From: an uncultured Gammaproteobacteria bacterium
Lineage (GTDB): Bacteria; Patescibacteriota; Patescibacteriia; 2-01-FULL-39-33
DNA length: 64,000 bases
Assembly: GCA_964558935.1 (NCBI GenBank)
Contig: CAZLFP010000001.1
Span: forward strand, 5,299 to 69,298
Direction of reading: 5' to 3'
Part shown: positions 1 through 64,000 of the stretch, piece by piece
Layout: every line of letters starts with the position of its first letter
Numbering within the stretch: position 1 is the first letter of the stretch
Made by a program: the position numbers and the translations under genes
The notes under the pieces: generated by a model
The model's database searches: none
The model's input: the letters and a program-made list of their open reading frames with translations, nothing else
What the model was told of the DNA's origin: nothing

Positions 1-426
1 GAAATCGGTGACCAGGTAGTTATTGAGTTAGATGCGTTTGGCAGTGACCATCAGTTCAATGGTACGGTCAGCTTCATAGATCCGGCCCAAACCGTGATTT
101 CCGATGTTGTGTATTATAAAACAACAATTAGTTTCAATGAAGATTCATGGAATCAACAGATTAAACCAGGCATGACTGCAGATGTGACTGTGATTACAGC
201 CCAAAAGTCAGCTGTGCTGTATATCCCACAAAGAGCGGTCAGATTAAAAGAAGCTAGTTTGGGTGAAGTGCCAGAAAAATACGTTGAAGTGTTGGTGGGA
301 GAAGACCAAGTTGAGGAAAGAACAGTGGAAATTGGTTTAAGAGCTGATGGTGGTTTAGTTGAAATTATTTCAGGCTTGGAGCCAGGTGAATCAGTGGTCA
401 CTTTTAAAAAGGATAATACCAAATAG
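1..426 (+). CDS. efflux transporter periplasmic adaptor subunit (HlyD/MacA family), C-terminal part; 5' end lies outside the window
   Basis: Frame 1 stays open from nt 1 to the stop at 426. The C-terminal beta-barrel/MP region is typical of MacA-like adaptors, and the gene sits directly upstream of the ABC ATPase and permeases. Confidence 0.6.
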   Translation, partial: EIGDQVVIELDAFGSDHQFNGTVSFIDPAQTVISDVVYYKTTISFNEDSWNQQIKPGMTADVTVITAQKSAVLYIPQRAVRLKEASLGEVPEKYVEVLVGEDQVEERTVEIGLRADGGLVEIISGLEPGESVVTFKKDNTK

Positions 427-437
427 TCGCATAATTT

Positions 438-1172
438 ATGGGCAGTGAAAAAAACAAACAGGTTTTAATCAAGGTTGAGGATTTAAAGAAGGATTATGTC
501 AATGATGAAGTGGTGACAAAAGTGTTGCATGGTTTGTCTTTTAATATTCAGGCTGGGGAATTTTTAGCCATCATGGGTCCGTCTGGTAGCGGTAAATCCA
601 CCCTGATGCATATTTTGGGTTTTCTAGACAAATTAACGGACGGTAAATATTTTTTTAAAGACAGAGACGTTTCTAATTTAGATGATGATGCTCTGGCCCA
701 GATTAGAAATCAAGAGATTGGTTTTGTATTTCAATCCTTCAATTTATTGCCTAAGACTTCAGTTTTTGACAATGTTAAATTACCTTTACTCTACAGTCAA
801 TATAAAGATCATGAGGAAAGAGTGGAAGACGCGATTAAATCAGTTGGCCTGTTTCACCGTGTCAATAACTATTCCAATCAGTTATCCGGTGGTGAAAAGC
901 AGAGAGTGGCGATTGCCAGAGCTTTGGTAACTAATCCCAGTATTATTTTTGCCGATGAGCCAACAGGCAATTTGGATACCAAATCTGGCCAAGTCGTTAT
1001 GGAAATACTGGAAGATTTGAACGATAAAGGACATACTGTAATTTTAGTTACGCATGAAAGCGATACAGCCAAACACGCTGAGAGAATAATTACCCTCAGA
1101 GACGGTTTAATTGTCAGCGATGAAAAAGTGACAGATAGGCGTTTGGCAAAAAATGGACAGTTAGTAAAATAA
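438..1172 (+). CDS. ABC transporter ATP-binding protein (MacB/LolD-type)
   Basis: Walker A GPSGSGKST, ABC signature LSGGEKQRVAIARAL and Walker B IIFADEPTGNLD are all present. Confidence 0.9.
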   Translation: MGSEKNKQVLIKVEDLKKDYVNDEVVTKVLHGLSFNIQAGEFLAIMGPSGSGKSTLMHILGFLDKLTDGKYFFKDRDVSNLDDDALAQIRNQEIGFVFQSFNLLPKTSVFDNVKLPLLYSQYKDHEERVEDAIKSVGLFHRVNNYSNQLSGGEKQRVAIARALVTNPSIIFADEPTGNLDTKSGQVVMEILEDLNDKGHTVILVTHESDTAKHAERIITLRDGLIVSDEKVTDRRLAKNGQLVK

Positions 1173-1177
1173 TTGGT

Positions 1178-2413
1178 ATGAACATCATAGAGAGCATAAA
1201 ACTATCTTGCTCAGTTTTGCGAGCCAACAAAGCTCGCAGTTTTTTAACCAGCTTGGGCATAATTATTGGCATTGCTTCAGTGATTGTAATTATGTCAGTG
1301 GGAGCTGGTGCTCAAAGTTTGATTATCAATCAGATAGATTCATTGGGTAGTAATCTGATCGGTATTCTGCCCGGAGCTTCGGATGAAGACGGACCACCGG
1401 CTTCAGCTTTTGGTATTGTGATTACAACTTTGAAATATGAAGATGCTTTAGCCATTGAAGATCAGGTGAGTAATGTTGTAGCCGTTAGTTCCTACAATAC
1501 TGGTGTGGGTACAGCCAGCTATCAGAGCAATAAAGTGGATGTGACTTACTATGGCGTCATGAGTTCCTACCCAGAGGTTGAAGAAACCAAAATTAGGCTA
1601 GGAAGATTTTTTAATCAGGAGGAAGAGCGGGGTAGTGCTAGGGTTGTGGTTCTGGGCTATTCAGCTGCCCAAGATTTGTTTAATGGATCTGACCCGATTG
1701 GTAAAAAAATTAAGATCAAAAAGGAATTTTTTGAAGTGATTGGCGTCTTAGAAGAGAGGGGTACGGTTGCTTTCCAAAACCAAGATGACAATGTATTTAT
1801 ACCTGTCTCCACAGCTCAGAAAATCATGCTGGGTATTCGTCATGTCAGCTTTATCCGAGTCAAAGTGAATGACACACGAAATTTAGATCAGGCAGTGGAT
1901 GAGATTAAACTTTTGTTGCGAGATCGTCATAATTTGAAGAGTGAGGATGAAGATGATTTTTCAGTCAGAAATGTCCAAGAGGCGATTGAAGTTTTAAATA
2001 GTGTAACTGATGCCTTGAAATTTTTTTTGGCAGCAATTGCTGCGATTTCCTTGGTTGTAGGTGGGGTTGGTGTAATGAATATTATGCTGGCTGCAGTCAA
2101 TGAGAGAATCCGTGAGATTGGCTTAAGAAAAGCGGTGGGTGCAAAAAGAGCCCATATTTTATGGCAGTTTGTCTCAGAGACCATTGCCATTACATTGCTG
2201 GGTGGATTAATTGGCATTCTTTTGGGCAGTGGCATTTCTGCTCTAGTCGCTTTTATTGCCAACTATCTGGGTTATGCTTGGGACTTGGTTATTACATGGC
2301 AGTCTGTTTTACTGGGCGTGGTGGTGGCGGCTGGTGTTGGCTTGGTTTTTGGATTGTATCCGGCTAACAAGGCAGCCAAATTAGATCCGATAACTGCTTT
2401 AAGATATGAATAA
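1178..2413 (+). CDS. ABC transporter permease (FtsX/MacB permease family)
   Basis: N-terminal TM, large extracytoplasmic domain and three C-terminal TMs. The conserved motif GLRKAVGAKRAHILWQF is typical of FtsX-like permeases. Confidence 0.8.
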   Translation: MNIIESIKLSCSVLRANKARSFLTSLGIIIGIASVIVIMSVGAGAQSLIINQIDSLGSNLIGILPGASDEDGPPASAFGIVITTLKYEDALAIEDQVSNVVAVSSYNTGVGTASYQSNKVDVTYYGVMSSYPEVEETKIRLGRFFNQEEERGSARVVVLGYSAAQDLFNGSDPIGKKIKIKKEFFEVIGVLEERGTVAFQNQDDNVFIPVSTAQKIMLGIRHVSFIRVKVNDTRNLDQAVDEIKLLLRDRHNLKSEDEDDFSVRNVQEAIEVLNSVTDALKFFLAAIAAISLVVGGVGVMNIMLAAVNERIREIGLRKAVGAKRAHILWQFVSETIAITLLGGLIGILLGSGISALVAFIANYLGYAWDLVITWQSVLLGVVVAAGVGLVFGLYPANKAAKLDPITALRYE

Positions 2414-3677
2414 TATGAGGAATGTGTTTGAAAAAATTATTTTACCCATCCAGTTGGCTTGGAAGTCTTTGGCATTGCACAAAGGCAGATCTTTCTTAAC
2501 AATTTTGGGTATTATGATCGGTATTGGAGCAGTTATTGTCGTCATGTCAGCCGGAGAAAGCATTAAGGATTTAATCTTATCTGAATTTGAATCATTTGGT
2601 ACAGATTACATCCAAGTTGAAGTCAAGGTGCCATCAACCGGCAGGAATTCAGCGGACAATGCCTCAGCTATTGGTCAGGGAGTGGAAATTACTACTTTTA
2701 CCAATGATGATGTGGATGCGATTGGTGTTTTACCCAATATTTACAAATATGGATCGTGTGTCATGGCTCAGGATCTGGCTTCATATTTGGACCAGAACAA
2801 AGTGGTGAATATTATGGGATGTTCAACCGCCATCCCTGACATCATGGGTTTTAACATTGAATATGGTAGGAATTATACTGACCAGGAAGATGACCAGCTG
2901 GCCAGGGTGGTTGTCTTGGGTAGCAAGGTCGCTGAAGAATTATTTGGCAACACTGATCCTGTTGGTCAGCGCATCAAGTTGGGTAAGTTTAAATACAAGG
3001 TGATCGGTATTGTTGAGCCCAAAGGAGCCACCTTTGGCTTGGATTTTGATAACTTAGTTTATACTCCATTGCAAACCACCCAAAAATTGATTTTAGGCAT
3101 TGATTATGTGATGTTTGCCACTTTAAAGGTTAACAATGTGGACAGGATTGATGAAACAGCAAACAATATTGTGATGACTCTCAGAGACAGGCATGATACA
3201 GACAATGAGAAAGAAGATGATTTTGCCGTTACTACCGCTAAAGAAGCTTTGGAAATAATTAACTCAGTTTTCGACGGTATTACTTTACTTTTAGTTTCCA
3301 TTGCCGCTATTTCATTGTTAGTGGGTGGAGTTGGGATTATGAATATCATGTACGTTTCAGTCACGGAAAGAACTTTTGAAATTGGCTTGAGAAAAGCGGT
3401 CGGAGCCAAGCCCAGTCAGATTCGATGGCAGTTTTTGTGGGAAGCGATTGTGGTGACGGTATTCGGCGGTTTAATCGGTATTGTTTTGGGTATTTCTTTA
3501 GCCTTGGCTGTAAGTTTCATTGCCCAACAGTTTGGATATGATTGGGAATTTATTTTACCTCCCCAATCCATCCTACTCGCTTTTGGTTTTTGTGCTGTGG
3601 TTGGTTTGATTTTTGGCTATTATCCGGCACAAAAAGCCGCGCAAATGGATCCCATTACAGCCTTGGGTCATGAGTAA
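2406..3677 (+). CDS. ABC transporter permease (FtsX/MacB permease family), second copy
   Basis: Paralog of the previous ORF with the same architecture (GLRKAVGAKPSQIRWQF). Confidence 0.8.
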   Translation: MNNMRNVFEKIILPIQLAWKSLALHKGRSFLTILGIMIGIGAVIVVMSAGESIKDLILSEFESFGTDYIQVEVKVPSTGRNSADNASAIGQGVEITTFTNDDVDAIGVLPNIYKYGSCVMAQDLASYLDQNKVVNIMGCSTAIPDIMGFNIEYGRNYTDQEDDQLARVVVLGSKVAEELFGNTDPVGQRIKLGKFKYKVIGIVEPKGATFGLDFDNLVYTPLQTTQKLILGIDYVMFATLKVNNVDRIDETANNIVMTLRDRHDTDNEKEDDFAVTTAKEALEIINSVFDGITLLLVSIAAISLLVGGVGIMNIMYVSVTERTFEIGLRKAVGAKPSQIRWQFLWEAIVVTVFGGLIGIVLGISLALAVSFIAQQFGYDWEFILPPQSILLAFGFCAVVGLIFGYYPAQKAAQMDPITALGHE

Positions 3678-3694
3678 TTTATGTCTCCTGGCTT

Positions 3695-4807
3695 ATGATA
3701 TTATCTCTGTCTTTAATTAAAAAAATAGATTGGCTGATAGTTACAGCGATAATCTTGCTTGCCTTATTCGGCTTGGCAGCCATCTACAGCGTTGCTTTGG
3801 GCCAAGGTTTGGGCGAGTTTTATAATTTCCAAAAACAGTTAGTCTGGTTGTTTTCCGGCATAGTTTTAATGCTGATGGTGGCTAATATTGATTACCGTTT
3901 ATGGCGCCGATTTGGTTGGCTGGGATATGGATTGGCTGTGATTCTGTTGATTCTCGTGTTAACACCCTTGGGTTCTACGATCCGGGGTTCCAGAGGCTGG
4001 TTTGATCTGGGTTTTTTCAGCTTTCAACCGGTGGAATTGATGAAACTATTTTTAATTGTTGTGTTGGCGGATATTTATACTCGTTATGCCAGAACCATTC
4101 ATACTTTTGCTCATCTGATAGTGGTTGGTATCATTATTTTACTGCCTCTGGGACTTGTCATAATCCAGCCAGATTTTGGATCAGCTATGATTCTATTTTT
4201 TACGTGGTTGATTTCTTTTATTTTGGTCAGTAAAAATCCCTGGCACCTGGTGACGATTATACTTTTCATTTTAACTTCCTTAGTTATTTCATGGTTTTTT
4301 ATTTTTGCAGATTACCAGAAGGACAGATTAAGAACTTTTATCAATCCTGCTTTAGATCCTTTGGGACGAGGTTATAATGTTCAACAGTCGATTATTGCAG
4401 TTGGCGCCGGCGGATTTATGGGCAGAGGTTTGGGTTTTGGCAGTCAAAGTCAATTAAAGTTCATTCCGGAAAGCCAGACAGATTTTGTCTTTGCCGTAAT
4501 TGCTGAAGAAATGGGCTTGGTAGGCGTAGCTTTACTTTTAGCTATTTTTGGTTTTTTGTTCTACAGGTTATATATCTTAGCTACCAGAGCACCGGATGAT
4601 TTTGGTATGTTTATTGTGATCTTAACCATTATTCTACTGTTTGTGCATGTTTTTATTAACATTGGCATGGGAGTTGGCTTACTGCCTGTCACCGGTATTT
4701 CTTTGCCATTTGTCTCGTACGGAGGCAGTTTTTTGCTCGTGGTACTCATTCTAATTGGGATTTGCCTGAATATCTATGGCTTTAGCTTAAGCGCCAGAAA
4801 ATATTGA
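3695..4807 (+). CDS. FtsW/RodA/SpoVE (SEDS) family peptidoglycan glycosyltransferase
   Basis: About 10 TM segments plus SEDS motifs PDFGSAM and SQTDFVFAVIAEEMGLVG. Confidence 0.85.
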   Translation: MILSLSLIKKIDWLIVTAIILLALFGLAAIYSVALGQGLGEFYNFQKQLVWLFSGIVLMLMVANIDYRLWRRFGWLGYGLAVILLILVLTPLGSTIRGSRGWFDLGFFSFQPVELMKLFLIVVLADIYTRYARTIHTFAHLIVVGIIILLPLGLVIIQPDFGSAMILFFTWLISFILVSKNPWHLVTIILFILTSLVISWFFIFADYQKDRLRTFINPALDPLGRGYNVQQSIIAVGAGGFMGRGLGFGSQSQLKFIPESQTDFVFAVIAEEMGLVGVALLLAIFGFLFYRLYILATRAPDDFGMFIVILTIILLFVHVFINIGMGVGLLPVTGISLPFVSYGGSFLLVVLILIGICLNIYGFSLSARKY

Positions 4808-4838
4808 CGATTGACAGAGCTTTAGGCATAATACAAAT

Positions 4839-5192
4839 ATGCAAGATATCATTCCACCCGATTTTAATAAAGATCAATTACCGGAAGAAAGTTTGAGAAA
4901 TATCGCTTACTGTCCGGTTTGTCATCATCATTACAACCCGATCCAAGCTAAAGTAGTGGAGGAGGGAAATGGTGCTCATTTGATTTATGTCAAATGTAAT
5001 CGTTGTCAGTCTTCCATTCTGGCTCTAATACTAGCTGGCAGTTTTGGTATTAGTTCAGTCGGTTTAATAACTGATTTAGACAGTTACGAGGTTTCTAAAT
5101 TTTGTCGCTTATCTCCGATTTCCAGTAACGAAGTCATTAAAGTGCATCAAAAATTGGCTGAAACTAAATATATACATCAATTATTTAGCTAA
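4839..5192 (+). CDS. hypothetical protein with CxxC...CxxC zinc-ribbon and a C-terminal hydrophobic segment
   Basis: CPVCHHH...CNRCQ motif pair. No SD; the mRNA may be leaderless. Confidence 0.4.
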   Translation: MQDIIPPDFNKDQLPEESLRNIAYCPVCHHHYNPIQAKVVEEGNGAHLIYVKCNRCQSSILALILAGSFGISSVGLITDLDSYEVSKFCRLSPISSNEVIKVHQKLAETKYIHQLFS

Positions 5193-5216
5193 ATTTAGAT
5201 AAATATTTTTTAATTA

Positions 5217-5241
5217 AGTCACTTGATAAGTTGACTTTTTT
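5217..5241 (+). terminator. intrinsic terminator
   Basis: Hairpin GTCACTT-GATAA-GTTGAC followed by TTTTTT. Confidence 0.5.
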
Positions 5242-5288
5242 AATTAAATTGGCTAAACTGAAATGGATATTAATTATTAGTCTTACTT

Positions 5289-5972
5289 ATGACAATTAAA
5301 TTAAATGCCAAACCACGCACGGTTGTGGGTAAAAAAGTGGCTGATTTAAGACAAGCAGATATTATCCCGGCTGTTTTATATGGTCATGGCGATAAAAATT
5401 TGAATTTAGCTTTGCCTTTCCAAGAATTTAATAAGGTGTTTGCTCAAGCGGGTGAAAATACCATTATTGATCTTGCTGTAGCAGGTACAGACCAGCCGAT
5501 TAAGGTTTTAGTGGCCGATACTCAATTAGATCCAATTAAGAATCAGGTTATACATGTTGATCTCAAAAGAATTAAAATGGATGAGAAGATTACGGCTAAC
5601 ATCAGTATTAATTATATTGGGGAAGCACCAGCGGTTAAAGAGTTGGGCGGTATTTTTGTCCATAATTTGGATGAGCTGGAAATCAAATGTTTGCCTGGAG
5701 ATTTGATTCATGAGGTTGATGTAGATATTTCCACTCTTAAGTCTTTTGATGATATAATTAGTATTGCAGACCTGTCTATACCTGCAACGATTGAAATCAT
5801 AGGCCATGAACCGACAGATGTGGTGGCAACGGTTACTCCTCAAAAAGTGGAAGCCGAACCCGTTGTTGAGACAAGTTCTGCAGAAACTGAAGAACAAGCC
5901 AAGTCAGATGACAAAGACCAAAAAGATCAAGCACAAGATTCAGAAGCTAATTCAAAGCCAAAAGAAGACTAA
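5289..5972 (+). CDS. rplY: 50S ribosomal protein L25 / general stress protein Ctc, with acidic/Lys-rich C-terminal tail
   Basis: L25/Ctc N-terminal and beta-barrel domains (IPAVLYGHG...) followed by a low-complexity tail. Confidence 0.85.
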   Translation: MTIKLNAKPRTVVGKKVADLRQADIIPAVLYGHGDKNLNLALPFQEFNKVFAQAGENTIIDLAVAGTDQPIKVLVADTQLDPIKNQVIHVDLKRIKMDEKITANISINYIGEAPAVKELGGIFVHNLDELEIKCLPGDLIHEVDVDISTLKSFDDIISIADLSIPATIEIIGHEPTDVVATVTPQKVEAEPVVETSSAETEEQAKSDDKDQKDQAQDSEANSKPKED

Positions 5973-7008
5973 GCCAGAGACTGCCAACTGGACTTGGTAT
6001 TTAATAGCTGCCTGCATTGTCTTAGGTATAGTTGGCAGCTTTTTAATGATTTACGTTTGGTTTTACCAGGAAATCAGTAATATTCGTTTTCAGCACATAG
6101 ATACCAGTCAGACCGCACGCAAATTGGATGGAGTGGAAGTTCCGGCTCATCAAGCCAATCTGTTGCCGGTTGCGATTATGATCGAAAACGAAAAAGATTC
6201 CCGTCCACCCGCCGGTTTGGTTGAAGCTAAATTAGTGTATGAAGTGCTGTCTGAGGGAGAAATAACCCGTTTTTTGGCCATCTATGATTTAACGGAAGAT
6301 TTAGATAGAATTGGGCCGGTTCGAAGTGCACGTCCATATTATATCCAGATAGCCAAAGAGTATGATGCTCTGTATGTCCATTGCGGCGGCAGTCCAACCG
6401 CTCTGGCTCAATTAAAGCATGAAGATGAGATTGTGGATTTAAACGAATATTTTGGTTTTAATTCCGGCTATTTTTGGCGAGATAAGGGGAAGCTAGCTCC
6501 CCATAATTTATACACTTCAACGCAACTGCTTCAGTCTGCCAAGGATCATTATCGTTTGACAGATGATGTTTCAGATTTTACTTCTTGGCTGTATAAGTCA
6601 AAACCGGCTCAAACTCAACAGCCGGAACAGAGGATTGTCATTCCATATTCGCAAAGCAGTACTTACCAAGTAACCTGGCAATACCAACCTGAGGTTAATC
6701 TTTACCAAAGATGGCAAGACAACCGTCAGCATACAGATGAGTTGGGCCAAGGCGTAGCAGCAGATAATGTGGTTATTCTATTTGCTCAGACTCAGGTAAT
6801 TGACGAAGTGGGTAGAAGAAAGATTGATCTGGTCGGCAGTGGTAGAGTTCTAGTGTTTAGAGATGGTCAGGTTATTGAAGGTACCTGGCAAAAGTTGGAA
6901 GCTTGGCACAGAACCACTTTTTTTGACAGCAACCAACAGGAGATAGTCTTAAACCAAGGACAAACATGGATTCAGATAGTGCCTCAGGAGTTAGTTGTGA
7001 CGTATTGA
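5908..7008 (+). CDS. DUF3048 (YerB-like) domain protein, membrane-anchored
   Basis: PVAIMIENEKDSRPPAGLVEAKLVYEVLSEGEITRFLAIYD matches the DUF3048 core, preceded by an N-terminal TM. The track ORF starts at 5806 and overlaps rplY; ATG 5908 is my choice of start, and the true start is uncertain. Confidence 0.6.
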   Translation: MTKTKKIKHKIQKLIQSQKKTKPETANWTWYLIAACIVLGIVGSFLMIYVWFYQEISNIRFQHIDTSQTARKLDGVEVPAHQANLLPVAIMIENEKDSRPPAGLVEAKLVYEVLSEGEITRFLAIYDLTEDLDRIGPVRSARPYYIQIAKEYDALYVHCGGSPTALAQLKHEDEIVDLNEYFGFNSGYFWRDKGKLAPHNLYTSTQLLQSAKDHYRLTDDVSDFTSWLYKSKPAQTQQPEQRIVIPYSQSSTYQVTWQYQPEVNLYQRWQDNRQHTDELGQGVAADNVVILFAQTQVIDEVGRRKIDLVGSGRVLVFRDGQVIEGTWQKLEAWHRTTFFDSNQQEIVLNQGQTWIQIVPQELVVTY

Positions 7009-7033
7009 CAATAATTATTGTTTTACATATAAT
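7005..7033 (+). promoter_or_regulatory. sigma70-like promoter
   Basis: TTGACA at 7005-7010, a 17-nt spacer, then TATAAT at 7028-7033. Confidence 0.5.
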
Positions 7034-7039
7034 CTAGGC

Positions 7040-7167
7040 AGTCGCCACTACTTGGGGAAGGGGTGACTTGACACCAGGAGACAAATTTGACTCTCCCACC
7101 ACGCCCATTATGGGCAGTCTCCGTCCCCGGGGCAAGCTCCTCCGACATTAGCTTGCCCCTCTTTTTA
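7040..7167 (+). ncRNA. candidate small RNA 1 (~125 nt) between promoter and terminator
   Basis: GC-rich, hairpin-rich transcript. It ends in the terminator GGGGCAAGCT..AGCTTGCCCC + T-run at 7129-7168. Confidence 0.35.
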
Positions 7168-7202
7168 TTGACAAAATATCTAATCTGTGTTAGTTTGTAG
7201 GT

Positions 7203-7366
7203 ACATGGCCGAAGCCGGTCTTAGTGACCGGCCTAGCGCGATGCCCCGCTATGTGCCAGAGAGTGTTGAGTCCCGGTTGCCAATCCCTGGATTCATAAAC
7301 TCCCCGTGTTAAGGGCAATAGCGGAATTTGGCTTATTGAGGTAGACTAACGTAGTCTACCTTTTTT
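7203..7366 (+). ncRNA. candidate small RNA 2 (~160 nt)
   Basis: Starts after TTGACA at 7168-7173 with a weak -10. Contains the hairpin GCCGGTC..GACCGGC and ends in the terminator GGTAGACT-AACGT-AGTCTACC + TTTTTT at 7340-7367. Confidence 0.3.
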
Positions 7367-7407
7367 GTTTAAATTTAGATAAAAAAATAGCTAATATGGA
7401 TTAACTA

Positions 7408-7436
7408 TTGACAAAATAATGAAAGTGTGTTATACT
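7408..7436 (+). promoter_or_regulatory. sigma70-like promoter
   Basis: TTGACA at 7408-7413, a 17-nt spacer, then TATACT at 7431-7436. Confidence 0.5.
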
Positions 7437-7442
7437 TGTAGT

Positions 7443-7633
7443 TATCATCTGAGAACAAGGAGAAAAAAAATGAAGTTCGCGTATGCCGGTTCAGCAACAG
7501 AGATGTAACTCTGTTGCTACATTCAGAGGGTTTTTGTCCCCGTTTGTACCCCGTCGAGATCAAACGGAGAGCCTAGAGGAAGCAGAGCCTCACCCCACAT
7601 CTTGTGACTAACAATCACAGGTGTGGGGTTTTT
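7443..7633 (+). ncRNA. candidate small RNA 3 / leader-peptide transcript (~190 nt) with a 12-codon ORF at 7470-7508
   Basis: SD AAGGAG lies 8 nt before ATG 7470 (MKFAYAGSATEM*). A 10-bp hairpin follows the stop, and the bidirectional terminator at 7593-7634 is shared with prmC. Confidence 0.35.
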
Positions 7634-8436
7634 AAAATTTTTAAAAAGCGATCTTTTCCGCTTAGGTCTTTTTCCAAGTTGCCATTAGAAAAATATTTAT
7701 TGGCTAACTTCAAAGTTTGTTTGGACAGTAGGGTGTTTATTTCTAACATCACCAGTTGAGGTGTTTTTTTTAATTCTTTAATTTGTTGAAACAGTTTTTC
7801 AAATAATTCTAAATCTCCATAGAGGGCAGACTTGGGTTCAAATTTAATTGAGCCGTGTTTTTCAGTGTTTTTTAAATAGGGGAGATTGGCTAGGATGATG
7901 TCCGGATTTGTTTTGATATTTTTAAGCAAATCTGACTGAATGAATTTTATTTTAACTGTGTTTAATTTTGAATTTTGTTTGGCCACTTTTAAGGCAGAGG
8001 CGTATTTATCTGAAGCAATTACATTGAGGTGAGGTAATAGTTTTTTTAAAGTGATGGCGATACAACCGGAACCGGTACCAATGTCTAAAACAGTGATTTG
8101 TTTTAATTTATTAGCCTTAATGTAATCCATAGCTTTATCCACCAACTCTTCTGTTTCCGGTCTGGGAATTAAGACATGTTTGTTGACTTTAAAAGTTAAG
8201 CCATAGAAGTCTTTTTGATTTAAAATGTAAGCAATGGGTTCTTGCTTATTTCTTCTGTTTAAATGTTTATCGTATCTATCTTGTTGTTGTTGGGTTAACA
8301 CATATTCCGGATGAGAATACAAAAAGCTTTTATCTTTGTTTAAAATGGAAGATAATAAAACCTCAGCATCTAAAAGGGGAGTGGGTGAGGTTTTAAGTCT
8401 TTGATTGCCTTTACTCAGATTATCTTTGATTGTCAT
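7615..8436 (-). CDS. prmC: peptide chain release factor N5-glutamine methyltransferase
   Basis: SAM-binding motif VLDIGTGSGCIAI and NLPY (NPPY-type) motif. It sits immediately downstream of prfA. Confidence 0.85.
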   Translation of the reverse strand: MTIKDNLSKGNQRLKTSPTPLLDAEVLLSSILNKDKSFLYSHPEYVLTQQQQDRYDKHLNRRNKQEPIAYILNQKDFYGLTFKVNKHVLIPRPETEELVDKAMDYIKANKLKQITVLDIGTGSGCIAITLKKLLPHLNVIASDKYASALKVAKQNSKLNTVKIKFIQSDLLKNIKTNPDIILANLPYLKNTEKHGSIKFEPKSALYGDLELFEKLFQQIKELKKTPQLVMLEINTLLSKQTLKLANKYFSNGNLEKDLSGKDRFLKILKTPHL

Positions 8437-9495
8437 TTAATCTATGTTTTCCTGTTCTTTTTCTTTTAATGCATCAATGATTATTTCAAGATTACCGTCT
8501 AAAATATTGGGAATATTATTAAAATTCATTTTAATCCGATGATCGGTAATTCGGTCTTGAGGGAAGTTATATGTTCTGATTTTTTCAGATCTATCTCCGG
8601 TACCAATCTGAGACTTTCTTTGGTCTCCCAACTTTTTTGCTTCTTCTTCTTGCAAATTGGCGAGAATTCTAGATCGCAGTACCATCATGGCTTTTTCTTT
8701 GTTTTGGTGCTGGGATTTTTCATCTTGGCAGGTAACTACAGTGTTAGATGGCAGGTGGGTAATTCTCACTGCTGAATCTGTCGTATTGACAGACTGTCCG
8801 CCATGACCACCGGCTCTGAAGACATCAATTCTTAAGTCTTGAGGATTGATTTCCAGATCCACTTCTTGTGCTTCCGGTAGAACGGCTACGGTGACAGTTG
8901 AAGTATGGACGCGTCCCTTTTTTTCCGTTTCCGGAACTCTTTGAACTCGGTGAACGCCACTTTCATATTTCATTGTCCCGTAGACATTTTGACCGGTAAT
9001 TTCAAAAATTACTTCTTTGAAGCCACCAATACCAATGCGGTTGGCAGATATTAACTTGGCTTGCCACTTATTCTTTTCAGCTAAACGTGAGTACATTCTA
9101 AACAGTTCAGCGGCAAACAGAGCAGATTCATCTCCACCAGCACCGGCTCTGATTTCCACGATCACATTTTTTTTGTCATTCGGATCTTTGGGAATTAACA
9201 GAGATTTAATTTGTTTTTCCAAATCTTGAATTTGTCTTTCCAAGGTGTTTTTTTCTTCTTCAGAAATCTGTTTTAATTCCTCATCACCTTGGTTGTCGGC
9301 AATCATTTGCTCGGTTTCCTTAAGTTGCTCTTGAGCTTTATCCCAAGCTGTTTTCACTCGGATGATTTCCTTTAAATCTTCATACTCCTGAGACACTTCT
9401 TTCATTTGTTTCGGATCAGAAATAACCTGCTCATTTTGGAGCAGTCTTTCCAATTCCTCAAATCGTTCTTTAAGTTGTGCTAGTTTTTTATCCAT
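8437..9495 (-). CDS. prfA: peptide chain release factor 1
   Basis: GGQ motif ([19 protein letters not shown]) and an RF1-type tripeptide region RVQRVPETE. There is no frameshift site. Confidence 0.9.
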
Positions 9496-9561
9496 TAGCT
9501 TAATTATACCTTAAATAAAAAGAACTCACTATTCTGCTGAGTCCTTTTATGATTTCAAATG

Positions 9562-9852
9562 TTACTTGTCTGTTTCAATTTTAGACCTTTTGGCTGCCTG
9601 TAATTCTTTTTGTTTGGCTTTTTTAGCTTTTTTGCCGGTAATTGTTTCGGCTTTAGCTTCCAACTTCTTCTGGAATTTATCGACTCGTTTGGCAGTATCT
9701 ACCAATTTTTGCTTACCGGTGTAAAAAGGATGGCATTTGGAGCATATTTCAACATTGATGTCTTTTAAAGTGGAACCAACTGTAAAAGTATGGCCACAAA
9801 CACAAGTGACTGTCGCCTGGTTGTAATAGTCTGGATGGATATCTTTTTTCAT
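9562..9852 (-). CDS. rpmE: 50S ribosomal protein L31 with Lys-rich C-terminal extension
   Basis: MKKDIHPDY...CVCGHTF...[10 protein letters not shown] matches L31. The track ORF extends to 9942, but the conserved start is ATG 9852. Confidence 0.85.
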
Positions 9853-9877
9853 ATGAAATATTATTTGAACTAGACTT

Positions 9878-9906
9878 ATTGTAAGCATAATCCGAAGAAA
9901 AGTCAA
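9878..9906 (-). promoter_or_regulatory. sigma70-like promoter for rpmE
   Basis: On the minus strand, TTGACT, a 17-nt spacer, then TACAAT. Confidence 0.45.
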
Positions 9907-9944
9907 GCCTTGATTTCTAATTTTAAATATGATAATCTGCAAGT

Positions 9945-10057
9945 ACCTACCAACGTGCGGTAGGAGGTCAGACTCCGTCTTGCCTTCTGGGAGTGGATTG
10001 CAAAAAATTGCCCCTCATACGCAGCAACTGCTACCCAGAAGGCAAGACCTTTTTTAT
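9945..10057 (+). ncRNA. candidate small RNA 4 (~110 nt) upstream of rpsB promoter
   Basis: Promoter TTGATT (9910-9915), a 17-nt spacer, then TAATCT. Hairpin CCTACC..GGTAGG, then a 15-bp stem GTCTTGCCTTCTGGG / CCCAGAAGGCAAGAC + TTTTTT. Confidence 0.35.
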
Positions 10058-10086
10058 TTGACAATTTAGCTTAATAATGTTAAATT
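10058..10086 (+). promoter_or_regulatory. sigma70-like promoter for rpsB-tsf
   Basis: TTGACA at 10058-10063, a 17-nt spacer, then TAAATT. Confidence 0.45.
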
Positions 10087-10174
10087 ATCTAAGTTAATCA
10101 TAATCACTCATGCTTTCTAATAATTATCCTTGCTCATATTTTGAGTTATGAAAGCAGAGGTAGAAAGGACAAGT

Positions 10175-10870
10175 ATGCAATTACCCACAATTTTGGAATT
10201 ACTCCAATCCGGTGTCCATTTTGGCCACCAAAAAAGCCGCTGGCATCCTAAGATGGCAGATTTTGTGTTTATTGAAAGAAACAATGTTCATGTTATTGAT
10301 CTGGAAAAAACTTTAGAACAACTGAAGTTGGCTTTAGATTTTGTACAACAAGTTATTAAACAAGACGGCACTATTTTGTTCATTGGCACCAAAAAACAGG
10401 GCCAAGCGATTATTAAGAAGTATGCCCAAGAGGTGAATATGCCATATATCACTGAAAGATGGATTGGCGGTATGTTCACTAACTTCAGCAATGTTAACAA
10501 ATTGATTAAAAAGTACAAAGATTTTATCGAGAAAAAGGAGTCTGGTGCTTTGGCTAAGTACACTAAGAAGGAAAGAGTGGAATTTGACAAGCAAATTGAC
10601 AAACTGGAAAAGTTCGTCGGTGGCTTGGTTAATTTAAAAAAGATTCCGGAAGCCATTTTTGTGTTAGATGCTAAACAACAGAAGACAGCCATTGCCGAAG
10701 CCAGAAAAAAGCAAGTGCCTATTATCGGTTTTTGCGACACTAATATTAATCCTGAGATTATGGATTATCCGATTCCAGCTAATGATGACGCTGTTAAATC
10801 GATTGAAAAAATTACCGCCTTGGTAGCAGAGGCTATCCAAGAAGCTCAAAACCAGAAAAATAACAAATAA
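10175..10870 (+). CDS. rpsB: 30S ribosomal protein S2
   Basis: S2 signature VHFGHQKSRWHPKM. SD AAGGAC precedes ATG 10175; the track ORF starts upstream at 10148. Confidence 0.9.
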   Translation: MQLPTILELLQSGVHFGHQKSRWHPKMADFVFIERNNVHVIDLEKTLEQLKLALDFVQQVIKQDGTILFIGTKKQGQAIIKKYAQEVNMPYITERWIGGMFTNFSNVNKLIKKYKDFIEKKESGALAKYTKKERVEFDKQIDKLEKFVGGLVNLKKIPEAIFVLDAKQQKTAIAEARKKQVPIIGFCDTNINPEIMDYPIPANDDAVKSIEKITALVAEAIQEAQNQKNNK

Positions 10871-10881
10871 TAGTTAAAGCC

Positions 10882-11658
10882 ATGGAGATTAATTTGCAAA
10901 CCATTTCGGATTTACGTGCTCAAACCGGAGCTGGCATTGCCGATTGCAAAAAAGCTTTGGAAGAAGCTAATGGAGACATTGCCATTGCCATAGAAAATTT
11001 GCGCAAAAAGGGAGAATTAAAAGCCGCTAAAAAGACAGACCGGGCCACTAAAGAAGGTTTGGTCGCCTTAGCTCAAGAAGATAACAAGGTGGCGGCCGTG
11101 GTTTTGGCTTGCGAAACAGATTTTGTGTCTCGCAACCAGGATTTCATACAAGTCACAGAAAATTTTGCTCAGACCTTGCTTCAAGCGGAAGATTTAGAGC
11201 AGTTCAAAGCCCAAGCTGAGGACCGAATTAAAAGCGAGTTAATCGTCAAAATTGGCGAGAACATTCAACTGGCAGATTACGGAGTTTTAACCGGAGAAAC
11301 AGTGGGCAGTTATCTGCACAGCAACAAGAAAACCGCGGCTGTCGTGGTACTGTCTGGTGGCCAAGTTGAATTGGCGAATGATTTGGCCATGCAAGTGACT
11401 GCCATGTCTCCTCAATACGTAAGACCGGAAGATATTCCGGATGAAGAAATTGCTAAGGAAAAAGAAATCTACCGTGAGCAATTAAAAGCCGAAGGCAAGC
11501 CAGAACAAATTTGGGATAAGATTATTGAGGGTAAATTAAATAAATTTTACCAAGATGTTTGTCTAGAGCATCAGGAATATATTAAAGATGATTCCAAACG
11601 AGTTAAAGATTTGTTGGGTGAAGTAAGGATTGTAGACTTTAAGAAATATAGTGTTTAA
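10882..11658 (+). CDS. tsf: elongation factor Ts
   Basis: UBA-like N-terminus AGIADCKKALEEANGDI followed by the EF-Ts dimerisation domain. Standard rpsB-tsf arrangement. Confidence 0.85.
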   Translation: MEINLQTISDLRAQTGAGIADCKKALEEANGDIAIAIENLRKKGELKAAKKTDRATKEGLVALAQEDNKVAAVVLACETDFVSRNQDFIQVTENFAQTLLQAEDLEQFKAQAEDRIKSELIVKIGENIQLADYGVLTGETVGSYLHSNKKTAAVVVLSGGQVELANDLAMQVTAMSPQYVRPEDIPDEEIAKEKEIYREQLKAEGKPEQIWDKIIEGKLNKFYQDVCLEHQEYIKDDSKRVKDLLGEVRIVDFKKYSV

Positions 11659-12478
11659 TATGCAAATTGCTTTGGTTCAATTTTCGTCTTGGGACAAGGT
11701 TTATTATTTTAATCCGAACGATTTGAAATTGAAACAAGCAGATTGGGTGGTGGTTACGACTGAATTCGGCAGTGAAGTCGGCAAGATAATTGGCTTTAAG
11801 GAATTGTCTGAATCAGAGTTAAAGGAGATCGAGGATCTAAAACCGATCGATCGAACAGCCACGACTGAAGCTTGGGAAGTTGTCAATACGGTAAATGATC
11901 GAGATAAAAAGAGCCAAGCCTTGGATTTTTGTCGTCAGGCTGCCAAGAGGCATAACTTGGAAATTAAGATAGTCGACTGTCATTTTTCCTATGACGACAG
12001 AAGACTGACCATTGCTTTTATTGCCGACGGTCGAATAGATTTTCGTGAATTGGTTAAAGATTTGGCCAGACATTTCCAAAAATCCATCCGTTTGCATCAA
12101 TTGGGTGTCAGAGACGAAGCTAAAATCGACGGAGATATTGGTCCATGCGGACGCGTTTTATGTTGCGCCAGCTATTTAAAGGAATTGGGCAATGTCTCTT
12201 CAGATTTGGCGGAACAGCAACAAATTGCCCACCGAGGTTCTGACCGGTTGTCCGGAGTATGTTCCAGATTAAAGTGTTGCCTAGCTTATGAAAAAGATTT
12301 GTACGACAAATTGGCCAAAAAACTGCCTGCTATTGGCACCAGAGTCAGGACTAAGCATGGTCGGGGAGAGATTATTGGTTGGCATGTTCTAAAAGGAAGT
12401 GTTGATGTTAAAATAGATCCGGAAGCTGGCAAGGAAGATGATAGACCCCTGATTGTGGAAGTACCGATTAAAGATTAG
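11651..12478 (+). CDS. PSP1 C-terminal domain protein (RicT/YaaT-like)
   Basis: Cys-rich motifs CGRVLCCASYLKE and CSRLKCCLAYE resemble the PSP1 domain. Confidence 0.55.
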   Translation: MFNMQIALVQFSSWDKVYYFNPNDLKLKQADWVVVTTEFGSEVGKIIGFKELSESELKEIEDLKPIDRTATTEAWEVVNTVNDRDKKSQALDFCRQAAKRHNLEIKIVDCHFSYDDRRLTIAFIADGRIDFRELVKDLARHFQKSIRLHQLGVRDEAKIDGDIGPCGRVLCCASYLKELGNVSSDLAEQQQIAHRGSDRLSGVCSRLKCCLAYEKDLYDKLAKKLPAIGTRVRTKHGRGEIIGWHVLKGSVDVKIDPEAGKEDDRPLIVEVPIKD

Positions 12479-12486
12479 AGTATCAA

Positions 12487-12520
12487 ATATTACACTTAAC
12501 CAGGTGTAATATTTTTTTTT
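12487..12520 (+). terminator. intrinsic terminator
   Basis: 10-bp stem AATATTACAC / GTGTAATATT followed by a T-run. Confidence 0.6.
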
Positions 12521-12567
12521 CATTTTTTTTGGTATAATACCAGTAATCTAATCCATAACTCATTCCC

Positions 12568-13578
12568 ATGCTTAAAATTGCGATTAACGGTTTTGGCCGA
12601 ATTGGCCGAGCAGCTTTTAAAGTGGCGTTAACCAAGCAGAATTTACAAGTGGTAGCCATTAATGACTTAACTGAAGCTAAGCTACTGGCTCATTTACTCA
12701 AATACGATACTGTATACGGTACGCATCCCGCTAAAATTAGTGCCACTCATCATCAGTTGAAAGTGGACGGGCAGGTCATTCCTTTTTACCAACAGCCAGA
12801 TCCGGCCAAATTGCCCTGGCAGGAATTGGGAGTAGATATTGTTTTGGAATGTACCGGTTTTTTTAAGACACAAGATGCGGCTCAAGCTCACTTGAAAGCT
12901 GGTGCTAAGCGGGTGATTATCTCAGCTCCAGCCAAGGATGAAGTCACTAAAACACTGGTTCTGGGTACTGCCAAGACAAGTCAGACACTTAAAAAGCCTT
13001 TGAGAGATAAAATTATTTCAATGGCCTCTTGTACCACCAATTGTGTAGCGCCTATTATCCAGATTTTACATGATACTTATGGAGTAGACAAAGCAATTAT
13101 GACCACCGCTCATGCTTACACCTCCACCCAGAATTTAGTGGATGGTCCAAATAAGGATTTAAGACGAGCCAGAGCAGCTGCTGCCAATCTGATTTTAACC
13201 ACCACCGGTGCGGCTATCTCAACCACTCAAACCATTCCCCAGCTGAAAGATAAATTTCATGGTATTGCTTTGAGAGTGCCCATCACTTGTGGTTCAATTG
13301 TCGATTTGGTAGCTGTTTTGAAAAGAAAACAAGTTACTTCAGATGATATAAATCAGGCTTTTTTAAACGCTGCCAAAAAACCAGATTACCGTAGAGTATT
13401 GAGTGTCAACCGTTTGCCTTTGGTTTCTTCGGATATCGTCGGCAATCCGTATTCAACTATTATTGACGCTGACTTTACTCAAGTAGTAGGCGGTAATTTG
13501 GTTAAGATCATGGCTTGGTATGACAATGAATGGGGTTATTCCAACCGGCTGGTGGAAATGGCTCAGAGTTTAAAGTAG
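12568..13578 (+). CDS. gap: type I glyceraldehyde-3-phosphate dehydrogenase
   Basis: NAD-binding INGFGRIGR, catalytic ASCTTNC and C-terminal WYDNEWGYS. An extended -10 TGGTATAAT lies upstream. Confidence 0.9.
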   Translation: MLKIAINGFGRIGRAAFKVALTKQNLQVVAINDLTEAKLLAHLLKYDTVYGTHPAKISATHHQLKVDGQVIPFYQQPDPAKLPWQELGVDIVLECTGFFKTQDAAQAHLKAGAKRVIISAPAKDEVTKTLVLGTAKTSQTLKKPLRDKIISMASCTTNCVAPIIQILHDTYGVDKAIMTTAHAYTSTQNLVDGPNKDLRRARAAAANLILTTTGAAISTTQTIPQLKDKFHGIALRVPITCGSIVDLVAVLKRKQVTSDDINQAFLNAAKKPDYRRVLSVNRLPLVSSDIVGNPYSTIIDADFTQVVGGNLVKIMAWYDNEWGYSNRLVEMAQSLK

Positions 13579-13608
13579 TTTAGTCAATTATTATAAAAAA
13601 GGGCCTAC

Positions 13609-14088
13609 TTAATTCGTAGGCCCATCGTGGTAATCGATGTCGAGTTCATCGATCATTTTTTTGAGGTTTTCCGAGGACGGTTCGGGTGGACAAGCTTGAT
13701 CCGGCTTTTCCGGTTCAACCTGTTCAGATTCTTCGGTTGCCTCAAACTCTTCTGATCTGTCAAAAACACAGTTAAGCGTGTTGATGATAGAACAGAAAAG
13801 ATGAGTCAAGTCACTCTCAGTGTAAACAAAAGATTCTTTGGTGTCCGGATTGAATATGCTACAGGTTAAGCCCAGACTTTCATTGGCTTGACCTTCGACG
13901 CATTGTTCAATTTCCAAACTACCTTCCAGAGCCGCTGCTTTGCTTTGCATGAATTTGTCCAAGCTGGATAGCTGCCAGCGGGTTAGGCGATTGCAAGCTT
14001 CCACATACAAGCGGTATAGCAGGCGACCTTCAGCTAGACTGATTTCATACTCGTAGAAACCATCGATCAGGCATCGTTCACGCTTCAT
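13609..14088 (-). CDS. hypothetical protein (GC-elevated orphan)
   Basis: SD AAGGAGGG precedes the ATG. The 8-bp terminator hairpin GGGCCTAC/GTAGGCCC with T-run (minus strand) overlaps the stop. No recognisable domain. Confidence 0.45.
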   Translation of the reverse strand: MKRERCLIDGFYEYEISLAEGRLLYRLYVEACNRLTRWQLSSLDKFMQSKAAALEGSLEIEQCVEGQANESLGLTCSIFNPDTKESFVYTESDLTHLFCSIINTLNCVFDRSEEFEATEESEQVEPEKPDQACPPEPSSENLKKMIDELDIDYHDGPTN

Positions 14089-14160
14089 ATCTCGGCCCTC
14101 CTTGGTTTAGACTGCAGGACTGACTTTATTATTCCCAATATCTGCTTAATAGTCAAACAG

Positions 14161-14188
14161 TTGACAGCAGTTTTGGATCTGGTACAAT
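14161..14188 (+). promoter_or_regulatory. sigma70-like promoter
   Basis: TTGACA, a 16-nt spacer, then TACAAT. Confidence 0.45.
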
Positions 14189-14234
14189 GAGCGGAGCAGT
14201 AGTTTCTGTTGGCAGTACATAGGAGGAAAGTGTC

Positions 14235-14696
14235 ATGTCAGTCAACTGGAGTGAAGTCAATGTGGATTGGAGTAATGCCACTCCTTTCGCGCTGAAGTTG
14301 CGTGAACGCATTGAAGGTCGGAGATTTGACCATGAGATCTTGGATGGAGAAGAAATTAGAGCCTTTCTTAAGGTTGAAACAGACGGTTTAACTCTGAGTG
14401 TTCATCATTGTGATTTAACGCGAACCAGGGTTTTACTTTTGTCAGGCATGATTCTGGCGATTGTCGAGATTGGCCAGAATCATCTGATTCCCAAATGGTG
14501 CGGTCCGACTTTTGAAGCTGACAGCGGCATCGGTTCTGAACAGGAAAGATACAAGAAGAGATATGCCTTCTTGTTGGAAATTGACAAGCAGCTTGTCGAT
14601 GGAATCAACATCCGGTACATTTCGGCTGATCAGGTGTTTCGAATGCCGCATCGGGCACCGGCCATCTTGTATGTCGAGTCACGGAAAGATTTCTGA
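14235..14696 (+). CDS. hypothetical protein (GC-elevated orphan)
   Basis: SD AGGAGG precedes the ATG and a terminator follows. No recognisable domain. Confidence 0.45.
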   Translation: MSVNWSEVNVDWSNATPFALKLRERIEGRRFDHEILDGEEIRAFLKVETDGLTLSVHHCDLTRTRVLLLSGMILAIVEIGQNHLIPKWCGPTFEADSGIGSEQERYKKRYAFLLEIDKQLVDGINIRYISADQVFRMPHRAPAILYVESRKDF

Positions 14697-14702
14697 TTAT
14701 TT

Positions 14703-14741
14703 GTGGGGAAGCGACCGAGGATCGCTTCCCACTTCTTTTTT
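14703..14741 (+). terminator. intrinsic terminator
   Basis: Stem GTGGGGAAGCGA / TCGCTTCCCAC followed by a T-run. Confidence 0.55.
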
Positions 14742-14808
14742 GACTGTAGATCTTGCTAAATTTAAAATAATTTGCTAAAGTTATAAACGTCTAAAACATA
14801 GCTTAACT

Positions 14809-16632
14809 ATGGCACAAAAATGGTTGCATAAGTTATTTAACCCTGGTCCGCGCGGTAAACTACGCTGGGCGGTTTTTGGTTTGTTAATCGTCTTTGTTTT
14901 GGCTGTCTTCTTTAATGTCATTGGCTTTGCCAATCCTGGAGCCGATTATGTTAACAGCGCATTAAAACAAGTGCCTGCTATTAGTGGTCTTAAAATCTGG
15001 CCAGCTGTCGAGACTAATCCGGTAGATAACAGTAAGGTTTTGGTATGGAAAAATTTGGCTGAGATAGATTTTAACACTTATGGCATGCCGTTTCGCCTGG
15101 GTCTAGATTTGCTGGGCGGCACTCACTTGGTTTACCAGGCTGACTTGTCCCAGGTAGATCCAATGGAACATGCGCAAGCAGTAGAAGGTGTTAGAGATGT
15201 GATTGAAAGACGAGTAAACGTGTTGGGTGTTTCCGAGCCCTTGGTTCAAACCAACAAAGTTGACAATGATTGGCGGGTGATTATTGAATTAGCTGGCGTG
15301 TATGATGTTAACCAAGCCATTGAGATGATTGGTGAAACTCCGCTGCTGGAATTTAAATTGGATACTGGCAGAACAACTCAATTGGATCCCGAACAACAAG
15401 CGCAACTGGACCAAGCCAATGCTGAGGTTAAACAGCTAGCCCAAGAGGTGTTAGAGCGGATTGTTAACGGTGAAGATATCGCCAGTTTAGCTGCTGAGTA
15501 TTCCGATGATCCGGGCAGTAAGGAAAACGGTGGATTGTATCAAGGAGTGACTCAGGGTATGTTTGTGCCGGCTTTTGATGAAGTTATTTTTAATCAATTA
15601 CAAGCCGGAGAGCTTAACCCAGACTTGGTTGAAACTCAGTTTGGTTACCATATTATTAAAAAAGAAGCGGAAAATGAGGTTGACGGTCAAAGACAAGTGG
15701 ATGTCAGACATATTTTATTGGCTGCCAAGACACCAGCTGATTTTGGATGGTCTGTTGAGCCAGAGTGGGAGAATACGGGTTTGACCGGTCAGCATCTGAA
15801 AAAAGCGACTGTCTATTTCCAGCAACAAGCCAATATTCCGCAAGTTCAATTAGAGTTTAACAACGAGGGGTCAGATTTATTTGCAGATATTACTCGCAAC
15901 AATTCTGGTAAAATGTTGGGTATTTTTTTAGACGGTTATCCAATCAGTCTGCCTAGAATCAATGAACCGATTTTATCTGGAGAAGCGGTTATTACCGGTG
16001 ATTTCAGTCCTCAGGAAGCTAAACTCTTAGCTCAAAGATTAAACGCCGGAGCTCTACCGGTGCCCATCAATCTCATTTCTCAAACCACTGTCGGTGCTAG
16101 CTTGGGTGCAGCTTCAGTTGAAAAAAGCTTAGTGTCCGGTATTTGGGGGTTGATATTGGTAGCCATCTTTATGATTATAATCTACCGTTTGCCGGGTATT
16201 ATGTCAGTTTTGGCTCTGGCTTTGTACACCGCTTTAGTCTTGTTGGTCTTTAAATTAGGCGGTGTCACCTTGACTTTGGCTGGTATTGCTGGCTTTATTT
16301 TGTCCATTGGTATGGCGGTGGATGCTAATGTTCTAATCTTCGAAAGATTGAAAGAGGAATTAAAGATTGGCCAGGATTTAACCACAGCTGTCGAACAGGG
16401 TTTTAATCGAGCATGGAGTTCCATTCGAGATTCCAATATTTCTTCCCTGATCACTTGCGGGATTTTATTTTGGTTCGGCTCCAGTATTATTAAGGGTTTT
16501 GCACTAACCTTGGGTTTGGGTATTCTGGTCTCAATGTTTTCTGCAATTGTCGTAACCAAACAATTTTTAAGATTAATTGCCAAGTGGCCGGTGAGTAAGT
16601 TTCTATGGTTGTACGGCTTGAATAAAAAATAG
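14809..16632 (+). CDS. secD: protein translocase subunit SecD with an inserted parvulin-type (PpiC) peptidyl-prolyl isomerase domain
   Basis: N-terminal TM, P1-domain motifs, then a rotamase motif (DIASLAAEYSDDPGSKENGGLYQGV...FGYHIIK), then the SecD C-terminal TM bundle. Confidence 0.8.
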   Translation: MAQKWLHKLFNPGPRGKLRWAVFGLLIVFVLAVFFNVIGFANPGADYVNSALKQVPAISGLKIWPAVETNPVDNSKVLVWKNLAEIDFNTYGMPFRLGLDLLGGTHLVYQADLSQVDPMEHAQAVEGVRDVIERRVNVLGVSEPLVQTNKVDNDWRVIIELAGVYDVNQAIEMIGETPLLEFKLDTGRTTQLDPEQQAQLDQANAEVKQLAQEVLERIVNGEDIASLAAEYSDDPGSKENGGLYQGVTQGMFVPAFDEVIFNQLQAGELNPDLVETQFGYHIIKKEAENEVDGQRQVDVRHILLAAKTPADFGWSVEPEWENTGLTGQHLKKATVYFQQQANIPQVQLEFNNEGSDLFADITRNNSGKMLGIFLDGYPISLPRINEPILSGEAVITGDFSPQEAKLLAQRLNAGALPVPINLISQTTVGASLGAASVEKSLVSGIWGLILVAIFMIIIYRLPGIMSVLALALYTALVLLVFKLGGVTLTLAGIAGFILSIGMAVDANVLIFERLKEELKIGQDLTTAVEQGFNRAWSSIRDSNISSLITCGILFWFGSSIIKGFALTLGLGILVSMFSAIVVTKQFLRLIAKWPVSKFLWLYGLNKK

Positions 16633-16633
16633 T

Positions 16634-17554
16634 ATGCAATACAGTATTGTTAAAAAAAGAAATTTTTTCTATCTGGTGTCTGCCAGCTTAATGCTTGCCA
16701 GTCTTATTAGTTTAAGTGTTTGGGGTTTGAAACTGGGTATTGATTTTACCGGTGGCAGTTTAATGGAGTTGAATTTTAGTCAGTCTCGACCGGAGAGTCA
16801 AGAGATCAAAGATGTTCTGGCTGAGTTTGACCTGGGAGACATTAAGGTTCAATCGGCAGGTGAGACTGCCGTGATGATTCGCTTTAAAGATATTGATGAA
16901 GCGATGCATCAGCAGATTCTAGATAAATTGAAATCTACTTACCAAGTGGAGGAAGAGTTGACTTTTGAAGAACAGCGTTTTGAATCGATCGGACCGGTGA
17001 TTGGGCAGGAATTAAAACAAAAAGCTGTTTGGGCGATTGGTCTGGCGGTGGTGATGATTATCTTATACATTGCCTATGCTTTTAGACAGGTGTCAAAACC
17101 GGTGGCTTCTTGGAAATTTGGTATTGCCGCAATTCTGGCTTTAATTCATGATATTGTAATCGTTACCGGCCTATTTTCTGTACTTGGTCACGTTCAGGGC
17201 GTGGAAATAGACTCTTTGTTTATTACTGCTTTGTTAACGATTTTAGGTTTTTCCGTGCATGATACCATTGTGGTTTTTGACAGAACAAGAGAAAACTTAA
17301 AAAAGCATTACACTGCCGATTTCGAAGAAGTGGTCAGCGACAGTGTCAACCAAACCATTACCAGATCCATCAATACCTCAGTGACCACTTTACTTGTTTT
17401 AGTTACCATGTATATATATGGTGGTTCAAGCATTGCTAATTTCATTCTAGCTTTAATTGTTGGAGTGATCATTGGAACATACTCTTCAATTTTTGTGGCT
17501 AGTCCCATTATTGTAAGTTGGCAGCGTTGGGATCAGAAACGCAAGTCTGCTTAA
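16634..17554 (+). CDS. secF: protein translocase subunit SecF
   Basis: SecF signature FTGGSLMELNF and a 6-TM C-terminus. Adjacent to secD. Confidence 0.85.
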   Translation: MQYSIVKKRNFFYLVSASLMLASLISLSVWGLKLGIDFTGGSLMELNFSQSRPESQEIKDVLAEFDLGDIKVQSAGETAVMIRFKDIDEAMHQQILDKLKSTYQVEEELTFEEQRFESIGPVIGQELKQKAVWAIGLAVVMIILYIAYAFRQVSKPVASWKFGIAAILALIHDIVIVTGLFSVLGHVQGVEIDSLFITALLTILGFSVHDTIVVFDRTRENLKKHYTADFEEVVSDSVNQTITRSINTSVTTLLVLVTMYIYGGSSIANFILALIVGVIIGTYSSIFVASPIIVSWQRWDQKRKSA

Positions 17555-17579
17555 CTAAGCAGCACTGGGAGGGAAGATT

Positions 17580-17831
17580 ATGAATTGGAAGTTAGTTATT
17601 GGCGTTAAGAGACTGTTGGGCCTGCCAGTGATTGACTGGTCAAAGATTAACTTTAGGGATATGAATCATGCCTTGGGGTTGGGTTATTGCTATCTGCCCA
17701 AACCGGGCTTGGATGAAGGTCAATTACCGGCAGATTTTGATCCGGATACCAGACCGGATCTGTTTCTCAAACATAAGCTGACTCAAGCAGACAGGCACGC
17801 CATACAACGCCTTGTTCGTCCTCGCAAGTAG
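17580..17831 (+). CDS. hypothetical small protein (83 aa)
   Basis: Strong SD GGGAGGGAAG precedes the ATG. No recognisable domain. Confidence 0.4.
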   Translation: MNWKLVIGVKRLLGLPVIDWSKINFRDMNHALGLGYCYLPKPGLDEGQLPADFDPDTRPDLFLKHKLTQADRHAIQRLVRPRK

Positions 17832-17879
17832 CCAAGATTCGTTCTTGGCTCTTATTATTGTGAATATTATACCATTTGT

Positions 17880-17908
17880 TTGACAAAAATAATTATTCTT
17901 GATATAAT
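17880..17908 (+). promoter_or_regulatory. sigma70-like promoter
   Basis: TTGACA at 17880-17885, a 17-nt spacer, then TATAAT at 17903-17908. The track ORF start at 17880 coincides with this -35 element. Confidence 0.5.
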
Positions 17909-17984
17909 TAAAACATCAAGTCAAGATATTGGTATTTTTTGTTTAAATTTAGACAAATATACCTCATTATTGATTACTAAAAAT

Positions 17985-19130
17985 ATGTCAATATTAGATC
18001 AGGTTAGAAAAAATCAATTTCAAGAACAATTAGCCGGTTTCAATCCTGTTGAAACCCTGGCTATTTTATTTTCTCGTTTATCTGAGAAAGAAAAAGATAT
18101 TCTGGAACGCAGATTCGGCTTATCTAGCGGAGACAGACAGACTTTAGAAGAGATTGGCGGTCAATATAACATCACTCGGGAAAGAGTTAGACAGATTGAG
18201 AATTTAAGCATCAAGAAATTGAAAGATTTAGAGGAATTGAGGGCTGAAATTTCTCAAGCTGAAAAGGTAACTGCTCAATTATTGGAGCAGTACGGAGGTG
18301 TTATGGAAGAGTTATTCTTTTTAGAGCATATCTTAAGCTATTTGGAAGATCATCCCAACAGTCAGAATGCTTTATTGTTTTTGGCTGAATATATCTTTTC
18401 TGACAACGTTAACAAAATTCACTATGACAAAGAATTTAACAATTTATGGACAGTAGGATCGGTTGATGTTGATACTCTTAAGCAAGTTATCAACCAGATG
18501 GTTAAATTGATTCAACAGCACGGCAAACCCATAAAATTGAATGATTTGTTAGCTCAGTTCAAGGAATCGGATTATTTTCAGAAGAATCGAGATAAATTCA
18601 TTACAGCCACTACTTTCTTAGACGTGACTGATGAGGATATTGACAAAATTTTGGAAAGCTACTTAAGAGCATCGCGCAAGATTAAACAAAATTTATTTGA
18701 TGAATGGGGTCTGATTACTTGGGGTAGTGTACAGCCTAAGAAAATTAATGATAAAATATATATAGTAATGAAAAAGGCGAACAAGCCTCTGCATTTTACA
18801 GAAATTGCCCAAGCGATTAATGAGACTAAATTCGACGACAAAATTGCTTACGCGCCAACCGTCCATAATGAATTAATCCTGGATGACAAGTATGTCTTAG
18901 TGGGAAGAGGTATTTATGCTTTAAAGGAGTGGGGTTACAAACCCGGCAGCGTAGCTCAAGTTTTGGAAGATTTACTCAGAGAACATGGCCCTTTATCTAA
19001 GGATGAGATCATTGAAAAAGTGTTGGAACGTAGAAATGTTAAAAGCTCAACAATCTATTTATCTTTGATGAACAACAAGAATATTAAGCGTACCAAGGAT
19101 AATAAGTACATGTTAGTGGAAGGTAAGTAA
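17985..19130 (+). CDS. sigma-70 region-4 (HTH) domain protein with ~300-aa C-terminal domain of unknown function
   Basis: ILERRFGLSSGDRQTLEEIGGQYNITRERVRQIENLSIKKL matches sigma70 region 4. Confidence 0.6.
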   Translation: MSILDQVRKNQFQEQLAGFNPVETLAILFSRLSEKEKDILERRFGLSSGDRQTLEEIGGQYNITRERVRQIENLSIKKLKDLEELRAEISQAEKVTAQLLEQYGGVMEELFFLEHILSYLEDHPNSQNALLFLAEYIFSDNVNKIHYDKEFNNLWTVGSVDVDTLKQVINQMVKLIQQHGKPIKLNDLLAQFKESDYFQKNRDKFITATTFLDVTDEDIDKILESYLRASRKIKQNLFDEWGLITWGSVQPKKINDKIYIVMKKANKPLHFTEIAQAINETKFDDKIAYAPTVHNELILDDKYVLVGRGIYALKEWGYKPGSVAQVLEDLLREHGPLSKDEIIEKVLERRNVKSSTIYLSLMNNKNIKRTKDNKYMLVEGK

Positions 19131-19191
19131 TTGGTACTTAATGGCTGCTGATCTTCGGTAGCCATTAGAGACCAATCTCAGGTGACAAATT

Positions 19192-20679
19192 ATGGGAATT
19201 GAAATATCTTTTAATTTTGAGGCCTGGCTAGCAAATTTACTGGCCTTTGGTTCTCAACCACCAACTCTCATTGCCTGGCAGCTGTTTATACAAGGCGGCT
19301 GGGTGATTTTTTTAGTTTTAATCATCTATGTTTTCTACCTTACTTGGCTGGATATGCGCCAAGGCAAGTTTGCCGGTAAATGGCAGCATGTTTTATTAGC
19401 CATAGATATTCCCAGAAACAACGAACAAACTCCTAAGGCTGTGGAAAGTGTATTTGCGGCGTTGGCTGGAACTCAATCCAGCGGTAATTTAATCGATATC
19501 TACTGGGAAGGTAAGGTTCAAGAAAGCTTTTCCTTTGAAATCGTCTCTTTAGAAGGCTATATTCAATTTTTAATTCGTACACCCAGTCATTACCGAGACT
19601 TAATCGAAGCTGCCATTTACGCCCAATATCCCGAAGCAGAAATTACAGAAGTCAATGACTACACAGCTGATTATGCCAAATTGACTTTTCCAAATCAAGA
19701 ATACAAACTTTGGGGAACTGAGTTTGTGTTGGTCAAGGATTATCCTTTTCCCATTAAAACCTATCCTGAATTTGAACATACTTTGAGTGGTAATTTTTTA
19801 GACCCCATGGCTGGTTTGTTGGAGATTATGTCACGATTTGGACCCGGTGAACAGATTTGGTTACAGTTTGTAGTCACTCCATTGAAAGCCCCGGGTTGGG
19901 ATGAAAAAGCGGTCAAAGTCTTGAAGGCCTTCAAAGGTGAAGACTATACACCTCCACCCACCTGGGAAGAAAAATACATTGTAAAGCCTGTGACCTTACT
20001 CTTATGGCCCATCACATTTATTATGAATGAGATTTTCGGCTTAGGTGGATCAGGAGCAGAAAAAAAAGAACCAGATCAATGGAAAATGTTTAAAATTTCT
20101 CCTGGTGAACGCCTGGTCTTTGAAAAAATAGAGCGTAAACTGAGCAAGCATGCTTTCAACACCAAATTTAGATTTATCTACTTAGGTAAAGCTGAGGCTT
20201 TTAGCAAACCCAAAGGAATCGGTGGTATTATTAGTGCTATTCAGCAGTACAACACCACGGATGCCAATGGTTTTAAACCGGGCGGTAAAACCAAAACCGG
20301 AGCAGATTATTTTAATGTGGCCAAGAGAACAGCTCAGCGTCAGAACGCCATTTTACGCAATTATGTCAATAGGAGTAATTACTATGGAGAAGCGCCCTCG
20401 GCCATGAAATTAAACACCGAAGAATTAGCTTCCCTTTGGCATTTTCCAACCATCTTAGTTAAAGCGCCCTCAGTGGAAATGGCCGGTTCCAGACGTGCCG
20501 TACCTCCTTCACGCCTACCATACCAAACAGCCAATCAGGCTCCGGCAGCTGCTATTGTTGAACCACCCGCTGCTACAGTGCCATCACCGGTACAGGCTCC
20601 TCAAACAGTCAATGAAACTTCTTCAGATGACACCCGTCCTTCAGAGCCGACTCCACCCCCTAACTTACCGACCGTTTAA
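19192..20679 (+). CDS. membrane protein with large cytoplasmic domain and Pro-rich C-terminal tail
   Basis: N-terminal TM (WVIFLVLIIYVFYLTWL). Immediately upstream of the HerA-like ATPase, so likely one operon. Confidence 0.5.
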   Translation: MGIEISFNFEAWLANLLAFGSQPPTLIAWQLFIQGGWVIFLVLIIYVFYLTWLDMRQGKFAGKWQHVLLAIDIPRNNEQTPKAVESVFAALAGTQSSGNLIDIYWEGKVQESFSFEIVSLEGYIQFLIRTPSHYRDLIEAAIYAQYPEAEITEVNDYTADYAKLTFPNQEYKLWGTEFVLVKDYPFPIKTYPEFEHTLSGNFLDPMAGLLEIMSRFGPGEQIWLQFVVTPLKAPGWDEKAVKVLKAFKGEDYTPPPTWEEKYIVKPVTLLLWPITFIMNEIFGLGGSGAEKKEPDQWKMFKISPGERLVFEKIERKLSKHAFNTKFRFIYLGKAEAFSKPKGIGGIISAIQQYNTTDANGFKPGGKTKTGADYFNVAKRTAQRQNAILRNYVNRSNYYGEAPSAMKLNTEELASLWHFPTILVKAPSVEMAGSRRAVPPSRLPYQTANQAPAAAIVEPPAATVPSPVQAPQTVNETSSDDTRPSEPTPPPNLPTV

Positions 20680-20696
20680 TGATATAATACATACAG

Positions 20697-22394
20697 ATGG
20701 AAGATTTACAGATCGACAAAGTAACAGGCTTTGCTGAAACCAATTTCCGCAACCAGCGGAGAGCTTTTGGCATTAAGCGAGATGACAGGCGTCGTCATAT
20801 GTATATTATTGGTAAAACCGGTATGGGTAAAACCACACTATTGGAGAATATGGTTTTAGCTGATGTTATTAACGGTGAAGGTTGTTGTTACATTGATCCT
20901 CACGGAGATACTGCGGAAAAGATTTTAAATTTCATACCCAATAACCGAGTTAACGATGTTGTTTATTTTAATCCGGCCGATGTAAATTTTCCCATCGCTT
21001 TCAATATTTTGGAAGCAGTGGAAGAAAAAGATAAGCATTTAATTGCTTCTGGCTTAGTGGGCGTTTTTAAGAAGCAGTTTGCCGACAGCTGGGGACCTAG
21101 ATTGGAGTACATTTTGCGCAATGCCATTTTGGCTTTATTGGATTATCCCGGCAGTACTTTGTTAGGCATCATGCGGATTTTAGTGGATGATAAATACCGT
21201 AAAAAAGTGGTTGAAAAGATTAAAGATCCGGTTGTAAAATCTTTTTGGACCAATGAGTATACCAAATGGAATGAAAGAACCCTGCAAGAAGTCATTTCTC
21301 CCATTCAGAATAAGGTTGGACAATTTTTGTCTAATTTCTTAATTAGGAACATTGTTGGCCAGGTGAAATCCACCGTTAACATGCGAGAGATTATAGATAA
21401 CAAGAAGATTTTAATTATGAACTTGTCCAAAGGTAGAATTGGTGAAGACACTATGCAATTACTCGGCTCCATGATGGTGACCAAGTTGTATTTAGCTGCC
21501 ATGAGCCGGGTGGATATTCTGGAAAAAGAACGACAGGATTTTTTCTTGTATGTTGATGAGTTTCAAAATTTTGCGACTGACAGTTTTGCCGACATTCTAT
21601 CTGAAGCCAGAAAGTATCGCTTGAATTTAATTATTGCTCACCAGTTTATTGAACAACTGCCTGAAAATGTGGTAGCAGCAGTTTTTGGTAATGTGGGCAC
21701 TTTGATCAACTTTAGAGTTGGAGCTTCAGATGCCGAGACCTTGGTTAAAGAATTCTCTCCCGTTTTTACAGAAGAGGATTTGGTTAATTTGCCGGCTTTC
21801 AATATTTACCTCAAATTGATGATAGATGGTGTGGCTTCAGATCCTTTTTCCGCTGCCACTTTACCACCTTTATTTGATGAAATGGTGACTAACAATTTTG
21901 AAAAAGTGATTAAAGTTTCCAGAGAAAGATATGCACATCCTAGGACGGTAGTTGAAGACAAGATTAATCGTTGGTCAGCTATGGATTTAAGTGACAAGGT
22001 TATGCAGGCAACCGGTAACAGAGGAGATGGAAAGGGTCAAGCCGGTGGTCAAATCAAGAAAAAGAAAGTGGAAGACAAAAAGAATAAGACCATTAAAATC
22101 AATTGCTCATTATGTGGCAAAGAGGATTATGTCAATTTCCAGCCGGATCCTTCCAAACCCATTTACTGTGATGATTGTTATGAGCGAGTCAGAGAGAATC
22201 GACGAACCAAAAAAGATGATCGGAATGTTAATTTGGATCTAATTGAAAAGTCTGCTCAAAAAAAAGTTCAGAGTATTAAATTGGCAGCAGCTGTCAAACA
22301 AACACCGGTCAATTTCAAACCCACTCAACAACCCAAAAGAAGTAAACAAGCTCCGGTAAAAATAGATGAAGGTCAAGTTGTTAAAATGGATTAA
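20697..22394 (+). CDS. HerA/FtsK-superfamily (DUF87-type) P-loop ATPase with C-terminal C4 zinc ribbon and basic tail
   Basis: Walker A IGKTGMGKTT followed by the HerA-like IDPHGD, Walker B FLYVDEFQNF, and zinc ribbon CSLCGKEDY...CDDCYE. Confidence 0.55.
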   Translation: MEDLQIDKVTGFAETNFRNQRRAFGIKRDDRRRHMYIIGKTGMGKTTLLENMVLADVINGEGCCYIDPHGDTAEKILNFIPNNRVNDVVYFNPADVNFPIAFNILEAVEEKDKHLIASGLVGVFKKQFADSWGPRLEYILRNAILALLDYPGSTLLGIMRILVDDKYRKKVVEKIKDPVVKSFWTNEYTKWNERTLQEVISPIQNKVGQFLSNFLIRNIVGQVKSTVNMREIIDNKKILIMNLSKGRIGEDTMQLLGSMMVTKLYLAAMSRVDILEKERQDFFLYVDEFQNFATDSFADILSEARKYRLNLIIAHQFIEQLPENVVAAVFGNVGTLINFRVGASDAETLVKEFSPVFTEEDLVNLPAFNIYLKLMIDGVASDPFSAATLPPLFDEMVTNNFEKVIKVSRERYAHPRTVVEDKINRWSAMDLSDKVMQATGNRGDGKGQAGGQIKKKKVEDKKNKTIKINCSLCGKEDYVNFQPDPSKPIYCDDCYERVRENRRTKKDDRNVNLDLIEKSAQKKVQSIKLAAAVKQTPVNFKPTQQPKRSKQAPVKIDEGQVVKMD

Positions 22395-22395
22395 G

Positions 22396-22418
22396 ACCCG
22401 CCTGAAGGGCGGGTTTTG
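22396..22418 (+). terminator. intrinsic terminator
   Basis: Stem ACCCGCC / GGCGGGT followed by TTTT. Confidence 0.55.
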
Positions 22419-22456
22419 TAATTGAAGAAAAAAATTAGAAGTGGTATAGTTGAAGT

Positions 22457-22969
22457 ATGCTTGAAATGATTATTTCAACTTTTTATTTATGTCTACCAGC
22501 TTATGTAGCCAATATGCTACCGGCCGTATGTTCGAGGTGGCATTGCTTTAGGTTTTTGGGCAAGCCGGTTCACGAGCGAGCATTCGGAGATCATAAGACT
22601 TGGCGAGGCCTGGTGGTCGGTACTATCGGGGGTATAATTGTAGCCGGTCTTCAGAGTTTAATTACAACCGGTTATGAAATTATAGATTATAATCAAACAT
22701 GGTGGCTATTTGGTTTCTTGGCTGGTTTAGGCGCAGTTCTAGGAGACTTAACTAAGAGTTATTTTAAGCGACGAATTGGCTTTAAACCCGGTGAACCTTG
22801 GCTGTTTTTTGATCAAGTGGATTACCTGGTGGGTTTTTTTTGCTTTACGTCCTTCATTGTGTATCCGACTTGGCAGTTAGTGGCCATCGGTTTGATTCTG
22901 AGCTTAATTTTACATCCTTTGGTTAATCTTGTAGCTTATTATTTAAAAATAAAAGCCGTGTGGTGGTAG
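22457..22969 (+). CDS. CDP-archaeol synthase (CarS/DUF46) family membrane protein
   Basis: Motifs GDHKTWRG and GDLTKSYFKRRIGFKPGE match the CarS/CdsA-like family. About 5 TMs. Confidence 0.55.
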   Translation: MLEMIISTFYLCLPAYVANMLPAVCSRWHCFRFLGKPVHERAFGDHKTWRGLVVGTIGGIIVAGLQSLITTGYEIIDYNQTWWLFGFLAGLGAVLGDLTKSYFKRRIGFKPGEPWLFFDQVDYLVGFFCFTSFIVYPTWQLVAIGLILSLILHPLVNLVAYYLKIKAVWW

Positions 22970-22970
22970 T

Positions 22971-23858
22971 ATGGCCAAAAAAACAGCTTTAATCATCTAT
23001 AATCCGACTGCCGGATTGGACTCTAAATCACAAGTGGATGTTTTAATTGATCAAGAGCTTGCCAAGTTGGGTTTTGAGACGGATTGGTTTATTTTAGACC
23101 AGCACTTTGAGAAGAATATTCAGACCTATGATCTATTGCAAGTTAAATTAGTCGTGGCGGTTGGAGGAGATGGGACAGTGAAAGTAGCCGCTCGTTTAAT
23201 TCTGGATCAGGCTTTAGACGTACCCTTGGCCATTCTGCCCTTTGGCTCAGCCAATGTGGTAGCAGCGGAAATGGGTATTCCTTTCAAGCTAAAAGCGGCT
23301 TTAAAGGTATTGGCTCAATATCAGAAAACAAAAATTGATGTTGGTATAATTAACAACCGTTGGTACTTCTTGGTTGGTTTTTCTTTGGGTTATGTTTCGC
23401 AAATTGTGACCGGTACCACCATTGGACTTAAAAAACGCATGGGTTTTATTGGCTATATATTAAGTTTGTTTTTTAACAAATTCAAGATCCGTAAGTATAA
23501 ATTTCGGATTAGTAACGGTAAAAAAACATGGTGGTTACGAGGCAATAGTCTGGTGGTTTTCAACATGGTTAATTATTATGGGCTTAAACCCAAAAAAATT
23601 ATCAGTCCGACTGACGGTTTGCTAAATTTGTACGTCCTAACCAATAAAACATATTTGGAAATGATCAAGGCCTTTATCTATAGCTTGATCTTCAGTCGAG
23701 TTAAAAAACTAATCTATGACTTTGACAGTCGATATTTCAAGATCGATTTAAGATTTAAAACCAAAACCTGTCAGTTGGACGGAGATTATCTGGAATTGCC
23801 TAAAAGTTTAGAGGTTGTGGTTTTGCCAAAGAAATTAACAGTTATCAGTAATTTATGA
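22971..23858 (+). CDS. diacylglycerol/lipid kinase catalytic-domain protein (YegS/DagK family)
   Basis: DAGK_cat motif VVAVGGDGTV. Confidence 0.65.
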   Translation: MAKKTALIIYNPTAGLDSKSQVDVLIDQELAKLGFETDWFILDQHFEKNIQTYDLLQVKLVVAVGGDGTVKVAARLILDQALDVPLAILPFGSANVVAAEMGIPFKLKAALKVLAQYQKTKIDVGIINNRWYFLVGFSLGYVSQIVTGTTIGLKKRMGFIGYILSLFFNKFKIRKYKFRISNGKKTWWLRGNSLVVFNMVNYYGLKPKKIISPTDGLLNLYVLTNKTYLEMIKAFIYSLIFSRVKKLIYDFDSRYFKIDLRFKTKTCQLDGDYLELPKSLEVVVLPKKLTVISNL

Positions 23859-24901
23859 GTCGAGTAGCAGTCGCTTTAAGCGGAGGAGTAGATTCAGCAG
23901 TGGCAGCCGCCATCTTACAAGACCAAGGACACGAAATAACCGGTGTTTTTGTGGATTTTTGGCTGCCTCAGGAAATGATAAAGAACCAACAATGTACCAA
24001 CCGGCAAGCTTTTGGTCACGCTCAAGAAGTGGCTCGAGCTTTAGGCATTAAATTGGTAAGATTGAATTACAATCGTCAGTTTAAAGACCAGATTGTAAAT
24101 CAGTTCCTCTCAGCTTACCAAACAGGTAAAACACCCAATCCTTGCATTGCCTGTAACAGATTAATTAAGTTTGGTTTGTTGTTGGATCAGGTTAGAACGG
24201 ATTTACAGGCAGATTATTTGGCGACAGGTCATTATGTGCAAGTTAGGCGTTTGGGTAAACAGTATCAATTGCTGAGAGGTAAGGATAAGATTAAAGATCA
24301 ATCCTATTTTTTGTACAACCTGACGCCGGCTAAGTTAAAATATCTGTTGTTTCCGGTGGGAGCTTATACCAAAACTAATATCAGGCGATTAGCCCTTAAA
24401 TATGATTTGCCTGTCGCTCATAATCGAGAGAGTCAGGATATTTGTTTCATCACTTCCAGTACCAGTCAATTTCTCAGAGAATATCTGCATCTTAAGTCCG
24501 GACAGATTGTGGATCAGTCAGGAAGGATTTTGGGTCAGCACCAAGGACTTCCTCTGTATACCTTGGGTCAAAGAACCGGCCTTGGTTTGTCCGGCGGACC
24601 TTGGTATGTGGTTAAAATGGATCGGGCTAAGAACCAATTGATGGTGACACAAGATCAAACCAGTTTGCTTGAGACGGAATTGACTTGTCAGCGAGTTAAT
24701 TGGATTAATCAACCGAAATTACCTTTAAGTTGCAAGGGTCAAATCAGATACCGATCTCAAGCTAATTCCTGCCGAGTGACAAAGATCACTAGTCGTCAGT
24801 ACCGTGTGGTTTTTAAACAGGCTCAGAGAGCTATTATGCCCGGACAGTCCGTGGTTTTCTATGACAAGGAGGTTGTTTTGGGAGGCGGTGTTATCTGTTG
24901 A
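23855..24901 (+). CDS. mnmA: tRNA 2-thiouridine(34) synthase MnmA
   Basis: PP-loop ALSGGVDSAV and the conserved Cys residues of MnmA. Confidence 0.85.
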   Translation: MSRVAVALSGGVDSAVAAAILQDQGHEITGVFVDFWLPQEMIKNQQCTNRQAFGHAQEVARALGIKLVRLNYNRQFKDQIVNQFLSAYQTGKTPNPCIACNRLIKFGLLLDQVRTDLQADYLATGHYVQVRRLGKQYQLLRGKDKIKDQSYFLYNLTPAKLKYLLFPVGAYTKTNIRRLALKYDLPVAHNRESQDICFITSSTSQFLREYLHLKSGQIVDQSGRILGQHQGLPLYTLGQRTGLGLSGGPWYVVKMDRAKNQLMVTQDQTSLLETELTCQRVNWINQPKLPLSCKGQIRYRSQANSCRVTKITSRQYRVVFKQAQRAIMPGQSVVFYDKEVVLGGGVIC

Positions 24902-24947
24902 TTGCATTATTACCGCTATTTTGTTAAGATAATTTAGAAAAACAGCT

Positions 24948-26705
24948 ATGACTTCCAAAGAATTAAGACAAAAATATTTAAACTTTTTTGAAAAAAACGG
25001 ACACGCTGTTATTGCCGGTGCTTCTTTGTTGCCGGAAAACGATCCGACCGTTTTGTTCAATACTGCCGGCATGCAGCCCTTGGTCCCGTATCTTTTGGGT
25101 GAAAAACATCCGCAAGGAACCAGATTGGCAGATGTACAGAAGTGCATTCGGACCGGGGATATTGATGAAGTCGGGGACGGCTGGCATCTGACTTTTTTCC
25201 AAATGTTGGGTAATTGGTCTTTGGGCGATTACAACAAGCAGGAAGCCATTACTTTAAGTTTTAAGTTTTTAACTCAGGAATTGATGATTCCCTTAGATAA
25301 ACTGGCTTTCACTTGTTTTGAAGGTGAAGAGTCCAATAATATTCCCAAAGATGAGGAAGCTGCTCAGGTTTGGCAATCTTTAGGTGTTTCTCCGCTCAGA
25401 ATTAAGTTTTTGGGACGAGAAGACAATTGGTGGGGTCCGGCTGGACAAACCGGTCCGTGTGGTCCGGATACGGAAATGTTCTATTGGGCGTCGGATGAAC
25501 AAGCTCCGCATGAATTTGATCCACAAGACAAGAGGTGGGTTGAAATCTGGAATGATGTATTTATGCAGTACAACAAAACCAAAGAAGGTAAGTATGAAGT
25601 TTTAGAGCAGCAGAATGTGGATACCGGTATGGGTTTGGAAAGAGTAGTGGCGATTTTAAAAGGACATCAAGCTGTGTATGCAATTGAGCCTTTTATTACG
25701 ATTATTAACCAGATATGTGCTTTGTTTGATGCTTCACCTGAAATTTTAGGTCCTGACCAGGAAAAAGCAGTTAGAATTATTGCCGATCATTTAAGAGCTG
25801 CCACCTTTATCTTAGCCGAAGGTGTAGAACCGTCTAATGTGGATCAGGGATATGTTTTAAGGAAGTTGATTAGACGAGCGATTAGATATGGTAATCAGTT
25901 GGGAATTAAAGAATCTTTTACTCATAAAATAGCTGAAGTGGTAATTGCGGAAATGGGTGGCTTTTACTCTGAACTGCGATCTCAAAGAGACTATATTATA
26001 GACCAATTAAACAAGGAGGAAGATAAGTTTGGTAAGACCTTGGAAAAAGGTTTGTCTCAATTTGATAAAATGTCAGCGGAAGATATTTCCGGTGCTCAAG
26101 CTTTTAAGCTGTTCGCCACCTATGGTTTTCCTTTGGAAATGACCAAGGATTTGGCGCGGGAAAAGGGGATTGGAGTGGATGAAGAGGCTTTTAATCTTGA
26201 ATTTAAGAAGCATCAAGAGACTTCCAGACAGGGAGCGGAAAAGAAATTTAAGGGTGGTTTGGCGGATAACAGTGATTTATCTGCTAAAATGCACACGGCC
26301 ACTCATCTGATGCTGGCAGCTTTAAGGCAGGTACTGGGAGATCATGTTTACCAAAAAGGTTCAAATATTACGCCCGACAGAATACGTTTCGATTTTTCCC
26401 ATCCGGATAAATTAACGGATGAACAAAAGCAGAAAGTGGAAGAATTGGTTAACGAACAGATAGAGAAAAAGTTACCAATTGAAATGCAGGAGATGACTTT
26501 GGAAGAAGCAAAGAACAAAGGGGCGATGGGTATTTTTGAACATAAATATGGAGATAAAGTTAAAGTTTACAAAATAGGAGATTTTTCCATGGAAATTTGC
26601 GGTGGTCCGCATGCGGTCAATACCGGCGATTTGGGGCATTTTATGATTAAGAAGGAAGAATCTTCCAGTTCCGGGGTAAGGAGAATCAAAGCGATCTTGG
26701 AATAA
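24948..26705 (+). CDS. alaS: alanine--tRNA ligase, short form lacking the C-Ala domain
   Basis: Catalytic core (FNTAGMQP, GMGLERV) and editing-domain motifs HTATHLM and CGGPHAV are present, but the protein is only 585 aa. Confidence 0.8.
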   Translation: MTSKELRQKYLNFFEKNGHAVIAGASLLPENDPTVLFNTAGMQPLVPYLLGEKHPQGTRLADVQKCIRTGDIDEVGDGWHLTFFQMLGNWSLGDYNKQEAITLSFKFLTQELMIPLDKLAFTCFEGEESNNIPKDEEAAQVWQSLGVSPLRIKFLGREDNWWGPAGQTGPCGPDTEMFYWASDEQAPHEFDPQDKRWVEIWNDVFMQYNKTKEGKYEVLEQQNVDTGMGLERVVAILKGHQAVYAIEPFITIINQICALFDASPEILGPDQEKAVRIIADHLRAATFILAEGVEPSNVDQGYVLRKLIRRAIRYGNQLGIKESFTHKIAEVVIAEMGGFYSELRSQRDYIIDQLNKEEDKFGKTLEKGLSQFDKMSAEDISGAQAFKLFATYGFPLEMTKDLAREKGIGVDEEAFNLEFKKHQETSRQGAEKKFKGGLADNSDLSAKMHTATHLMLAALRQVLGDHVYQKGSNITPDRIRFDFSHPDKLTDEQKQKVEELVNEQIEKKLPIEMQEMTLEEAKNKGAMGIFEHKYGDKVKVYKIGDFSMEICGGPHAVNTGDLGHFMIKKEESSSSGVRRIKAILE

Positions 26706-26800
26706 TTGCCATCATAATTAACAGGTTGACAAAAAAGTCAATCTGTTTTAGTATACAACCAGCTTGTTTTGGGTTACCAACAAACTCGGAGGACTTAGTC

Positions 26801-27121
26801 ATGGGTCAAGTTGAGTATTACTTATTGGCAGTTCAGCTTTTTCCGGGTCAACCACGTGGTGGTGCCTGTTTTTACGCTACCAATGCCAATGAAGCGATTT
26901 TTTGGCTGGCTTCGCCATTTGCAGAAGATCCTCAACTTAAGCAGGTCAACATCCAAGCCATTCTGGAGGGAACTGACCAGGCGTACCCGTATTACCAGGA
27001 TATGCGTGAATCAGATGGCATGGGTCGTTTTTTTGGCAGCTTAACCAGTCTAAAGAAAGGATTGGTTGATATTTTCAGTCAGCACGTGGCTCAGAGTAAC
27101 TGTCACCAGACGACTGGCTAG
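26801..27121 (+). CDS. hypothetical protein (GC-elevated orphan)
   Basis: Promoter TTGACA-17-TAGTAT upstream and SD GGAGGA before ATG 26801. The track ORF starts at 26726. Confidence 0.4.
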   Translation: MGQVEYYLLAVQLFPGQPRGGACFYATNANEAIFWLASPFAEDPQLKQVNIQAILEGTDQAYPYYQDMRESDGMGRFFGSLTSLKKGLVDIFSQHVAQSNCHQTTG

Positions 27122-27126
27122 TCTTT

Positions 27127-27155
27127 TTGACAATTTGGATTGATTTGGATATAAT
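27127..27155 (+). promoter_or_regulatory. sigma70-like promoter
   Basis: TTGACA at 27127-27132, a 17-nt spacer, then TATAAT at 27150-27155. Confidence 0.5.
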
Positions 27156-27187
27156 AGACTGGTTTGCAGCTTAGAAAGGAGGGCAGC

Positions 27188-27271
27188 ATGTACCAGTTGA
27201 AGGCATTTTGGCAGGATAATTGTCAGAGGGTAAAGCCTCATGTATCATCTGTATGCCAAATGGCGAATTAA
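27188..27271 (+). CDS. hypothetical 27-aa peptide
   Basis: SD AAGGAGGG lies 5 nt before the ATG (MYQLKAFWQDNCQRVKPHVSSVCQMAN). Confidence 0.3.
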   Translation: MYQLKAFWQDNCQRVKPHVSSVCQMAN

Positions 27272-27315
27272 GATGGCTATGTGATCCCTTTACCTCAGAC
27301 CAGACAGGAGTCATT

Positions 27316-27480
27316 ATGCAACCAAAGGAGTTGGAAGCAGCGATTAAACAAGACGGCTACCAAGTAATTGAGGGTAAACAGTTTAAGTTTACCTGCTTGG
27401 CAGATGCTGTGGACATGGTCGAAAGACTCAAAGAAAAGCAGATTGCGGACAATGGTTGCAACCATGTCAAATCTGCATAA
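27316..27480 (+). CDS. hypothetical small protein (54 aa; alternative 86-aa form from TTG 27220)
   Basis: SD CAGGAG precedes ATG 27316 and a terminator follows. The track ORF at 27220 begins with TTG and has no SD. Confidence 0.35.
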   Translation: MQPKELEAAIKQDGYQVIEGKQFKFTCLADAVDMVERLKEKQIADNGCNHVKSA

Positions 27481-27493
27481 ACAGCCATCATTT

Positions 27494-27530
27494 AGACGTT
27501 GGTCGACAATACAACCAACGTCTTTATTTT
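27494..27530 (+). terminator. intrinsic terminator
   Basis: Stem AGACGTTGG / CCAACGTCT followed by a T-run. Confidence 0.55.
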
Positions 27531-27723
27531 CCCTAAATTTAGTTGACAAATTATCCAAGATTAGATAAGATAACTATATTATTGACAAATAAGCCAAAAC
27601 TGCTATACTAGGCTTATCCAATAAACAAGTGAATATTGGTATAAATAAGGTAAATTTCTGGGATAGCCACCAGCTATATTGGCTACCAGAAGTTTTATTT
27701 ATCTCTATTTATTAAAATAATCA

Positions 27724-27963
27724 ATGACAGATCAAAACAACCAAGCACCAAATTCCAAAGATTTTCTAGAAGTAGATGGTGAGGTCATAGAGCTCTTGCC
27801 ATCAGCCAAGTTTAAGGTTAAACTAGATAACGGGCCTGAGATTTTGGCTCATCTGTCAGGTAGAATGAGAATGTTCAATATTAAAATTCTACCTGGGGAT
27901 CGAGTTAAGGTTCAGATGACTCCGTATGATTTAACTAAAGGCAGAATTACTTATCGCTATTAA
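27724..27963 (+). CDS. infA: translation initiation factor IF-1
   Basis: S1-like fold ([33 protein letters not shown]). Promoter TTGACA-16-TATACT upstream. Confidence 0.9.
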
Positions 27964-27965
27964 TT

Positions 27966-28079
27966 ATGAAAGTTAGAGCGTCAGTTAAAAAAATATGTAA
28001 AGATTGCCAGGTAATCCGCCGAAAAAAGCGGTTGGTTGTGATTTGTAAAAATCCAAAACATAAACAAAGACAAGGTTAA
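27966..28079 (+). CDS. rpmJ: 50S ribosomal protein L36
   Basis: [37 protein letters not shown]. Absent from the ORF track because it is under 60 aa. Confidence 0.85.
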
Positions 28080-28083
28080 GTAT

Positions 28084-28476
28084 ATGGCTATTAGAATCGC
28101 AGGTGTTAATTTACCAAATGAAAAACGGGTTGAAATTGCTTTAACCTATATCTATGGCATTGGCAAGAATTTGTCTCAAAAGATTTTGATTACCGCTCAA
28201 ATAGAGCCTAATATTAGAGTTAAAGATTTAAGTGAAGATCAGGCGAACACTTTGAGAACCATAGTTGAAAAGCAATATCGGGTAGAAGGTGATTTGAAAA
28301 GAGAAGTGATTGGCAATATTAAAAGGTTGAAAGAAATTAAATCATATCGTGGCAGTCGCCATGCTAAGAATCTACCGGCTCGAGGCCAAAGAACCAAGAC
28401 TAACACCCGAACAGTTCGGGGCAATGTTAGAAAAACCATGGGTTCTGGTAGAAAAGATGCTGGTCAAAAGACTTAA
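28084..28476 (+). CDS. rpsM: 30S ribosomal protein S13
   Basis: [11 protein letters not shown]... and a basic C-terminus. Confidence 0.9.
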
Positions 28477-28482
28477 TAATTT

Positions 28483-28956
28483 ATGTCAGAAGAAACAACA
28501 ACTCAAGCCAAGGTGGCAGAACCGACAGCTGTATCAGCGTCAACTGAGGCTGGCACTCCTGAAAAGACTGTTAAAACCAAGAAACGAAAAGGCAAAGCTG
28601 CAAGCCGTCAGGTTAGTTCTGGAAGAGCGTATATTAAATCCACCTATAACAATACAATTGTGACTTTTACTGATCAAAATGGCAATGTTTTAAGCTGGTC
28701 TTCAGCTGGTCAATGTGGGTTTAAGGGTCCTAAAAAATCCACTCCTTATGCTGCTTCTGTGATTGTAAAAGATGCGGCTGACAAGGTTAAAAAATATGGC
28801 CTTAAAGAAGTGGCTGTGTATGTTAAAGGCGTGGGTGGTGGACGCGAGGCAGCAGTTAGAGCTTTAAATGCCAATAATTTAATCGTAGCAGGCATTAAAG
28901 ATGTCACCCCAATTCCTCATAATGGTTGCAGACCTCGCAAATCAAGACGAGTTTAA
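28483..28956 (+). CDS. rpsK: 30S ribosomal protein S11 (with ~30-aa N-terminal extension)
   Basis: Conserved S11 core. Confidence 0.9.
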   Translation: MSEETTTQAKVAEPTAVSASTEAGTPEKTVKTKKRKGKAASRQVSSGRAYIKSTYNNTIVTFTDQNGNVLSWSSAGQCGFKGPKKSTPYAASVIVKDAADKVKKYGLKEVAVYVKGVGGGREAAVRALNANNLIVAGIKDVTPIPHNGCRPRKSRRV

Positions 28957-28980
28957 TTCATAGACTAGATATTTAGATAT

Positions 28981-29613
28981 ATGTCCAATGTAGATGCACA
29001 ATGCAGACAATGTCGAAGAGCAGGTGAAAAGCTGTTTCTTAAGGGTGAGAAATGTCATTCACCGAAATGTCCTATGGTGCAAAGAAACTTTCCTCCCGGA
29101 GTTCATGGTGTTAAAGGACCAAAAAGGTTAACCAATTATGGTCGGCAATTGGCTGAAAAGCAGAAAACCAAGCGAATGTATGGTTTAAGGGAAAAGCAAT
29201 TCCGAACCTATTTTGAAAATGCCTTGAAAAAAGTTGGCAACACCAGTGAAAACTTTTTCCAGATTCTAGAATCTAGATTAGATAATACAGTGTATAGATT
29301 AGGCTTTGGTACATCCAGAACTCAAGCAAGACAGTTGGTTAATCATGGACATTTCAGAGTCAACGGTAAGAAAGTAGATATTCCTTCTTACCAAGTTAAG
29401 ATCGGAGATGTAATTAGCTTAAGACCATCCAGTGCGAAATCCAGCTTGTTTGAAGGTTTGGATCAAAAATTAGCTGACAAGAATAAAGATTTAGTGCCTT
29501 GGCTGACTTTAGACACGGCTAGCTTGGAAGGTAAGATGACTGCCAAGCCGAAATTGGGTGATGTGGCGGTGAATATAGATTGGCAAATGATCGTTGAGTT
29601 CTATTCTAAATAA
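28981..29613 (+). CDS. rpsD: 30S ribosomal protein S4 (zinc-ribbon type)
   Basis: CRQCRR...C..PKC zinc ribbon and an S4 RNA-binding domain. Confidence 0.9.
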   Translation: MSNVDAQCRQCRRAGEKLFLKGEKCHSPKCPMVQRNFPPGVHGVKGPKRLTNYGRQLAEKQKTKRMYGLREKQFRTYFENALKKVGNTSENFFQILESRLDNTVYRLGFGTSRTQARQLVNHGHFRVNGKKVDIPSYQVKIGDVISLRPSSAKSSLFEGLDQKLADKNKDLVPWLTLDTASLEGKMTAKPKLGDVAVNIDWQMIVEFYSK

Positions 29614-29659
29614 TCATCTTAAATATATTTAACTTATTATCTTAGGAGGAAACATTTTT

Positions 29660-30472
29660 ATGAAACACATTCCTTTACCACAAAAGTTTACCGTCAACGA
29701 AACTGAAAAGGGCAAAAAAGCTCAAGTCGTTATTGAACCAATATTTCCTGGTTATGGTTTAACTTTAGGTAATGCCTTAAGACGAGTTATTCTGTCATCG
29801 CTGCCAGGCGGAGCCATTACTGCAGTCAAAATTGCCGGCATCAGTCACGAATTTACAGCTATGGAAAACGTGAGCGATGATGTGGTAGATATAATTCTTA
29901 ATCTCAAGAAATTAAGATTCAAAGTCAATACAGAAGAGCCGGTCAATCTGCATTTGAAAGCCACTGGTCAGAAAAAGATTACTGGAGCAGATATTGAAGC
30001 GAATCCTGATGCTGAAGTCATTAACAAAGATTTAGTCATTACCAGTTTAAATGACAAAGAAGGTAAAGTAGACATGGAATTGACGGTGATGAAGGGTGTG
30101 GGTTATTCGCCGGTGGAAGAAAGAGAAGATCAAGGACAAGCAGAGATCGGAAAAATTGCCATCGATGCCATCTTTACTCCGGTTGTAAATGTCGGTTTAA
30201 ATGTGGATTCCACTCGTGTTGGTCAAAAAACAGACTATGACAAGATAGTTATGGATATTGAAACAGATGGCACCATTTCTCCGGAAGAAGCTGTTCAAAA
30301 AGCAGCTGAAATACTGGTTAACCAGTTTTCCTGGATTATTGCCGGCAAGCGGGAAGAGTTAGAACCGGTCAAATTGGAAGCTCCGGTTGAAGTGCCAGAA
30401 ATTGAAGCAGTCACCTCAGAAGAAGTCGAGACAGCAGAAGAAGATAATAAACAAGAAGAATCAGCAGAATAA
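29660..30472 (+). CDS. rpoA: DNA-directed RNA polymerase subunit alpha, N-terminal domain only (no alpha-CTD)
   Basis: Alpha-NTD motifs (GYGLTLGNALRRVILSSLPG). The protein ends in an acidic tail at 270 aa, and rplQ begins 8 nt later. Confidence 0.85.
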   Translation: MKHIPLPQKFTVNETEKGKKAQVVIEPIFPGYGLTLGNALRRVILSSLPGGAITAVKIAGISHEFTAMENVSDDVVDIILNLKKLRFKVNTEEPVNLHLKATGQKKITGADIEANPDAEVINKDLVITSLNDKEGKVDMELTVMKGVGYSPVEEREDQGQAEIGKIAIDAIFTPVVNVGLNVDSTRVGQKTDYDKIVMDIETDGTISPEEAVQKAAEILVNQFSWIIAGKREELEPVKLEAPVEVPEIEAVTSEEVETAEEDNKQEESAE

Positions 30473-30479
30473 AATAAGT

Positions 30480-30839
30480 ATGCGTCACCAGAAAAAAGGT
30501 AAAACTTTAGGCAGAAAAGCAGCTCCACGCAAAGCTTTAATGAGAAGCTTGGCCACTAGTTTTTTAGTCTATGAAAAGATTAAAACCACTCAAGCCAAAG
30601 CCAAGCAATTAAAGCCAATTGTGGAGAAATTAATTACTTTAGGTAAAAAAGATACTTTGGCCAACAGAAGACAAGCTTTAAAATATTTATATTTGGAAAA
30701 TGCGGTTAAAAAGTTGTTTGAAGTTATTGGTCCTAGAGTCAAGACCAGACCCGGTGGCTATACTCGCATTGTTAAGCTAGCTCCCAGGAAGAATGACGGT
30801 GCTGAAATGGCTTCCTTAGAATTAGTAGATAAACAATAA
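30480..30839 (+). CDS. rplQ: 50S ribosomal protein L17
   Basis: MRHQKKGKTLGRKAAPRKALMRSL matches L17. The track ORF at 30387 is over-extended. Confidence 0.9.
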   Translation: MRHQKKGKTLGRKAAPRKALMRSLATSFLVYEKIKTTQAKAKQLKPIVEKLITLGKKDTLANRRQALKYLYLENAVKKLFEVIGPRVKTRPGGYTRIVKLAPRKNDGAEMASLELVDKQ

Positions 30840-30840
30840 T

Positions 30841-31197
30841 ATGACAGAGAAAGCAACAATTCATAATATAGATGCCACAGATCAGCCGGTAGGTAGATTG
30901 GCAACTCAAATTGCTATGATTCTGCAGGGCAAAAACAAAGCAGATTTTGCTCCCAATAAAGAGGGGAGTGATCTGGTTGAGGTGGAAAACGTGTCCAAAA
31001 TGAAGTTTAGCGGCAACAAGCTGGAACAAAAAGATTATATTTGGCACTCTAATTATCCAGGTGGTCTTAAAAAGCAGAAGATGAAGGAAGTTTTTGAGAG
31101 TGATCCGGGTGAAGTTTTAAGAAGAGCTGTCATGGGTATGTTACCCAAAAACAGATTGCGAGATTTAAGAATTAAACGGTTAAAGATCAAGAGTTAA
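30841..31197 (+). CDS. rplM: 50S ribosomal protein L13
   Basis: L13 core. Confidence 0.85.
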   Translation: MTEKATIHNIDATDQPVGRLATQIAMILQGKNKADFAPNKEGSDLVEVENVSKMKFSGNKLEQKDYIWHSNYPGGLKKQKMKEVFESDPGEVLRRAVMGMLPKNRLRDLRIKRLKIKS

Positions 31198-31198
31198 T

Positions 31199-31618
31199 AT
31201 GTCTGAAGAGCAAAAAACAACAACTAAGAAGAAATTTTTTTACGCCAAAGGGGCCAGAAAAACAGCGGTCGCTCAGGTTAGACTATATCCTAAGGGTAAG
31301 GGTGAGTTTAAAGTTAACGGTAAGCCATATAATGAATATTTTAAGACCCAAGTTTTACAGGAAAATTTCCTAGCTTCTTTGAAAGTAGCTGGTCACGAAC
31401 AGGATGTGGATTTGGATGTTAAGGTGCATAGTTCCGGAATAGTGGCTCAATCTGAAGCCTGTCGACATGGTATTGCCAGAGCTTTACTGCTTTTAGATGA
31501 AACTCTAAGACCGGTTTTGAAAGCTGAAGGTTATCTAAAAAGAGATCCAAGAGTTAAGGAAAGAAAGAAACCAGGACTACGAAGAGCTCGAAGAGCACCT
31601 CAGTGGAGTAAGCGTTAA
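31199..31618 (+). CDS. rpsI: 30S ribosomal protein S9
   Basis: C-terminal ...RRARRAPQWSKR. Confidence 0.9.
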   Translation: MSEEQKTTTKKKFFYAKGARKTAVAQVRLYPKGKGEFKVNGKPYNEYFKTQVLQENFLASLKVAGHEQDVDLDVKVHSSGIVAQSEACRHGIARALLLLDETLRPVLKAEGYLKRDPRVKERKKPGLRRARRAPQWSKR

Positions 31619-31624
31619 ATCTTT

Positions 31625-31650
31625 AACCCGCCAGTTGGCGGGTTTTTTGT
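31625..31650 (+). terminator. intrinsic terminator
   Basis: Stem AACCCGCC / GGCGGGTT followed by TTTTTT. Confidence 0.65.
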
Positions 31651-31671
31651 TTTCTGCTAAAATAACCTAAG

Positions 31672-34668
31672 ATGGAAAACTTACTCGACAACCTAAATCC
31701 GGCTCAACAACAGGCTGTGACTCATGACCAGGGACCTTTGTTAATCGTAGCCGGAGCCGGTACCGGTAAAACCACGGTGATTACCAGACGAATCGCTTAC
31801 CTCATAACCCAAGACAAATGCCAACCGGAAGAAATTCTGGCTTTAACTTTTACAGACAAAGCAGCCGGGGAAATGGAAGAAAGAGTGGATCAGCTGTTAC
31901 CATACGGCTATGTGGATTTGTGGATCAACACTTTCCATGCTTTTGCCGAAAGAATCCTGCAAGACCATGCTTTGGAAATCGGACTGCCCAACAATTTTAA
32001 ACTACTGAATGACACCGCTCAATGGTTGCTGGTAAGACAGAACTTAGATAGATTTAATTTAGATTACTATCGTCCTTTGGGTAATCCAACTAAATTTATT
32101 CATGCTTTGTTAAAGCATTTTTCCCGGGCTAAAGATGAGAATATTACACCTCAAGATTATTTGGATTATGTACAAGATTTAAAATTAAACGCAGATAATG
32201 CGGATTATGTTTTCAGTTTTTTAGACAAAAAAAGTCAAAGTAAATTATCTGATCAAGAATTGAAAGAAGTTTTAGCTCAAGAGATTAAAAAGCAAACTGA
32301 AGTGGCTGAAGCTTACCATGTTTACCAGCAATTGTTGTTGGACAATGAAGCTTTGGATTTTGGGGATTTAATTAACTATTGTCTTAAATTATTAAAAGAC
32401 AGAAAAAATCTTTTAGCTCAATACCGAAGTCAATTTAAATATATTTTAGTGGATGAATTTCAAGACACCAATTATGCCCAGTATGAACTGTTAAAACTGT
32501 TGGCTGCTCCGGATAATAATCTAACGGTAGTGGGGGATGATGACCAGTCCATTTACAAGTTCAGAGGGGCTTCCATTTCCAATATTCTGCAGTTTAAAGA
32601 CGATTATCCGGCTTTAACCAAGATCTATCTAACAGATAACTACCGCAGTCAGCAGGAGATTTTAGACTTAGCTTACAACTTTATTCAAAAAAATAATCCA
32701 TATCGTTTAGAAGTTAAGTTACAAGAAGAAACCGGTTTTTCCAAACAGTTAAAATCCCAGGTCGAAGGTCAAGCTGAAATACTGCATTTGCACGGTCAGT
32801 CTCTTACAGATGAGATTAAGTTAGTGATAGAAAAAATAATTGAATTATATAATGCTTCAGATGAGGTTAGCTGGTCAGACTTTGGGATTTTGGTCAGAGC
32901 CAATTCTTCAGCCGATGATTTCTGTTATTTTTTGGATCAGGCTAAGATTCCTTACATGTTTTTAGCTTCCAAGGGATTATTCGTTAAGAGTATAGTGTTA
33001 GACATCTTAGCCTATTTAAGACTCTTGGACGATTACCATGAAAGTTCAGCTGTTTACCGGGTTTTAAGTCTTCCGGTTTGGAACCTTAATTCCAAAGATA
33101 TTATTAATTTAAACTATTGGTCTCGTAGAAAAGGTTGGTCTTTGTTTGAAACTATGAGGCAAGTTCAGACTTTGAATAATATTTCTGAAGCTGGACAGGA
33201 AGTGATTTCCAAGATTTTAGCTTTGGTGGAAAAACATGCTCAACTGGTTAGGGAGAATAAAAAAGCAACTGAGATTATCCAAGTTTTTTTAACTGACAGT
33301 GGGTATTTGAAGGATTTAACCTCAGAAGAGAATGAAGCTAACTTGGAAACTTTAAATTACTTAAATCAGTATTACAAATTTATCCAGAAGTTTGAACAAG
33401 AAACCCCGGATCCGAATTTGAAAAATTTCTTGAATTATATGGAATTGGAATTGGAAGCAGGGGATCAGGGACAATTGTCTCAGAATTTGGAAATCGCCGG
33501 TCCAGATACGGTCAAGATTATGACCATTCATGCGGCAAAAGGTTTGGAATTCAAATATGTTTTCAGTGTTAATTTAGTGGATAAAAGATTTCCTACCATT
33601 AGGCGAGGGGAACCCATTGCTCTACCGGAGAAGCTAGTTAAGGAAATAACACCGGAAGGGGATTTCCATCTGATGGAAGAAAGAAGATTGTTTTATGTGG
33701 CTTTGACTCGGGCTAAGAATGGTTTGTATTTGTCTTCAGCCGAGGATTACGGTGGAGCCAGAAAAAAGAAGATTTCCAAGTTTTTGGTAGAATTGTCTGA
33801 GGTGGATTTTAAATTGGCACCGGAAGTGGAAATTGCCAAAGCCCAATTGTCTTCACCTAAAAAGAAAGAAGCTAAAGTTCAAGATTACACTCCTGTCAAA
33901 AGATTTTCTTTTACCCAATTAAGAGCTTACGAGAATTGTCCTTACCAGTATCGGTTTGCCCATATTCTGAAGATCCCCATTACCGGCAAAGCTCAATTTT
34001 CGTATGGTAAGACTTTGCACAGCACTTTGCAGAAGTTTTTCGATCTGGTTAAGTTGAAGCAGGGCTCACAGCAGATAGACCTGTTTGGATTGGAAAAGGA
34101 AGATCGGTCTGAGGTTACTTCAGATCAGTTGTTAGAGATATATGAGCAAGAATTTGTTGATGATTGGTTTCAGGATCAGAAAGAGAAAGACAGCTATTAT
34201 CTGAAGGGCAAGGAATCCTTAAAGAAATTTTTTGAACATTTTTTAGCCAACAAACCAAAACCTAAATACTTGGAACAACCTTTTAATTTCAGATTGGGCA
34301 AAGACGGCGAATACATTATAAACGGTAAGATAGACAGAATCGATGACATGGATGGTCAGGTTAGAATTGTAGATTACAAAACCGGCACGCCAAAGGAAAA
34401 ACTCTCTGCTGAAGACAAGGAACAGTTGTTGTTGTACCAAATGGCTTCAGAAAGAGTTCTTAAAGAGCCGGTGGGTGAATTGGCTTTTTATTATTTAGAT
34501 AATTCTCAAGAGATTAGCTTTTTGGGTACGGACAAAGATCTGGAAAAGTACGAGCTTAAGATACTTGGGATTATTGAAAAGATTAATTCCGGTCAGTTTC
34601 CGGCCAAGCCTTCTCAGTTATGTGGTTTTTGTGACTTTCGTCGGATTTGTGAATACAGGCAAAGTTAA
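31672..34668 (+). CDS. UvrD/PcrA-type helicase fused to C-terminal PD-(D/E)xK nuclease with Cys cluster (AddA/AddB-like)
   Basis: Walker A AGAGTGKTT and UvrD motifs. C-terminal IVDYKTG nuclease motif plus the Cys cluster C..C...CGFCDFRRIC. Confidence 0.8.
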   Translation: MENLLDNLNPAQQQAVTHDQGPLLIVAGAGTGKTTVITRRIAYLITQDKCQPEEILALTFTDKAAGEMEERVDQLLPYGYVDLWINTFHAFAERILQDHALEIGLPNNFKLLNDTAQWLLVRQNLDRFNLDYYRPLGNPTKFIHALLKHFSRAKDENITPQDYLDYVQDLKLNADNADYVFSFLDKKSQSKLSDQELKEVLAQEIKKQTEVAEAYHVYQQLLLDNEALDFGDLINYCLKLLKDRKNLLAQYRSQFKYILVDEFQDTNYAQYELLKLLAAPDNNLTVVGDDDQSIYKFRGASISNILQFKDDYPALTKIYLTDNYRSQQEILDLAYNFIQKNNPYRLEVKLQEETGFSKQLKSQVEGQAEILHLHGQSLTDEIKLVIEKIIELYNASDEVSWSDFGILVRANSSADDFCYFLDQAKIPYMFLASKGLFVKSIVLDILAYLRLLDDYHESSAVYRVLSLPVWNLNSKDIINLNYWSRRKGWSLFETMRQVQTLNNISEAGQEVISKILALVEKHAQLVRENKKATEIIQVFLTDSGYLKDLTSEENEANLETLNYLNQYYKFIQKFEQETPDPNLKNFLNYMELELEAGDQGQLSQNLEIAGPDTVKIMTIHAAKGLEFKYVFSVNLVDKRFPTIRRGEPIALPEKLVKEITPEGDFHLMEERRLFYVALTRAKNGLYLSSAEDYGGARKKKISKFLVELSEVDFKLAPEVEIAKAQLSSPKKKEAKVQDYTPVKRFSFTQLRAYENCPYQYRFAHILKIPITGKAQFSYGKTLHSTLQKFFDLVKLKQGSQQIDLFGLEKEDRSEVTSDQLLEIYEQEFVDDWFQDQKEKDSYYLKGKESLKKFFEHFLANKPKPKYLEQPFNFRLGKDGEYIINGKIDRIDDMDGQVRIVDYKTGTPKEKLSAEDKEQLLLYQMASERVLKEPVGELAFYYLDNSQEISFLGTDKDLEKYELKILGIIEKINSGQFPAKPSQLCGFCDFRRICEYRQS

Positions 34669-34701
34669 AACATTATTTTAAAGTGTTGTCAAATTATATT
34701 A

Positions 34702-34727
34702 AATAGCTAAAATTAGCTATTTTTTTA
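34702..34727 (+). terminator. intrinsic terminator
   Basis: Stem AATAGCTA / TAGCTATT followed by TTTTTT. Confidence 0.55.
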
Positions 34728-34746
34728 AATTATTATCCTAAAATAC

Positions 34747-34775
34747 TTGACAAAATAATATTAATATGCTATAAT
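34747..34775 (+). promoter_or_regulatory. consensus sigma70 promoter
   Basis: TTGACA at 34747-34752, a 17-nt spacer, then TATAAT at 34770-34775. Confidence 0.55.
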
Positions 34776-34781
34776 GAAATT

Positions 34782-35373
34782 ATTAAAACTTATAACTAGC
34801 TGATTAACTCTGGGGAGAGATGAGTCAAGCTAAGAAACATATTATTTGTAATGTCATAAAATCTCCCCAGACCAGGGAGGTTTTATGTTTTAACCAAGGA
34901 GGGAGAGAGCTGCTGATGCTTGTCAGTTCCAAACTCCTTGTTAGGGCGCTAGCATACAGCTGTATGTTACTGCCCTGAACAAGGGTTTTGGAATCAGTTC
35001 CTTACAATTTGGCTAGTAAACATGTAGAGGAGGGAAGAGTAGACACGGTTTCTGGTTATGCGACTACGGTCGTTTCTACCAGGTCCACTTAACTGCTCTT
35101 GGAATAACCAGGCTATTTAATAATTTTTTTATAAAACAAAGAGCCAGGGTTTTCCGGTTGCCATCCTCTATGTGCTTGCTAGTCAAACTATCTACCCCTA
35201 ACTGATACGAAGGAGGTGATGCTTGTCACTCCTGCTTAGCAGGAAGAACAGGTGAGTACCAACTCCGGTATAAATATCTAATAACAAATATTGACTGGTA
35301 AGTTGGTACTAGCCTTGTTCGTATCAGTTAGAGGTGGCATGGGGCTACTTCTAAAAGCAAGGAAAAGAGAGAG
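34782..35373 (+). ncRNA. candidate large structured non-coding RNA or long structured 5' leader (~590 nt)
   Basis: No ORF over 60 aa. Many compensatory hairpins, a 14-nt perfect inverted repeat at 35198-35211 / 35318-35331 that encloses nested stems, and the motif GATGCTTGTCA duplicated at ~34915 and ~35219. Appears GC-elevated by eye. Confidence 0.4.
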
Positions 35374-35520
35374 ATGCAAAATCAACTCGAGAAATTGGCA
35401 GACCAGATTCTGCTGGAGGCTGGTTTCGCGACCGATGGTCGCGAAAAGAGCGAGGTAGATCCTCGTCAAGAAGCGTTTGAGAAACGTTTCTGGACGAATG
35501 CGGTGGGCACTGCTCGTTAG
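35374..35520 (+). CDS. hypothetical 48-aa protein
   Basis: SD AAGGAAAAGAGAGAG precedes the ATG. GC-elevated. A hairpin GTGGGCAC/GTGCCCAC follows the stop. Confidence 0.35.
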   Translation: MQNQLEKLADQILLEAGFATDGREKSEVDPRQEAFEKRFWTNAVGTAR

Positions 35521-35634
35521 TGGTGCCCACTACTCCTTGGCGAGTTAGACAAGTCAGTTTAACTCGCCTCTCAATTCAAGTTAGTAACTAGCCTTTATTG
35601 GCTTCAATTGGGACTAAATAAAGGAGGAAAGTAT

Positions 35635-35838
35635 ATGTTAGTCCAGTGTTGTATGTGCAAGAAAGTCCGTTCGGGGCAGTCCTGGGACTGGGATCTGCCT
35701 GATGAGCAGCCTCTAAAGGGCAAAATCTCGCACGGCTTTTGCCCGGACTGCTTGGCCCTTGAGATGGCCAAGTTTGATAAGCTTGCCGAAGAAGTTCGGC
35801 AAGCGGCCGCCGATCTCAATGGCGGCATTCTACCGTAA
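35635..35838 (+). CDS. small 4-Cys zinc-ribbon protein (67 aa)
   Basis: SD AAAGGAGGAAAG precedes ATG 35635. Cys pattern CC.C...CPDC. Shares the motif H.(F/I)CP.CL with the ORF at 53207. Confidence 0.45.
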   Translation: MLVQCCMCKKVRSGQSWDWDLPDEQPLKGKISHGFCPDCLALEMAKFDKLAEEVRQAAADLNGGILP

Positions 35839-35971
35839 ACATTAGAGGAGGAAAGATTATGAGATAATCTTTCTTCCTCTCTCTACTTTAGCCGGTATCT
35901 ATTGAGGATATGGGCTGAAGAGGAGGTGAACCGGCAGAGTCAGATCATTGACCTGCCTAAGGGAGATTAAT

Positions 35972-36241
35972 ATGTCGAATATTTTTGATCAGATGGTATC
36001 GGCTATGGGCGCGGTCTGGCTGGTGCAGGCCGTGAAAAGCGGTAGCCGACAAAAAGTTGAACAGGCAATGCGGACACACCGCATTCTCCTCTCTGACAGG
36101 GAGGAGGCCATTCGCTTGCTCAAGCAGCAAGCGAGGCAGCATGAGAACATGCTGCGTCAGAAATTCGGCAACACGCGCGATGACCTCATCGCGCATGCCA
36201 ACGAAAACTTTGCGAGGGTTCTTGAAGAACTCTCGCAATAG
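35972..36241 (+). CDS. hypothetical helical protein (89 aa)
   Basis: SD AAGGGAG precedes ATG 35972. Hairpins follow downstream. Confidence 0.4.
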   Translation: MSNIFDQMVSAMGAVWLVQAVKSGSRQKVEQAMRTHRILLSDREEAIRLLKQQARQHENMLRQKFGNTRDDLIAHANENFARVLEELSQ

Positions 36242-36404
36242 TCATCCGGGAGGAAGGAGTCCAAGAATCAGACTCAACTTCCTCCCATCCCCATTTAAGT
36301 TAAGAATTTGGATTGTTAATTCAAATGGGGAATAATAGATTTTCGTTCCTTTTTATCTCTCCTCCTTTCTTAAAAAAATTATTATTCCCTAAACGAAAAA
36401 ATCG

Positions 36405-36433
36405 GAAGCGTCCCAAGTGGACGCTTTTGATTT
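36405..36433 (+). terminator. intrinsic terminator
   Basis: Stem GAAGCGTCC / GGACGCTTT followed by a T-run. Confidence 0.55.
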
Positions 36434-36450
36434 TGTTGTTGATAACTAGA

Positions 36451-36479
36451 TTGTCAATTAAAAAAGTTATTGCTATAAT
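36451..36479 (+). promoter_or_regulatory. sigma70-like promoter
   Basis: TTGTCA, a 17-nt spacer, then TATAAT at 36474-36479. Confidence 0.5.
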
Positions 36480-36485
36480 TTTTGT

Positions 36486-36623
36486 CATGAGGGAAGGTGA
36501 TAACAGTTGATTTATTACTAACTACATTTCCTAAAATTATTTAGGTTCTCTCTCCCCAGTGTAGTTTAAGCAATAATTCAATTGACTTTCTCTCAATCCC
36601 GCCCATGTGGCGGGATTTTTTTA
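36486..36623 (+). ncRNA. candidate small RNA 5 (~140 nt)
   Basis: Nested hairpins AACTACAT/GTGTAGTT and CCTAAA/TTTAGG. Terminator AATCCCGCC-CATGT-GGCGGGATT + T7 at 36595-36624. Confidence 0.4.
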
Positions 36624-36668
36624 TTTTTCTTTTTATGGTATAATATGATTAATCTAATAAATCACCTT

Positions 36669-37049
36669 ATGAGCTTAAAACAGTTATTGATCATTATGGC
36701 TTTAACCACTACCATTTGTTGGCTGGTTTGGTTGGTGGTTTTGTTCCAAGTTGATCCTAATACGGCTGAATGGCCTAATTTGTTAATTTTCTATGCCAGC
36801 TTACTGATTGCACTAGTCGGCTCTTTTTTCTTGATCAGTTTTTTGTGGAGAAAGCTGTTTACCAAGTACGTTTTGGAATACCGCTTGGTTGGTGTGTCTT
36901 TAAGGCAGGGTTTTTTCATTGCCCTGTTGGTCGTCGGTGTTTTGTTCTTGGCCAGTCATAACTATTTGACCTGGTGGAATATTTTGTTATTGACAGCTGC
37001 TGTAACGATTGTGGAATACTTATGTTTAAGTTTGAGGCGCGTGGCATAG
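36669..37049 (+). CDS. small integral membrane protein (3-4 TM)
   Basis: Extended -10 TGGTATAAT at 36636-36644. The track ORF start at 36582 would include the upstream terminator, so ATG 36669 is preferred. Confidence 0.45.
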   Translation: MSLKQLLIIMALTTTICWLVWLVVLFQVDPNTAEWPNLLIFYASLLIALVGSFFLISFLWRKLFTKYVLEYRLVGVSLRQGFFIALLVVGVLFLASHNYLTWWNILLLTAAVTIVEYLCLSLRRVA

Positions 37050-37128
37050 TTATTTGCAATTCCTAACCCCTGAAACAGGGGTTTTTAGTTTGACTAATTA
37101 GCCTTATTTTGCATATAATATAGTTAAT

Positions 37129-38181
37129 ATGTTAGATAGATTAGAGCAGATCCAAACACAGTTTCAGCAGGCTTTAGCCAAGGTCAAGACCTTGGCTGAT
37201 TTAGAGTCTGTCGATAAAAAGTTTTTAGGTCGTAAGAGTGGTTTACTGACAGATTTTTTTAAAGAATTCAAGGGTTTGCCCAAAGAAGAAATGAAGAAGG
37301 TTGGTCAGATGGCCAACCAGGTTAAGATTGAGCTGACTGACAAGATTTATATGACAAAAGAAAAATTGGAACAGGGTGAACCTGATAATTTTTTTGACCC
37401 GACCGTTCCCGGTCAATCTCAGTTGGTTGGTCATTTGCATTTGGTGACTCAGGCAATTGACGAGATATCAGATATATTTAAACAAATTGGTTTTCAGAGA
37501 GTTAGATATCCGGAGGTGGAATGGGATTATTATGCTTTTGAAGCTTTAAATATGCCTGAAGATCATCCGGCTCGAGATGAGTGGGAAACTTTCTTTGTTG
37601 ACACCCAGGTTATTAACAAGAAGTTAGGCCAAAGGGTTTTAACGCCTCATACTTCTTCCGGTCAGATTAGAGAAATGGAAAAGGGTCATATGCCAATTCG
37701 GATGATGAATATTTCCAAAACTTACCGCAGACAGATAGATGCTTCGCATTCACCCATGTTTCATCAATTTGAAGGATTGCTCATAGATGAAGGAGTCAAT
37801 ATTACTCATTTGAAAGGAACTATAGATTATTTTGTTAAAAAGTTTTTTGGTCCGGACAGGAATATTCGTTTAAGACCTCATCATTTTAAATTTACAGAAC
37901 CGTCTTTTGAAGTGGATGTGTCTTGTGGAGTTTGCAATGGAACGGGCAGGATGGAAGATGGTGCTAAGTGTAAAGTTTGTAAAGATGGTTGGTTGGAACT
38001 AGCCGGAGCCGGTATGGTACATCCCAATGTTTTAAAAGCCGGTAAGATTGATCCTAAGAAGTATTCCGGTTTTGCTTTTGGCTGGGGTGTGGAAAGATGC
38101 TATATGATGAAAGCGGATTTAAACATAGATGATATTCGGTTGTTATATAAGAATGATTTAAGATTTTTAAAACAGTTTTAA
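37129..38181 (+). CDS. pheS: phenylalanine--tRNA ligase alpha subunit
   Basis: Class II core motifs (FRPHHFKFTEPSFE, GFAFGWGVER). Confidence 0.9.
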   Translation: MLDRLEQIQTQFQQALAKVKTLADLESVDKKFLGRKSGLLTDFFKEFKGLPKEEMKKVGQMANQVKIELTDKIYMTKEKLEQGEPDNFFDPTVPGQSQLVGHLHLVTQAIDEISDIFKQIGFQRVRYPEVEWDYYAFEALNMPEDHPARDEWETFFVDTQVINKKLGQRVLTPHTSSGQIREMEKGHMPIRMMNISKTYRRQIDASHSPMFHQFEGLLIDEGVNITHLKGTIDYFVKKFFGPDRNIRLRPHHFKFTEPSFEVDVSCGVCNGTGRMEDGAKCKVCKDGWLELAGAGMVHPNVLKAGKIDPKKYSGFAFGWGVERCYMMKADLNIDDIRLLYKNDLRFLKQF

Positions 38182-40542
38182 ATGAACCTCAACATTTCCT
38201 ACAATTGGCTACAAGAATACGTTAAGACTAATCTGAGTCCGGAAGAATTTGCAGCTCAGCTGTCTTTGAGCGGTCCATCCATAGATCATGTCATTAAAGC
38301 TGAACCCAGCTTCACTAAAGTGGTGGTGGGTGAAATTAAGGAATTAAAACAGCATCCTAATGCAGATAAACTGCAATTATGTCAGGTGGATATCGGTAAA
38401 GAAACCTTACCCATTGTTTGTGGTGCTCCCAATATTAAAGTTGGACAAAAAGTGCCAGTGGCTTTGGTGGGTGGCCGAGTTGGTTCTTTTGAAATTAAAA
38501 AAGCTAAGATTCGAGGTGAAGAATCTCAGGGTATGTTGTGTTCCATGAAAGAATTGGAATTGGGTGAAGATCATACCGGGATATATATTCTACCGGATTA
38601 TACTCAAGTTGGTTTACCTTTGGAAAAGGTTATGCCAATTGAAGACTACATTTTAGATACAGAAATTACTTCCAATCGTCCGGATGCCATGAGTATTATT
38701 GGAGTGGCCAGAGAGGCAGCTGCTATTTTAAACGATAAATTCACTTACTCTGAGCCGGCTCCCAATTTAAAAGTAGTTAAAGATTTGAAGTTAAGTGTGG
38801 ATATTAAGGAAAAGAAATTGTGTTCTCGTTACCAAGGTATAGTGATGACAGATATTCAAGTAGAACCTTCTCCACTTTGGATGCAGCAAAGACTGTTGTC
38901 GGCCGGACTGCGGCCAATTAATAACTTGGTGGATATTACCAACTATATCCTCTTGGAATTTGGACAGCCCATGCATGTTTTTGACTATGACAAGATTAAG
39001 GGCAGTGAGATTAATGTCAGATTGGCCAAGAAAGGTGAAAAGATTTTAGCTTTAGATGGCAAAACATATGAATTAACAGATAGCAACTTAGTCATTGCCG
39101 ACAAAGAGAATCCGGTAGCAGTCGCTGGAGTTATGGGTGGAGAGTTATCGGCTGCTACTGAAGAAACTAAGAGTATTGTTTTGGAGGCAGCTACTTTTGA
39201 TGCAGTCTCGATTAGAAAAACCGCTCGTTTGTTAAATTTACATTCAGACAGTTCAGATCTTTTTGAAAAATCCCTTAAACCCCAGGCTACGACCCCGGCA
39301 CTGCTTAGAGCGGTTGAACTGGTTAAGGAATTGGCCAGTGGTCAAGTGGCTTCCAAGGTGTATGACGAGGGCAGTTATACTGACAGAACTCAAACCATTC
39401 ACTTAGACCTGCAAAGAGTTCAGGCAGTTTTAGGAGTCAACATTAAAGATTCTGAAGTGGTTAACATCTTAAGTCAGTTGGGTTTTGAAGTTAAGGGCAA
39501 GGATGTTCTGACAGTGACAGTGCCTTGGTGGAGAAACAAGGATATTGAAGGTGAACATGATTTAATTGAAGAAATCGCTCGAATCTATGGCTATTACAAG
39601 TTACCGGCTAATTTGCCGGTAGGAAGTTTGCCGGTGGATTTAACTTCAGATTTGGAATTTAAATGGGAAAGTAAAATTAAGATTGTTTTAACAGCATTGG
39701 GCTTAAATGAAATATGCAGTTATTCTTTTGTTTCCGAAAAGCAAATTAAGCATGCTGGCTTAAATTTGAGGGATTGTGTCAAAATTGCCAACCCTTTATC
39801 TTTTGACTATGAATACATGCGGAATTCCTTGTTGCCTGGGTTGCTTCAAGCAGTTGAAGAAAACCAGGGGACAAGTCAGGATATTAATCTATTTGAACTG
39901 TCCAAGATCTATTTGGCTAACAGAAATGATTTGCCGGATGAAATAATGCAGGTGGCGGCTGTCAGAGCCGGTAAGGATGAACAGGATGTATTTGTTAGAA
40001 TGAAAGGAGATTTGGAAACTTTGTTAGATAAGTTGAATATCGCCGAAGCTGAACTTGTCCAGTTGGAGAAAGAAGAAGCCTGCTGGCCGGCTAAGCAAGC
40101 CTTGGAAGTTAAAGTGGGAAGTGAAGTGGTTGGTAGGATCGGTTTAATTAATCAAGAGGTTTTGTACTTGTTTGGCATTAAGGTGGTTGTAGCCGCTTTT
40201 GAGCTTAATTTTGAGACTTTAATGAAATTGGCCAAACCCAGTGGCAGTTATACACCTCTGCCAAAGTATCCGTCAATTGAATTAGATTTATCTTTAGAAG
40301 TTTCTCAAGAAGTGTTGTATCAGTCAATTCAAAAAACAGTTCTCAGTATAGATGATTTAATTAAGTCTGTAGAATTCTTGTCTGTATACCAAGGTAAGGG
40401 AGTGGATGAGCATAAAAAAGCGTTGGCTGTTCGGATTGTGTACCAGTCTGAAGACAAAACTTTGAAAGCTGAAGAAGCTCAGCAAGTACATGACAGAGTT
40501 GTGGCAGAGCTGAAAAAAGTGTATAATGCAAAAGTAAGATAA
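38182..40542 (+). CDS. pheT: phenylalanine--tRNA ligase beta subunit
   Basis: tRNA-binding, B3/B4, B5 and FDX-ACB domains. Adjacent to pheS. Confidence 0.9.
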   Translation: MNLNISYNWLQEYVKTNLSPEEFAAQLSLSGPSIDHVIKAEPSFTKVVVGEIKELKQHPNADKLQLCQVDIGKETLPIVCGAPNIKVGQKVPVALVGGRVGSFEIKKAKIRGEESQGMLCSMKELELGEDHTGIYILPDYTQVGLPLEKVMPIEDYILDTEITSNRPDAMSIIGVAREAAAILNDKFTYSEPAPNLKVVKDLKLSVDIKEKKLCSRYQGIVMTDIQVEPSPLWMQQRLLSAGLRPINNLVDITNYILLEFGQPMHVFDYDKIKGSEINVRLAKKGEKILALDGKTYELTDSNLVIADKENPVAVAGVMGGELSAATEETKSIVLEAATFDAVSIRKTARLLNLHSDSSDLFEKSLKPQATTPALLRAVELVKELASGQVASKVYDEGSYTDRTQTIHLDLQRVQAVLGVNIKDSEVVNILSQLGFEVKGKDVLTVTVPWWRNKDIEGEHDLIEEIARIYGYYKLPANLPVGSLPVDLTSDLEFKWESKIKIVLTALGLNEICSYSFVSEKQIKHAGLNLRDCVKIANPLSFDYEYMRNSLLPGLLQAVEENQGTSQDINLFELSKIYLANRNDLPDEIMQVAAVRAGKDEQDVFVRMKGDLETLLDKLNIAEAELVQLEKEEACWPAKQALEVKVGSEVVGRIGLINQEVLYLFGIKVVVAAFELNFETLMKLAKPSGSYTPLPKYPSIELDLSLEVSQEVLYQSIQKTVLSIDDLIKSVEFLSVYQGKGVDEHKKALAVRIVYQSEDKTLKAEEAQQVHDRVVAELKKVYNAKVR

Positions 40543-40569
40543 TATTTTTAACTTTTAAATCTAAATCCC

Positions 40570-40851
40570 ATGCTTGAAACATCAACCGACGTATTTTGGC
40601 TGGTTCTGTCTTTTGTCATATTTTGGATAGGTATTTTTGTGGGCTTGGCTTGTTATCATTTGGCCATGATCTTAAAAGATGCCAGAGAAGTAGTAAAAAA
40701 TATTAAGCGTAAGATTGAAATGGTGGATTCTATTCTGGCTATGTTTAAGGACAAGGCATCTAACACCATGAGCTATTTACCTGTCTTAATTAAGGGAGCA
40801 ACGAAAATTGTACAGACCTTTCAAAAGGAAGATAAGAGAAAGAAGAAATAA
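40570..40851 (+). CDS. hypothetical small membrane protein (93 aa)
   Basis: One or two TMs and a Lys-rich C-terminus. A terminator GGGCGCGG..CCGCGTC + T6 follows. Confidence 0.35.
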   Translation: MLETSTDVFWLVLSFVIFWIGIFVGLACYHLAMILKDAREVVKNIKRKIEMVDSILAMFKDKASNTMSYLPVLIKGATKIVQTFQKEDKRKKK

Positions 40852-40944
40852 GCATAAGTGATGAGGGGCGCGGTCAATAGCCGCGTCTTTTTTGACTAAA
40901 TAACGATAATCTTGTAATATTTAAGTATTAAATAAGTCTTACAT

Positions 40945-42432
40945 ATGACTCAGAAAACCACCCATGATGAGCGCCGTGACCGGATTGCTAAGTTAGATAA
41001 GATCAGGCAAGCCGGTGTTAATCCTTATCCGGAAAAATTCGACAAACAGCAGTCTTTAGCTGAAGCTAGAGAGCTTAAACTTGGCTCTAAGGTTAAAACA
41101 GCTGGCCGGATTATGACCAAAAGAACCATGGGTCAGATTGCCTTCTGTCATTTACAGGATTGGTCCGGTAAGATGCAGGTTGTTTTAAAGAAAGATGAAA
41201 TAGGGGATGAGAAGTTTAAGTTCTATTCCAAGTTAATTGACAATGCAGATTTTATCGGGGTGGAAGGAGAAGTTTTTAAGACTCAGAAAGGTGAGATTTC
41301 TGTTTTGGTTAAAGACTTTGTTTTTTTAGGCAAAGCGTTAAGGCCTTTGCCAGAGAAGTGGCATGGCTTAAAAGACCAAGATGCGATTTATCGTCAAAGA
41401 TATTTGGATTTGTTAATGAATGAGGATTCCAAGAAGACTTTTAAGTTTAGGAGTGATTTCATTAAAGCTGTGCGTGAATTCTATTGGCAACAAGGTTTTT
41501 CTGAAGTGGAAACTCAGACTTTGTTGCATTCTGCCACCGGGGCCACGGCTACACCCTACCAAACACATAATAATGCTTTAGATATTGATGTTTTTTTAAG
41601 AATTTCCCATGAATTGCCACTGAAAGAATTGATTGTGGGTGGCATGGAAAAGATTTTTGAATTGGGCAAAGCTTTTAGAAATGAGGGAGTGGATCCTTCT
41701 CATTTGCCGGAACATACGCATTTGGAACACTACTGCGCCTACTGGAATTTTGAAGATAATATTGAGTTTACGGAAAAGATGTTTGAATATTTGTTTGATG
41801 TTTTAAATCTGAGTCATGAATTGGAAGTAGAGGATAGGGAAGGCCAAAAACATGTCGTTAACTGGAAAACTCCTTGGCCAAGAGTGGATTTTATTGACAT
41901 GCTTAAAACAGATACGGGTATCGATATTATGCAGTATGAGGATGCTAAGAGTTTGTTGAAAGAAATTAAGCAGAACAAGATTGAATTTGAAGATATGGAT
42001 AAGATGACTTTAACCGGTTTGGTGGATAATTTATACAAAAAAGTATCTCGTCCCAAATTAATTAACCCGGTTATATTATATAACTATCCCAAGTACTTAC
42101 AGCCCTTGGCCAGAGTGAGTGATGAAAACAGTGATTTAGTGGATCAATTCCAATTGGTAGTGAATGGCTGGGAAGTGGTTAAGGCTTACAGCGAATTGGT
42201 CGATCCAATTGACCAAAAAGAAAGATTTAATCAACAGAACAGAGCAGCTAAGTCGGGAGATTCAGAGGTTATGGCCACAGATGACTCATTTGTGACTGCT
42301 TTGGAGCATGGTGCTCCGCCTATCTCCGGCTGGGGCATGGGTGTTGACCGGATGGTAGCTATTTTGTCGGGCCAGACAAATTTAAGAGACGTGGTTTTGT
42401 TTCCGCTTCTAAGGCCGGAAGATAAGAAATAA
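40945..42432 (+). CDS. lysS: lysine--tRNA ligase (class II)
   Basis: OB anticodon-binding domain and class II motifs (GGMEKIFELGKAFRNEG). Confidence 0.9.
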   Translation: MTQKTTHDERRDRIAKLDKIRQAGVNPYPEKFDKQQSLAEARELKLGSKVKTAGRIMTKRTMGQIAFCHLQDWSGKMQVVLKKDEIGDEKFKFYSKLIDNADFIGVEGEVFKTQKGEISVLVKDFVFLGKALRPLPEKWHGLKDQDAIYRQRYLDLLMNEDSKKTFKFRSDFIKAVREFYWQQGFSEVETQTLLHSATGATATPYQTHNNALDIDVFLRISHELPLKELIVGGMEKIFELGKAFRNEGVDPSHLPEHTHLEHYCAYWNFEDNIEFTEKMFEYLFDVLNLSHELEVEDREGQKHVVNWKTPWPRVDFIDMLKTDTGIDIMQYEDAKSLLKEIKQNKIEFEDMDKMTLTGLVDNLYKKVSRPKLINPVILYNYPKYLQPLARVSDENSDLVDQFQLVVNGWEVVKAYSELVDPIDQKERFNQQNRAAKSGDSEVMATDDSFVTALEHGAPPISGWGMGVDRMVAILSGQTNLRDVVLFPLLRPEDKK

Positions 42433-42446
42433 TATTATTTAAACAT

Positions 42447-43703
42447 ATGTTAGACATTAATCGTATCAGGGAGGAACAAGCAGTAGTTAAAATGGCGCTA
42501 CTTAAAAGAATGGAAGAAAAAGAAGTGGACCAAGCCTTGTCTTTGGTTTTAGCTTTGGACGAAGAAAGACGTCAGTATATTCAGAAGGCTGAAGACCTAA
42601 AAGCCGAAAGAAATAAGTATTCTAAAACCAAGCCCAGTCCTGAGATTATTGAAAAAATGAAGAGCGTAGGTGAAGACATTAAGAAATTGGATGAAAAATT
42701 AAAAACAACAGATGATAAGTTCATTCAAGCCATGTCAGAACTGCCAAATCTACCGGCTGAGGATGTGGTAGCCGGCGGCAAAGAAAATAACAAGATTGTT
42801 AAGACTTTTGGAGAACAACCCAAATTTGACTTTGAACCTAAAGATCATGTGGAATTAGCCACTGCTTTGGATATCATTGATTACGAAAGAGGAGTCAAGA
42901 TGTCCGGTAATGGTTTTTGGTGCTACAAGGGTAAGGGTGCTTTATTGGAGTGGGCTGTTTTAAGCTACTTCATAGATTTCCATACTCAAAATGGTTACAC
43001 CTTCATGATCCCACCCTTTTTACTGACAGAAAAATCTGCTTACACTTCCGGTCATCTGCCCAAATTCAGAGATGATTTGTTTTGGACTCAGGACGATACC
43101 TGTTTGAACGCGACTTCAGAAATGATGTTGGGGAATTACCATCGAGATGAAATTTTAGAAGAGAAAGATTTACCTTTGAAATATTGTGCTTACTCTGCTT
43201 GTTTCAGACGCGAAGCCGGTTCGTATCGTAAAGAAGAAAGAGGCATGATTCGAGGTCATCAGTTTAACAAAATAGAAATGTTCCAGTTTACAGATAAAAA
43301 CAATTCTTGGCCGGCTTTTGACGAACTGGTTAAAAATGCGGAAGCCTTGGTGGAAGGCTTGGGACTGCATTACCAAACCACTTTACTCTCAGCCGGTGAT
43401 GCTTCAGCTGCCATGGCTAAGACTATGGATATTGAAGTATGGATTCCTTCCATGCAGGTATATAAAGAGGTTTCATCTGCTTCCAATGCTCTGGATTACC
43501 AAGCCAGACGTGGCAATGTCAGGTATAAAGATAAGCAGACAGGCAAGAATGAATTTGTACATACTTTAAATGCTTCAGGATTGGCAACTAGTCGGTTATT
43601 TCCGGCTATATTAGAACAGTTTCAGCAAAAAGATGGTTCAGTGATGATTCCAAAGGTTTTGCAACGTTGGACTGGCTTTGATCGGATTAAACCAACTAAA
43701 TAA
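42447..43703 (+). CDS. serS: serine--tRNA ligase
   Basis: N-terminal coiled coil and class II core (FRREAG, GLATSR). Confidence 0.9.
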   Translation: MLDINRIREEQAVVKMALLKRMEEKEVDQALSLVLALDEERRQYIQKAEDLKAERNKYSKTKPSPEIIEKMKSVGEDIKKLDEKLKTTDDKFIQAMSELPNLPAEDVVAGGKENNKIVKTFGEQPKFDFEPKDHVELATALDIIDYERGVKMSGNGFWCYKGKGALLEWAVLSYFIDFHTQNGYTFMIPPFLLTEKSAYTSGHLPKFRDDLFWTQDDTCLNATSEMMLGNYHRDEILEEKDLPLKYCAYSACFRREAGSYRKEERGMIRGHQFNKIEMFQFTDKNNSWPAFDELVKNAEALVEGLGLHYQTTLLSAGDASAAMAKTMDIEVWIPSMQVYKEVSSASNALDYQARRGNVRYKDKQTGKNEFVHTLNASGLATSRLFPAILEQFQQKDGSVMIPKVLQRWTGFDRIKPTK

Positions 43704-43820
43704 ATTTTTAAGACAAAACCAGGACATCGGTCCTGGTTTTAAGTTTGACTCAATTATAGAAATATGGTAGTTTAAGCATACTGAATGGTTGAAAACAACA
43801 CCGACAGGAGGGATAGATCC

Positions 43821-44741
43821 ATGAATCTAGCTCAATTTTTCGACCAATTCTGGGGTGCTACTTGGAGGAAAAATCCAGTCTGGTTTGAAGTTCAGATTGA
43901 CAAGATTAAAGAGAATATTTGGCCGGGCTGGACGTTGTTTAGCCGGATCTATGATCATCAACTTGGCGTGCTTAAAAAGCACAAATGTCCAGATGAGATA
44001 ATTGACAATTTAATGACTCAGAAGCAGGGAATATATGAGGCACTTTGCCAACTGACACCCATTCCTGGCTCATGTCATTTTTTACCGGTTATTCCGGCCA
44101 AGTGTTTGGACTTAAGGAAACAGATGAAAATGGTCAGATTTGCCAATTGTAGTGGTGAAGTTGATCCAAACTGCTCCCAAGATTACAAACAAGCGTCAGA
44201 CGTACCGGATCAGCCTTACTATGTCTTGGGTTTGGACGTTCATCAAGATCTAAGACATCGAATGCTCGATCTGTCCATTGCTCTGAATCGATTTCATCAT
44301 GAGCAAGATTCAGAAGGTATTAGCTGGCTTAAAGGCATTGATGACCAAACAATATTAAGATCGGTGATGCTGTGCCATGAGCTGTCCGGAGCTAAACCCA
44401 TTACGGCCTGTGAAGGCATTGCCATGGGCATTCACAGTCAAGACAGCTTTTTCTTGGGCAATGGTGCCAAGATCCACTGTCTGGGTTCCATTATCGAAGT
44501 TAATGGCCAGACAGATCCGGTTGAGATTTCCAAGGGTTATCCCGTGAAGTGTTGTCTAGAAGATTTTGGTTTTGACCGTGATAATGTCTCAGGTGATGAG
44601 ACTATTATGGTTAAGCATATGACCAACTGGCTGGCATCCATCAATTTCGTCCGTGACGATGCCGCGGTACTGGGTGGTATGATGACCAGCTTGGATCCCG
44701 GAGACTATTTCCCGTCTTGCCAGGTACGCGTCGCTGGTTAG
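43821..44741 (+). CDS. hypothetical Cys-rich protein (306 aa), GC-elevated
   Basis: SD AGGAGGG precedes ATG 43821. A terminator is shared with the convergent histidine kinase gene. Confidence 0.45.
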   Translation: MNLAQFFDQFWGATWRKNPVWFEVQIDKIKENIWPGWTLFSRIYDHQLGVLKKHKCPDEIIDNLMTQKQGIYEALCQLTPIPGSCHFLPVIPAKCLDLRKQMKMVRFANCSGEVDPNCSQDYKQASDVPDQPYYVLGLDVHQDLRHRMLDLSIALNRFHHEQDSEGISWLKGIDDQTILRSVMLCHELSGAKPITACEGIAMGIHSQDSFFLGNGAKIHCLGSIIEVNGQTDPVEISKGYPVKCCLEDFGFDRDNVSGDETIMVKHMTNWLASINFVRDDAAVLGGMMTSLDPGDYFPSCQVRVAG

Positions 44742-44758
44742 ACTATTGGAGTGAGCTG

Positions 44759-45637
44759 TTATTGCTCACTCTTTTTATGTTCAGCGTTAAAAGGTAATAT
44801 GAGGCTAAACTGGCTGCCTTGTCCAGGACAATTAAGAACATTGATTTGAGCCTTAAAATCTGTCTTTAACATGTGTTTGGTTAAAGACAGACCCAGGCCG
44901 GTCTTGGTTTGGTTGGAGAAAAGAGGATCAAAAATTTTGTCTAACCGGCTTTTGTTAATACCTCCGGCTTGGTCACGAATGGTCAGATAATAATGAGTGG
45001 GCTGAACTTTAAGATTGATTTGGATAGTCTTGTCGGTGGTGTTTTGACCTTGGTAAGCTTCAATAATGTTGTTAAGTAGATTGATAATAATCTGACGAAA
45101 AGAATTCTGTCTGCCGAATAATTCAGCTTGGGGTGAGATATTGATAATAACTCGAATGTTTTCCTTGACTAAAGGATAGTGTAGGATATCTACGGCTTGT
45201 TCAAAGGTGGTTTTAAGATTAAAACATTGATCTATAAACTGATTTTGGAATTGAACTCGGTTAGATTCAATAACTTGTTGGATTTTTTGGCTGCAAGATA
45301 CAGCTTGGTTTAAAAAAGGATTGGCCTGCTGTTGCTCCAGTTGGTACAGACTCAAATTCAAGCCAGTCAGAGGATTGGATAAATCATGGAGTAGGCCGGT
45401 AGTTTGTTGTCCTAAACTGGCTAGTTGGTAGATCTGTAACAGTTGCAACTGTTTGTTGAGAATATCTTTTCTGACTTTAGATAGAATTGAGATAGTGATT
45501 AAAATACCGGCCAGTAAAGCCGGTATAAAGAAGATGGGGGAGAGTACTTTAATCAATGGTGAAGACACAAGGCCTAGCATTAATCCTGTTAATGCTCCTA
45601 TGCTGAGCCAAAGTTGTTGGTCTTTAGGTAAAAACAT
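44759..45637 (-). CDS. sensor histidine kinase
   Basis: N-terminal TMs, H-box LHDLSNPLTG and HATPase_c G-boxes. Confidence 0.8.
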   Translation of the reverse strand: MFLPKDQQLWLSIGALTGLMLGLVSSPLIKVLSPIFFIPALLAGILITISILSKVRKDILNKQLQLLQIYQLASLGQQTTGLLHDLSNPLTGLNLSLYQLEQQQANPFLNQAVSCSQKIQQVIESNRVQFQNQFIDQCFNLKTTFEQAVDILHYPLVKENIRVIINISPQAELFGRQNSFRQIIINLLNNIIEAYQGQNTTDKTIQINLKVQPTHYYLTIRDQAGGINKSRLDKIFDPLFSNQTKTGLGLSLTKHMLKTDFKAQINVLNCPGQGSQFSLILPFNAEHKKSEQ

Positions 45638-45641
45638 TATA

Positions 45642-46712
45642 TTACATGTCTCGATTAATCATATATTGGGCAATTTTATCTAAAAAGTCAATAGCGATCG
45701 GATTTAAATTTTTTTGTTTTAATTTGGGAATGTGTTCAAGAGCTTGTTCGGCATAGTGTTTTGAGATTTTTCTGGAATAATCCAAGGAGCCGGAGTCAAT
45801 CATGGCCTGTTTAGCAGCTTGAATATCTGCTTCAGTTGCCTGTTTTTGTCCCCAGACTTTGAGTAAAGCCTGTTTGTGCGTTTCAGATCCCAGATCAAAA
45901 GTCTTCATAATCAGCAGTGTACCCTTGCCCTGTAACAAGTCCGAATTGGCTGATTTACCTGTTTTAAGCGGATCTCCAAAAATACCCAAGATATCGTCTT
46001 GCAATTGGAAAGCAACACCGGCACTCATGGCATAGTCATGTAAAATATCTAAAATTGTTTGGTCCAAACCGGCCAAAATTGCTCCGATGGCCAGGGGATT
46101 GTCATAGGTATAGGTGGAAGTTTTGCTTTGATGAACAGCAATGATGTCAGCTTCTTGCCAATGGTCATGATGTTTTTCCAAATAAACGTCAAAGGCCTGA
46201 CCGTAGGCACAATGAGTTATGGATTTGAGCAGCTTAGCCATGGCTTGTGTTACCAATTCTGGATTGGAACTGGATCTTAACAGTAAATTATAGCCTAAAG
46301 TTAAAACTGCATCTCCAATATTGATAGCCATGGCATTGCCATAATGCTGGTCAATTTCTCCAAATACCTTATGAGTGGTTGGTTGACCTCTTCTCATCTC
46401 ATCCTGATCCATAAAATCATCATGCATCAGTAGGGCGGTGTGAACTAATTCCACAGCCATACCCGCGTAATAGATTTTGTCATCTACTTGGTCGGATTCT
46501 TGTCCAAGCAGATAACCGTAATAGACCAAGGCGGCTCGTAATCTTTTGGCTTTACGCAGATTATGCTCTTTTGCATGCTCAATTAAGGTTTTAACAAGCT
46601 CTTTTTGTTTCAAATTAAAACCAAAGTTGGCAGCCAATTCTTGATCCCAGTATGTGGCTAGTTTTTGGTCAAAAATCTCAGCTATCTGTTTAAGTTGTTG
46701 TTTAATATCCAT
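45642..46712 (-). CDS. polyprenyl diphosphate synthase (trans-isoprenyl, GGPP/FPP synthase-like)
   Basis: FARM motif LMHDDFMDQDEMRRG and SARM motif FQLQDDILG. Confidence 0.8.
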   Translation of the reverse strand: MDIKQQLKQIAEIFDQKLATYWDQELAANFGFNLKQKELVKTLIEHAKEHNLRKAKRLRAALVYYGYLLGQESDQVDDKIYYAGMAVELVHTALLMHDDFMDQDEMRRGQPTTHKVFGEIDQHYGNAMAINIGDAVLTLGYNLLLRSSSNPELVTQAMAKLLKSITHCAYGQAFDVYLEKHHDHWQEADIIAVHQSKTSTYTYDNPLAIGAILAGLDQTILDILHDYAMSAGVAFQLQDDILGIFGDPLKTGKSANSDLLQGKGTLLIMKTFDLGSETHKQALLKVWGQKQATEADIQAAKQAMIDSGSLDYSRKISKHYAEQALEHIPKLKQKNLNPIAIDFLDKIAQYMINRDM

Positions 46713-46719
46713 GTGGTAT

Positions 46720-47391
46720 TTATTCTGCTTCTATCTTGTACCCGCGTCCAGGTACGGTGTGAATTAATTTGGCTGTACTCTGTCGATCTATTTTTTTTCT
46801 TAAGTTTAAGATATGGGTTTCAATGGTATTGGAAAAAGGATCGGCATTCATGTCCCAGACGTGTTCCATGATATTGGAACGGGACAAGACAATACCTTCA
46901 TGCTGCATTAAATACTCCAGCAAGATGAATTCTTTTTTAGTTAAATAGATTTTTCTATCACCTCTTTTGACCACATGCTTTTTAGCGTCAATCATCAGAT
47001 CTGAAACATGTAATACCTCACTCAGCATGCTTTTAGGACGTCTGAGGATGGCTTTGATCCTGGCCATTAATTCATCTTGGGCAAAGGGTTTAGTCAAGTA
47101 ATCATCTACCCCGGCATTTAAAAGCTCAATCTTAGTGGGCAATTCAGTTTTAGCTGACAGTACTAAAATTGGTACTTTCAGACCATCTGATCTAATTTCG
47201 CGGCAGGTCATCAAACCATCTTGTTTGGGAAGCATTAAATCCAGTAAGATCAGATCATAGTCATTGGTTCTGGCTAAGAACGAACCTTTTTCGCCATCGT
47301 GAGCCAGATCCACCAAGAAACGTTCATTTTCTAAACTTAATTTCAAGGATTGGGCCAAGGTTAAATCATCGTCAATAATTAGAAGTCGCAT
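46720..47391 (-). CDS. response regulator, OmpR/PhoB family
   Basis: Receiver domain (LLIIDDD, D...LMLPK) and winged-helix output domain. Confidence 0.85.
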   Translation of the reverse strand: MRLLIIDDDLTLAQSLKLSLENERFLVDLAHDGEKGSFLARTNDYDLILLDLMLPKQDGLMTCREIRSDGLKVPILVLSAKTELPTKIELLNAGVDDYLTKPFAQDELMARIKAILRRPKSMLSEVLHVSDLMIDAKKHVVKRGDRKIYLTKKEFILLEYLMQHEGIVLSRSNIMEHVWDMNADPFSNTIETHILNLRKKIDRQSTAKLIHTVPGRGYKIEAE

Positions 47392-47651
47392 AAGCTCATA
47401 GTTATTAATTAGATTATTAAAGCCGAAAATGCTAAATAAATCAAGTCAAAAATACTAATTTGAGCTTACCCGTTATCTATTGATTGAAAGATCAATTAAT
47501 TATCAAGAAAATATCAAGATATTTAGGCCTAATTTAAGATATTTTTTGTTTAATATCAGTATTTATTGTATAATATATTAGAATTTTAAACAATTAATTA
47601 ACAAAAAAAGAGCCATCGCGATGATGACTCTTACTGGTCCGTAAACGAAAT

Positions 47652-48173
47652 TTAGTCTGTTAGATGCAATTCCAACTGGTCGGGATTGTCAGAATCATCC
47701 TGACTCAGGATCTCATCCCGACTCAGCAAACGTAGCGCCATCACTTCCGGACCAGGTCCCCAGAATTGCCGGAGCTCATTCAATTGCTGTTTATTGGGAC
47801 GGATACGATCTGACAGGTCCATCAGTTCGTAAATGACAGTGGCAATGGCTGGAGCCATTTCCAGTAGAATGTAGGCAATCTCTTCTTGGTCGCCCTGAAC
47901 GCCAGCCCGTGTCAGACCCAATTCCAAGGCAGCTTTGAGTTCATAGCTCCAGAGTCGAACTCGAAATTGTTTGGCTTGAGACAGAATGGTTTTGAGCTCC
48001 ATATCCGAGTCGAGCTGGTAGGGCAGAATATCATCTGCCAGCCCTTCAGACTGGAGTTGAGACAAATCTTGACCCTGTCTCATGGCATTAATCATGCCCG
48101 TAGTGAGCAGAGCCACGGTGTCCAGGACTTGCGCCTTTACGCATTGACGCTCGTTGTGAGCTTGTTCCGCCAT
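47652..48173 (-). CDS. hypothetical protein (173 aa), markedly GC-elevated
   Basis: Strong SD GGGAGGAAAG precedes the ATG. Confidence 0.45.
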   Translation of the reverse strand: MAEQAHNERQCVKAQVLDTVALLTTGMINAMRQGQDLSQLQSEGLADDILPYQLDSDMELKTILSQAKQFRVRLWSYELKAALELGLTRAGVQGDQEEIAYILLEMAPAIATVIYELMDLSDRIRPNKQQLNELRQFWGPGPEVMALRLLSRDEILSQDDSDNPDQLELHLTD

Positions 48174-48246
48174 AGTGCTTTCCTCCCGTTGTTTTGCCTT
48201 AGGACCAGTATTTAAATATTACCACTATATATTATTTTTGTCAACC

Positions 48247-49098
48247 ATGAAATATCCTGAATTACCAATTTTTAAATCTCGCAGAAAAGTTAGAAAAGAC
48301 TATTTTAAAGGCAGTTACGCTAATCCGTATTTTAAAACAGACCAGCAAATCATACCCAGACAGGGTAGTTTCAATACTAGTTTGTATCTTAAAATTTTAG
48401 CGGTTGCCATTGTCATTTACGTGGTTATCTATAGCGAATTGCCAACAGTCACTACCATTGAGGTCAGCGGTCTGGATCTAATACCGGAACAAGAATTTCA
48501 ACATGTGGTTAACCAAAACTTAAAACATTGGCGCTGGTATTTATTTCCTCAAAGAAACATGATTTTTTTAAGTAAAAAAGCACTCAAGCAGGGGATAGAG
48601 GATAAATATAGTTTAGAGTATTTAACTGTCACTAAAGGTTGGAAAAGTCTGAGTATTAAGCTGAAAGAAAAAATCTCTCATGCCATTGTCTACAACCAGA
48701 ATGAATTTTACTTTGCAGACCAACAGGGTAGGGTAATGCAAGAATTGCCTCAAGAGCAAGTTTCCATCTATTGGGATAGATATCCCATTTTAAATGTTGG
48801 GCAAGGGGAAATCCAGATCGGTCAAGAAGTAGCCACTCCGGATCAGATGACTTTTATGCTGGCTCTGGACCAGGCCATTTTAAACACGAATTTAAAAAAA
48901 CACGGCTATGAGAGGGGAGAGGATGTGAATGAATTAAGACTGGTGTCCAAAGACGGTTGGCGCGCCTATTTTGACATTACTTCAGATTTAAATGTGGCGT
49001 TGGAGAATTTAATCCTGGTGCTCAACGAGAAGATTGAAGATCCCAAAAGAGTCGAATATATTGATCTTAGATTTGGCAATAAAGTTTTCTATAAATAA
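48247..49098 (+). CDS. FtsQ/DivIB-like (single TM + POTRA) cell-division protein candidate
   Basis: A single TM followed by a POTRA-like segment (LPTVTTIEVSGLDLIP...). Start taken at ATG 48247. Confidence 0.45.
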   Translation: MKYPELPIFKSRRKVRKDYFKGSYANPYFKTDQQIIPRQGSFNTSLYLKILAVAIVIYVVIYSELPTVTTIEVSGLDLIPEQEFQHVVNQNLKHWRWYLFPQRNMIFLSKKALKQGIEDKYSLEYLTVTKGWKSLSIKLKEKISHAIVYNQNEFYFADQQGRVMQELPQEQVSIYWDRYPILNVGQGEIQIGQEVATPDQMTFMLALDQAILNTNLKKHGYERGEDVNELRLVSKDGWRAYFDITSDLNVALENLILVLNEKIEDPKRVEYIDLRFGNKVFYK

Positions 49099-49105
49099 AA
49101 AAAAT

Positions 49106-49275
49106 AGCCTGTTCGACAACGGGTCGAACAGGCCGCGGAAGGAGAAAGCGACCAGCGGAAATAGTCGCATCCTAAGGGGGCAAATGGAACCTGCCCATGC
49201 ATGTCACATAGGCAGGTTATGGCGGGATACAGGCTCCGGTGAGGTTCGGAGTCCTGATGAAAAAAACGTCTGACT
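49106..49275 (-). ncRNA. candidate small RNA 6 (~170 nt, minus strand)
   Basis: Minus-strand promoter TTGACA (+49310..49305), a 17-nt spacer, then TATATT (+49287..49282). Hairpins CAGGACUCCG/CGGAGCCUG, CCUGCC/GGCAGG and GCGAC/GUCGC. Terminator CCTGTTCGAC-CCGTT-GTCGAACAGG + T8. Confidence 0.4.
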
Positions 49276-49494
49276 GCTTTCAATATAATACATTTCATAT
49301 ATCTTGTCAAGCAAGAGGGGGGAGAGGGGTATTCCACTCCCTCCAGTTTTAGTTTACCTGGGTTTAATTGAATTAAATTACTACAGATTAAGAAGTCCTT
49401 TGGTAAGCATAAATTGACATGTGGATAACTTATAGGTATAATAAATATAATAACTTCGTATAACACAGGATAAACGCGGTAAACCTATCAATAT

Positions 49495-50451
49495 ATGGAA
49501 AACTCTAAAAAAACCCTGATATCCTACATACCTGACTTTTTAGACTACTGTGAGGTCGAAAAAGGCCTGTCGCCTATCTCTACCCGTAATTACCATAACT
49601 TCCTTAAATTATTCATAGAATGGCTCAAAAATTGCCATTTAGAGGGTCTTAGACCCCATGAACTGACTCCAGACCATATTTGGGATTACAGGCTGTATTT
49701 GAGCCGAAAACAGGATGCTAAGGGTAATTATATTAAAAAGACCACCCAGTCATACTACCTCCGAGCTCTTAGAAATTTATTGAATTTTTTTACGGAAAAA
49801 GATATACCTAGCATACCCTCAGACAAGGTAAAATTACCTAAGTTAACTGAAAGAGATAAAAAGATTAAATTTCTGAAGTATGAGCAAATAAAGAAGCTGC
49901 TAGAGATGCCGGATGTGAAGAGTGAAGCCGGTTTAAGAGATCGATGTGTTTTAGAAGTTCTATTTTCGACCGGTATGCGTGTAGCTGAGTTAACTTCGCT
50001 TAACGTAAATCAGTTTAACTTAACTAACTTATCCACAGATGGTCAGGAATTAAGTATTGTGGGTAAAGGTGGTAGAAGAAGAACAGTTTATTTTTCTGCT
50101 CGTGCTTTAGACTGGTTAGCTAAGTATCTGAAGACCAGAAAAGACCTCTTCCCTCCCCTGTTTATTAACTACCGTAAAAATTCCAATCCGGATGATGATC
50201 ATAGGCTGAGTATTAGAGCTATTGAAGAAAGTGTAAAAAAATACACATCCATGGCTGGTTTGCCGGTGGATGCAACTCCTCATACTCTCAGACACTCCTA
50301 TGCTACAGATCTTTTAGAACAAGGCGCAGATTTAAGGTCTGTGCAGGAATTATTGGGTCATAAAGATATTGGAACTACTCAAGTGTATACACATTTAACC
50401 AACCAGAGGTTAAAGGATGTGTACAAGAAATACCATAGTGGAGATAAATAA
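49495..50451 (+). CDS. tyrosine-type site-specific recombinase (XerC/XerD/integrase family)
   Basis: Catalytic residues R (GMRVAEL), H..R (HTLRHSYAT) and H...Y (LGHKDIGTTQVYTH). Confidence 0.8.
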   Translation: MENSKKTLISYIPDFLDYCEVEKGLSPISTRNYHNFLKLFIEWLKNCHLEGLRPHELTPDHIWDYRLYLSRKQDAKGNYIKKTTQSYYLRALRNLLNFFTEKDIPSIPSDKVKLPKLTERDKKIKFLKYEQIKKLLEMPDVKSEAGLRDRCVLEVLFSTGMRVAELTSLNVNQFNLTNLSTDGQELSIVGKGGRRRTVYFSARALDWLAKYLKTRKDLFPPLFINYRKNSNPDDDHRLSIRAIEESVKKYTSMAGLPVDATPHTLRHSYATDLLEQGADLRSVQELLGHKDIGTTQVYTHLTNQRLKDVYKKYHSGDK

Positions 50452-50471
50452 AAACCCCGGATTAACCGGGG
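50451..50471. terminator. hairpin terminator (mainly serving the minus-strand gene)
   Basis: AAAA-CCCCGG-ATTAA-CCGGGG. Confidence 0.4.
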
Positions 50472-50505
50472 TCTACTGGTATTGCAGTAATTAAGAATCT
50501 CTTTT

Positions 50506-51588
50506 CTATTTCTTCTTTCCAGTTTTCTTTTGAGCGGTTTTGGGTGCTTTTTTTTCCTCTTTATCCTCCTCCTTATTCTTTTTCATGTCAAAGAAACAAA
50601 GAATCAAGAATAATCCCAGACAGAAAGCTAAAATTTTAATGATTAACTGCAAAAAATCTGTCCATTTGTTTTCCATTTCGGCTCTAGCACCCAAGACTTG
50701 AGGATTAATTTCATCTTGCTCTTCTTCTATTACCTCATCTGCTTGGTTGTCTTCGGTTGGTTCAGTATCATCTTCCGACTGTGGATTAAAGGCGTTAGTA
50801 TCTTCATCTGACTCCCCTGTTCCGTTATCGTTGTCTTCTTGGTTATTATTTAAAACCATTTCAACCTCCTCATCCGCCCATTTATACGGATCTAAGGGGT
50901 ATTTATCCTCATAGTCGCTATACCCATCTCCATCCGTATCATATTTGTACTTATCTGTACCAATTTCGTCTTCATCCCAATTATACAGTCTATCGTTATC
51001 TATATCTGAATCTTGGTGATCTGAAATGCCGTCTCCATCCGTATCCGGACCGTCAAAAACAGAGGCATCATCCGGATCCGGATCTACTCCGTCTAACTCA
51101 CCATCACCATCTGTGTCTGGATTTTCCGGATCAGTCCCCTCTTCTTCTTCCTGTTGATCTGGCAGTCCATCTTGATCTGTATCTACATCCACGTAAATAA
51201 TGTCTGTCATTTGTGACATAATGGCACCATCCAGAGATTCAGTGTGTCCATCCGGATAAATCATCGCTGCATTATTAATCACAGCTCTGAACTGATGATT
51301 ACCCTGTACCGCATGCCAGTTGGTGGTTACCACTCGGCTGGTACCTCCTCCGGCCAATTCAAAATGAATGGTTTGTGAGATAACAGTACCATTATCTGTA
51401 AACACAATATCTCCGACAATGGCATTGTCACTGTCATTGACGATAACAGAGTAAATGGTTAGGTTATCACCAGCCAAGGGTGTATCATTGGAAATCCAGA
51501 TGTTGCTGGAGACAAAACCTAAATTAGCGGCTAAAATTGGAACAGCTATGAACAATCCCAAAACTACAGCCAAAAAATATTTTTTCAT
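50506..51588 (-). CDS. secreted/membrane-anchored protein with thrombospondin type-3-like Ca-binding repeats
   Basis: Signal peptide, a beta-rich domain, D.D.DGD..D repeats (DTDGDGISDHQDSDIDND, DTDGDGYSDYED), an acidic region, a C-terminal TM and a Lys-rich tail. Confidence 0.65.
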   Translation of the reverse strand: MKKYFLAVVLGLFIAVPILAANLGFVSSNIWISNDTPLAGDNLTIYSVIVNDSDNAIVGDIVFTDNGTVISQTIHFELAGGGTSRVVTTNWHAVQGNHQFRAVINNAAMIYPDGHTESLDGAIMSQMTDIIYVDVDTDQDGLPDQQEEEEGTDPENPDTDGDGELDGVDPDPDDASVFDGPDTDGDGISDHQDSDIDNDRLYNWDEDEIGTDKYKYDTDGDGYSDYEDKYPLDPYKWADEEVEMVLNNNQEDNDNGTGESDEDTNAFNPQSEDDTEPTEDNQADEVIEEEQDEINPQVLGARAEMENKWTDFLQLIIKILAFCLGLFLILCFFDMKKNKEEDKEEKKAPKTAQKKTGKKK

Positions 51589-51617
51589 ATTTCTTGTATA
51601 TTAAATTATCTATTAAA

Positions 51618-51746
51618 ACTATTGACCGCAATTACACTTACAACCCGGATCGCATTCACAGCAAGCTTGGCAGAGAGCGGGATTGCATTGGCACTTGTTA
51701 TGATCGGTTAGGGGTGCTCCACATTTGGTGCATTTTTCATGTTCCA
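51618..51746 (-). CDS. metallothionein-like Cys-rich peptide (42 aa, 13 Cys)
   Basis: MEHEKCTKCGAPLTDHNKCQCNPALCQACCECDPGCKCNCGQ. Sits between the M23 peptidase and the TSP3 protein genes. No SD. Confidence 0.4.
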
Positions 51747-51763
51747 TATGGATATTTTATTAA

Positions 51764-53092
51764 TTATGGGATATAGCTTAAAGGATTGACAGGAATACCA
51801 TTTAGTCTGACTTCAAAATGAAGATGAGGACCGCTGGAAAAGCCGGAATTACCTGTATACCCAATAACCTGGCCTCTGGCAACGTATTGATCGGCTTGGA
51901 CTGAAGCACTGTTTAAATGGGCATATAGGGTGGAAAAGCTGTTGTTGTGGATAATCATGATGTAATTACCGTACCATTTGGTACCATAACTCACTTTAGC
52001 TACGTAACCCGTTTCCACCGCTTTAACAGGTGTACCCATGGGCGTGGCATAATCTACACCTGAATGCTCAAAAAGATGTCGATACGGATATTCTGGATCA
52101 TGAAAATAGGCTGTAATGGGATAGGAACCGACGGGGTGGATAAAAGCCACATCTCCAAAGGAATTGAATTTTTCATTGTCTCCCCTCTTCTCCAATTCAG
52201 CTCTTAATTGTCTTTCCAAATTAGCTACTTGAGCATTGACAGCTACCTGTTCTTGTTTAATATCGTCGATTAAAGACTGAAATTTCTTTTCTGATTGTTG
52301 AGTCTGGGCAATTAAGTAGTTTTTAGTTTCTTTTCTGTCTCCCAAAGCATATTTTTCCTGCTCCAATTTTTTTAATAAATCTGCCAGTCTGTCTCTTTTA
52401 TCATTTAAATTTTCTTTGTCTTTGGTTAAGGCTAAGACATTTTCTTGAACTCGGTTTAAAGTTTTCTGCAAATTAGCTTCAATTTGCTCCAAATATTTGA
52501 TTTGATCAAAAAAATCAGAAAAAGATTCATTACTTAGCAGTACAGATAAATATTTTTTTTCATCGTACCTGTCTAACTGTCGGATAAAAGCTGCTAGCTT
52601 TTCCTTGTCTTTGGCAATAATGGCTTCTTTTTCTTCAATTTGCAAATTAACCTGTTCGATCTCCAGTTCTGTAATTTTAATTTCTTCCTGATTAGCTTGG
52701 ATATCTAAATTGGTCTTGGCAATTTGGTTTTCAATAATGTAAATTTGGTTTTGCAAGCTAGCGGCTTGGTTTCTGGCCGCTTTAATGTCATCCTTGTAAG
52801 TATCTATTTTATCTGCCAAAGCATCGATTTTCTCTCGTTGTTCATCGATTAATTCATTTAACTCAGCAATTAATTGTTCATTGGCTTTGATTTCTGGTTC
52901 TGGTTCTGTTGTGACTGTTTCTTCACTCTCTACTTCTTCCTCCTCAGTCACTTCAACTTCAGTTTCTGTTTCCTCTGCTTCTTGAGCTAAAATAAAACCT
53001 AAATTAAAACAAAAAACACTCGAAAACACTAACGCCATTAAAAGCGCCGTTAAGAGGAAACGACTGTTAGTTTTTTGCCACCGTCTTAACAT
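51764..53092 (-). CDS. M23 family metallopeptidase with N-terminal coiled-coil (EnvC/LytM-like)
   Basis: HSGVDYA..G and GPHLHFEV motifs, plus a long heptad-repeat region. Confidence 0.8.
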   Translation of the reverse strand: MLRRWQKTNSRFLLTALLMALVFSSVFCFNLGFILAQEAEETETEVEVTEEEEVESEETVTTEPEPEIKANEQLIAELNELIDEQREKIDALADKIDTYKDDIKAARNQAASLQNQIYIIENQIAKTNLDIQANQEEIKITELEIEQVNLQIEEKEAIIAKDKEKLAAFIRQLDRYDEKKYLSVLLSNESFSDFFDQIKYLEQIEANLQKTLNRVQENVLALTKDKENLNDKRDRLADLLKKLEQEKYALGDRKETKNYLIAQTQQSEKKFQSLIDDIKQEQVAVNAQVANLERQLRAELEKRGDNEKFNSFGDVAFIHPVGSYPITAYFHDPEYPYRHLFEHSGVDYATPMGTPVKAVETGYVAKVSYGTKWYGNYIMIIHNNSFSTLYAHLNSASVQADQYVARGQVIGYTGNSGFSSGPHLHFEVRLNGIPVNPLSYIP

Positions 53093-53139
53093 GTTTGATA
53101 ATTATTGTGTATGAATATTATACCATAATTAAAACCACT

Positions 53140-53168
53140 TTGACAGTTTTTTGGTCTGTGAGTATAAT
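53140..53168 (+). promoter_or_regulatory. consensus sigma70 promoter
   Basis: TTGACA, a 17-nt spacer, then TATAAT at 53163-53168. Confidence 0.5.
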
Positions 53169-53206
53169 TACTCTTACCCGGTGATCTCAACATCCTAGGA
53201 GGGATA

Positions 53207-53413
53207 ATGTACAAGTTTACTGGCAAAAACTGTTATCTGTCGTGTGATAGCTCCTTGTGCTCAGCTAGGTCGCCTAGCGGCAAGAGCCCACATGACGCTC
53301 TGACAATGGCTGTCCGGCGTGGTTGGAAGATTGACCAAGGGAGGGATCATGCAATTTGTCCCGGGTGCCTTAAGCGCCTGGAAGAGGTGGAGCAGCCGCT
53401 TCAGCTGGTCTAG
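53207..53413 (+). CDS. small Cys-rich zinc-ribbon protein (68 aa), GC-elevated
   Basis: SD AGGAGGG precedes the ATG. Cys pattern C...C....C ... CPGC. Shares H.(F/I)CP.CL with the ORF at 35635. Confidence 0.45.
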   Translation: MYKFTGKNCYLSCDSSLCSARSPSGKSPHDALTMAVRRGWKIDQGRDHAICPGCLKRLEEVEQPLQLV

Positions 53414-53474
53414 TCAGTCGATTAGGTCAAGATCATCGGTAAGTGTGTCAAGTATGTAGTCTGGCACACTTTTT

Positions 53475-54974
53475 TTATTCAAGCAGATCCACTGCTTGAG
53501 CCAGTCTGCTTAAGGTTTTAACTTGGCCCAGGATGGCAGCTACCTCAAAAGGCGTAGCTGATTTTTGTTGGCCGGTTAAGGCTACCCGCATGGGCCAAAG
53601 CACTTCCCCATTAGACAGCTTATGATCTGAGATGTATTGAATGATTTTAGCTTCCAGTTTATCTGCTAGCCAGTCTGCTTCAGCATAACTTTTAAGTTCA
53701 GCAATTAAATTCAGCAGGTTGTCTTTGGTTGTTTTGACATCCGATTTTTTCCACACAAGCAGTTTGGGATCATATTCAAGACGGTCGGTCAGCAGATAAC
53801 TGACTTCCAGTCCAATTTGGTTTAATGTAACAATTCTGGTTTGTTCTAAGGCTAAAAATTGGTCTAAAGGCAAATTAGGTGGTAAGGTGGGAAAATTTTG
53901 CTGTAAAAAAGGCATAACTGCTGTTTTAAACTGAGCAAAACTCATTTTGCGAATATATTCACCATTCATCCAATCTAGCTTGTCTCGGTCGAAAATTGCA
54001 CCGGCTTTATGGATACGACTGAAGTCAAATTGCTGAATCATTTCGTCCAAAGACATAATCTCTTGGTCGGTACCTGGATTCCAACCCAATAAAGCGACAA
54101 AATTCAGTAATGCTGCCGGTAAATAGCCCTGTTTTTGGTAATCGCCCACAGCCACATCACCTTGTCTTTTGGAGAGTTTTGAACGGTCTGTGTTTAATGT
54201 CAGTGAAATGTGCAAGTACTGTGGCACTTCCCAGCCAAAATACATGTACAACAGAATATGTTTAGGTGTGGATGATAACCATTCTTCTCCCCGAATAACA
54301 TGAGTTATATTCATTAAATGGTCATCTACCACCACTGCCAGGTGGTAAGTGGGATAACCATCTGATTTCAACAAGACTTGGTCATCTATATCATTGGTAC
54401 TTATCTTGACCTGGCCACGCACCCAATCCTCAAATTCCAAAGTTTGGTCAGCTGGTACTTTTAGGCGAATGACATATGGATCTCCGTTTTTAAGTCTTTC
54501 TTTAACCTCAATTGGTGTCAAATTACGGCAATGCCAATCATATCTGGTTGGTTGTTTAGCTGCCTGTTGAGTTTTTCTTAAATTATCTAATCTTTGTTCA
54601 GAACAGAAGCAGTAATACGCTTGTCCCTGGTCAACCAGTTTTTTTGCGTATGTGTGGTAAATATCCAATCTTTTAGATTGTACATAAGGTCCCAATTTGC
54701 CTTTTTCCACCACTTCGCCTTGGTTGTTCAGCATTACACCTTCATCTGGTATGATTTGCGTCCAATACAAGGCATCTAAGATAGTTTTAACGGCCCCATC
54801 AACTTTTCTGCTTTGGTCTGTGTCTTCTATTCTAACTAAAAACTGACCTCCAGCTTGTTTGGCCATGAGATAAGCGTACAGAGCTGTACGCAGACCCCCG
54901 ACATGCAAGTAACCAGTGGGACTGGGTGCAAATCTGGTTCGAATGGTTTGGGTATTGGATTTGAAGAGTGACAT
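53475..54974 (-). CDS. gltX: glutamate--tRNA ligase
   Basis: HIGH-type motif PSPTGYLHVGG and KMSKS-type motif KLSKRQG. Confidence 0.9.
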   Translation of the reverse strand: MSLFKSNTQTIRTRFAPSPTGYLHVGGLRTALYAYLMAKQAGGQFLVRIEDTDQSRKVDGAVKTILDALYWTQIIPDEGVMLNNQGEVVEKGKLGPYVQSKRLDIYHTYAKKLVDQGQAYYCFCSEQRLDNLRKTQQAAKQPTRYDWHCRNLTPIEVKERLKNGDPYVIRLKVPADQTLEFEDWVRGQVKISTNDIDDQVLLKSDGYPTYHLAVVVDDHLMNITHVIRGEEWLSSTPKHILLYMYFGWEVPQYLHISLTLNTDRSKLSKRQGDVAVGDYQKQGYLPAALLNFVALLGWNPGTDQEIMSLDEMIQQFDFSRIHKAGAIFDRDKLDWMNGEYIRKMSFAQFKTAVMPFLQQNFPTLPPNLPLDQFLALEQTRIVTLNQIGLEVSYLLTDRLEYDPKLLVWKKSDVKTTKDNLLNLIAELKSYAEADWLADKLEAKIIQYISDHKLSNGEVLWPMRVALTGQQKSATPFEVAAILGQVKTLSRLAQAVDLLE

Positions 54975-55053
54975 ATGCTGTTAATATACCTAAAAATGAC
55001 CAATTTAGCAAGTAAAAAACCGTAATCTAGAGCGTTAGATTACGGTTGCTGGC

Positions 55054-55365
55054 TTAGCAGATGACTCGCATGCCTTCGGGTTTGGAAAAATCTACTCGGT
55101 GAAGCTGGTTCCAGACTACCACGTGCTGTACAATCCCAAGTACAAAAGTGATGGTGATGACTTTTGACTCAGCTGACAGTGATTGAGCCTTAATTTTAGC
55201 TTTGACATTCGAAAAATGCCTGTGCAGCATAACGATTTCACCCGTCGGTTCGAGCTGTTGGCCCATATCTGTTGAGTCAGTCTTGTTTGGAAGAAAGAAG
55301 TTTCTGTCTTCCAGGTAGGTAATGGCCTCTTGGGTCGTAAACGGTTGCACCAGGTTTTTGTCCAT
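55054..55365 (-). CDS. hypothetical protein (103 aa)
   Basis: Strong SD AAGGAGGGAAG precedes the ATG. A bidirectional terminator lies upstream. Confidence 0.4.
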   Translation of the reverse strand: MDKNLVQPFTTQEAITYLEDRNFFLPNKTDSTDMGQQLEPTGEIVMLHRHFSNVKAKIKAQSLSAESKVITITFVLGIVQHVVVWNQLHRVDFSKPEGMRVIC

Positions 55366-55637
55366 CTCTTCCCTCCTTGTTGGTTAATGGAGACTGATAT
55401 ATAATGTAACATATATGTTTGGATTTGTCAATATAAAAGCGGATTTAGAACTTCTAAATCCGCTTTAAGCGTTAGTTAGCTTGTGACGTCTCAGTCGCTT
55501 GATCTAGCCTTCTGGCCAGTATGACTTGACGCCAGGGACAGCTATTTTTGGTTTGCTCATGGTAACGAATTAGGCAGGTGGGCTTAAAGCCACACTCTAA
55601 TTCCGTAGCTTCACAGTCGGCTTGTTTCAGTACCATC

Positions 55638-57176
55638 TCAGACTGCCAATTGGTTGCAGATCAGGCAAATAGTATTCGGCTCTCTGCCAAGAGCATCGGC
55701 AATGTCGTCATTGGTGTTAAACACCAGACTGTCAACACCCAGTTTTTGAGCCATGATCTGAGTTGGAATTTCCCGACCTTGCTCATCTACGGCCGCCAAA
55801 GACTCATCCGGCTTGGTAGACTTGCTGTATGGACAGTAGGACATGAGTTTGGGATTGGAGACTCGGATGTGGATTTCCAGCTTGATTAAGTAATCTGGCT
55901 GGTACTTTTTCTTAACCTTGAGCAGTAAGGAACGAATCTTGGGCACCAAGTTGTTCATCATCTGAGTGCCTCGGACAATGGAATCATCCACGAGCACCAA
56001 ACGAATGGTAATAACCGATGAATCTGGCTCTTCCTGACGCTTGAGATCCAGTAAATTCTGAATGATTTCAGTCGGATCATCTTCAGCCACTCTGAGCTTA
56101 GTGTCAGCCTCTTGATTGCGGATTTGTTGCTGTCCACCAGTAAAGCTGCGCTTGGCTCCCGTGTATTTGATCAGCAATTCATCCAGTAAGGGACAGCGTT
56201 TGACGCGTCCTTGACTGACAGCTTCAATCCAGGCTTGAATGTAGCCAATGGCATGGTAGCGACCCGAATCCGGTACCGGCAGAACAATATCCGGTGTAAA
56301 GCCGGCTGCAATGTCTTTTTCCGCCAATTTGGCGCCCATTCTTTTGCGGAAGGTGGTTACCGGAACGCCGAATACCACCGAACCCGGATCGGCAGTGTAG
56401 ATTAATTCAAAACCGCAGACCTTGCCCGGTCCGGAAATTTGCTTGGCAGTTTTGGCTAAACCATCTTGCAGGCGAATGATTTCACCTGGCAAAATATCTC
56501 TGTACAGTTCAAAGTCCGTGTTGGCAAAGGAGCAGGATTCTGAAGAAGCTGCAAAGGCATGGTCGTTTTTACAAATACCCAGTACAGCCGGTTTCTGACC
56601 GCTGGGTGAATTAGCCAACCATACACTGTCTGATGTTAAAATGGCGCAAAAATAGGCACCTTCAACTTTGTCAGCCAGTCTTTCCAAACCTTGCTGAAAA
56701 TTCTTTTCCAAAGCAATGATTTTAGCCAAAATCGAGATGTCATCATCTCTGTCCAAGGAATGGCCCTGACTGACCAGTTCGGCAATTAAGTCTTCTCTGT
56801 TGAGCACATTGCCGTCAAAACAAATCGCAAATGAACCCAGTTGGGTTCTGGCTTTGTACATGGGTTGACGGGTGCTGTCGCTAATGTGTCCAATGCCATG
56901 CGTGCCGCTAAGTCGATCCAATTTGCCGGCAAAAGCATCTCTGAAGTTGCCTTTATGGGTATGGATGTCTAGACCCAATTCCGGTCTCAATAGATTGGCT
57001 AAAGCCAAGCCGCAGTAATGAGGACCTCGATGGGTCAAATAGTAGGTTTGCAGACTCAGTTGCCAGGGCAGGCGTCTGGCAGTCACTTCTTTGCCGTAGC
57101 GATCTACGGCCAGGACTACCTTCTTCTTCCAAGGGTAATTGTCTGGATCTACACAGATGGCAGTTACACCACTCAT
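55638..57176 (-). CDS. amidophosphoribosyltransferase-like protein (class II glutamine amidotransferase + PRTase) with Ser replacing the N-terminal nucleophile Cys
   Basis: N-terminus MSGVTAICV compared with the PurF MCG(I/V)xGI. PRTase motif VLVDDSIVRGT. The C-terminal Cys residues resemble the Fe-S type. SD AGGAGGG precedes the ATG. Confidence 0.6.
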   Translation of the reverse strand: MSGVTAICVDPDNYPWKKKVVLAVDRYGKEVTARRLPWQLSLQTYYLTHRGPHYCGLALANLLRPELGLDIHTHKGNFRDAFAGKLDRLSGTHGIGHISDSTRQPMYKARTQLGSFAICFDGNVLNREDLIAELVSQGHSLDRDDDISILAKIIALEKNFQQGLERLADKVEGAYFCAILTSDSVWLANSPSGQKPAVLGICKNDHAFAASSESCSFANTDFELYRDILPGEIIRLQDGLAKTAKQISGPGKVCGFELIYTADPGSVVFGVPVTTFRKRMGAKLAEKDIAAGFTPDIVLPVPDSGRYHAIGYIQAWIEAVSQGRVKRCPLLDELLIKYTGAKRSFTGGQQQIRNQEADTKLRVAEDDPTEIIQNLLDLKRQEEPDSSVITIRLVLVDDSIVRGTQMMNNLVPKIRSLLLKVKKKYQPDYLIKLEIHIRVSNPKLMSYCPYSKSTKPDESLAAVDEQGREIPTQIMAQKLGVDSLVFNTNDDIADALGREPNTICLICNQLAV

Positions 57177-57264
57177 TATTCCCTCCTGAGTTGTTGTTAA
57201 AAAACTGGAAGGCCACTAGCCTTCCTGATTTTGAGTGTAATTTAAATAAAAACTATTGTCAAAA

Positions 57265-57975
57265 TTATTTTTTTTGCAAGCGATCTTTGAAGGCCAAGTA
57301 AGGAAAAACAATAACGGCGTTAAAAATCCTTCGGTATCTATGAGGCTGAATAATTAGTTTGTACAGCCATTCCAAACCCAATTGACGCAACCAGCTAGGA
57401 GCTTGCTTGACTTTGCCAGACAGATAATTAAAAGTACTGCCGACGCCAATCGCTACTTTAATGTTGGGCATTTGATCCAAATTTTTGTAAATCCAAATTT
57501 CTTCCTTGATTTGACCCAAAGCCACAATGAGGATATTGGCTTGGCTGTCAATAATATCTTGAATAACTGACTGGTTTTTTTCCAACAACCAGGTTTGAGT
57601 ATTCAATTTGCCGCCGCAACTGGCCCCAACCACCGTCTTGGGATATTTTTTAGCCACCAAGCCAGCCACACCCGGTTCTCCGCCGAGCAAATAGGCTTTG
57701 ACATGCATATTACTGAGTAATTCTTTAGTCAAATCAACCCCGGTTACCCGAGAAAGCTTGCCCATTGAAGCAAGTTTCAAGCCAAAGCCATCGCAAGTGG
57801 CGATGTCGGCCTGGTTTAAAACCTGCCGGAATAAGGGATTGGCCTGAGCCGCCACCAAGAATTCCGGATTGACAGTTACGATGTAGTATTGATTAGCCGT
57901 TTTCAACCAAGCCATGATTTGAGTCATTACTTGGTCTAAGGTAATTCTTGAGATATTTACTCCGAGGATTGTCAT
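57265..57975 (-). CDS. WecB/TagA/CpsF family glycosyltransferase
   Basis: N-terminal MTILGVNISRITLDQV... is typical of the TagA/WecG family. Confidence 0.7.
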   Translation of the reverse strand: MTILGVNISRITLDQVMTQIMAWLKTANQYYIVTVNPEFLVAAQANPLFRQVLNQADIATCDGFGLKLASMGKLSRVTGVDLTKELLSNMHVKAYLLGGEPGVAGLVAKKYPKTVVGASCGGKLNTQTWLLEKNQSVIQDIIDSQANILIVALGQIKEEIWIYKNLDQMPNIKVAIGVGSTFNYLSGKVKQAPSWLRQLGLEWLYKLIIQPHRYRRIFNAVIVFPYLAFKDRLQKK

Positions 57976-58644
57976 TTAAGGATTTAAATAGTTAACGGTT
58001 AAAATGGCATCTGTCTTGTCTTGGTCTGGCTGTAAATTGAGATGTCCAAATACGCCCTGTTTCCAAAAACCCAAGTTAATTTCATAGTCGGTAATGTTTT
58101 CCTTGTAATTATAATCTGCCTGCGCTAGCTTGGTTTGGTAGTAGTTTAACAGCTCCGACTGTTGTATGTCCAAATCTTGCCAAGCCAAAGCAATGGTTTG
58201 TGTTTGTTTTAAGCTTTGGTTACTTAAAGCATGTTTGAGATCATCTAAGCTTAGTTGTTGGCTGGAAGTGGCAAAATTATTGTAGGTATTAACCAGTTGG
58301 TAGTTTAAATCGTCTGAAATGGCTTCCAGAAGCGGGTTTAAGATCCAATCCGGCAGATAATTGACCAGCTTGAGGATGGCTTGCTGACTGGTTTGAGTAG
58401 AGGCTTCAATTTGAGCCTGGTCAACTTGGTAAATGGCTAAATCGATGGGAAAATTATGGGGCAGATTGTCCACATGCTGCTTAATGGGAGAAATGGCCAG
58501 TTTCAGGCTGGCCAGTGTAGCAATGCCCAGTAACGTGATTAAAATAATCAGACTTAAGACCAAACCAAAACATGACCGACCGGATTTAGATTTGGTTGGA
58601 CGATCTTTTTGTTCATATTTGACTGAGATTGGATCTAAAGGCAT
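57976..58644 (-). CDS. hypothetical membrane-anchored protein
   Basis: N-terminal TM. Co-directional with the TagA-like gene. Confidence 0.4.
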   Translation of the reverse strand: MPLDPISVKYEQKDRPTKSKSGRSCFGLVLSLIILITLLGIATLASLKLAISPIKQHVDNLPHNFPIDLAIYQVDQAQIEASTQTSQQAILKLVNYLPDWILNPLLEAISDDLNYQLVNTYNNFATSSQQLSLDDLKHALSNQSLKQTQTIALAWQDLDIQQSELLNYYQTKLAQADYNYKENITDYEINLGFWKQGVFGHLNLQPDQDKTDAILTVNYLNP

Positions 58645-58683
58645 GGTTGTGTGTTGATATGTATTTTAACAAGTAAACAGTAT

Positions 58684-58712
58684 TTGTAAAAGGTTGACAG
58701 TTATGATGAATA
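58684..58712 (+). promoter_or_regulatory. consensus sigma70 promoter
   Basis: TTGACA at 58684-58689, a 17-nt spacer, then TATAAT at 58707-58712. Confidence 0.5.
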
Positions 58713-58718
58713 ACTGTA

Positions 58719-58998
58719 TAATTTTATTGTGGATGACAGGATGTCATCTACCTTCCCTCCTATGGGCTAACGGGATTCGTCTCGTTAGCCAAGCTATCAA
58801 AGAGCTCAGCTCTTTGTCTCAGATAACAGTCTGACCCTTACCTTGCCTCTGAAACGTTCAGTGGCATGGACTCCGTATGGTTGGGAAGAGTCTAGCATCT
58901 CCTCTTCCCAACCTTCCCCAGCTTCCTCTGCATTGCCTAGCGGCAATGGTCAACCTAGTAGCGAGGATTCACACCGAATCCTCGCTCATTTTTTTTTG
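58719..58998 (+). ncRNA. candidate structured leader/sRNA (~280 nt) ending in a terminator upstream of the radical SAM gene
   Basis: Seven consecutive hairpins, including the 12-bp stem GGTTGGGAAGAG/CTCTTCCCAACC. Terminator GCGAGGATTC-ACACC-GAATCCTCGC + T9 at 58961-58998. Confidence 0.4.
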
Positions 58999-59024
58999 TT
59001 ATTTTTTTATGCTATGATTCAGAT

Positions 59025-59903
59025 ATGCAGCCAGCCAAATTCTATTCCGAGTTAAATTCAGACTGGGTCAAATGCCAGTTATGTCAGCATTATTGCCAGA
59101 TTAAACCCGGTAGTCATGGGCGTTGCCGGGTCAGAGTGAATCGGTCCGGTCAATTATATACTTTGAATTACGGTAAGGTAATTACACAGAGCACGGATCC
59201 AATAGAGAAAAAGCCATTGTATCATTTTTTACCCAATACTCAGACGTATTCGTTAGCTTGTGCCGGGTGTAATTTTACGTGTCGATATTGTCAAAATGCA
59301 GATATTTCCCAGTTTACAACTTCATTAGCTCAGTTCAATGCAACTTTACCTGAGATACCAGCTCAGGATATTGTGGATTTAGCCTTAGTCAATGACTGTC
59401 CGTCGATTGCTTACACATATACCGAACCGACCGTCTATCTGGAATATGCCTGGGAGTGTATGCAATTGGCTCATCAGTCCAATTTAAAGAATGTTTGGGT
59501 ATCTAACGGCTATATGTCTGACTTGGCTCTGCAAGCTATTCTCCCCTATTTGGATGCCATTAATGTGGATTTAAAGTTTTTTCGGGATAAGACGTATTTA
59601 AATATGACAGGTGCTCATCTCCAGCCTGTTTTGGAAACGTTGATGAGGCTTAAGGAAAATGACATACACACTGAAATCACAACTTTGATCATTCCCGGGA
59701 TTAATGATTCAGTTGCAGAAATGACGGATATCGCTAAATTTATTTTTCAAAAATTAGGCCAGTCTACGCCTTGGCATGTCTCAGCTTTTTATCCGACATA
59801 CCAGTTACACAATTTACCTCCGACAGATCCGGAGACGGTATTGAGAGCGCAACAAATCGGTAGGCAAATAGGTCTCAGGCATGTGTATATCGGTAATGTG
59901 TAA
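59025..59903 (+). CDS. radical SAM enzyme, AmmeMemoRadiSam-system AmrS-like (PFL-activase-like)
   Basis: N-terminal C..C..C cluster, CAGCNFTCRYCQN (CxxxCxxC) and DPIEKKPL. Confidence 0.65.
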   Translation: MQPAKFYSELNSDWVKCQLCQHYCQIKPGSHGRCRVRVNRSGQLYTLNYGKVITQSTDPIEKKPLYHFLPNTQTYSLACAGCNFTCRYCQNADISQFTTSLAQFNATLPEIPAQDIVDLALVNDCPSIAYTYTEPTVYLEYAWECMQLAHQSNLKNVWVSNGYMSDLALQAILPYLDAINVDLKFFRDKTYLNMTGAHLQPVLETLMRLKENDIHTEITTLIIPGINDSVAEMTDIAKFIFQKLGQSTPWHVSAFYPTYQLHNLPPTDPETVLRAQQIGRQIGLRHVYIGNV

Positions 59904-59961
59904 ACACAAGAGAAATGACCAGAGTAACGCAAGCTAGGTATTTACGTCTAAATATGGTATA

Positions 59962-61356
59962 ATGCGACTAACAATTAATGATTCCTCTTCTATGCAAAAA
60001 ATATTTAAAATTAGCCTTTTTTCTTTCATTATGTGGTTGGTCATCCAACCTGTTTTAGCGGTTGAATTTGATCCGGATTATTTGATATCTGATTCTGAAA
60101 TGACAGATTACAATTCGATGACCCAGGAGCAGATTCAGAAGTTTCTAGATGAGCAGGAAGGTACTTTGAACAAGTATATTTGTGTGGATAAAGAGGGAGA
60201 GCTCAAAACAGCCTCCCAAACTTTTTATGAAGTCGCTCAGAAATGGATGATTAATCCCAAATACCTGTTGGTTTTGGTGCAAAAAGAAATGAGCTTACTC
60301 TCAGATGAATCCCCCAAACAAACTCAGTATGATTGGGCGACCGGTTACGGCTGTCCCGATGGCTCTGGCTGTGATGCCCGGTGGAAAGGTTTTTACAAAC
60401 AGGTTAATTCCGCCGCCGCTCAAACCAGGTACTACATGGATAATATTCATGAATTCCATTACCAACCTCATCAGACATATACCATCGATAGTTATCGGGT
60501 AACGCCAAAGAATACCGCAACTGCTGGCTTGTATGCCTATACCCCGCATGTAGACTGCGATGGCAAATGCGGTGGTAATGTTTTATTCTGGGATTTATAC
60601 AATAAATTTTTTTCCAAAAAGTGGCCGGACGGAGCTTTATTAATTGCCGATGATGGGTCGAATCCCTTTTTAATTAAGGATGGTAAAAAAAGAGAAATTA
60701 CGTCCAAAGCGGTTTTATTGTCCAGATTCGATCCGGATAATGTTGTAACTGTCAACGGCAATGATCTGGCTTCCTACGACGATGGACCACCCATTGAATA
60801 CTTGAATTTTTCATTGTTGAAAGACTCTCGTGGCAATATCTATATGATAGACGATGACAAAAAGAGAAAGATTCAAAGTGATGAGGTATTTCAAAAGATC
60901 GGCTTCATGGAAGATGAAGTTATCTCAGTCAGCGATTTGGAGCTGGCTCAATATGAAGATGGACCGGAGATTACCAAGTATACGCTGTATCCCTCTGGTC
61001 AGCTGGTCCGGAATACTGAGACTGGAGATATATTTTATTTAATCAGCAGTAAAAAGAGATTAGTGATTAATGATGAAATTAAAAATGCCAATTTTATGGG
61101 CATGACAGTCGAACCTATGGACGCGGGTGAATTGGACAAATACCGAACAGCCAGTGAAATGACTCTGCCTGACGGCTATTTGGTGAAGACGGCGGATTCC
61201 AATACTGTCTATGTCATTTCCAACGGTAAAAGATTGCCCATTTTCAATGCCAAAGTTTTCACTAATATGAAATATGGTTGGGATGTTATTCAAACAGTTT
61301 CCCAACAAACATTGGACGTCCATAAATTAGGGCAGACTATAACCGGTGAGTGGTAA
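59962..61356 (+). CDS. secreted protein with four ~57-aa tandem C-terminal repeats
   Basis: Signal peptide. Repeat consensus ..Y.I..GKKR.I.S..VF...G.....V..VS...L..Y..G. Confidence 0.5.
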   Translation: MRLTINDSSSMQKIFKISLFSFIMWLVIQPVLAVEFDPDYLISDSEMTDYNSMTQEQIQKFLDEQEGTLNKYICVDKEGELKTASQTFYEVAQKWMINPKYLLVLVQKEMSLLSDESPKQTQYDWATGYGCPDGSGCDARWKGFYKQVNSAAAQTRYYMDNIHEFHYQPHQTYTIDSYRVTPKNTATAGLYAYTPHVDCDGKCGGNVLFWDLYNKFFSKKWPDGALLIADDGSNPFLIKDGKKREITSKAVLLSRFDPDNVVTVNGNDLASYDDGPPIEYLNFSLLKDSRGNIYMIDDDKKRKIQSDEVFQKIGFMEDEVISVSDLELAQYEDGPEITKYTLYPSGQLVRNTETGDIFYLISSKKRLVINDEIKNANFMGMTVEPMDAGELDKYRTASEMTLPDGYLVKTADSNTVYVISNGKRLPIFNAKVFTNMKYGWDVIQTVSQQTLDVHKLGQTITGEW

Positions 61357-61368
61357 TAATCTAAACAT

Positions 61369-62160
61369 ATGTCACTTGTGTTTGCTGGCCTTGTGCCACA
61401 TCCTCCAATTTTAATTCCTGCCATTGGTAAAGACAATTTGGACCAGATTGAGAAAACTGAGAAAGCAATGCGTCAAATGGAACAGGAATTGTACAGTACT
61501 AAGCCAGATATTCTGATGATAATTTCTCCTCATGGTGAAATAGATCCGACTGCTTTTACCATTAATTTATCAGATAAATACACCATGGATTTTGAAGATT
61601 TTGGAGATTTTGCGACCAAATTGGAAGCTAAGGGTGAAGTGATTGAAATTACCAGAGCCAAAGAGACAATTGCCGACAAAGTACCCTTGAATATCATTTC
61701 TGAAACAGATTTGGACCATGGCGTTGCTGTCCCCTATTTTTATCTAGCCCAACACTTGGAAAATACGGGTTTGATTCCTGTTCATTTTTCGTTGTTGAAC
61801 AATCAAGCTCACCTCGATTTTGGCAAGGCTTTAAAAGAAGTTATTATGTCGAGCCGCAAAAGAATAGCAGTTATTGCCTCAGGAGATATGTCGCACTGTT
61901 TAACTCAAAACGCACCAGCCGGTTTTAATCCGGCCGGCAAAGAATTCGATGAACTGTTAATTGAATTGCTGAAGCAAGCAGACACCAAAGGTATAGTTAG
62001 CCTGGATTCTAAGTTGGTTGAGCAAGCAGCCGAATGTGGCTACCGATCCATTCTTATCCTACTGGGCATTTTAAATAACATGAGTTATAAAACCGAGGTT
62101 TTGAGCTATGAAGCGCCTTTTGGCGTCGGTTATCTGGTGGCTAATTTAAAACTGACTTAG
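61369..62160 (+). CDS. class III extradiol dioxygenase-like (LigB/Memo superfamily) protein
   Basis: Motifs VPHPPILIP, SPHGE, DHGVAVP and GDMSH. Confidence 0.55.
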   Translation: MSLVFAGLVPHPPILIPAIGKDNLDQIEKTEKAMRQMEQELYSTKPDILMIISPHGEIDPTAFTINLSDKYTMDFEDFGDFATKLEAKGEVIEITRAKETIADKVPLNIISETDLDHGVAVPYFYLAQHLENTGLIPVHFSLLNNQAHLDFGKALKEVIMSSRKRIAVIASGDMSHCLTQNAPAGFNPAGKEFDELLIELLKQADTKGIVSLDSKLVEQAAECGYRSILILLGILNNMSYKTEVLSYEAPFGVGYLVANLKLT

Positions 62161-62426
62161 CTTTCTATTATTTTAAAAAAATATCTCCATCTTTCCCCTT
62201 TCTCGCACAATTCCTTGGTATCGTTTAGAGCTTTTTCCACGATTGTCTTGGGGTACTGTTTACACACCTTAAAGACAGAGTTTCTTTTAAAGCCGGGAAT
62301 GCCCAATTCATCAATAATCCTTAAAGCCAAATCCTGCCACTCATAGGCAGGTGGTTTTTTGTGTTCAAAAGCTTTATTGTTTAACAATAAGTCTTTGATG
62401 TTTTGTGGTCCTTGGTTGATGGGCAT
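62157..62426 (-). CDS. hypothetical protein (89 aa)
   Basis: ORF only; weak SD. Confidence 0.3.
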   Translation of the reverse strand: MPINQGPQNIKDLLLNNKAFEHKKPPAYEWQDLALRIIDELGIPGFKRNSVFKVCKQYPKTIVEKALNDTKELCEKGERWRYFFKIIES

Positions 62427-62503
62427 GTGTATATTTTAACCTTTAGAAATAATTTAGGCAATCAGTATTGACAAATTGGAGAAAAATATTGTATAAATTA
62501 AGC

Positions 62504-62971
62504 ATGTTAGAGGTAATTGTTAATCCCAATCCTATTTTAAGAAAAATGTCACAACCGGTGGCAGATGTTTTGAATCCGGAAATTCAAGAATTAATTCCAC
62601 AAATGATTGAAACAATGCTGGCGGAAGACGGGGTGGGCTTGGCTGCACCTCAGATTGGAAAAAATATTAGGATGGTGGTTATTAGATATGAGGATGAAGA
62701 TTTGACTCTAATTAATCCTCTGGTTGTAACTAAGTCATTCTTTAAAGAATGGGGTGAAGAGGGTTGTCTGTCCGTACCTGGGAAAATAGGAGAAGTTAAA
62801 AGATACAAAAGAGTCAAAGTTAAGTTTCTTGATGCGGAAAATAAAGAACAGATTTTGGAAGCGCAAGGTTTACTGGCACGTATTTTGCAACATGAAATAG
62901 ATCATTTGGATGGTGTCCTGTTTATAGATAAGGCTAGAAAGATCAAAACAGCCGAGACATATCAGGAATAA
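62504..62971 (+). CDS. def: peptide deformylase
   Basis: GVGLAAPQIG, EGCLSVPG and QHEIDHLDG motifs. Promoter TTGACA-17-TATAAA ends ~7 nt before the ATG, so the mRNA is likely leaderless. Confidence 0.85.
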   Translation: MLEVIVNPNPILRKMSQPVADVLNPEIQELIPQMIETMLAEDGVGLAAPQIGKNIRMVVIRYEDEDLTLINPLVVTKSFFKEWGEEGCLSVPGKIGEVKRYKRVKVKFLDAENKEQILEAQGLLARILQHEIDHLDGVLFIDKARKIKTAETYQE

Positions 62972-62987
62972 CAAGTATGATTAAATA

Positions 62988-63908
62988 ATGAGCAGAACTA
63001 AAATCATATTTTTTGGCACTCCGGACTTTGCAGTCCCTTTTTTGGATCATCTGGTTCATGATCCAAACCTGGAAGTTGCTTTGGTTGTAACTCAACCGGA
63101 CAGACCAACCGGCAGAAAACAGATTATTACTCCCCCGCCGGTTAAGGTCTTGGCTCAAGACAAAGGAATTGAAGTCTTTCAGCCCGAAACCCTAAAAGAC
63201 GCCTCTGTTTTAGAAAAAATCAGATCTGTTGACCCGGATCTTGTAGTTGTTGTGGCTTACGGTTTAATCATTCCTCAAAACATCCTAGATATTGCTCCGG
63301 CCATAAATGTCCATCCTTCTCTGCTTCCCAAATACCGGGGAGCTTCTCCGGTTCAATCCGCCATTTTGAATCAAGATGTAGAAACCGGTGTTAGCATCAT
63401 GTTGCTGGATGCAAAAATGGATCATGGCCCCATATTGGCTCAAAAAAGACTTAAATTGAATGGGGTTGAAACTAACTCATCTTTGCATGTTAAATTAGCT
63501 GAAATCGGCAAAATTTTGCTTGTAGATGCCATTAAAGCCTACCTTAAGGGTGAAATTCAGCCTCAGGAGCAAGTTCATAGTCAAGCTACGTATTGTCAAC
63601 AAATTGTCAAAGATCAGGCACGTTTGAATTGGCAGTCTTCAGCAGACCATTTGCAAGCCCAAATCAGAGCCTTTTATCCTTGGCCCGTGGCTTGGACAAC
63701 TCACCAAGGTAAGAGAGTTAAAATCTTTCCACCCACCAAGGTAAATTCCTTAAGTCTCAAGCCGGGGCAGGTCCAACTGCAAAACAACCAAGTTTTAGTT
63801 GGTTGTGGTCAGGCCAGCTTGGAACTGTCTCAGATTCAAGTTGAAGGTAAAACACCTATGGAAGCTAGGACTTGGCTTCAATCCGTAGGTGATCTGACTT
63901 TGGTTTAA
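62988..63908 (+). CDS. fmt: methionyl-tRNA formyltransferase
   Basis: N-terminal formyltransferase motifs (HPSLLPKYRGASPVQ) and a C-terminal domain. def-fmt operon. Confidence 0.85.
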   Translation: MSRTKIIFFGTPDFAVPFLDHLVHDPNLEVALVVTQPDRPTGRKQIITPPPVKVLAQDKGIEVFQPETLKDASVLEKIRSVDPDLVVVVAYGLIIPQNILDIAPAINVHPSLLPKYRGASPVQSAILNQDVETGVSIMLLDAKMDHGPILAQKRLKLNGVETNSSLHVKLAEIGKILLVDAIKAYLKGEIQPQEQVHSQATYCQQIVKDQARLNWQSSADHLQAQIRAFYPWPVAWTTHQGKRVKIFPPTKVNSLSLKPGQVQLQNNQVLVGCGQASLELSQIQVEGKTPMEARTWLQSVGDLTLV

Positions 63909-64000
63909 AGATTAAACCCAGAATGATTAAAAGTAAGATATCTAAGTAGAATTCTTCCCGCAAAAAATAATTGGTGTAGATAGTCATAATAACCACAAAG

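Follow-up and report, generated by a model that had tools for sequence, protein, structure and literature searches.

Large structured noncoding RNAs such as OLE, GOLLD, ROOL, and raiA are multi-domain molecules of several hundred nucleotides that are defined by covariation, occur in one lineage, and have a promoter and a terminator of their own. In dual-function RNAs such as RNAIII, SgrS, and SR1, a structured regulatory RNA and a small ORF are part of one transcript, and the ORF is an integral and conserved component. RNase III processing stalks are found in rRNA operons and as hairpins in the early RNA of phage T7. CPR/Patescibacteria have tiny genomes; few noncoding RNAs have been described in them, and a literature search for such RNAs returned nothing. 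Here, we describe a structured RNA of Candidatus Buchananbacteria, uncultured, ultra-small bacteria within the Patescibacteria (CPR), that is not in Rfam and is conserved with compensatory changes. It shares with OLE, GOLLD, ROOL, and raiA all the traits listed above; however, it matches none of them in sequence or structure, its conserved core (H1 and D3) is smaller at ~230 nt, its host is a CPR bacterium, and its modules tolerate kilobase-scale insertions holding ORFs. As in RNAIII, SgrS, and SR1, the RNA of the stretch analyzed and small protein genes lie in one transcription unit, whereas the ORFs here are an optional cargo, which varies from one species to another. Finally, like RNase III stalks, the RNA has near-perfect helices, one of 24 to 33 bp (D3 P1), which encloses a compact structured RNA, and one of ~30 bp; in contrast to simple stalks, which need none, these helices, which may be cleaved, carry conserved boxes (GAUGCGA/UCGUAUC and GGCG/CGCC).

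The window, i.e., the whole 64-kb stretch analyzed, comes from a Candidatus Buchananbacteria genome, and Logan contig L001 carries identical DNA spanning 34581 to 36264. The preliminary description of the interval 34747 to 35373 had proposed a perfect sigma-70 promoter, TTGACA-17-TATAAT, that fires into ~590 nt of highly structured, GC-elevated DNA without ORFs of more than 60 aa. The promoter (promoter P1, 34747–34775, + strand) is as proposed: it scores 12/12, its 17-nt spacer additionally has a TG extension (TGnTATAAT), the predicted transcription start lies near 34782, and H1 is preceded by the same promoter, perfect or nearly so, in ~21 relatives. Because this genome has 7 perfect copies per 64 kb, the perfection of promoter P1 is not exceptional, a point missed earlier together with the modularity of the RNA and the nature of D2 as a lineage-specific insert. 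Strong structure was also confirmed, with a minimum free energy for 34782–35373 of −226.8 kcal/mol (z = −8.9) on the + strand and −187.8 kcal/mol (z = −6.5) on the opposite strand; strong structure also runs on past 35373. The lack of ORFs holds for the + strand, where the longest are 52 and 34 aa, but not for the − strand, on which one 63-aa TTG ORF (35278–35469) overlaps the 3′ edge of the interval. No ORF inside the interval has a Pfam match or a tblastn homologue in related loci, and these searches gave no sign of a degraded protein gene. The GC content is elevated only weakly (0.417, at the 72nd percentile; mean of the window, 0.400), and the true GC peak is the ORF cassette at 35374–36440 (0.476; 98.7th percentile).

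Two modules on the + strand are conserved. H1 (34926–34995) is a hairpin of 66 to 70 nt and ~30 bp (~28 to 30) with a variable loop and the conserved boxes GGCG/CGCC and UUGU/ACAA. Covariance model R1 scores 67.9 bits on it and detects one copy per related locus, and RNAalifold reports compensatory changes in 14 of its 20 pairs. D3 (35194–35335) is a three-way junction formed by P1 (35194–35217/35312–35335; 24 bp with the core GAUACGA/UCGUAUC, and up to 33 bp in L007), P2 (35221–35253), and P3 (35255–35310; A/U-rich apical loop). The motif (U)GAUGCUUGUC at 35217–35228 is invariant throughout the family. Covariance model R2, which is a trimmed rather than a full-length D3 model, scores 58.4 bits on the D3 of the window. 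In P1, 92.9% of positions are paired, and 14 of 24 pairs show double changes, compared to 35 to 50% pairing in slid controls. In sequences outside model building, 96.1% of H1 cells are paired compared to 38 to 58% with the partner slid, and P1 in further model-found loci reaches 95.6%, both figures coming from alignments that had been fitted to the covariance models. Covariation is strong in both H1 and D3 P1, with pairing in 93 to 96% of cells and 9 to 14 doubly changed pairs per helix. One alignment, A7, contains two antisense rows. P2 and P3 were not recovered by RNAalifold from MAFFT alignments because the interior of D3 does not align; therefore, sequences were folded individually, which gave the P1 + P2 + P3 topology for 23 of the 24 homologues, with covariation in the P3 stems.

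The repeats noted previously lie where they had been placed. The 14-nt inverted repeat at 35198–35211/35318–35331 is exact and lies at the heart of a 23-nt pair with 87% complementarity and of the P1 helix, and the 10-bp stem at 35255–35264/35301–35310 is present. The pairing of GGAGGTGA (35212) with TCACTCC (35226) was located correctly; however, the conserved fold pairs GGAGG with CCUU of the closing helix instead. G·U and U·G pairs outnumber A·C and C·A combinations by 52:9 in P1 and by 28:4 in H1. This excess, 80 to 13 over both helices, supports the + strand RNA as the folding molecule. We also considered AUGCUUGUC as part of a leader peptide. However, the AUG of the motif is AAG in L021, L022, and L079, and neither the downstream frames nor their lengths are conserved; the motif is, therefore, an RNA signal, and the leader peptide was rejected.

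Between H1 and D3, the window has a third, multi-branch domain, D2 (35008–35187, + strand; z = −6.7), that is closed by UUUGGCUAGUAAACAUGUAGAGGAGGG/CCAUCCUCUAUGUGCUUGCUAGUCAAA (repeat I3). D2 is found only in the subclade that adjoins the AddA-like helicase gene (L002, L005/L113, L009, and L144). Its conserved elements, UAGAGGAGG...CCAUCCUCUA and CAGGUCACAAAUAUU...GGGCCG, come from an alignment (A5) of ~5 sequences. The architecture of D2 resembles that of a diverged D3-type module, suggesting that the two may be homologous, a suggestion tempered by the ~5 available sequences and by the lack of detection of D2 by R2. With filters off, the R2 run gave generic hairpins and omitted the true D3 as well as D2.

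About 30 related loci have the same promoter and both RNA modules, and all belong to Candidatus Buchananbacteria. Using covariance models, we found one H1 and one D3 per locus in ~21 genome loci and ~10 metagenome loci, and no copy of either module in viral matches or in p67 loci from other phyla. The order of H1 before D3 is constant, and the RNA occupies a single genomic position, 5′ of a membrane ORF and pheST: in every locus in which the flank was checked, a 126-aa membrane ORF and then pheS follow the RNA, while the upstream neighbor is an AddA-like helicase (UvrD/PD-(D/E)XK) in some loci and MacB/FtsX in others. The first set of loci was retrieved via PheS and is, therefore, biased toward synteny; however, the metagenome loci, which were retrieved by the D3 motif pattern and are free of this bias, are also syntenic where they have enough flank. 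Because all loci belong to one clade with conserved gene order, the constant position could result from vertical inheritance alone. In the metagenome scan, ~110 of 120 matches to the D3 motif were due to chance and ~10 were real. Three matches to the motif in viral contigs were all due to chance, none being backed by the covariance models, and blastn of the island against phage genomes gave no match. H1 and D3 are separated by −3 to 2045 nt, i.e., they range from abutting to ~2 kb apart, and loci gain additional RNA domains or small ORFs ahead of H1, in the gap to D3, or beyond D3; the inserts in the window are D2 followed by p48, p67, and p89. In some species, each cassette is bounded by its own conserved ~85-nt hairpin. 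The loci devote 0.4 to 3 kb to conserved structured RNA behind a consensus promoter, implying a function worth keeping.

The three small ORFs described downstream of the interval exist on the + strand, and two of them are supported as coding. p48 (35374–35520), a sporadic cargo gene in the same transcript, is matched by a homologue in the island of L017 (E = 3e-4), and the codons for the 15 conserved residues are synonymous in 11 cases and identical in 4. p67 (35635–35838) encodes a small Zn-ribbon protein with the pattern MxVQCCxCKK..W..SHGxCPxC, after which comes a C-terminal helix, and is the sole widely conserved coding partner of the RNA, lying 12 to 525 nt 3′ of D3 in ~2/3 of the loci. 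A single-sequence k-mer search returned only p67 itself, whereas tblastn gave matches and a profile search returned 214 homologues but no Pfam family. The AlphaFold model of p67 has a pLDDT of 84.7, and a PDB search gave no significant match; a likeness to the Zn(Cys)4 domain of the Fur family was not significant (E ~1; TM 0.3). For p89 (35972–36241), which has a gene call on the Logan contig, no homologue was found. A 17-bp hairpin (35844–35880, repeat I8) lies between p67 and p89, and a terminator-like hairpin with 16 pairs and a T-run (36392–36440, repeat I5) ends the transcription unit. The cargo ORFs across loci are rich in Cys/Zn-ribbon proteins, and FeoA is among them.

The preliminary description left open whether the interval is a large noncoding RNA or an unusually long leader for the small ORFs; both are partly true. 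Six relatives without cargo ORFs (L011, L022, L007, L015, L021, and L079) keep the promoter, H1, and D3. In at least three of these, the promoter is followed by a predicted terminator, i.e., a consensus match from a scan, at 791–819 and 1122–1149 in L011, 5873–5901 and 6251–6285 in L022, and 5495–5523 and 5923–5959 in L007, giving units of 330 to 440 nt. These ORF-free relatives thus combine a promoter and terminator of their own with conserved structure and no intervening ORF, arguing that the RNA is a gene in its own right and not only a leader. By contrast, the transcript in the window reads through p48, p67, and p89 before the first good predicted terminator (36398–36434) and is, therefore, their 5′ UTR as well.

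Altogether, we favor, with somewhat better than even confidence, a model whereby the interval forms the noncoding 5′ portion of a structured RNA locus that is specific to the Candidatus Buchananbacteria lineage and that combines a core RNA with a dual-function transcript. We suggest that the conserved consensus promoter drives a + strand transcript carrying H1 and then D3 with the invariant AUGCUUGUC motif, and that the H1–D3 core acts as an RNA, most likely a stable and protein-bound one. In the window, the transcript would also serve as the 5′ UTR and mRNA of p48, p67, and p89; our best guess is a stable or processed RNA that doubles as a 5′ UTR. Both H1 and P1 offer the long double-stranded helix (at least ~20 bp) that is a precondition for RNase III processing, and an endonuclease specific for double strands, such as RNase III, probably cuts them. 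Such cleavage would set free a discrete small RNA, the D3 core, and part it from the downstream mRNA, much as happens at the processing stalks on either side of rRNAs. A candidate for a protein partner of the RNA is p67. We emphasize that RNase III cleavage and the partnership with p67 are both purely conjectural.

The position of p67 3′ of D3 in most loci, together with the GGAGG-N-AUG in P1 of the subclade of the window, fits a cis-regulatory role at least as well as the favored model. A purely cis-regulatory leader, in which D3 (with or without D2 in tandem) would be an aptamer for a ligand or protein, possibly a metal, that controls translation of or read-through into the small ORFs, above all p67, is a rival possibility, although on balance we consider it doubtful. 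D3 is an aptamer-like domain with covariation and has conserved junction nucleotides, as in many aptamers including three-way-junction riboswitches; a gene lies downstream in most loci, and D2 and D3 are tandem-like. Moreover, p67 starts only 12 to 39 nt from D3 in L002, L003, L005, L006, and L008; the 5′ strand of P1 in the subclade of the window (GAAGGAGGCAAUG) mimics the ribosome-binding region of p67 while the 3′ strand has CCUU; the cargo has the Cys/Zn-ribbon and FeoA content described above; and the 5′ hairpins, predicted to be mutually exclusive terminator-like and antiterminator-like structures, would form an attenuator. However, P1 is far longer than in riboswitch aptamers, no ORF intervenes before the next promoter in the six relatives, with a predicted intrinsic terminator in L011, L022, and L007, and the distance from D3 to p67 is not fixed, with other ORFs intervening in some cases, so that a constant 5′ UTR placement with an expression platform is not seen. 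The GGAGG in P1 is also confined to the subclade, being replaced elsewhere by UUAAGG, CCCAGG, or GUGAGG. Outside the lineage, the covariance models find no H1 or D3 at three p67 loci (L082, L084, and L086), and the region upstream of p67 in Hydrogenedentes (L086), the one case analyzed for structure, is not unusually structured (z = −2.0), arguing against a structured leader as a general trait of p67 genes. T-box leaders of aminoacyl-tRNA synthetase operons have a stem I that bears a specifier loop and a conserved T-box antiterminator sequence. The invariable position of the RNA ahead of the membrane ORF and pheS, despite varying upstream neighbors, raises the idea that these genes are the regulated ones, e.g., by a T-box-like sensor of tRNA-Phe, which would share the location upstream of pheST. 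We regard this as very unlikely: T-box sequence and structure are lacking (no match to RF00230 even at E ≤ 10, and no conserved unpaired UUC specifier or UGGN bulge seen in the sequences), and the terminator at 36398–36434, a second promoter with its own terminated RNA (36451–36625), and a third −10 element (36636–36644) separate the RNA from the membrane ORF in the window, as do a terminator (37065–37083) and a promoter (37090–37119) the membrane ORF from pheS.

The remaining explanations concern the nature of the element, and we give very little credence to either of them. Long, near-perfect helices that also fold well on the − strand could indicate an element that acts as DNA, such as a site for a hairpin or cruciform, a region that titrates DnaA or is related to an origin, or a miniature mobile element, and many relatives have perfect DnaA boxes at the flanks of the locus, where they are almost the sole perfect boxes of the 15-kb loci. 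By contrast, the G·U excess points to selection on the + strand RNA, the unit is bracketed by a conserved promoter and terminators, and each locus has one copy of it, always in the same place, while terminal repeats, a transposase, and copies in viral contigs are all lacking. The DnaA boxes led us to consider a replication origin, which was rejected, there being no GC-skew switch at the locus and no perfect DnaA box here in the window. The size of the ORF-free units, their strong promoter, and their single copy would equally suit a housekeeping RNA, and P1 resembles the a1/a2 closure of a retron, so that a highly diverged RNase P RNA, tmRNA, SRP RNA, 6S RNA, group I/II intron, or retron msr-msd could be envisaged. 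However, not one Rfam family attains its gathering score anywhere in the 64 kb of the window or in 10 related loci (141 kb). The families named in the preliminary description (tmRNA, RNase P, SRP, 6S, OLE, GOLLD, ROOL, and raiA) gave no match; neither these nor the intron and retron families were listed even at E ≤ 10 in 34500–36700 and at E ≤ 5 in L079. ARAGORN found no tmRNA, no RNase P CR-I/CR-V or tmRNA acceptor motifs were seen in the sequences, and no reverse transcriptase or intron ORF is adjacent. TIGR systems are characterized by a tandem repeat-spacer array and an effector gene (PMC12045711). We found no tandem CRISPR- or TIGR-type guide array in 34600–36700, no adjacent Cas or Nop-domain gene, and no Tas gene, and a TIGR-Tas system was rejected.

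A further reading, which we consider unlikely, is that H1 and D3 are fixed modules of a new kind of strongly transcribed and processed RNA "chassis" in CPR bacteria, and that the sites between modules are landing pads for cargo. This cargo could comprise small-protein cassettes (Zn-ribbon proteins, FeoA, and Cys-rich peptides) as well as extra RNA domains. The locus could then resemble a cassette array that works at the RNA level and needs no integrase, and in which the D3 core, perhaps bound by p67, controls or processes the cargo.

With its clear helices and invariant motifs, the RNA is a well-supported new family that is suitable for submission to Rfam. It also shows clearly how one RNA stands alone as a gene in certain species yet leads an operon of small proteins in others, and it is paired with an uncharacterized and widespread family of small Zn-ribbon proteins, for which the profile search gave 214 matches and which Pfam lacks. 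Should the long helices serve as processing sites, or D3 as a sensor, the RNA family would open a way into RNA processing or regulation among organisms that so far cannot be grown alone.

Upstream of H1, the 5′ leader (34782–34921, + strand) is variable and on its own not unusually stable (z = −1.8). It has a terminator-like hairpin (34855–34867/34875–34887, inverted repeat I22) followed by GUUUUAUGUUUU. As read from the sequence, CUGGGGAGA at 34810–34818 may alternatively pair with UCUCCCCAG at 34862–34870, which would preclude this hairpin. In the alignment, L003, L006, and L008 have a similar arrangement of GAGAGAG/CCCUCUCUC and a U-tract; the putative attenuator-like alternative pairing was noted in the leader of the window only. 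The duplicated block reported for the interval comes down to a 12-mer, TGATGCTTGTCA, which is present at 34914 and again, letter for letter, at 35217. Its occurring twice in the window is not significant by itself (10 of 100 shuffles), and the copy at 35217 is the motif that is invariant throughout the family. The extra copy of the motif, UGAUGCUUGUCA (34914–34925, + strand), lies directly 5′ of H1, and L008 likewise has AUGCUUGUCA just ahead of its H1.

Here, we identify a conserved + strand RNA that is driven by a promoter and built around two invariant structured modules, the ~30-bp hairpin H1 (34926-34995, +) and the three-way junction D3 (35194-35335, +), and show that some species carry this RNA on its own and others have it fused to small ORFs. 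The preliminary description offered a large non-coding RNA or an unusually long leader as alternatives, and each captures part of the picture: the RNA stands alone in some species, while in the window it is the 5' UTR of small ORFs. On balance, we lean toward an independent structured RNA that in the window's genome also serves as a 5' UTR. No description of it was found in Rfam 15 or the searchable literature, and it represents a new family of a well-known type, namely a lineage-restricted structured ncRNA or leader.

In the window, the RNA region is preceded by a perfect sigma70 promoter, TTGACA-17-TATAAT with a TG extension, at 34747-34775 (score 12/12). Although the match is exact as first described, its perfection is unexceptional, because a scan of the 64-kb window returned seven perfect copies (at 7005, 17880, 27127, 34747, 49414, 53140, and 58694) compared to ~0.7 expected even with one mismatch allowed. 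Textbook consensus promoters are used unusually often by this genome; the copy at 27127 sits 5' of an 86-aa ORF, infA, rpmJ, and rpsM. The region is highly structured, as had been claimed: by MFE folding, the + strand of 34782-35373 (592 nt) reaches −226.8 kcal/mol (z = −8.9), and its reverse complement −187.8 kcal/mol (z = −6.5). All previously noted repeats were located where they had been placed. The perfect 14-nt inverted repeat (35198-35211/35318-35331) is the core of P1, the closing helix of D3; the 10-bp stem (35255-35264/35301-35310) is P3 of D3; and the duplicated block proves to be a 12-mer, TGATGCTTGTCA, with exact copies at 34914 and 35217. The region is also free of substantial ORFs, the longest internal + strand ORFs having 52 and 34 aa, and a 63-aa TTG ORF on the − strand overlaps its 3' edge. 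All three lack both Pfam matches and homologues in related loci, and the internal ORFs thus give no sign of a degraded protein gene. By contrast, the suggested GC elevation is marginal, with 0.417 in the RNA against a window mean of 0.400 and the maximum (0.476) in the ORF cassette at 35374-36440. Because 35336-35634, including the small ORF p48, has a z of −8.4 (mononucleotide shuffling) and several perfect 9-13-bp hairpins, strong structure, on a par with that of the RNA itself, extends beyond 35373, where the region had been taken to end.

By its PheS relatives, the window belongs to Candidatus Buchananbacteria (Patescibacteria/CPR), with best matches of 72-74% identity. Searches of 80 PheS-anchored loci by tblastn and nhmmer revealed homologues of the small ORF p67 at the same place and weak nucleotide similarity to the RNA in two loci. 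Comparison of the ORF-poor gaps 5' of the membrane ORF across loci gave the common features: a perfect or near-perfect TTGACA-17-TGnTATAAT in nearly all gaps, H1 as a 66-70-nt hairpin, and a D3 signature with GAURYGA...GGC..AUGCUUGUC on the 5' side and GCC..UCGUAUC on the 3' side. Covariance models for H1 (R1) and trimmed D3 (R2) detected exactly one H1 and one D3 per locus, in constant order and strand, in ~21 genome loci; ~10 metagenome contigs, retrieved with a degenerate D3 pattern and then R1/R2, also hold one of each, and where the flank suffices, the RNA is again 5' of the membrane ORF and pheS. R1/R2 found no copies in three viral-contig pattern matches, in ~110 other pattern matches, which we take as chance, or in p67 loci from other phyla (L082, L084, and L086). 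From these matches, absences, and synteny, the family appears to be limited to the Buchananbacteria clade, to occur once per locus, and to be inherited vertically.

Both helices are conserved and covary. P1 (35194-35217 paired with 35312-35335) has 24 pairs with 92.9% of cells paired and compensatory double changes in 14 pairs; when the 3' partner is shifted by 1-3 columns, pairing falls to 35-50%. H1 has compensatory changes in 14/20 pairs (RNAalifold). In alignments fitted to the models, sequences outside the R1 training set are 96.1% paired in H1 (9/20 pairs doubly changed), and further model-found loci are 95.6% paired in P1 (11/23); the alignment of model-found sequences includes two antisense rows. 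G·U and U·G pairs exceed A·C and C·A by 52:9 in P1 and 28:4 in H1; therefore, the paired molecule is the + strand RNA, neither DNA nor the antisense strand. The D3 interior aligns too poorly for RNAalifold; folded independently, 23 of 24 homologues form the P1, P2, and P3 junction. P2 (35221-35253) begins at GCUUGUC and varies from 16 to 145 nt, and P3 (35255-35310) spans 45-65 nt with an A/U-rich apical loop and outer stems that vary in sequence while remaining complementary. We rejected AUGCUUGUC as a start codon signal, since L021, L022, and L079 have AAGCUUGUC in its place and the reading frames that follow are not conserved.

The unusual property of this RNA family is that its modules tolerate kilobase, gene-carrying insertions. 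Across loci, the promoter lies 12 to 208 nt from H1, and H1 lies −3 to 2045 nt from D3. In six loci (L011, L021, L022, L079, L007, and L015), H1 abuts D3 and no conserved ORF precedes the next promoter; in three of these, a predicted intrinsic terminator follows, giving units of ~330 (L011), ~390 (L022), and ~440 nt (L007). These ORF-free, terminated loci argue most strongly that the core constitutes an RNA gene and not a leader alone. Gaps in other loci hold extra RNA domains and/or small ORFs, among them a FeoA protein (E = 5e-17), an ankyrin-like ORF, and several Cys-rich ORFs. The stand-alone FeoA-domain ORF is 3' of p67 in L006 (gap 2737-2970, the copy with the Pfam match), a similar ORF is 3' of p67 in L008 (gap 2746-3027), and several other cargo ORFs encode Cys-rich or CxxC...CxxC proteins; this cargo hints at a metal-related theme. 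A conserved hairpin of ~85-110 nt, CCAAAACUAUCUUGCUAAU...UUGGCAGGAUAGUUUUGG, with up to 89% identity between species, occurs in one to three copies between ORFs in L002 (5072-5160), L003 (gap 786-865, 1490-1567, and 1858-1945), L006 (gap 1070-1147, 1374-1483, and 1680-1811), and L008 (gap 1457-1545 and 2180-2273); alternating with small ORFs in the H1-D3 interval, it forms cassette-like ORF + hairpin units. In the window and the AddA-adjacent subclade (L002, L005/L113, L009, and L144), the gap is filled by the domain D2 (35008-35187), with UAGAGGAGG.../...CCAUCCUCUA as its closing helix and, inside, a GGUCACAAAUAUU...GGCC hairpin resembling one in P3 of D3. R2 did not detect D2; from the few sequences at hand, we read it as a probable diverged copy of a D3-type module. 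The 140-nt leader (34782-34921) has a terminator-like hairpin (34855-34887) with a U-tract and a predicted alternative in which 34810-34818 pairs with 34862-34870; a comparable arrangement is visible in L003, L006, and L008.

The main rival to an independent RNA is a sensor or attenuator that acts purely in cis on p67 and other cargo. In its favour, D3 and p67 lie close together in several loci, P1 carries an SD-AUG-like sequence in the window's subclade, and the cargo includes Zn-ribbon, Cys-rich, and FeoA proteins; however, the ORF-free loci speak against it, and we consider it less likely. A leader for pheST is unlikely because terminators and independent promoters intervene in the window, one pair directly before pheS. 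A role at the DNA level was considered because DnaA boxes flank the locus in relatives; the G·U asymmetry, the lack of a perfect box at the window's locus, and the unbroken positive GC skew make it unlikely. As for known RNAs, no Rfam family matched the window, ten related loci, or one minimal locus at gathering or permissive thresholds, and ARAGORN found no tmRNA. No reverse transcriptase, intron ORF, Cas, or Nop-domain gene lies near the RNA, and the locus has neither a tandem array nor phage similarity.

We suggest that the core acts as an RNA, probably protein-bound, and that the transcript is dual-function in the window's genome. H1 (~30 bp) and P1 (24-33 bp) are long, perfect helices, which to our knowledge is unusual in bacterial RNAs. 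Long perfect helices are classical RNase III substrates, and we therefore propose, tentatively and as a possibility rather than a probability, that processing at H1 and P1 would free the D3 core and separate it from the mRNA. A candidate protein partner is p67, which lies 12-525 nt 3' of D3 in about two thirds of RNA loci. Its family of ~50-80-aa Zn-ribbon proteins has invariant C5, C6, C8, S32, C36, and C39 and a C-terminal helix; a profile search found 214 members, which come from Patescibacteria, Hydrogenedentes, and other groups and lack both Pfam domains and significant matches to solved structures. In the one non-Buchananbacteria locus folded, from Hydrogenedentes (L086), the region 5' of p67 is not unusually structured (z = −2.0). 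The single p48 homologue found, in the L017 island, has 11 synonymous versus 4 identical codons among 15 conserved residues, which indicates coding constraint on p48; this pattern occurs despite the strong structure of 35336-35634. No p89 homologue was found.

In gene order, the AddA-like UvrD/PD-(D/E)XK helicase (31672-34668) is followed by the RNA region, p48 (35374-35520), p67 (35635-35838), p89 (35972-36241), a terminator (36398-36434), a second promoter (36451-36479) with its own RNA, the membrane ORF, a further terminator and promoter, and, last, pheS and pheT. A Logan contig of 1,684 nt is 100% identical to 34581-36264. The second promoter, TTGTCA-17-TGcTATAAT, belongs to a second conserved non-coding unit (36451-36644, +), kept in 15 Buchananbacteria loci, and reads into a ~135-nt RNA (about 36484-36625) with an invariant GGGAAGG...CUUCUC, a covarying helix, a CCUAAAA/UUUUAGG hairpin, and an intrinsic terminator (36595-36617) with a U-run; it matches no Rfam family. 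Just 5' of the membrane ORF lies one more extended −10 element, the third, TGGTATAAT (36636-36644). Comparison with relatives places the start of the 126-aa membrane protein, which has no Pfam family, at ATG 36669 (MSLKQLLII...); the mechanical call (36582-37049) instead begins at TTG 36582 and crosses the small RNA's terminator.

Many relatives, including L016 (4556, 4619, and 5820), L019 (4622 and 5985), L026 (4429 and 5900), L058 (4826 and 5890), L088 (3338 and 4428), and L079 (273 and 674), carry perfect 9-mer DnaA boxes (TTATCCACA/TGTGGATAA) flanking the RNA locus, with one just after promoter 1 and one overlapping the −35 of promoter 2. These 15-kb loci contain hardly any other perfect boxes, and the arrangement may reflect DnaA-dependent transcription control. 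The window's RNA locus has only a box with one mismatch (36437-36445). Four perfect boxes lie elsewhere in the window (49414-49442, 50029, 51946, and 60183), and a perfect promoter (TTGACATGTGGATAACTTATAGGTATAAT) carries one of them in its spacer. Around 46-59 kb, gene orientation and GC skew level off or shift, and a replication origin or dnaA region may lie there.

Follow-up and report, generated by a model that had tools for sequence, protein, structure and literature searches.

Csr/Rsm sponges are regulatory RNAs that carry GGA motifs mainly in their hairpin loops. In the Firmicutes sRNAs RoxS, FsrA and RsaE, it is C-rich regions that pair with the targets, ribosome-binding sites (RBSs) included (PMC8216469, PMC6158497). 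Literature searches brought up no report on sRNAs in Patescibacteria or Saccharibacteria, and no RNA of the kind analysed here was found described for the Patescibacteria group. I examined a 64-kb window (the whole stretch of DNA that was analysed) from an uncultured Patescibacteria-type genome, where it forms part of a contig of 217 kb. At 58729–58997 of the + strand it holds a predicted RNA gene, with a GC content of ~50% in a roughly 40% GC genome, whose transcript of ~269 nt would consist of seven hairpins and a terminator.

A predicted RNA gene between p222 and AmrS

The original prediction had a consensus promoter at 58684–58712 start a transcript of ~280 nt, which ends in a strong terminator at 58961–58998, just upstream of an AmrS-like radical SAM gene. 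The promoter is present, with a 12/12 match to the sigma-70-type sequence TTGACA-17-TATAAT, but it lies 10 nt further right, at 58694–58722 (+). Across the window there are seven perfect matches to TTGACA-N16-18-TATAAT, where shuffled sequence would give 0.06. From the sequence, the predicted 5′ end of the RNA is G58729, 7 nt past the -10 box, and the transcript from this promoter would have the slightly shorter length given above. The terminator is likewise present, its position corrected to 58960–58997 (+): an 11-bp stem (58960–58986) with six G-C pairs and a 5-nt loop is followed by CA and U9, with pair probabilities of 0.89–1.0 and a hairpin energy of -17.9 kcal/mol. From the end of the U-run to the ATG at 59025 there are 27 nt. 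The gene that starts there (59025–59903, +) does encode AmrS, the AmmeMemoRadiSam system radical SAM enzyme, as judged by its match to TIGR04337 (291.8 bits, cut-off 220).

The spacer between the -35 and -10 boxes is filled by an operator-like perfect palindrome, ACAGTTAT-5-ATAACTGT (58697–58717), which may be a repressor site; since it lies within the promoter, the RNA gene is probably regulated. This is the single perfect copy in the window, and allowing up to three mismatches adds one more site, 42067, with 3. Because a second perfect copy is absent from the window, no regulon is proposed. Divergent from the RNA gene is p222 (57976–58644, -), an open reading frame for a predicted 222-aa membrane-anchored protein. 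A promoter-like site at 58663–58690 (-), TTTACA-16-TAAAAT with TG (10/12 match), would serve p222, and stands back-to-back with the promoter of the RNA gene.

Judged from its reading frames, the RNA is non-coding, as the open reading frame list holds no + strand ORF within the gene that is led by a Shine-Dalgarno sequence (SD). Three + strand ORFs of 46, 70 and 46 aa were considered and rejected as coding; they have no SD, and their frames either open within the promoter or continue through the terminator.

Predicted fold and strand

The minimum free energy (MFE) of the RNA is -112.0 kcal/mol, against -70.05 ± 5.03 kcal/mol for dinucleotide shuffles (z = -8.34), none of the 200 being as good, and the centroid structure is essentially the MFE structure. 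Seven successive hairpins, one of them a 12-bp perfect stem, had been predicted, and all seven can be mapped on the + strand of this fold. H1 (58729–58751) is a 10-bp stem with one G-U pair and a GGA loop, and H2 (58765–58790) is an 11-bp stem, again with a single G-U pair, capped by a UUCG tetraloop. There follows a four-hairpin domain (58791–58924), closed by a 5-bp helix (58791–58795/58920–58924) and made of H3 (58798–58816), H4 (58819–58834), H5 (58841–58869) and H6 (58879–58913), the last being the 12-bp perfect stem. H7 (58931–58948) has 7 bp and the loop UAGC. With the terminator there are eight hairpins, whose loops (GGA, UUCG, CUC, AACA, AAC, an 11-nt loop, UAGC and ACACC) have no common motif. 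Eight near-perfect hairpins are far beyond the needs of known base-pairing sRNAs, which hints at another or additional role.

The minus strand folds nearly as well (z = -7.7), as is expected because hairpins fold on either strand. On the + strand, the 82 pairs include three G-U and no A-C, and together with the promoter and the U-tail this indicates that the + strand is the one transcribed.

C-rich tracts and predicted pairing

The unpaired nucleotides of the RNA number U40 C35 A20 G11, whereas the stems are roughly even in composition. The 270 nt contain four C-rich pyrimidine runs of at least 8 nt, the strand as a whole having 0.86 per kb, and just 0.25% of 270-nt windows reach four. The C/U-rich, G-poor tracts that are accessible in the predicted fold are CUUCCCUCCU, CCCUUA, UUCCCC and CCUCUG (CCUCU). 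The main candidate seed is L1, the C-rich linker CUUCCCUCCUAUG at 58752–58764 (+), with an unpaired probability >0.7 for 58752–58761. A second C-rich region, CCUUCCCC AG CUUCCUCUG, spans 58912–58930 (+), of which UUCCCC and CCUCUG are predicted unpaired, while the unpaired linkers inside the four-hairpin domain are CCCUUA, ACUCCGUAU and UUCCCC. The G-poor linkers were perhaps selected merely against mispairing of the hairpins.

L1 and the other C/U-rich linkers are complementary to the extended SD AGGAGGGAAG, and by in-silico complementarity the C-rich motifs match AGGAGGGAAG sites at 55375(-), 17569 and 35030. Leaving aside pairing with itself, L1 forms its four strongest duplexes in the window at 35030, 55375(-), 17569 and 36489; these have -21 to -25 kcal/mol, where the mean is -5.9 (sd 3.1), values to be read in the light of a scan that covered 64 kb and of a complementarity to SDs that is partly automatic for any C/U-rich tract. 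The site at 55375(-) is the RBS of a 103-aa ORF, and an ORF of 83 aa has its RBS at 17569; the best predicted site, 35030, has no obvious adjacent start codon. Further RBSs counted among the predicted targets are those at 57186(-) and 53198. Strong SDs are rare (6/51 window genes), and the extended form GGAGGGA is frequent among them. AGGAGGGAAG is used by the few SD-led ORFs, most of them small, and many genes of this genome look leaderless. The sequence that both the sRNA and the ribosome, through the 16S rRNA 3′ end, may match is GGAGGGAAG.

Search for known families and for homologues

At gathering score, Rfam 15 gave no match in the window or in nine related loci, in agreement with the earlier remark that no known riboswitch consensus could be recognised. 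Searches at E <= 10 on 58600–59100 and 49000–49600 returned nothing meaningful, the best sub-threshold matches of the RNA having E >= 0.27 and being on the wrong strand or to eukaryotic families, and ARAGORN found no tRNA or tmRNA. Several other identities were considered and set aside. For a housekeeping RNA (6S, tmRNA, RNase P or SRP), Rfam and ARAGORN were negative, the ends do not pair as a rod and a tRNA-like domain is missing; for a REP- or MITE-like element, no palindromic unit was seen a second time in either the 64-kb window or the 168 loci; and for TIGR arrays, which the literature raised, there are no direct repeats.

No homologue of the RNA was found by nhmmer and blastn-short in 84, then 168, loci, no exact 35-mer of it in viral contigs, no match by distant blastn in phage and plasmid collections, and no second copy of any hairpin in the window or the 168 loci. 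Where a genome is represented by duplicate contigs, these match each other at 100% identity and so show no strain-level covariation. A first scan of contigs with AmrS gave only relatives from many phyla, all at <=54% identity and uninformative for the RNA. No relative has an AmrS closer than 59%. The exact protein is absent from the contig index, and its one 100% match is an NCBI protein.

The syntenic gap, which runs from p222/WecG to AmrS/p464, is highly variable: its length lies between 39 nt and 2.8 kb, and the unrelated units in it number 0 to 4, one of them in L081 being a GC-rich secreted-protein gene. In six or more distinct syntenic loci there is just an AT-rich gap of 39–250 nt at the site, and the remaining loci have non-homologous units. 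All-vs-all blastn of the variable gaps of nine relatives and four window units revealed AT-rich or promoter-like similarity only. Hairpin-array units occur at the same site in L086 (4636–4975, z -7.8) and L100 (6345–6895, z -10.9), which like the RNA of this locus have serial near-perfect hairpins and G-poor linkers. The p222-AmrS gap of L081 holds a further unit (5652–5978), and in L086 and L081 the terminator lies ~25–35 nt before the AmrS ATG, as it does here. All three units share the p222-AmrS/p464 position and the length class of the RNA, but have no detectable sequence similarity to it.

GC-rich RNAs bounded by a promoter and a terminator, with C-rich single strands, are also predicted in the same window, at 7035–7167 and 49098–49274 (-), and further such GC-rich terminated RNAs occur in relatives at the syntenic site. 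The one at 49098–49274 belongs to a set of sRNA candidates, defined here as CU-box sRNAs, of which the others lie in p222-AmrS gaps (L086 4240–4572, L093 ~5580–5860 and L095 ~6655–6860). All are rich in GC and fold strongly, with z from -5 to -7.6, and in each a hairpin comes straight after an unpaired box rich in C and U; the exact 13–15-mer UUUCUCCUUCCGC(GG) is common to them, with one mismatch in L095. The RNA of this locus resembles these candidates from the same clade in its promoter and terminator bounds, its GC-richness, its strong fold and, for the relatives, the p222-AmrS gap. It differs in that UUUCUCCUUCCGC is absent and the related CUUCCCUCCUAUG precedes a hairpin instead. Within 58729–58998, no UUUCUCCUUCCGC box plus hairpin was found by regular expression (<=2 substitutions) or by a covariance model of the module, R1, which matched L086 and L093 weakly (E 0.03–0.05). 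As R1 has no match to it, the RNA was rejected as a member of this family. Extra R1 matches in L107 and L166 are in apparent coding sequence and were taken as chance. When the box-plus-hairpin module was aligned with MAFFT, the alignments did not agree with the structure, and no model was built from them.

Alternative explanations

The layout upstream of AmrS had been read, in the original prediction, as typical of a riboswitch or attenuator, with an independent sRNA as the fallback; the evidence favours the fallback. Between the terminator and the ATG, where a leader should have no promoter, an extended -10 box can be read (TGcTATGAT, 59010–59018, +), ending 6 nt before the ATG. A -10 box lies 6–9 nt ahead of the ATG in 9/10 orthologous loci, with or without an RNA upstream, and 15/51 window genes have one 5–10 nt before their start codon, a feature of 3.9% of ATGs overall. 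Given this recurrence so near to the ATG, AmrS is most likely transcribed from a promoter of its own into a leaderless mRNA, which would probably start at or near A59025; nor does AmrS have an SD for translation off a read-through transcript. The search for an alternative fold that the prediction had called for identified a lone helix, in which L1 (58756–58763) of the nascent RNA pairs with 58958–58966 to enclose H2–H7 in a P1-like manner. It reaches into the terminator's 5′ arm, but has -4.5 kcal/mol against -17.9 for the latter, whose pair probabilities are about 1.0. Similar alternatives of -2.8 to -5.2 kcal/mol are present in 7/7 control RNAs with a correctly located terminator, and this antiterminator was rejected as non-specific. 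The prediction had also set a lack of conservation upstream of AmrS orthologues against its own reading, and the comparison found just that, namely short AT-rich gaps or non-homologous units. It is therefore very unlikely that the RNA is a cis-acting leader (a riboswitch, an attenuator or a site of protein-mediated antitermination) in which read-through at 58960–58997 controls AmrS. The short distance from the terminator to the ATG, the terminated structured units that immediately precede AmrS in the relatives L081, L086 and L093 and the pairing capacity of L1 speak for such a leader, but similar RNAs occupy the site in L095 and L100, where AmrS is absent, and Rfam has no riboswitch or leader that matches. 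To my knowledge, the function of the AmmeMemoRadiSam system is still unknown, and nothing was found in the literature on an RNA link for it; a "riboswitch of the AmmeMemoRadiSam operon" is a tempting annotation, corrected here, and the RNA is uninformative on the ligand or regulation of that system.

Another explanation, which I consider rather unlikely, is that of a protein-binding scaffold or sponge, whose hairpins or pyrimidine-rich linkers titrate RNA-binding proteins or RNases (e.g. S1-like or KH-type) with no base pairing. A degree of structure that base pairing alone would not call for, a consensus promoter that implies abundance, and non-homologous units of the same architecture at the syntenic site in L086 and L100, suggesting selection on architecture over sequence, are consistent with this. 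However, the eight loops are without a common motif, no candidate binding protein is encoded beside the RNA gene, and the sole recurrent feature, the C-rich linkers, suits pairing equally. The variability of the gap, the absence of sequence similarity among its units and the GC content of the region, raised above that of the genome, could instead be accounted for if the RNA had no sequence-specific function and were fast-evolving filler at an insertion hot spot between p222 and AmrS/p464, either an insulating hairpin array or a remnant of acquired GC-rich DNA. This is unlikely, since neutral sequence would hardly combine a promoter without mismatch, a palindrome resembling an operator, a perfect terminator and a z of -8.3, the stems are near-intact, with G-U yet no A-C mismatches, and there are no repeated copies, unlike MITE or REP elements. 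A functional RNA on the minus strand is extremely improbable. Its fold is nearly as good and it has many GGA motifs between hairpins, so that the GGA-rich linkers AGGAGGGAAGG, GGGGAAGG and AGAGGAAG might make it a CsrB/RsmZ-like sponge for a CsrA-type protein, but no minus-strand promoter lies downstream, no U-tract follows the last minus-strand hairpin, the three G-U pairs become A-C mismatches, and the GGA motifs are outside the hairpin loops, unlike those of Csr/Rsm sponges.

A candidate trans-acting sRNA

The explanation that I prefer, with doubt and confidence in about equal parts, is a stand-alone and probably regulated orphan sRNA of ~270 nt, which exposes C-rich tracts and acts in trans. 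It would be transcribed from its own consensus promoter, apart from the AmrS transcript, and be efficiently terminated at its own intrinsic terminator. Its eight stable hairpins would hold short C/U-rich, G-poor tracts single-stranded, and these may pair in trans with G-rich RBSs, as in the C-rich-region (CRR) sRNAs of Firmicutes; pairing at the extended SD AGGAGGGAAG might then block translation or alter mRNA stability. The promoter, terminator, fold, independence from AmrS, accessible C-rich tracts and complementarity are seen in silico; expression, action in trans and the identity of targets are inferred.

It is also possible, if doubtful, that the RNA represents an undescribed Patescibacteria class of abundant hairpin-array RNAs, which evolve too quickly to be aligned but have kept their design, and together act as global regulators of the limited set of SD-led genes, mostly for small proteins, in genomes whose mRNAs are for the most part leaderless or lack an SD. 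The design of such a class would be one of serial perfect hairpins displaying C-rich, anti-Shine-Dalgarno-like tracts. Patescibacteria (CPR bacteria) have tiny genomes and few transcription factors. If the C-rich tracts do target the extended SD of the few SD-led ORFs, this would point to a simple global translational control circuit, and if the hairpin-array class exists, sRNAs would provide a major layer of regulation in these minimal, transcription-factor-poor symbionts. As an sRNA candidate the locus is clean and lends itself to experiment: its promoter matches the consensus and may include an operator, its fold is very well defined, its C-rich seeds are exposed and its terminator is strong. 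Several more RNAs of like style are predicted in the same window and in the syntenic loci of relatives.

Comparison with known systems

Terminating riboswitches and attenuators share with this RNA a structured transcript that ends in an intrinsic terminator directly upstream of a gene. They differ from it in that here a -10 box lies between terminator and ATG, and there is no conserved aptamer, no competitive antiterminator and no family match. CsrB/RsmZ/CrcZ-type sponges are, like it, long and probably abundant, with many successive hairpins and a short motif between them. In contrast to those sponges, the motif that recurs on the transcribed strand is rich in C and U where theirs is GGA or A-rich, no motif is common to the loops, and no partner protein was found; the H1 loop has the sole GGA on the + strand, the GGA-rich linkers being on the minus strand alone.

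There is also a likeness to the Firmicutes CRR sRNAs (RsaE/RoxS, FsrA and CsfG; PMC8216469, PMC6158497), although the RNA of this locus is more than twice as long, has eight hairpins where those have two to four, comes from another, Patescibacteria-like phylum, and has neither sequence nor structure homology to them nor an Rfam match. Because there is no Rfam match above chance level, its likeness to RsaE/RoxS is one of functional analogy, not membership. In both, the gene stands alone between a promoter of the housekeeping-sigma type and an intrinsic terminator, and the RNA has several unpaired C-rich tracts, flanked by hairpins, that are complementary to G-rich RBSs. The features by which CRR sRNAs are recognised, an independent promoter and terminator and at least two accessible C-rich motifs, are thus found in silico at this locus as well.

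A predicted promoter- and terminator-bounded RNA gene upstream of AmrS

A sigma-70-type promoter, TTGACA-17-TATAAT, is found at 58694–58722 (+), matching the consensus at 12 of 12 positions; the promoter of the original prediction is thus real, but lies 10 nt further right. Perfect TTGACA-N16–18-TATAAT sites occur seven times in the window, all on the plus strand (7005, 17880, 27127, 34747, 49414, 53140 and 58694), against 0.06 expected from shuffles, and can therefore be regarded as genuine promoters of the source organism. At least five of the seven (7005, 27127, 34747, 53140 and 58694) drive sRNA-like units or small ORFs led by a Shine-Dalgarno (SD) sequence, and that at 49414 stands upstream of a 318-aa gene at 49495. 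The “TTG start” of an ORF listed at 17880 is really the −35 box of the promoter there.

The hairpin run starts at the probable first base of the RNA, G58729, 7 nt past the −10 box. In the predicted fold, all on the plus strand, H1 (58729–58751) is followed by H2 (58765–58790, loop UUCG), by a domain closed by the helix 58791–58795/58920–58924 and holding H3 (58798–58816), H4 (58819–58834), H5 (58841–58869) and H6 (58879–58913, a 12-bp perfect stem), and by H7 (58931–58948). An intrinsic terminator comes next (stem 58960–58986; 11 bp with six G-C pairs, a 5-nt loop, then CA and nine U), with 27 nt between its U-run and the ATG of AmrS, the neighbouring radical SAM gene. The predicted strong terminator and seven hairpins, including the 12-bp stem, are thus borne out, in a transcript of ~269 nt rather than ~280. 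The minimum free energy (MFE) of the 270-nt RNA is −112.0 kcal/mol, against −70.05 ± 5.03 in dinucleotide shuffles (z = −8.34; 0 of 200 as good), and the centroid hardly differs from the structure at the MFE.

An operator-like perfect palindrome, ACAGTTAT-5-ATAACTGT, occupies the promoter spacer (58697–58717). The window holds no second perfect copy, the sole site within three mismatches (42067) carrying all three. This palindrome suggests that transcription of the RNA may be under repressor control, which would suit a regulatory RNA better than a housekeeping one.

No known RNA family was recovered: Rfam 15 gave no match at gathering score across the window, and at E ≤ 10 the region 58600–59100 returned only chance-level matches (best E 0.27), on the wrong strand or to eukaryotic snoRNA or miRNA families. 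ARAGORN found no tRNA or tmRNA, nhmmer and blastn no similarity between the RNA and 168 loci, and searches with it of viral contigs, phages and plasmids yielded no similar sequence. On sequence comparison, the RNA is an orphan.

Start signals of AmrS

AmrS is indeed a radical SAM gene, encoding an AmmeMemoRadiSam enzyme (TIGR04337, 291.8 bits; cut-off 220) from the ATG at 59025. One NCBI protein matches it at 100%, the next relatives at only 59% identity, and the best-scoring matches with a named source are nearly all labelled Patescibacteria group; a first genome scan returned distant genes only, spread over many phyla.

An extended −10 box, TGcTATGAT (59010–59018), lies between the U-run and the ATG and ends 6 nt before it, so that the AmrS mRNA is predicted to begin at the A of the ATG or right beside it and hence to be leaderless. 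This layout recurs in nine of the ten AmrS loci inspected (the exception being L098), with or without a structured RNA upstream: the box stands 6 nt before the ATG in L081 (TATACT), L086 (TATAAT), L090 (TAGAAT), L093 (TATAGT) and L099 (TAAAAT), 8 nt in L085 and 9 nt in L083 and L088 (TATAAT in these three). Use of translation signals in the window is unusual: among its 51 genes of 150 aa or more, 15 are leaderless in layout (a −10-like hexamer ending 5–10 nt before the start), against 3.9% of all ATG triplets, and only six have a strong SD. AmrS has none, and any read-through transcript would therefore offer an internal, SD-less AUG. Most plausibly, the terminator simply insulates the AmrS promoter from the very strong one upstream.

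No competitive antiterminator emerged for the riboswitch or attenuator originally suggested. Terminator pair probabilities are 0.89–1.0 in the full-length RNA. With the 3′ arm withheld, the best alternative pairs 58756–58763 (CCUCCUAU), within the C-rich unpaired linker L1 between H1 and H2, with 58958–58966 (GUAG-C-GAGG), in a long-range helix that encloses H2–H7 and reaches −4.5 kcal/mol, against −17.9 kcal/mol for the terminator hairpin. As controls, further promoter/terminator units, taken from the window and from relatives, were put through the same test; in all seven for which the script had placed the terminator correctly, the alternatives amounted to −2.8 to −5.2 kcal/mol. The helix thus looks like the chance find of any G-rich arm, and is weak evidence for a leader.

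A variable gap in related genomes

The comparison covered the contigs encoding the nearest AmrS proteins and 80 metagenome loci, the latter retrieved with an alignment of a 450-aa, lineage-specific protein whose gene lies just downstream. The gene order GluRS, WecG, p222 (minus strand; a 220-aa membrane-anchored protein), gap, AmrS, p464, Memo, p89 (minus strand), Def, Fmt is strikingly conserved, whereas the gap itself is highly variable. Six loci have short, AT-rich gaps (L087, 39 nt; L099, 89 nt; L088, 106 nt; L098, 151 nt; L083, 162 nt; L085, 250 nt), with neither space for nor trace of such an RNA. GC-rich, promoter/terminator-bounded units are found in L086 (two in ~840 nt), L093 (two in 582 nt), L081 (four in 1.8 kb, one being a small secreted-protein gene), and L095 and L100 (~550–700 nt), two loci that lack AmrS itself. 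Between genomes, these units cannot be aligned outside AT-rich, promoter-like stretches. The structure is therefore not conserved upstream of orthologous genes, an outcome that the original prediction itself named as refuting a leader.

Nine near-perfect hairpins in series make up the L086 unit directly upstream of AmrS (4636–4975; z −7.8), and the L100 unit of ~550 nt is likewise a string of hairpins (z −10.9). Both share this architecture with the RNA studied here, without sequence similarity; they may be fast-diverging homologs, a convergent design or products of an insertion hot spot.

In the L081 gap (4170–6001; equivalent to L097 and L082), one of the four units carries a GC-rich gene for a 163-aa protein bearing a signal peptide (4987–5478), and short SD-led ORFs (27 and 16 codons) lie inside two “non-coding” units. 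In L090, a structured element upstream of AmrS (5834–6017) forms an 18-bp long-range stem, and an inverted second copy with 86% identity lies within the locus at a distance of 5 kb (958–1149); the element is therefore repeated and possibly mobile, unlike the RNA studied here. L095, L100, L089, L091 and L094 lack AmrS in a block that is otherwise conserved, so linkage of the AmmeMemoRadiSam trio is not obligatory in this clade; no AMMECR1 gene was seen between p222 and Fmt in any locus.

C-rich tracts and candidate targets

The unpaired bases of the RNA are skewed (U40 C35 A20 G11), while stem composition is even. Its single-stranded linkers read CUUCCCUCCU(AUG), CCCUUA, ACUCCGUAU, UUCCCC and CCUCUG. 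There are four C-rich pyrimidine runs of at least 8 nt in these 270 nt, where the rate for the strand is 0.86 per kb, and only 0.25% of 270-nt windows reach that count. The longest tract, L1 (58752–58764), is the exact complement of AGGAGGGAAG.

RNAduplex was run with L1 on both strands of the window, counting non-self sites. The top duplexes reach −21 to −25 kcal/mol (mean −5.9, sd 3.1), and predicted partners are 35030 (+), among clustered small ORFs led by SDs; 55375 (−), where a 103-aa ORF has its ribosome-binding site (AAGGAGGGAAGAG-ATG); 17569 (+), likewise for an 83-aa ORF (GGGAGGGAAGATT-ATG); and 36489 (+), at the 5′ end of a further small transcript. SD-led starts cluster in small intergenic ORFs. 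The extended SD GGAGGGA, frequent among the rare SDs of this genome (17568, 53198, 53340, 55376 and 57186), matches L1 better than it does the canonical CCUCC core alone.

The last partner belongs to a ~140-nt, GC-rich and strongly folded promoter/terminator unit at 36486–36625 (+; 36451–36625 with promoter; z ~−7). Its 5′ GAGGGAAGGUGA is complementary to L1 (10 bp) and is predicted to pair internally with a downstream CU-rich segment; a sponge or partner RNA is conceivable, as is a coincidental match. The 1.9-kb “intergenic” region 34668–36582, behind the perfect promoter 34747–34775, has the strongest local folding signals of the window. Within it lie the best predicted L1 site (35030) and several small ORFs preceded by strong GGAGG SDs; in some cases hairpins sequester the SD/start region (e.g., AGAGGAGGAAAGATTATGAGATAATCTTTCTTCCTCT at 35844–35880).

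Other small units in the window

Three successive promoter/terminator units fill one intergenic gap (7005–7640): two GC-rich, strongly folded units at 7035–7167 (+; z ~−3.9; C-rich tracts CUCUCCCACC and UCUCCGUCCCC; perfect promoter) and 7203–7368 (+), and a third, from ~7440, in which a strong SD and a 12-codon ORF (MKFAYAGSATEM) precede a structured tail and terminator.

A second sRNA-like gene, likewise GC-rich, lies at 49098–49274 (−; 49098–49310 with promoter; z −6.7 to −7.6), with a TTGACA-17-TATATT promoter, a ~177-nt RNA, a 12-bp terminator and no Rfam match. Immediately before its terminator hairpin stands a 15-mer, UUUCUCCUUCCGCGG, found exactly in the genera-level relatives L086 (4332) and L093 (5684), and as a 13-mer box with one mismatch in L095 (6692); chance would yield an exact 13-mer ~0.06 times across the 4 Mb covered. 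In all three relatives the copy lies in an intergenic unit of the p222–AmrS gap, ahead of a hairpin whose sequence differs. The differing reading frames point to a non-coding, RNA- or DNA-level motif. A covariance model of box and hairpin weakly recovered L086 and L093 (E 0.03–0.05), its remaining matches appearing to fall in coding sequence. It did not match the RNA upstream of AmrS, which was rejected as a family member despite the common module of a C/U-rich box followed by a hairpin.

Between GluRS and WecG, a PurF-like amidotransferase gene (55638–57176, −), which matches TIGR01134 weakly, below its cut-off, and is led by a strong extended SD, CAGGAGGGAAUA, adjoins the 103-aa SD-led ORF (55054–55365). 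No syntenic relative inspected has a counterpart at this position.

Discussion

Taken together, this in silico analysis indicates that the RNA is very probably a real, independent, strongly promoted and terminated non-coding unit and not an AmrS leader. The independent sRNA that was the fallback of the original prediction is thus favoured, by its own promoter and terminator and the separate −10 box of AmrS. Regulated read-through into AmrS is improbable: the L1/58958–58966 helix speaks weakly for it, and against it stand an AmrS −10 box that orthologs keep without any upstream RNA, the lack of conserved upstream structure and the lack of an SD for translating such a transcript. Still more remote is a GGA sponge made from the opposite strand. 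The fold of that strand is nearly as good (z = −7.7), as is inherent to any hairpin set, but the strand has neither promoter nor U-tract, and the 82 predicted plus-strand pairs include three G-U and no A-C.

Given independence, the RNA may act in trans on SD-led mRNAs through its C-rich tracts, a role I propose tentatively from their complementarity to ribosome-binding sites. A protein-binding scaffold or sponge RNA is a less likely alternative, and filler at a variable hot spot, with no function or an insulating one, is slightly less likely again. An RNA acting in trans would be of the bacterial trans-acting sRNA type, in a phylum for which literature searches found no described sRNA, and would gain significance if the hairpin-array RNAs of this clade turn out to form one coherent class.

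In Firmicutes, the sRNAs RoxS, FsrA, CsfG and RsaE pair through unpaired C-rich regions with targets that include ribosome-binding sites (PMC8216469; PMC6158497). The RNA described here differs from these in showing no homology (no Rfam match), in being more than twice as long and in having eight hairpins. It resembles them, as a functional analogy only, in exposing unpaired C-rich tracts complementary to ribosome-binding sites.
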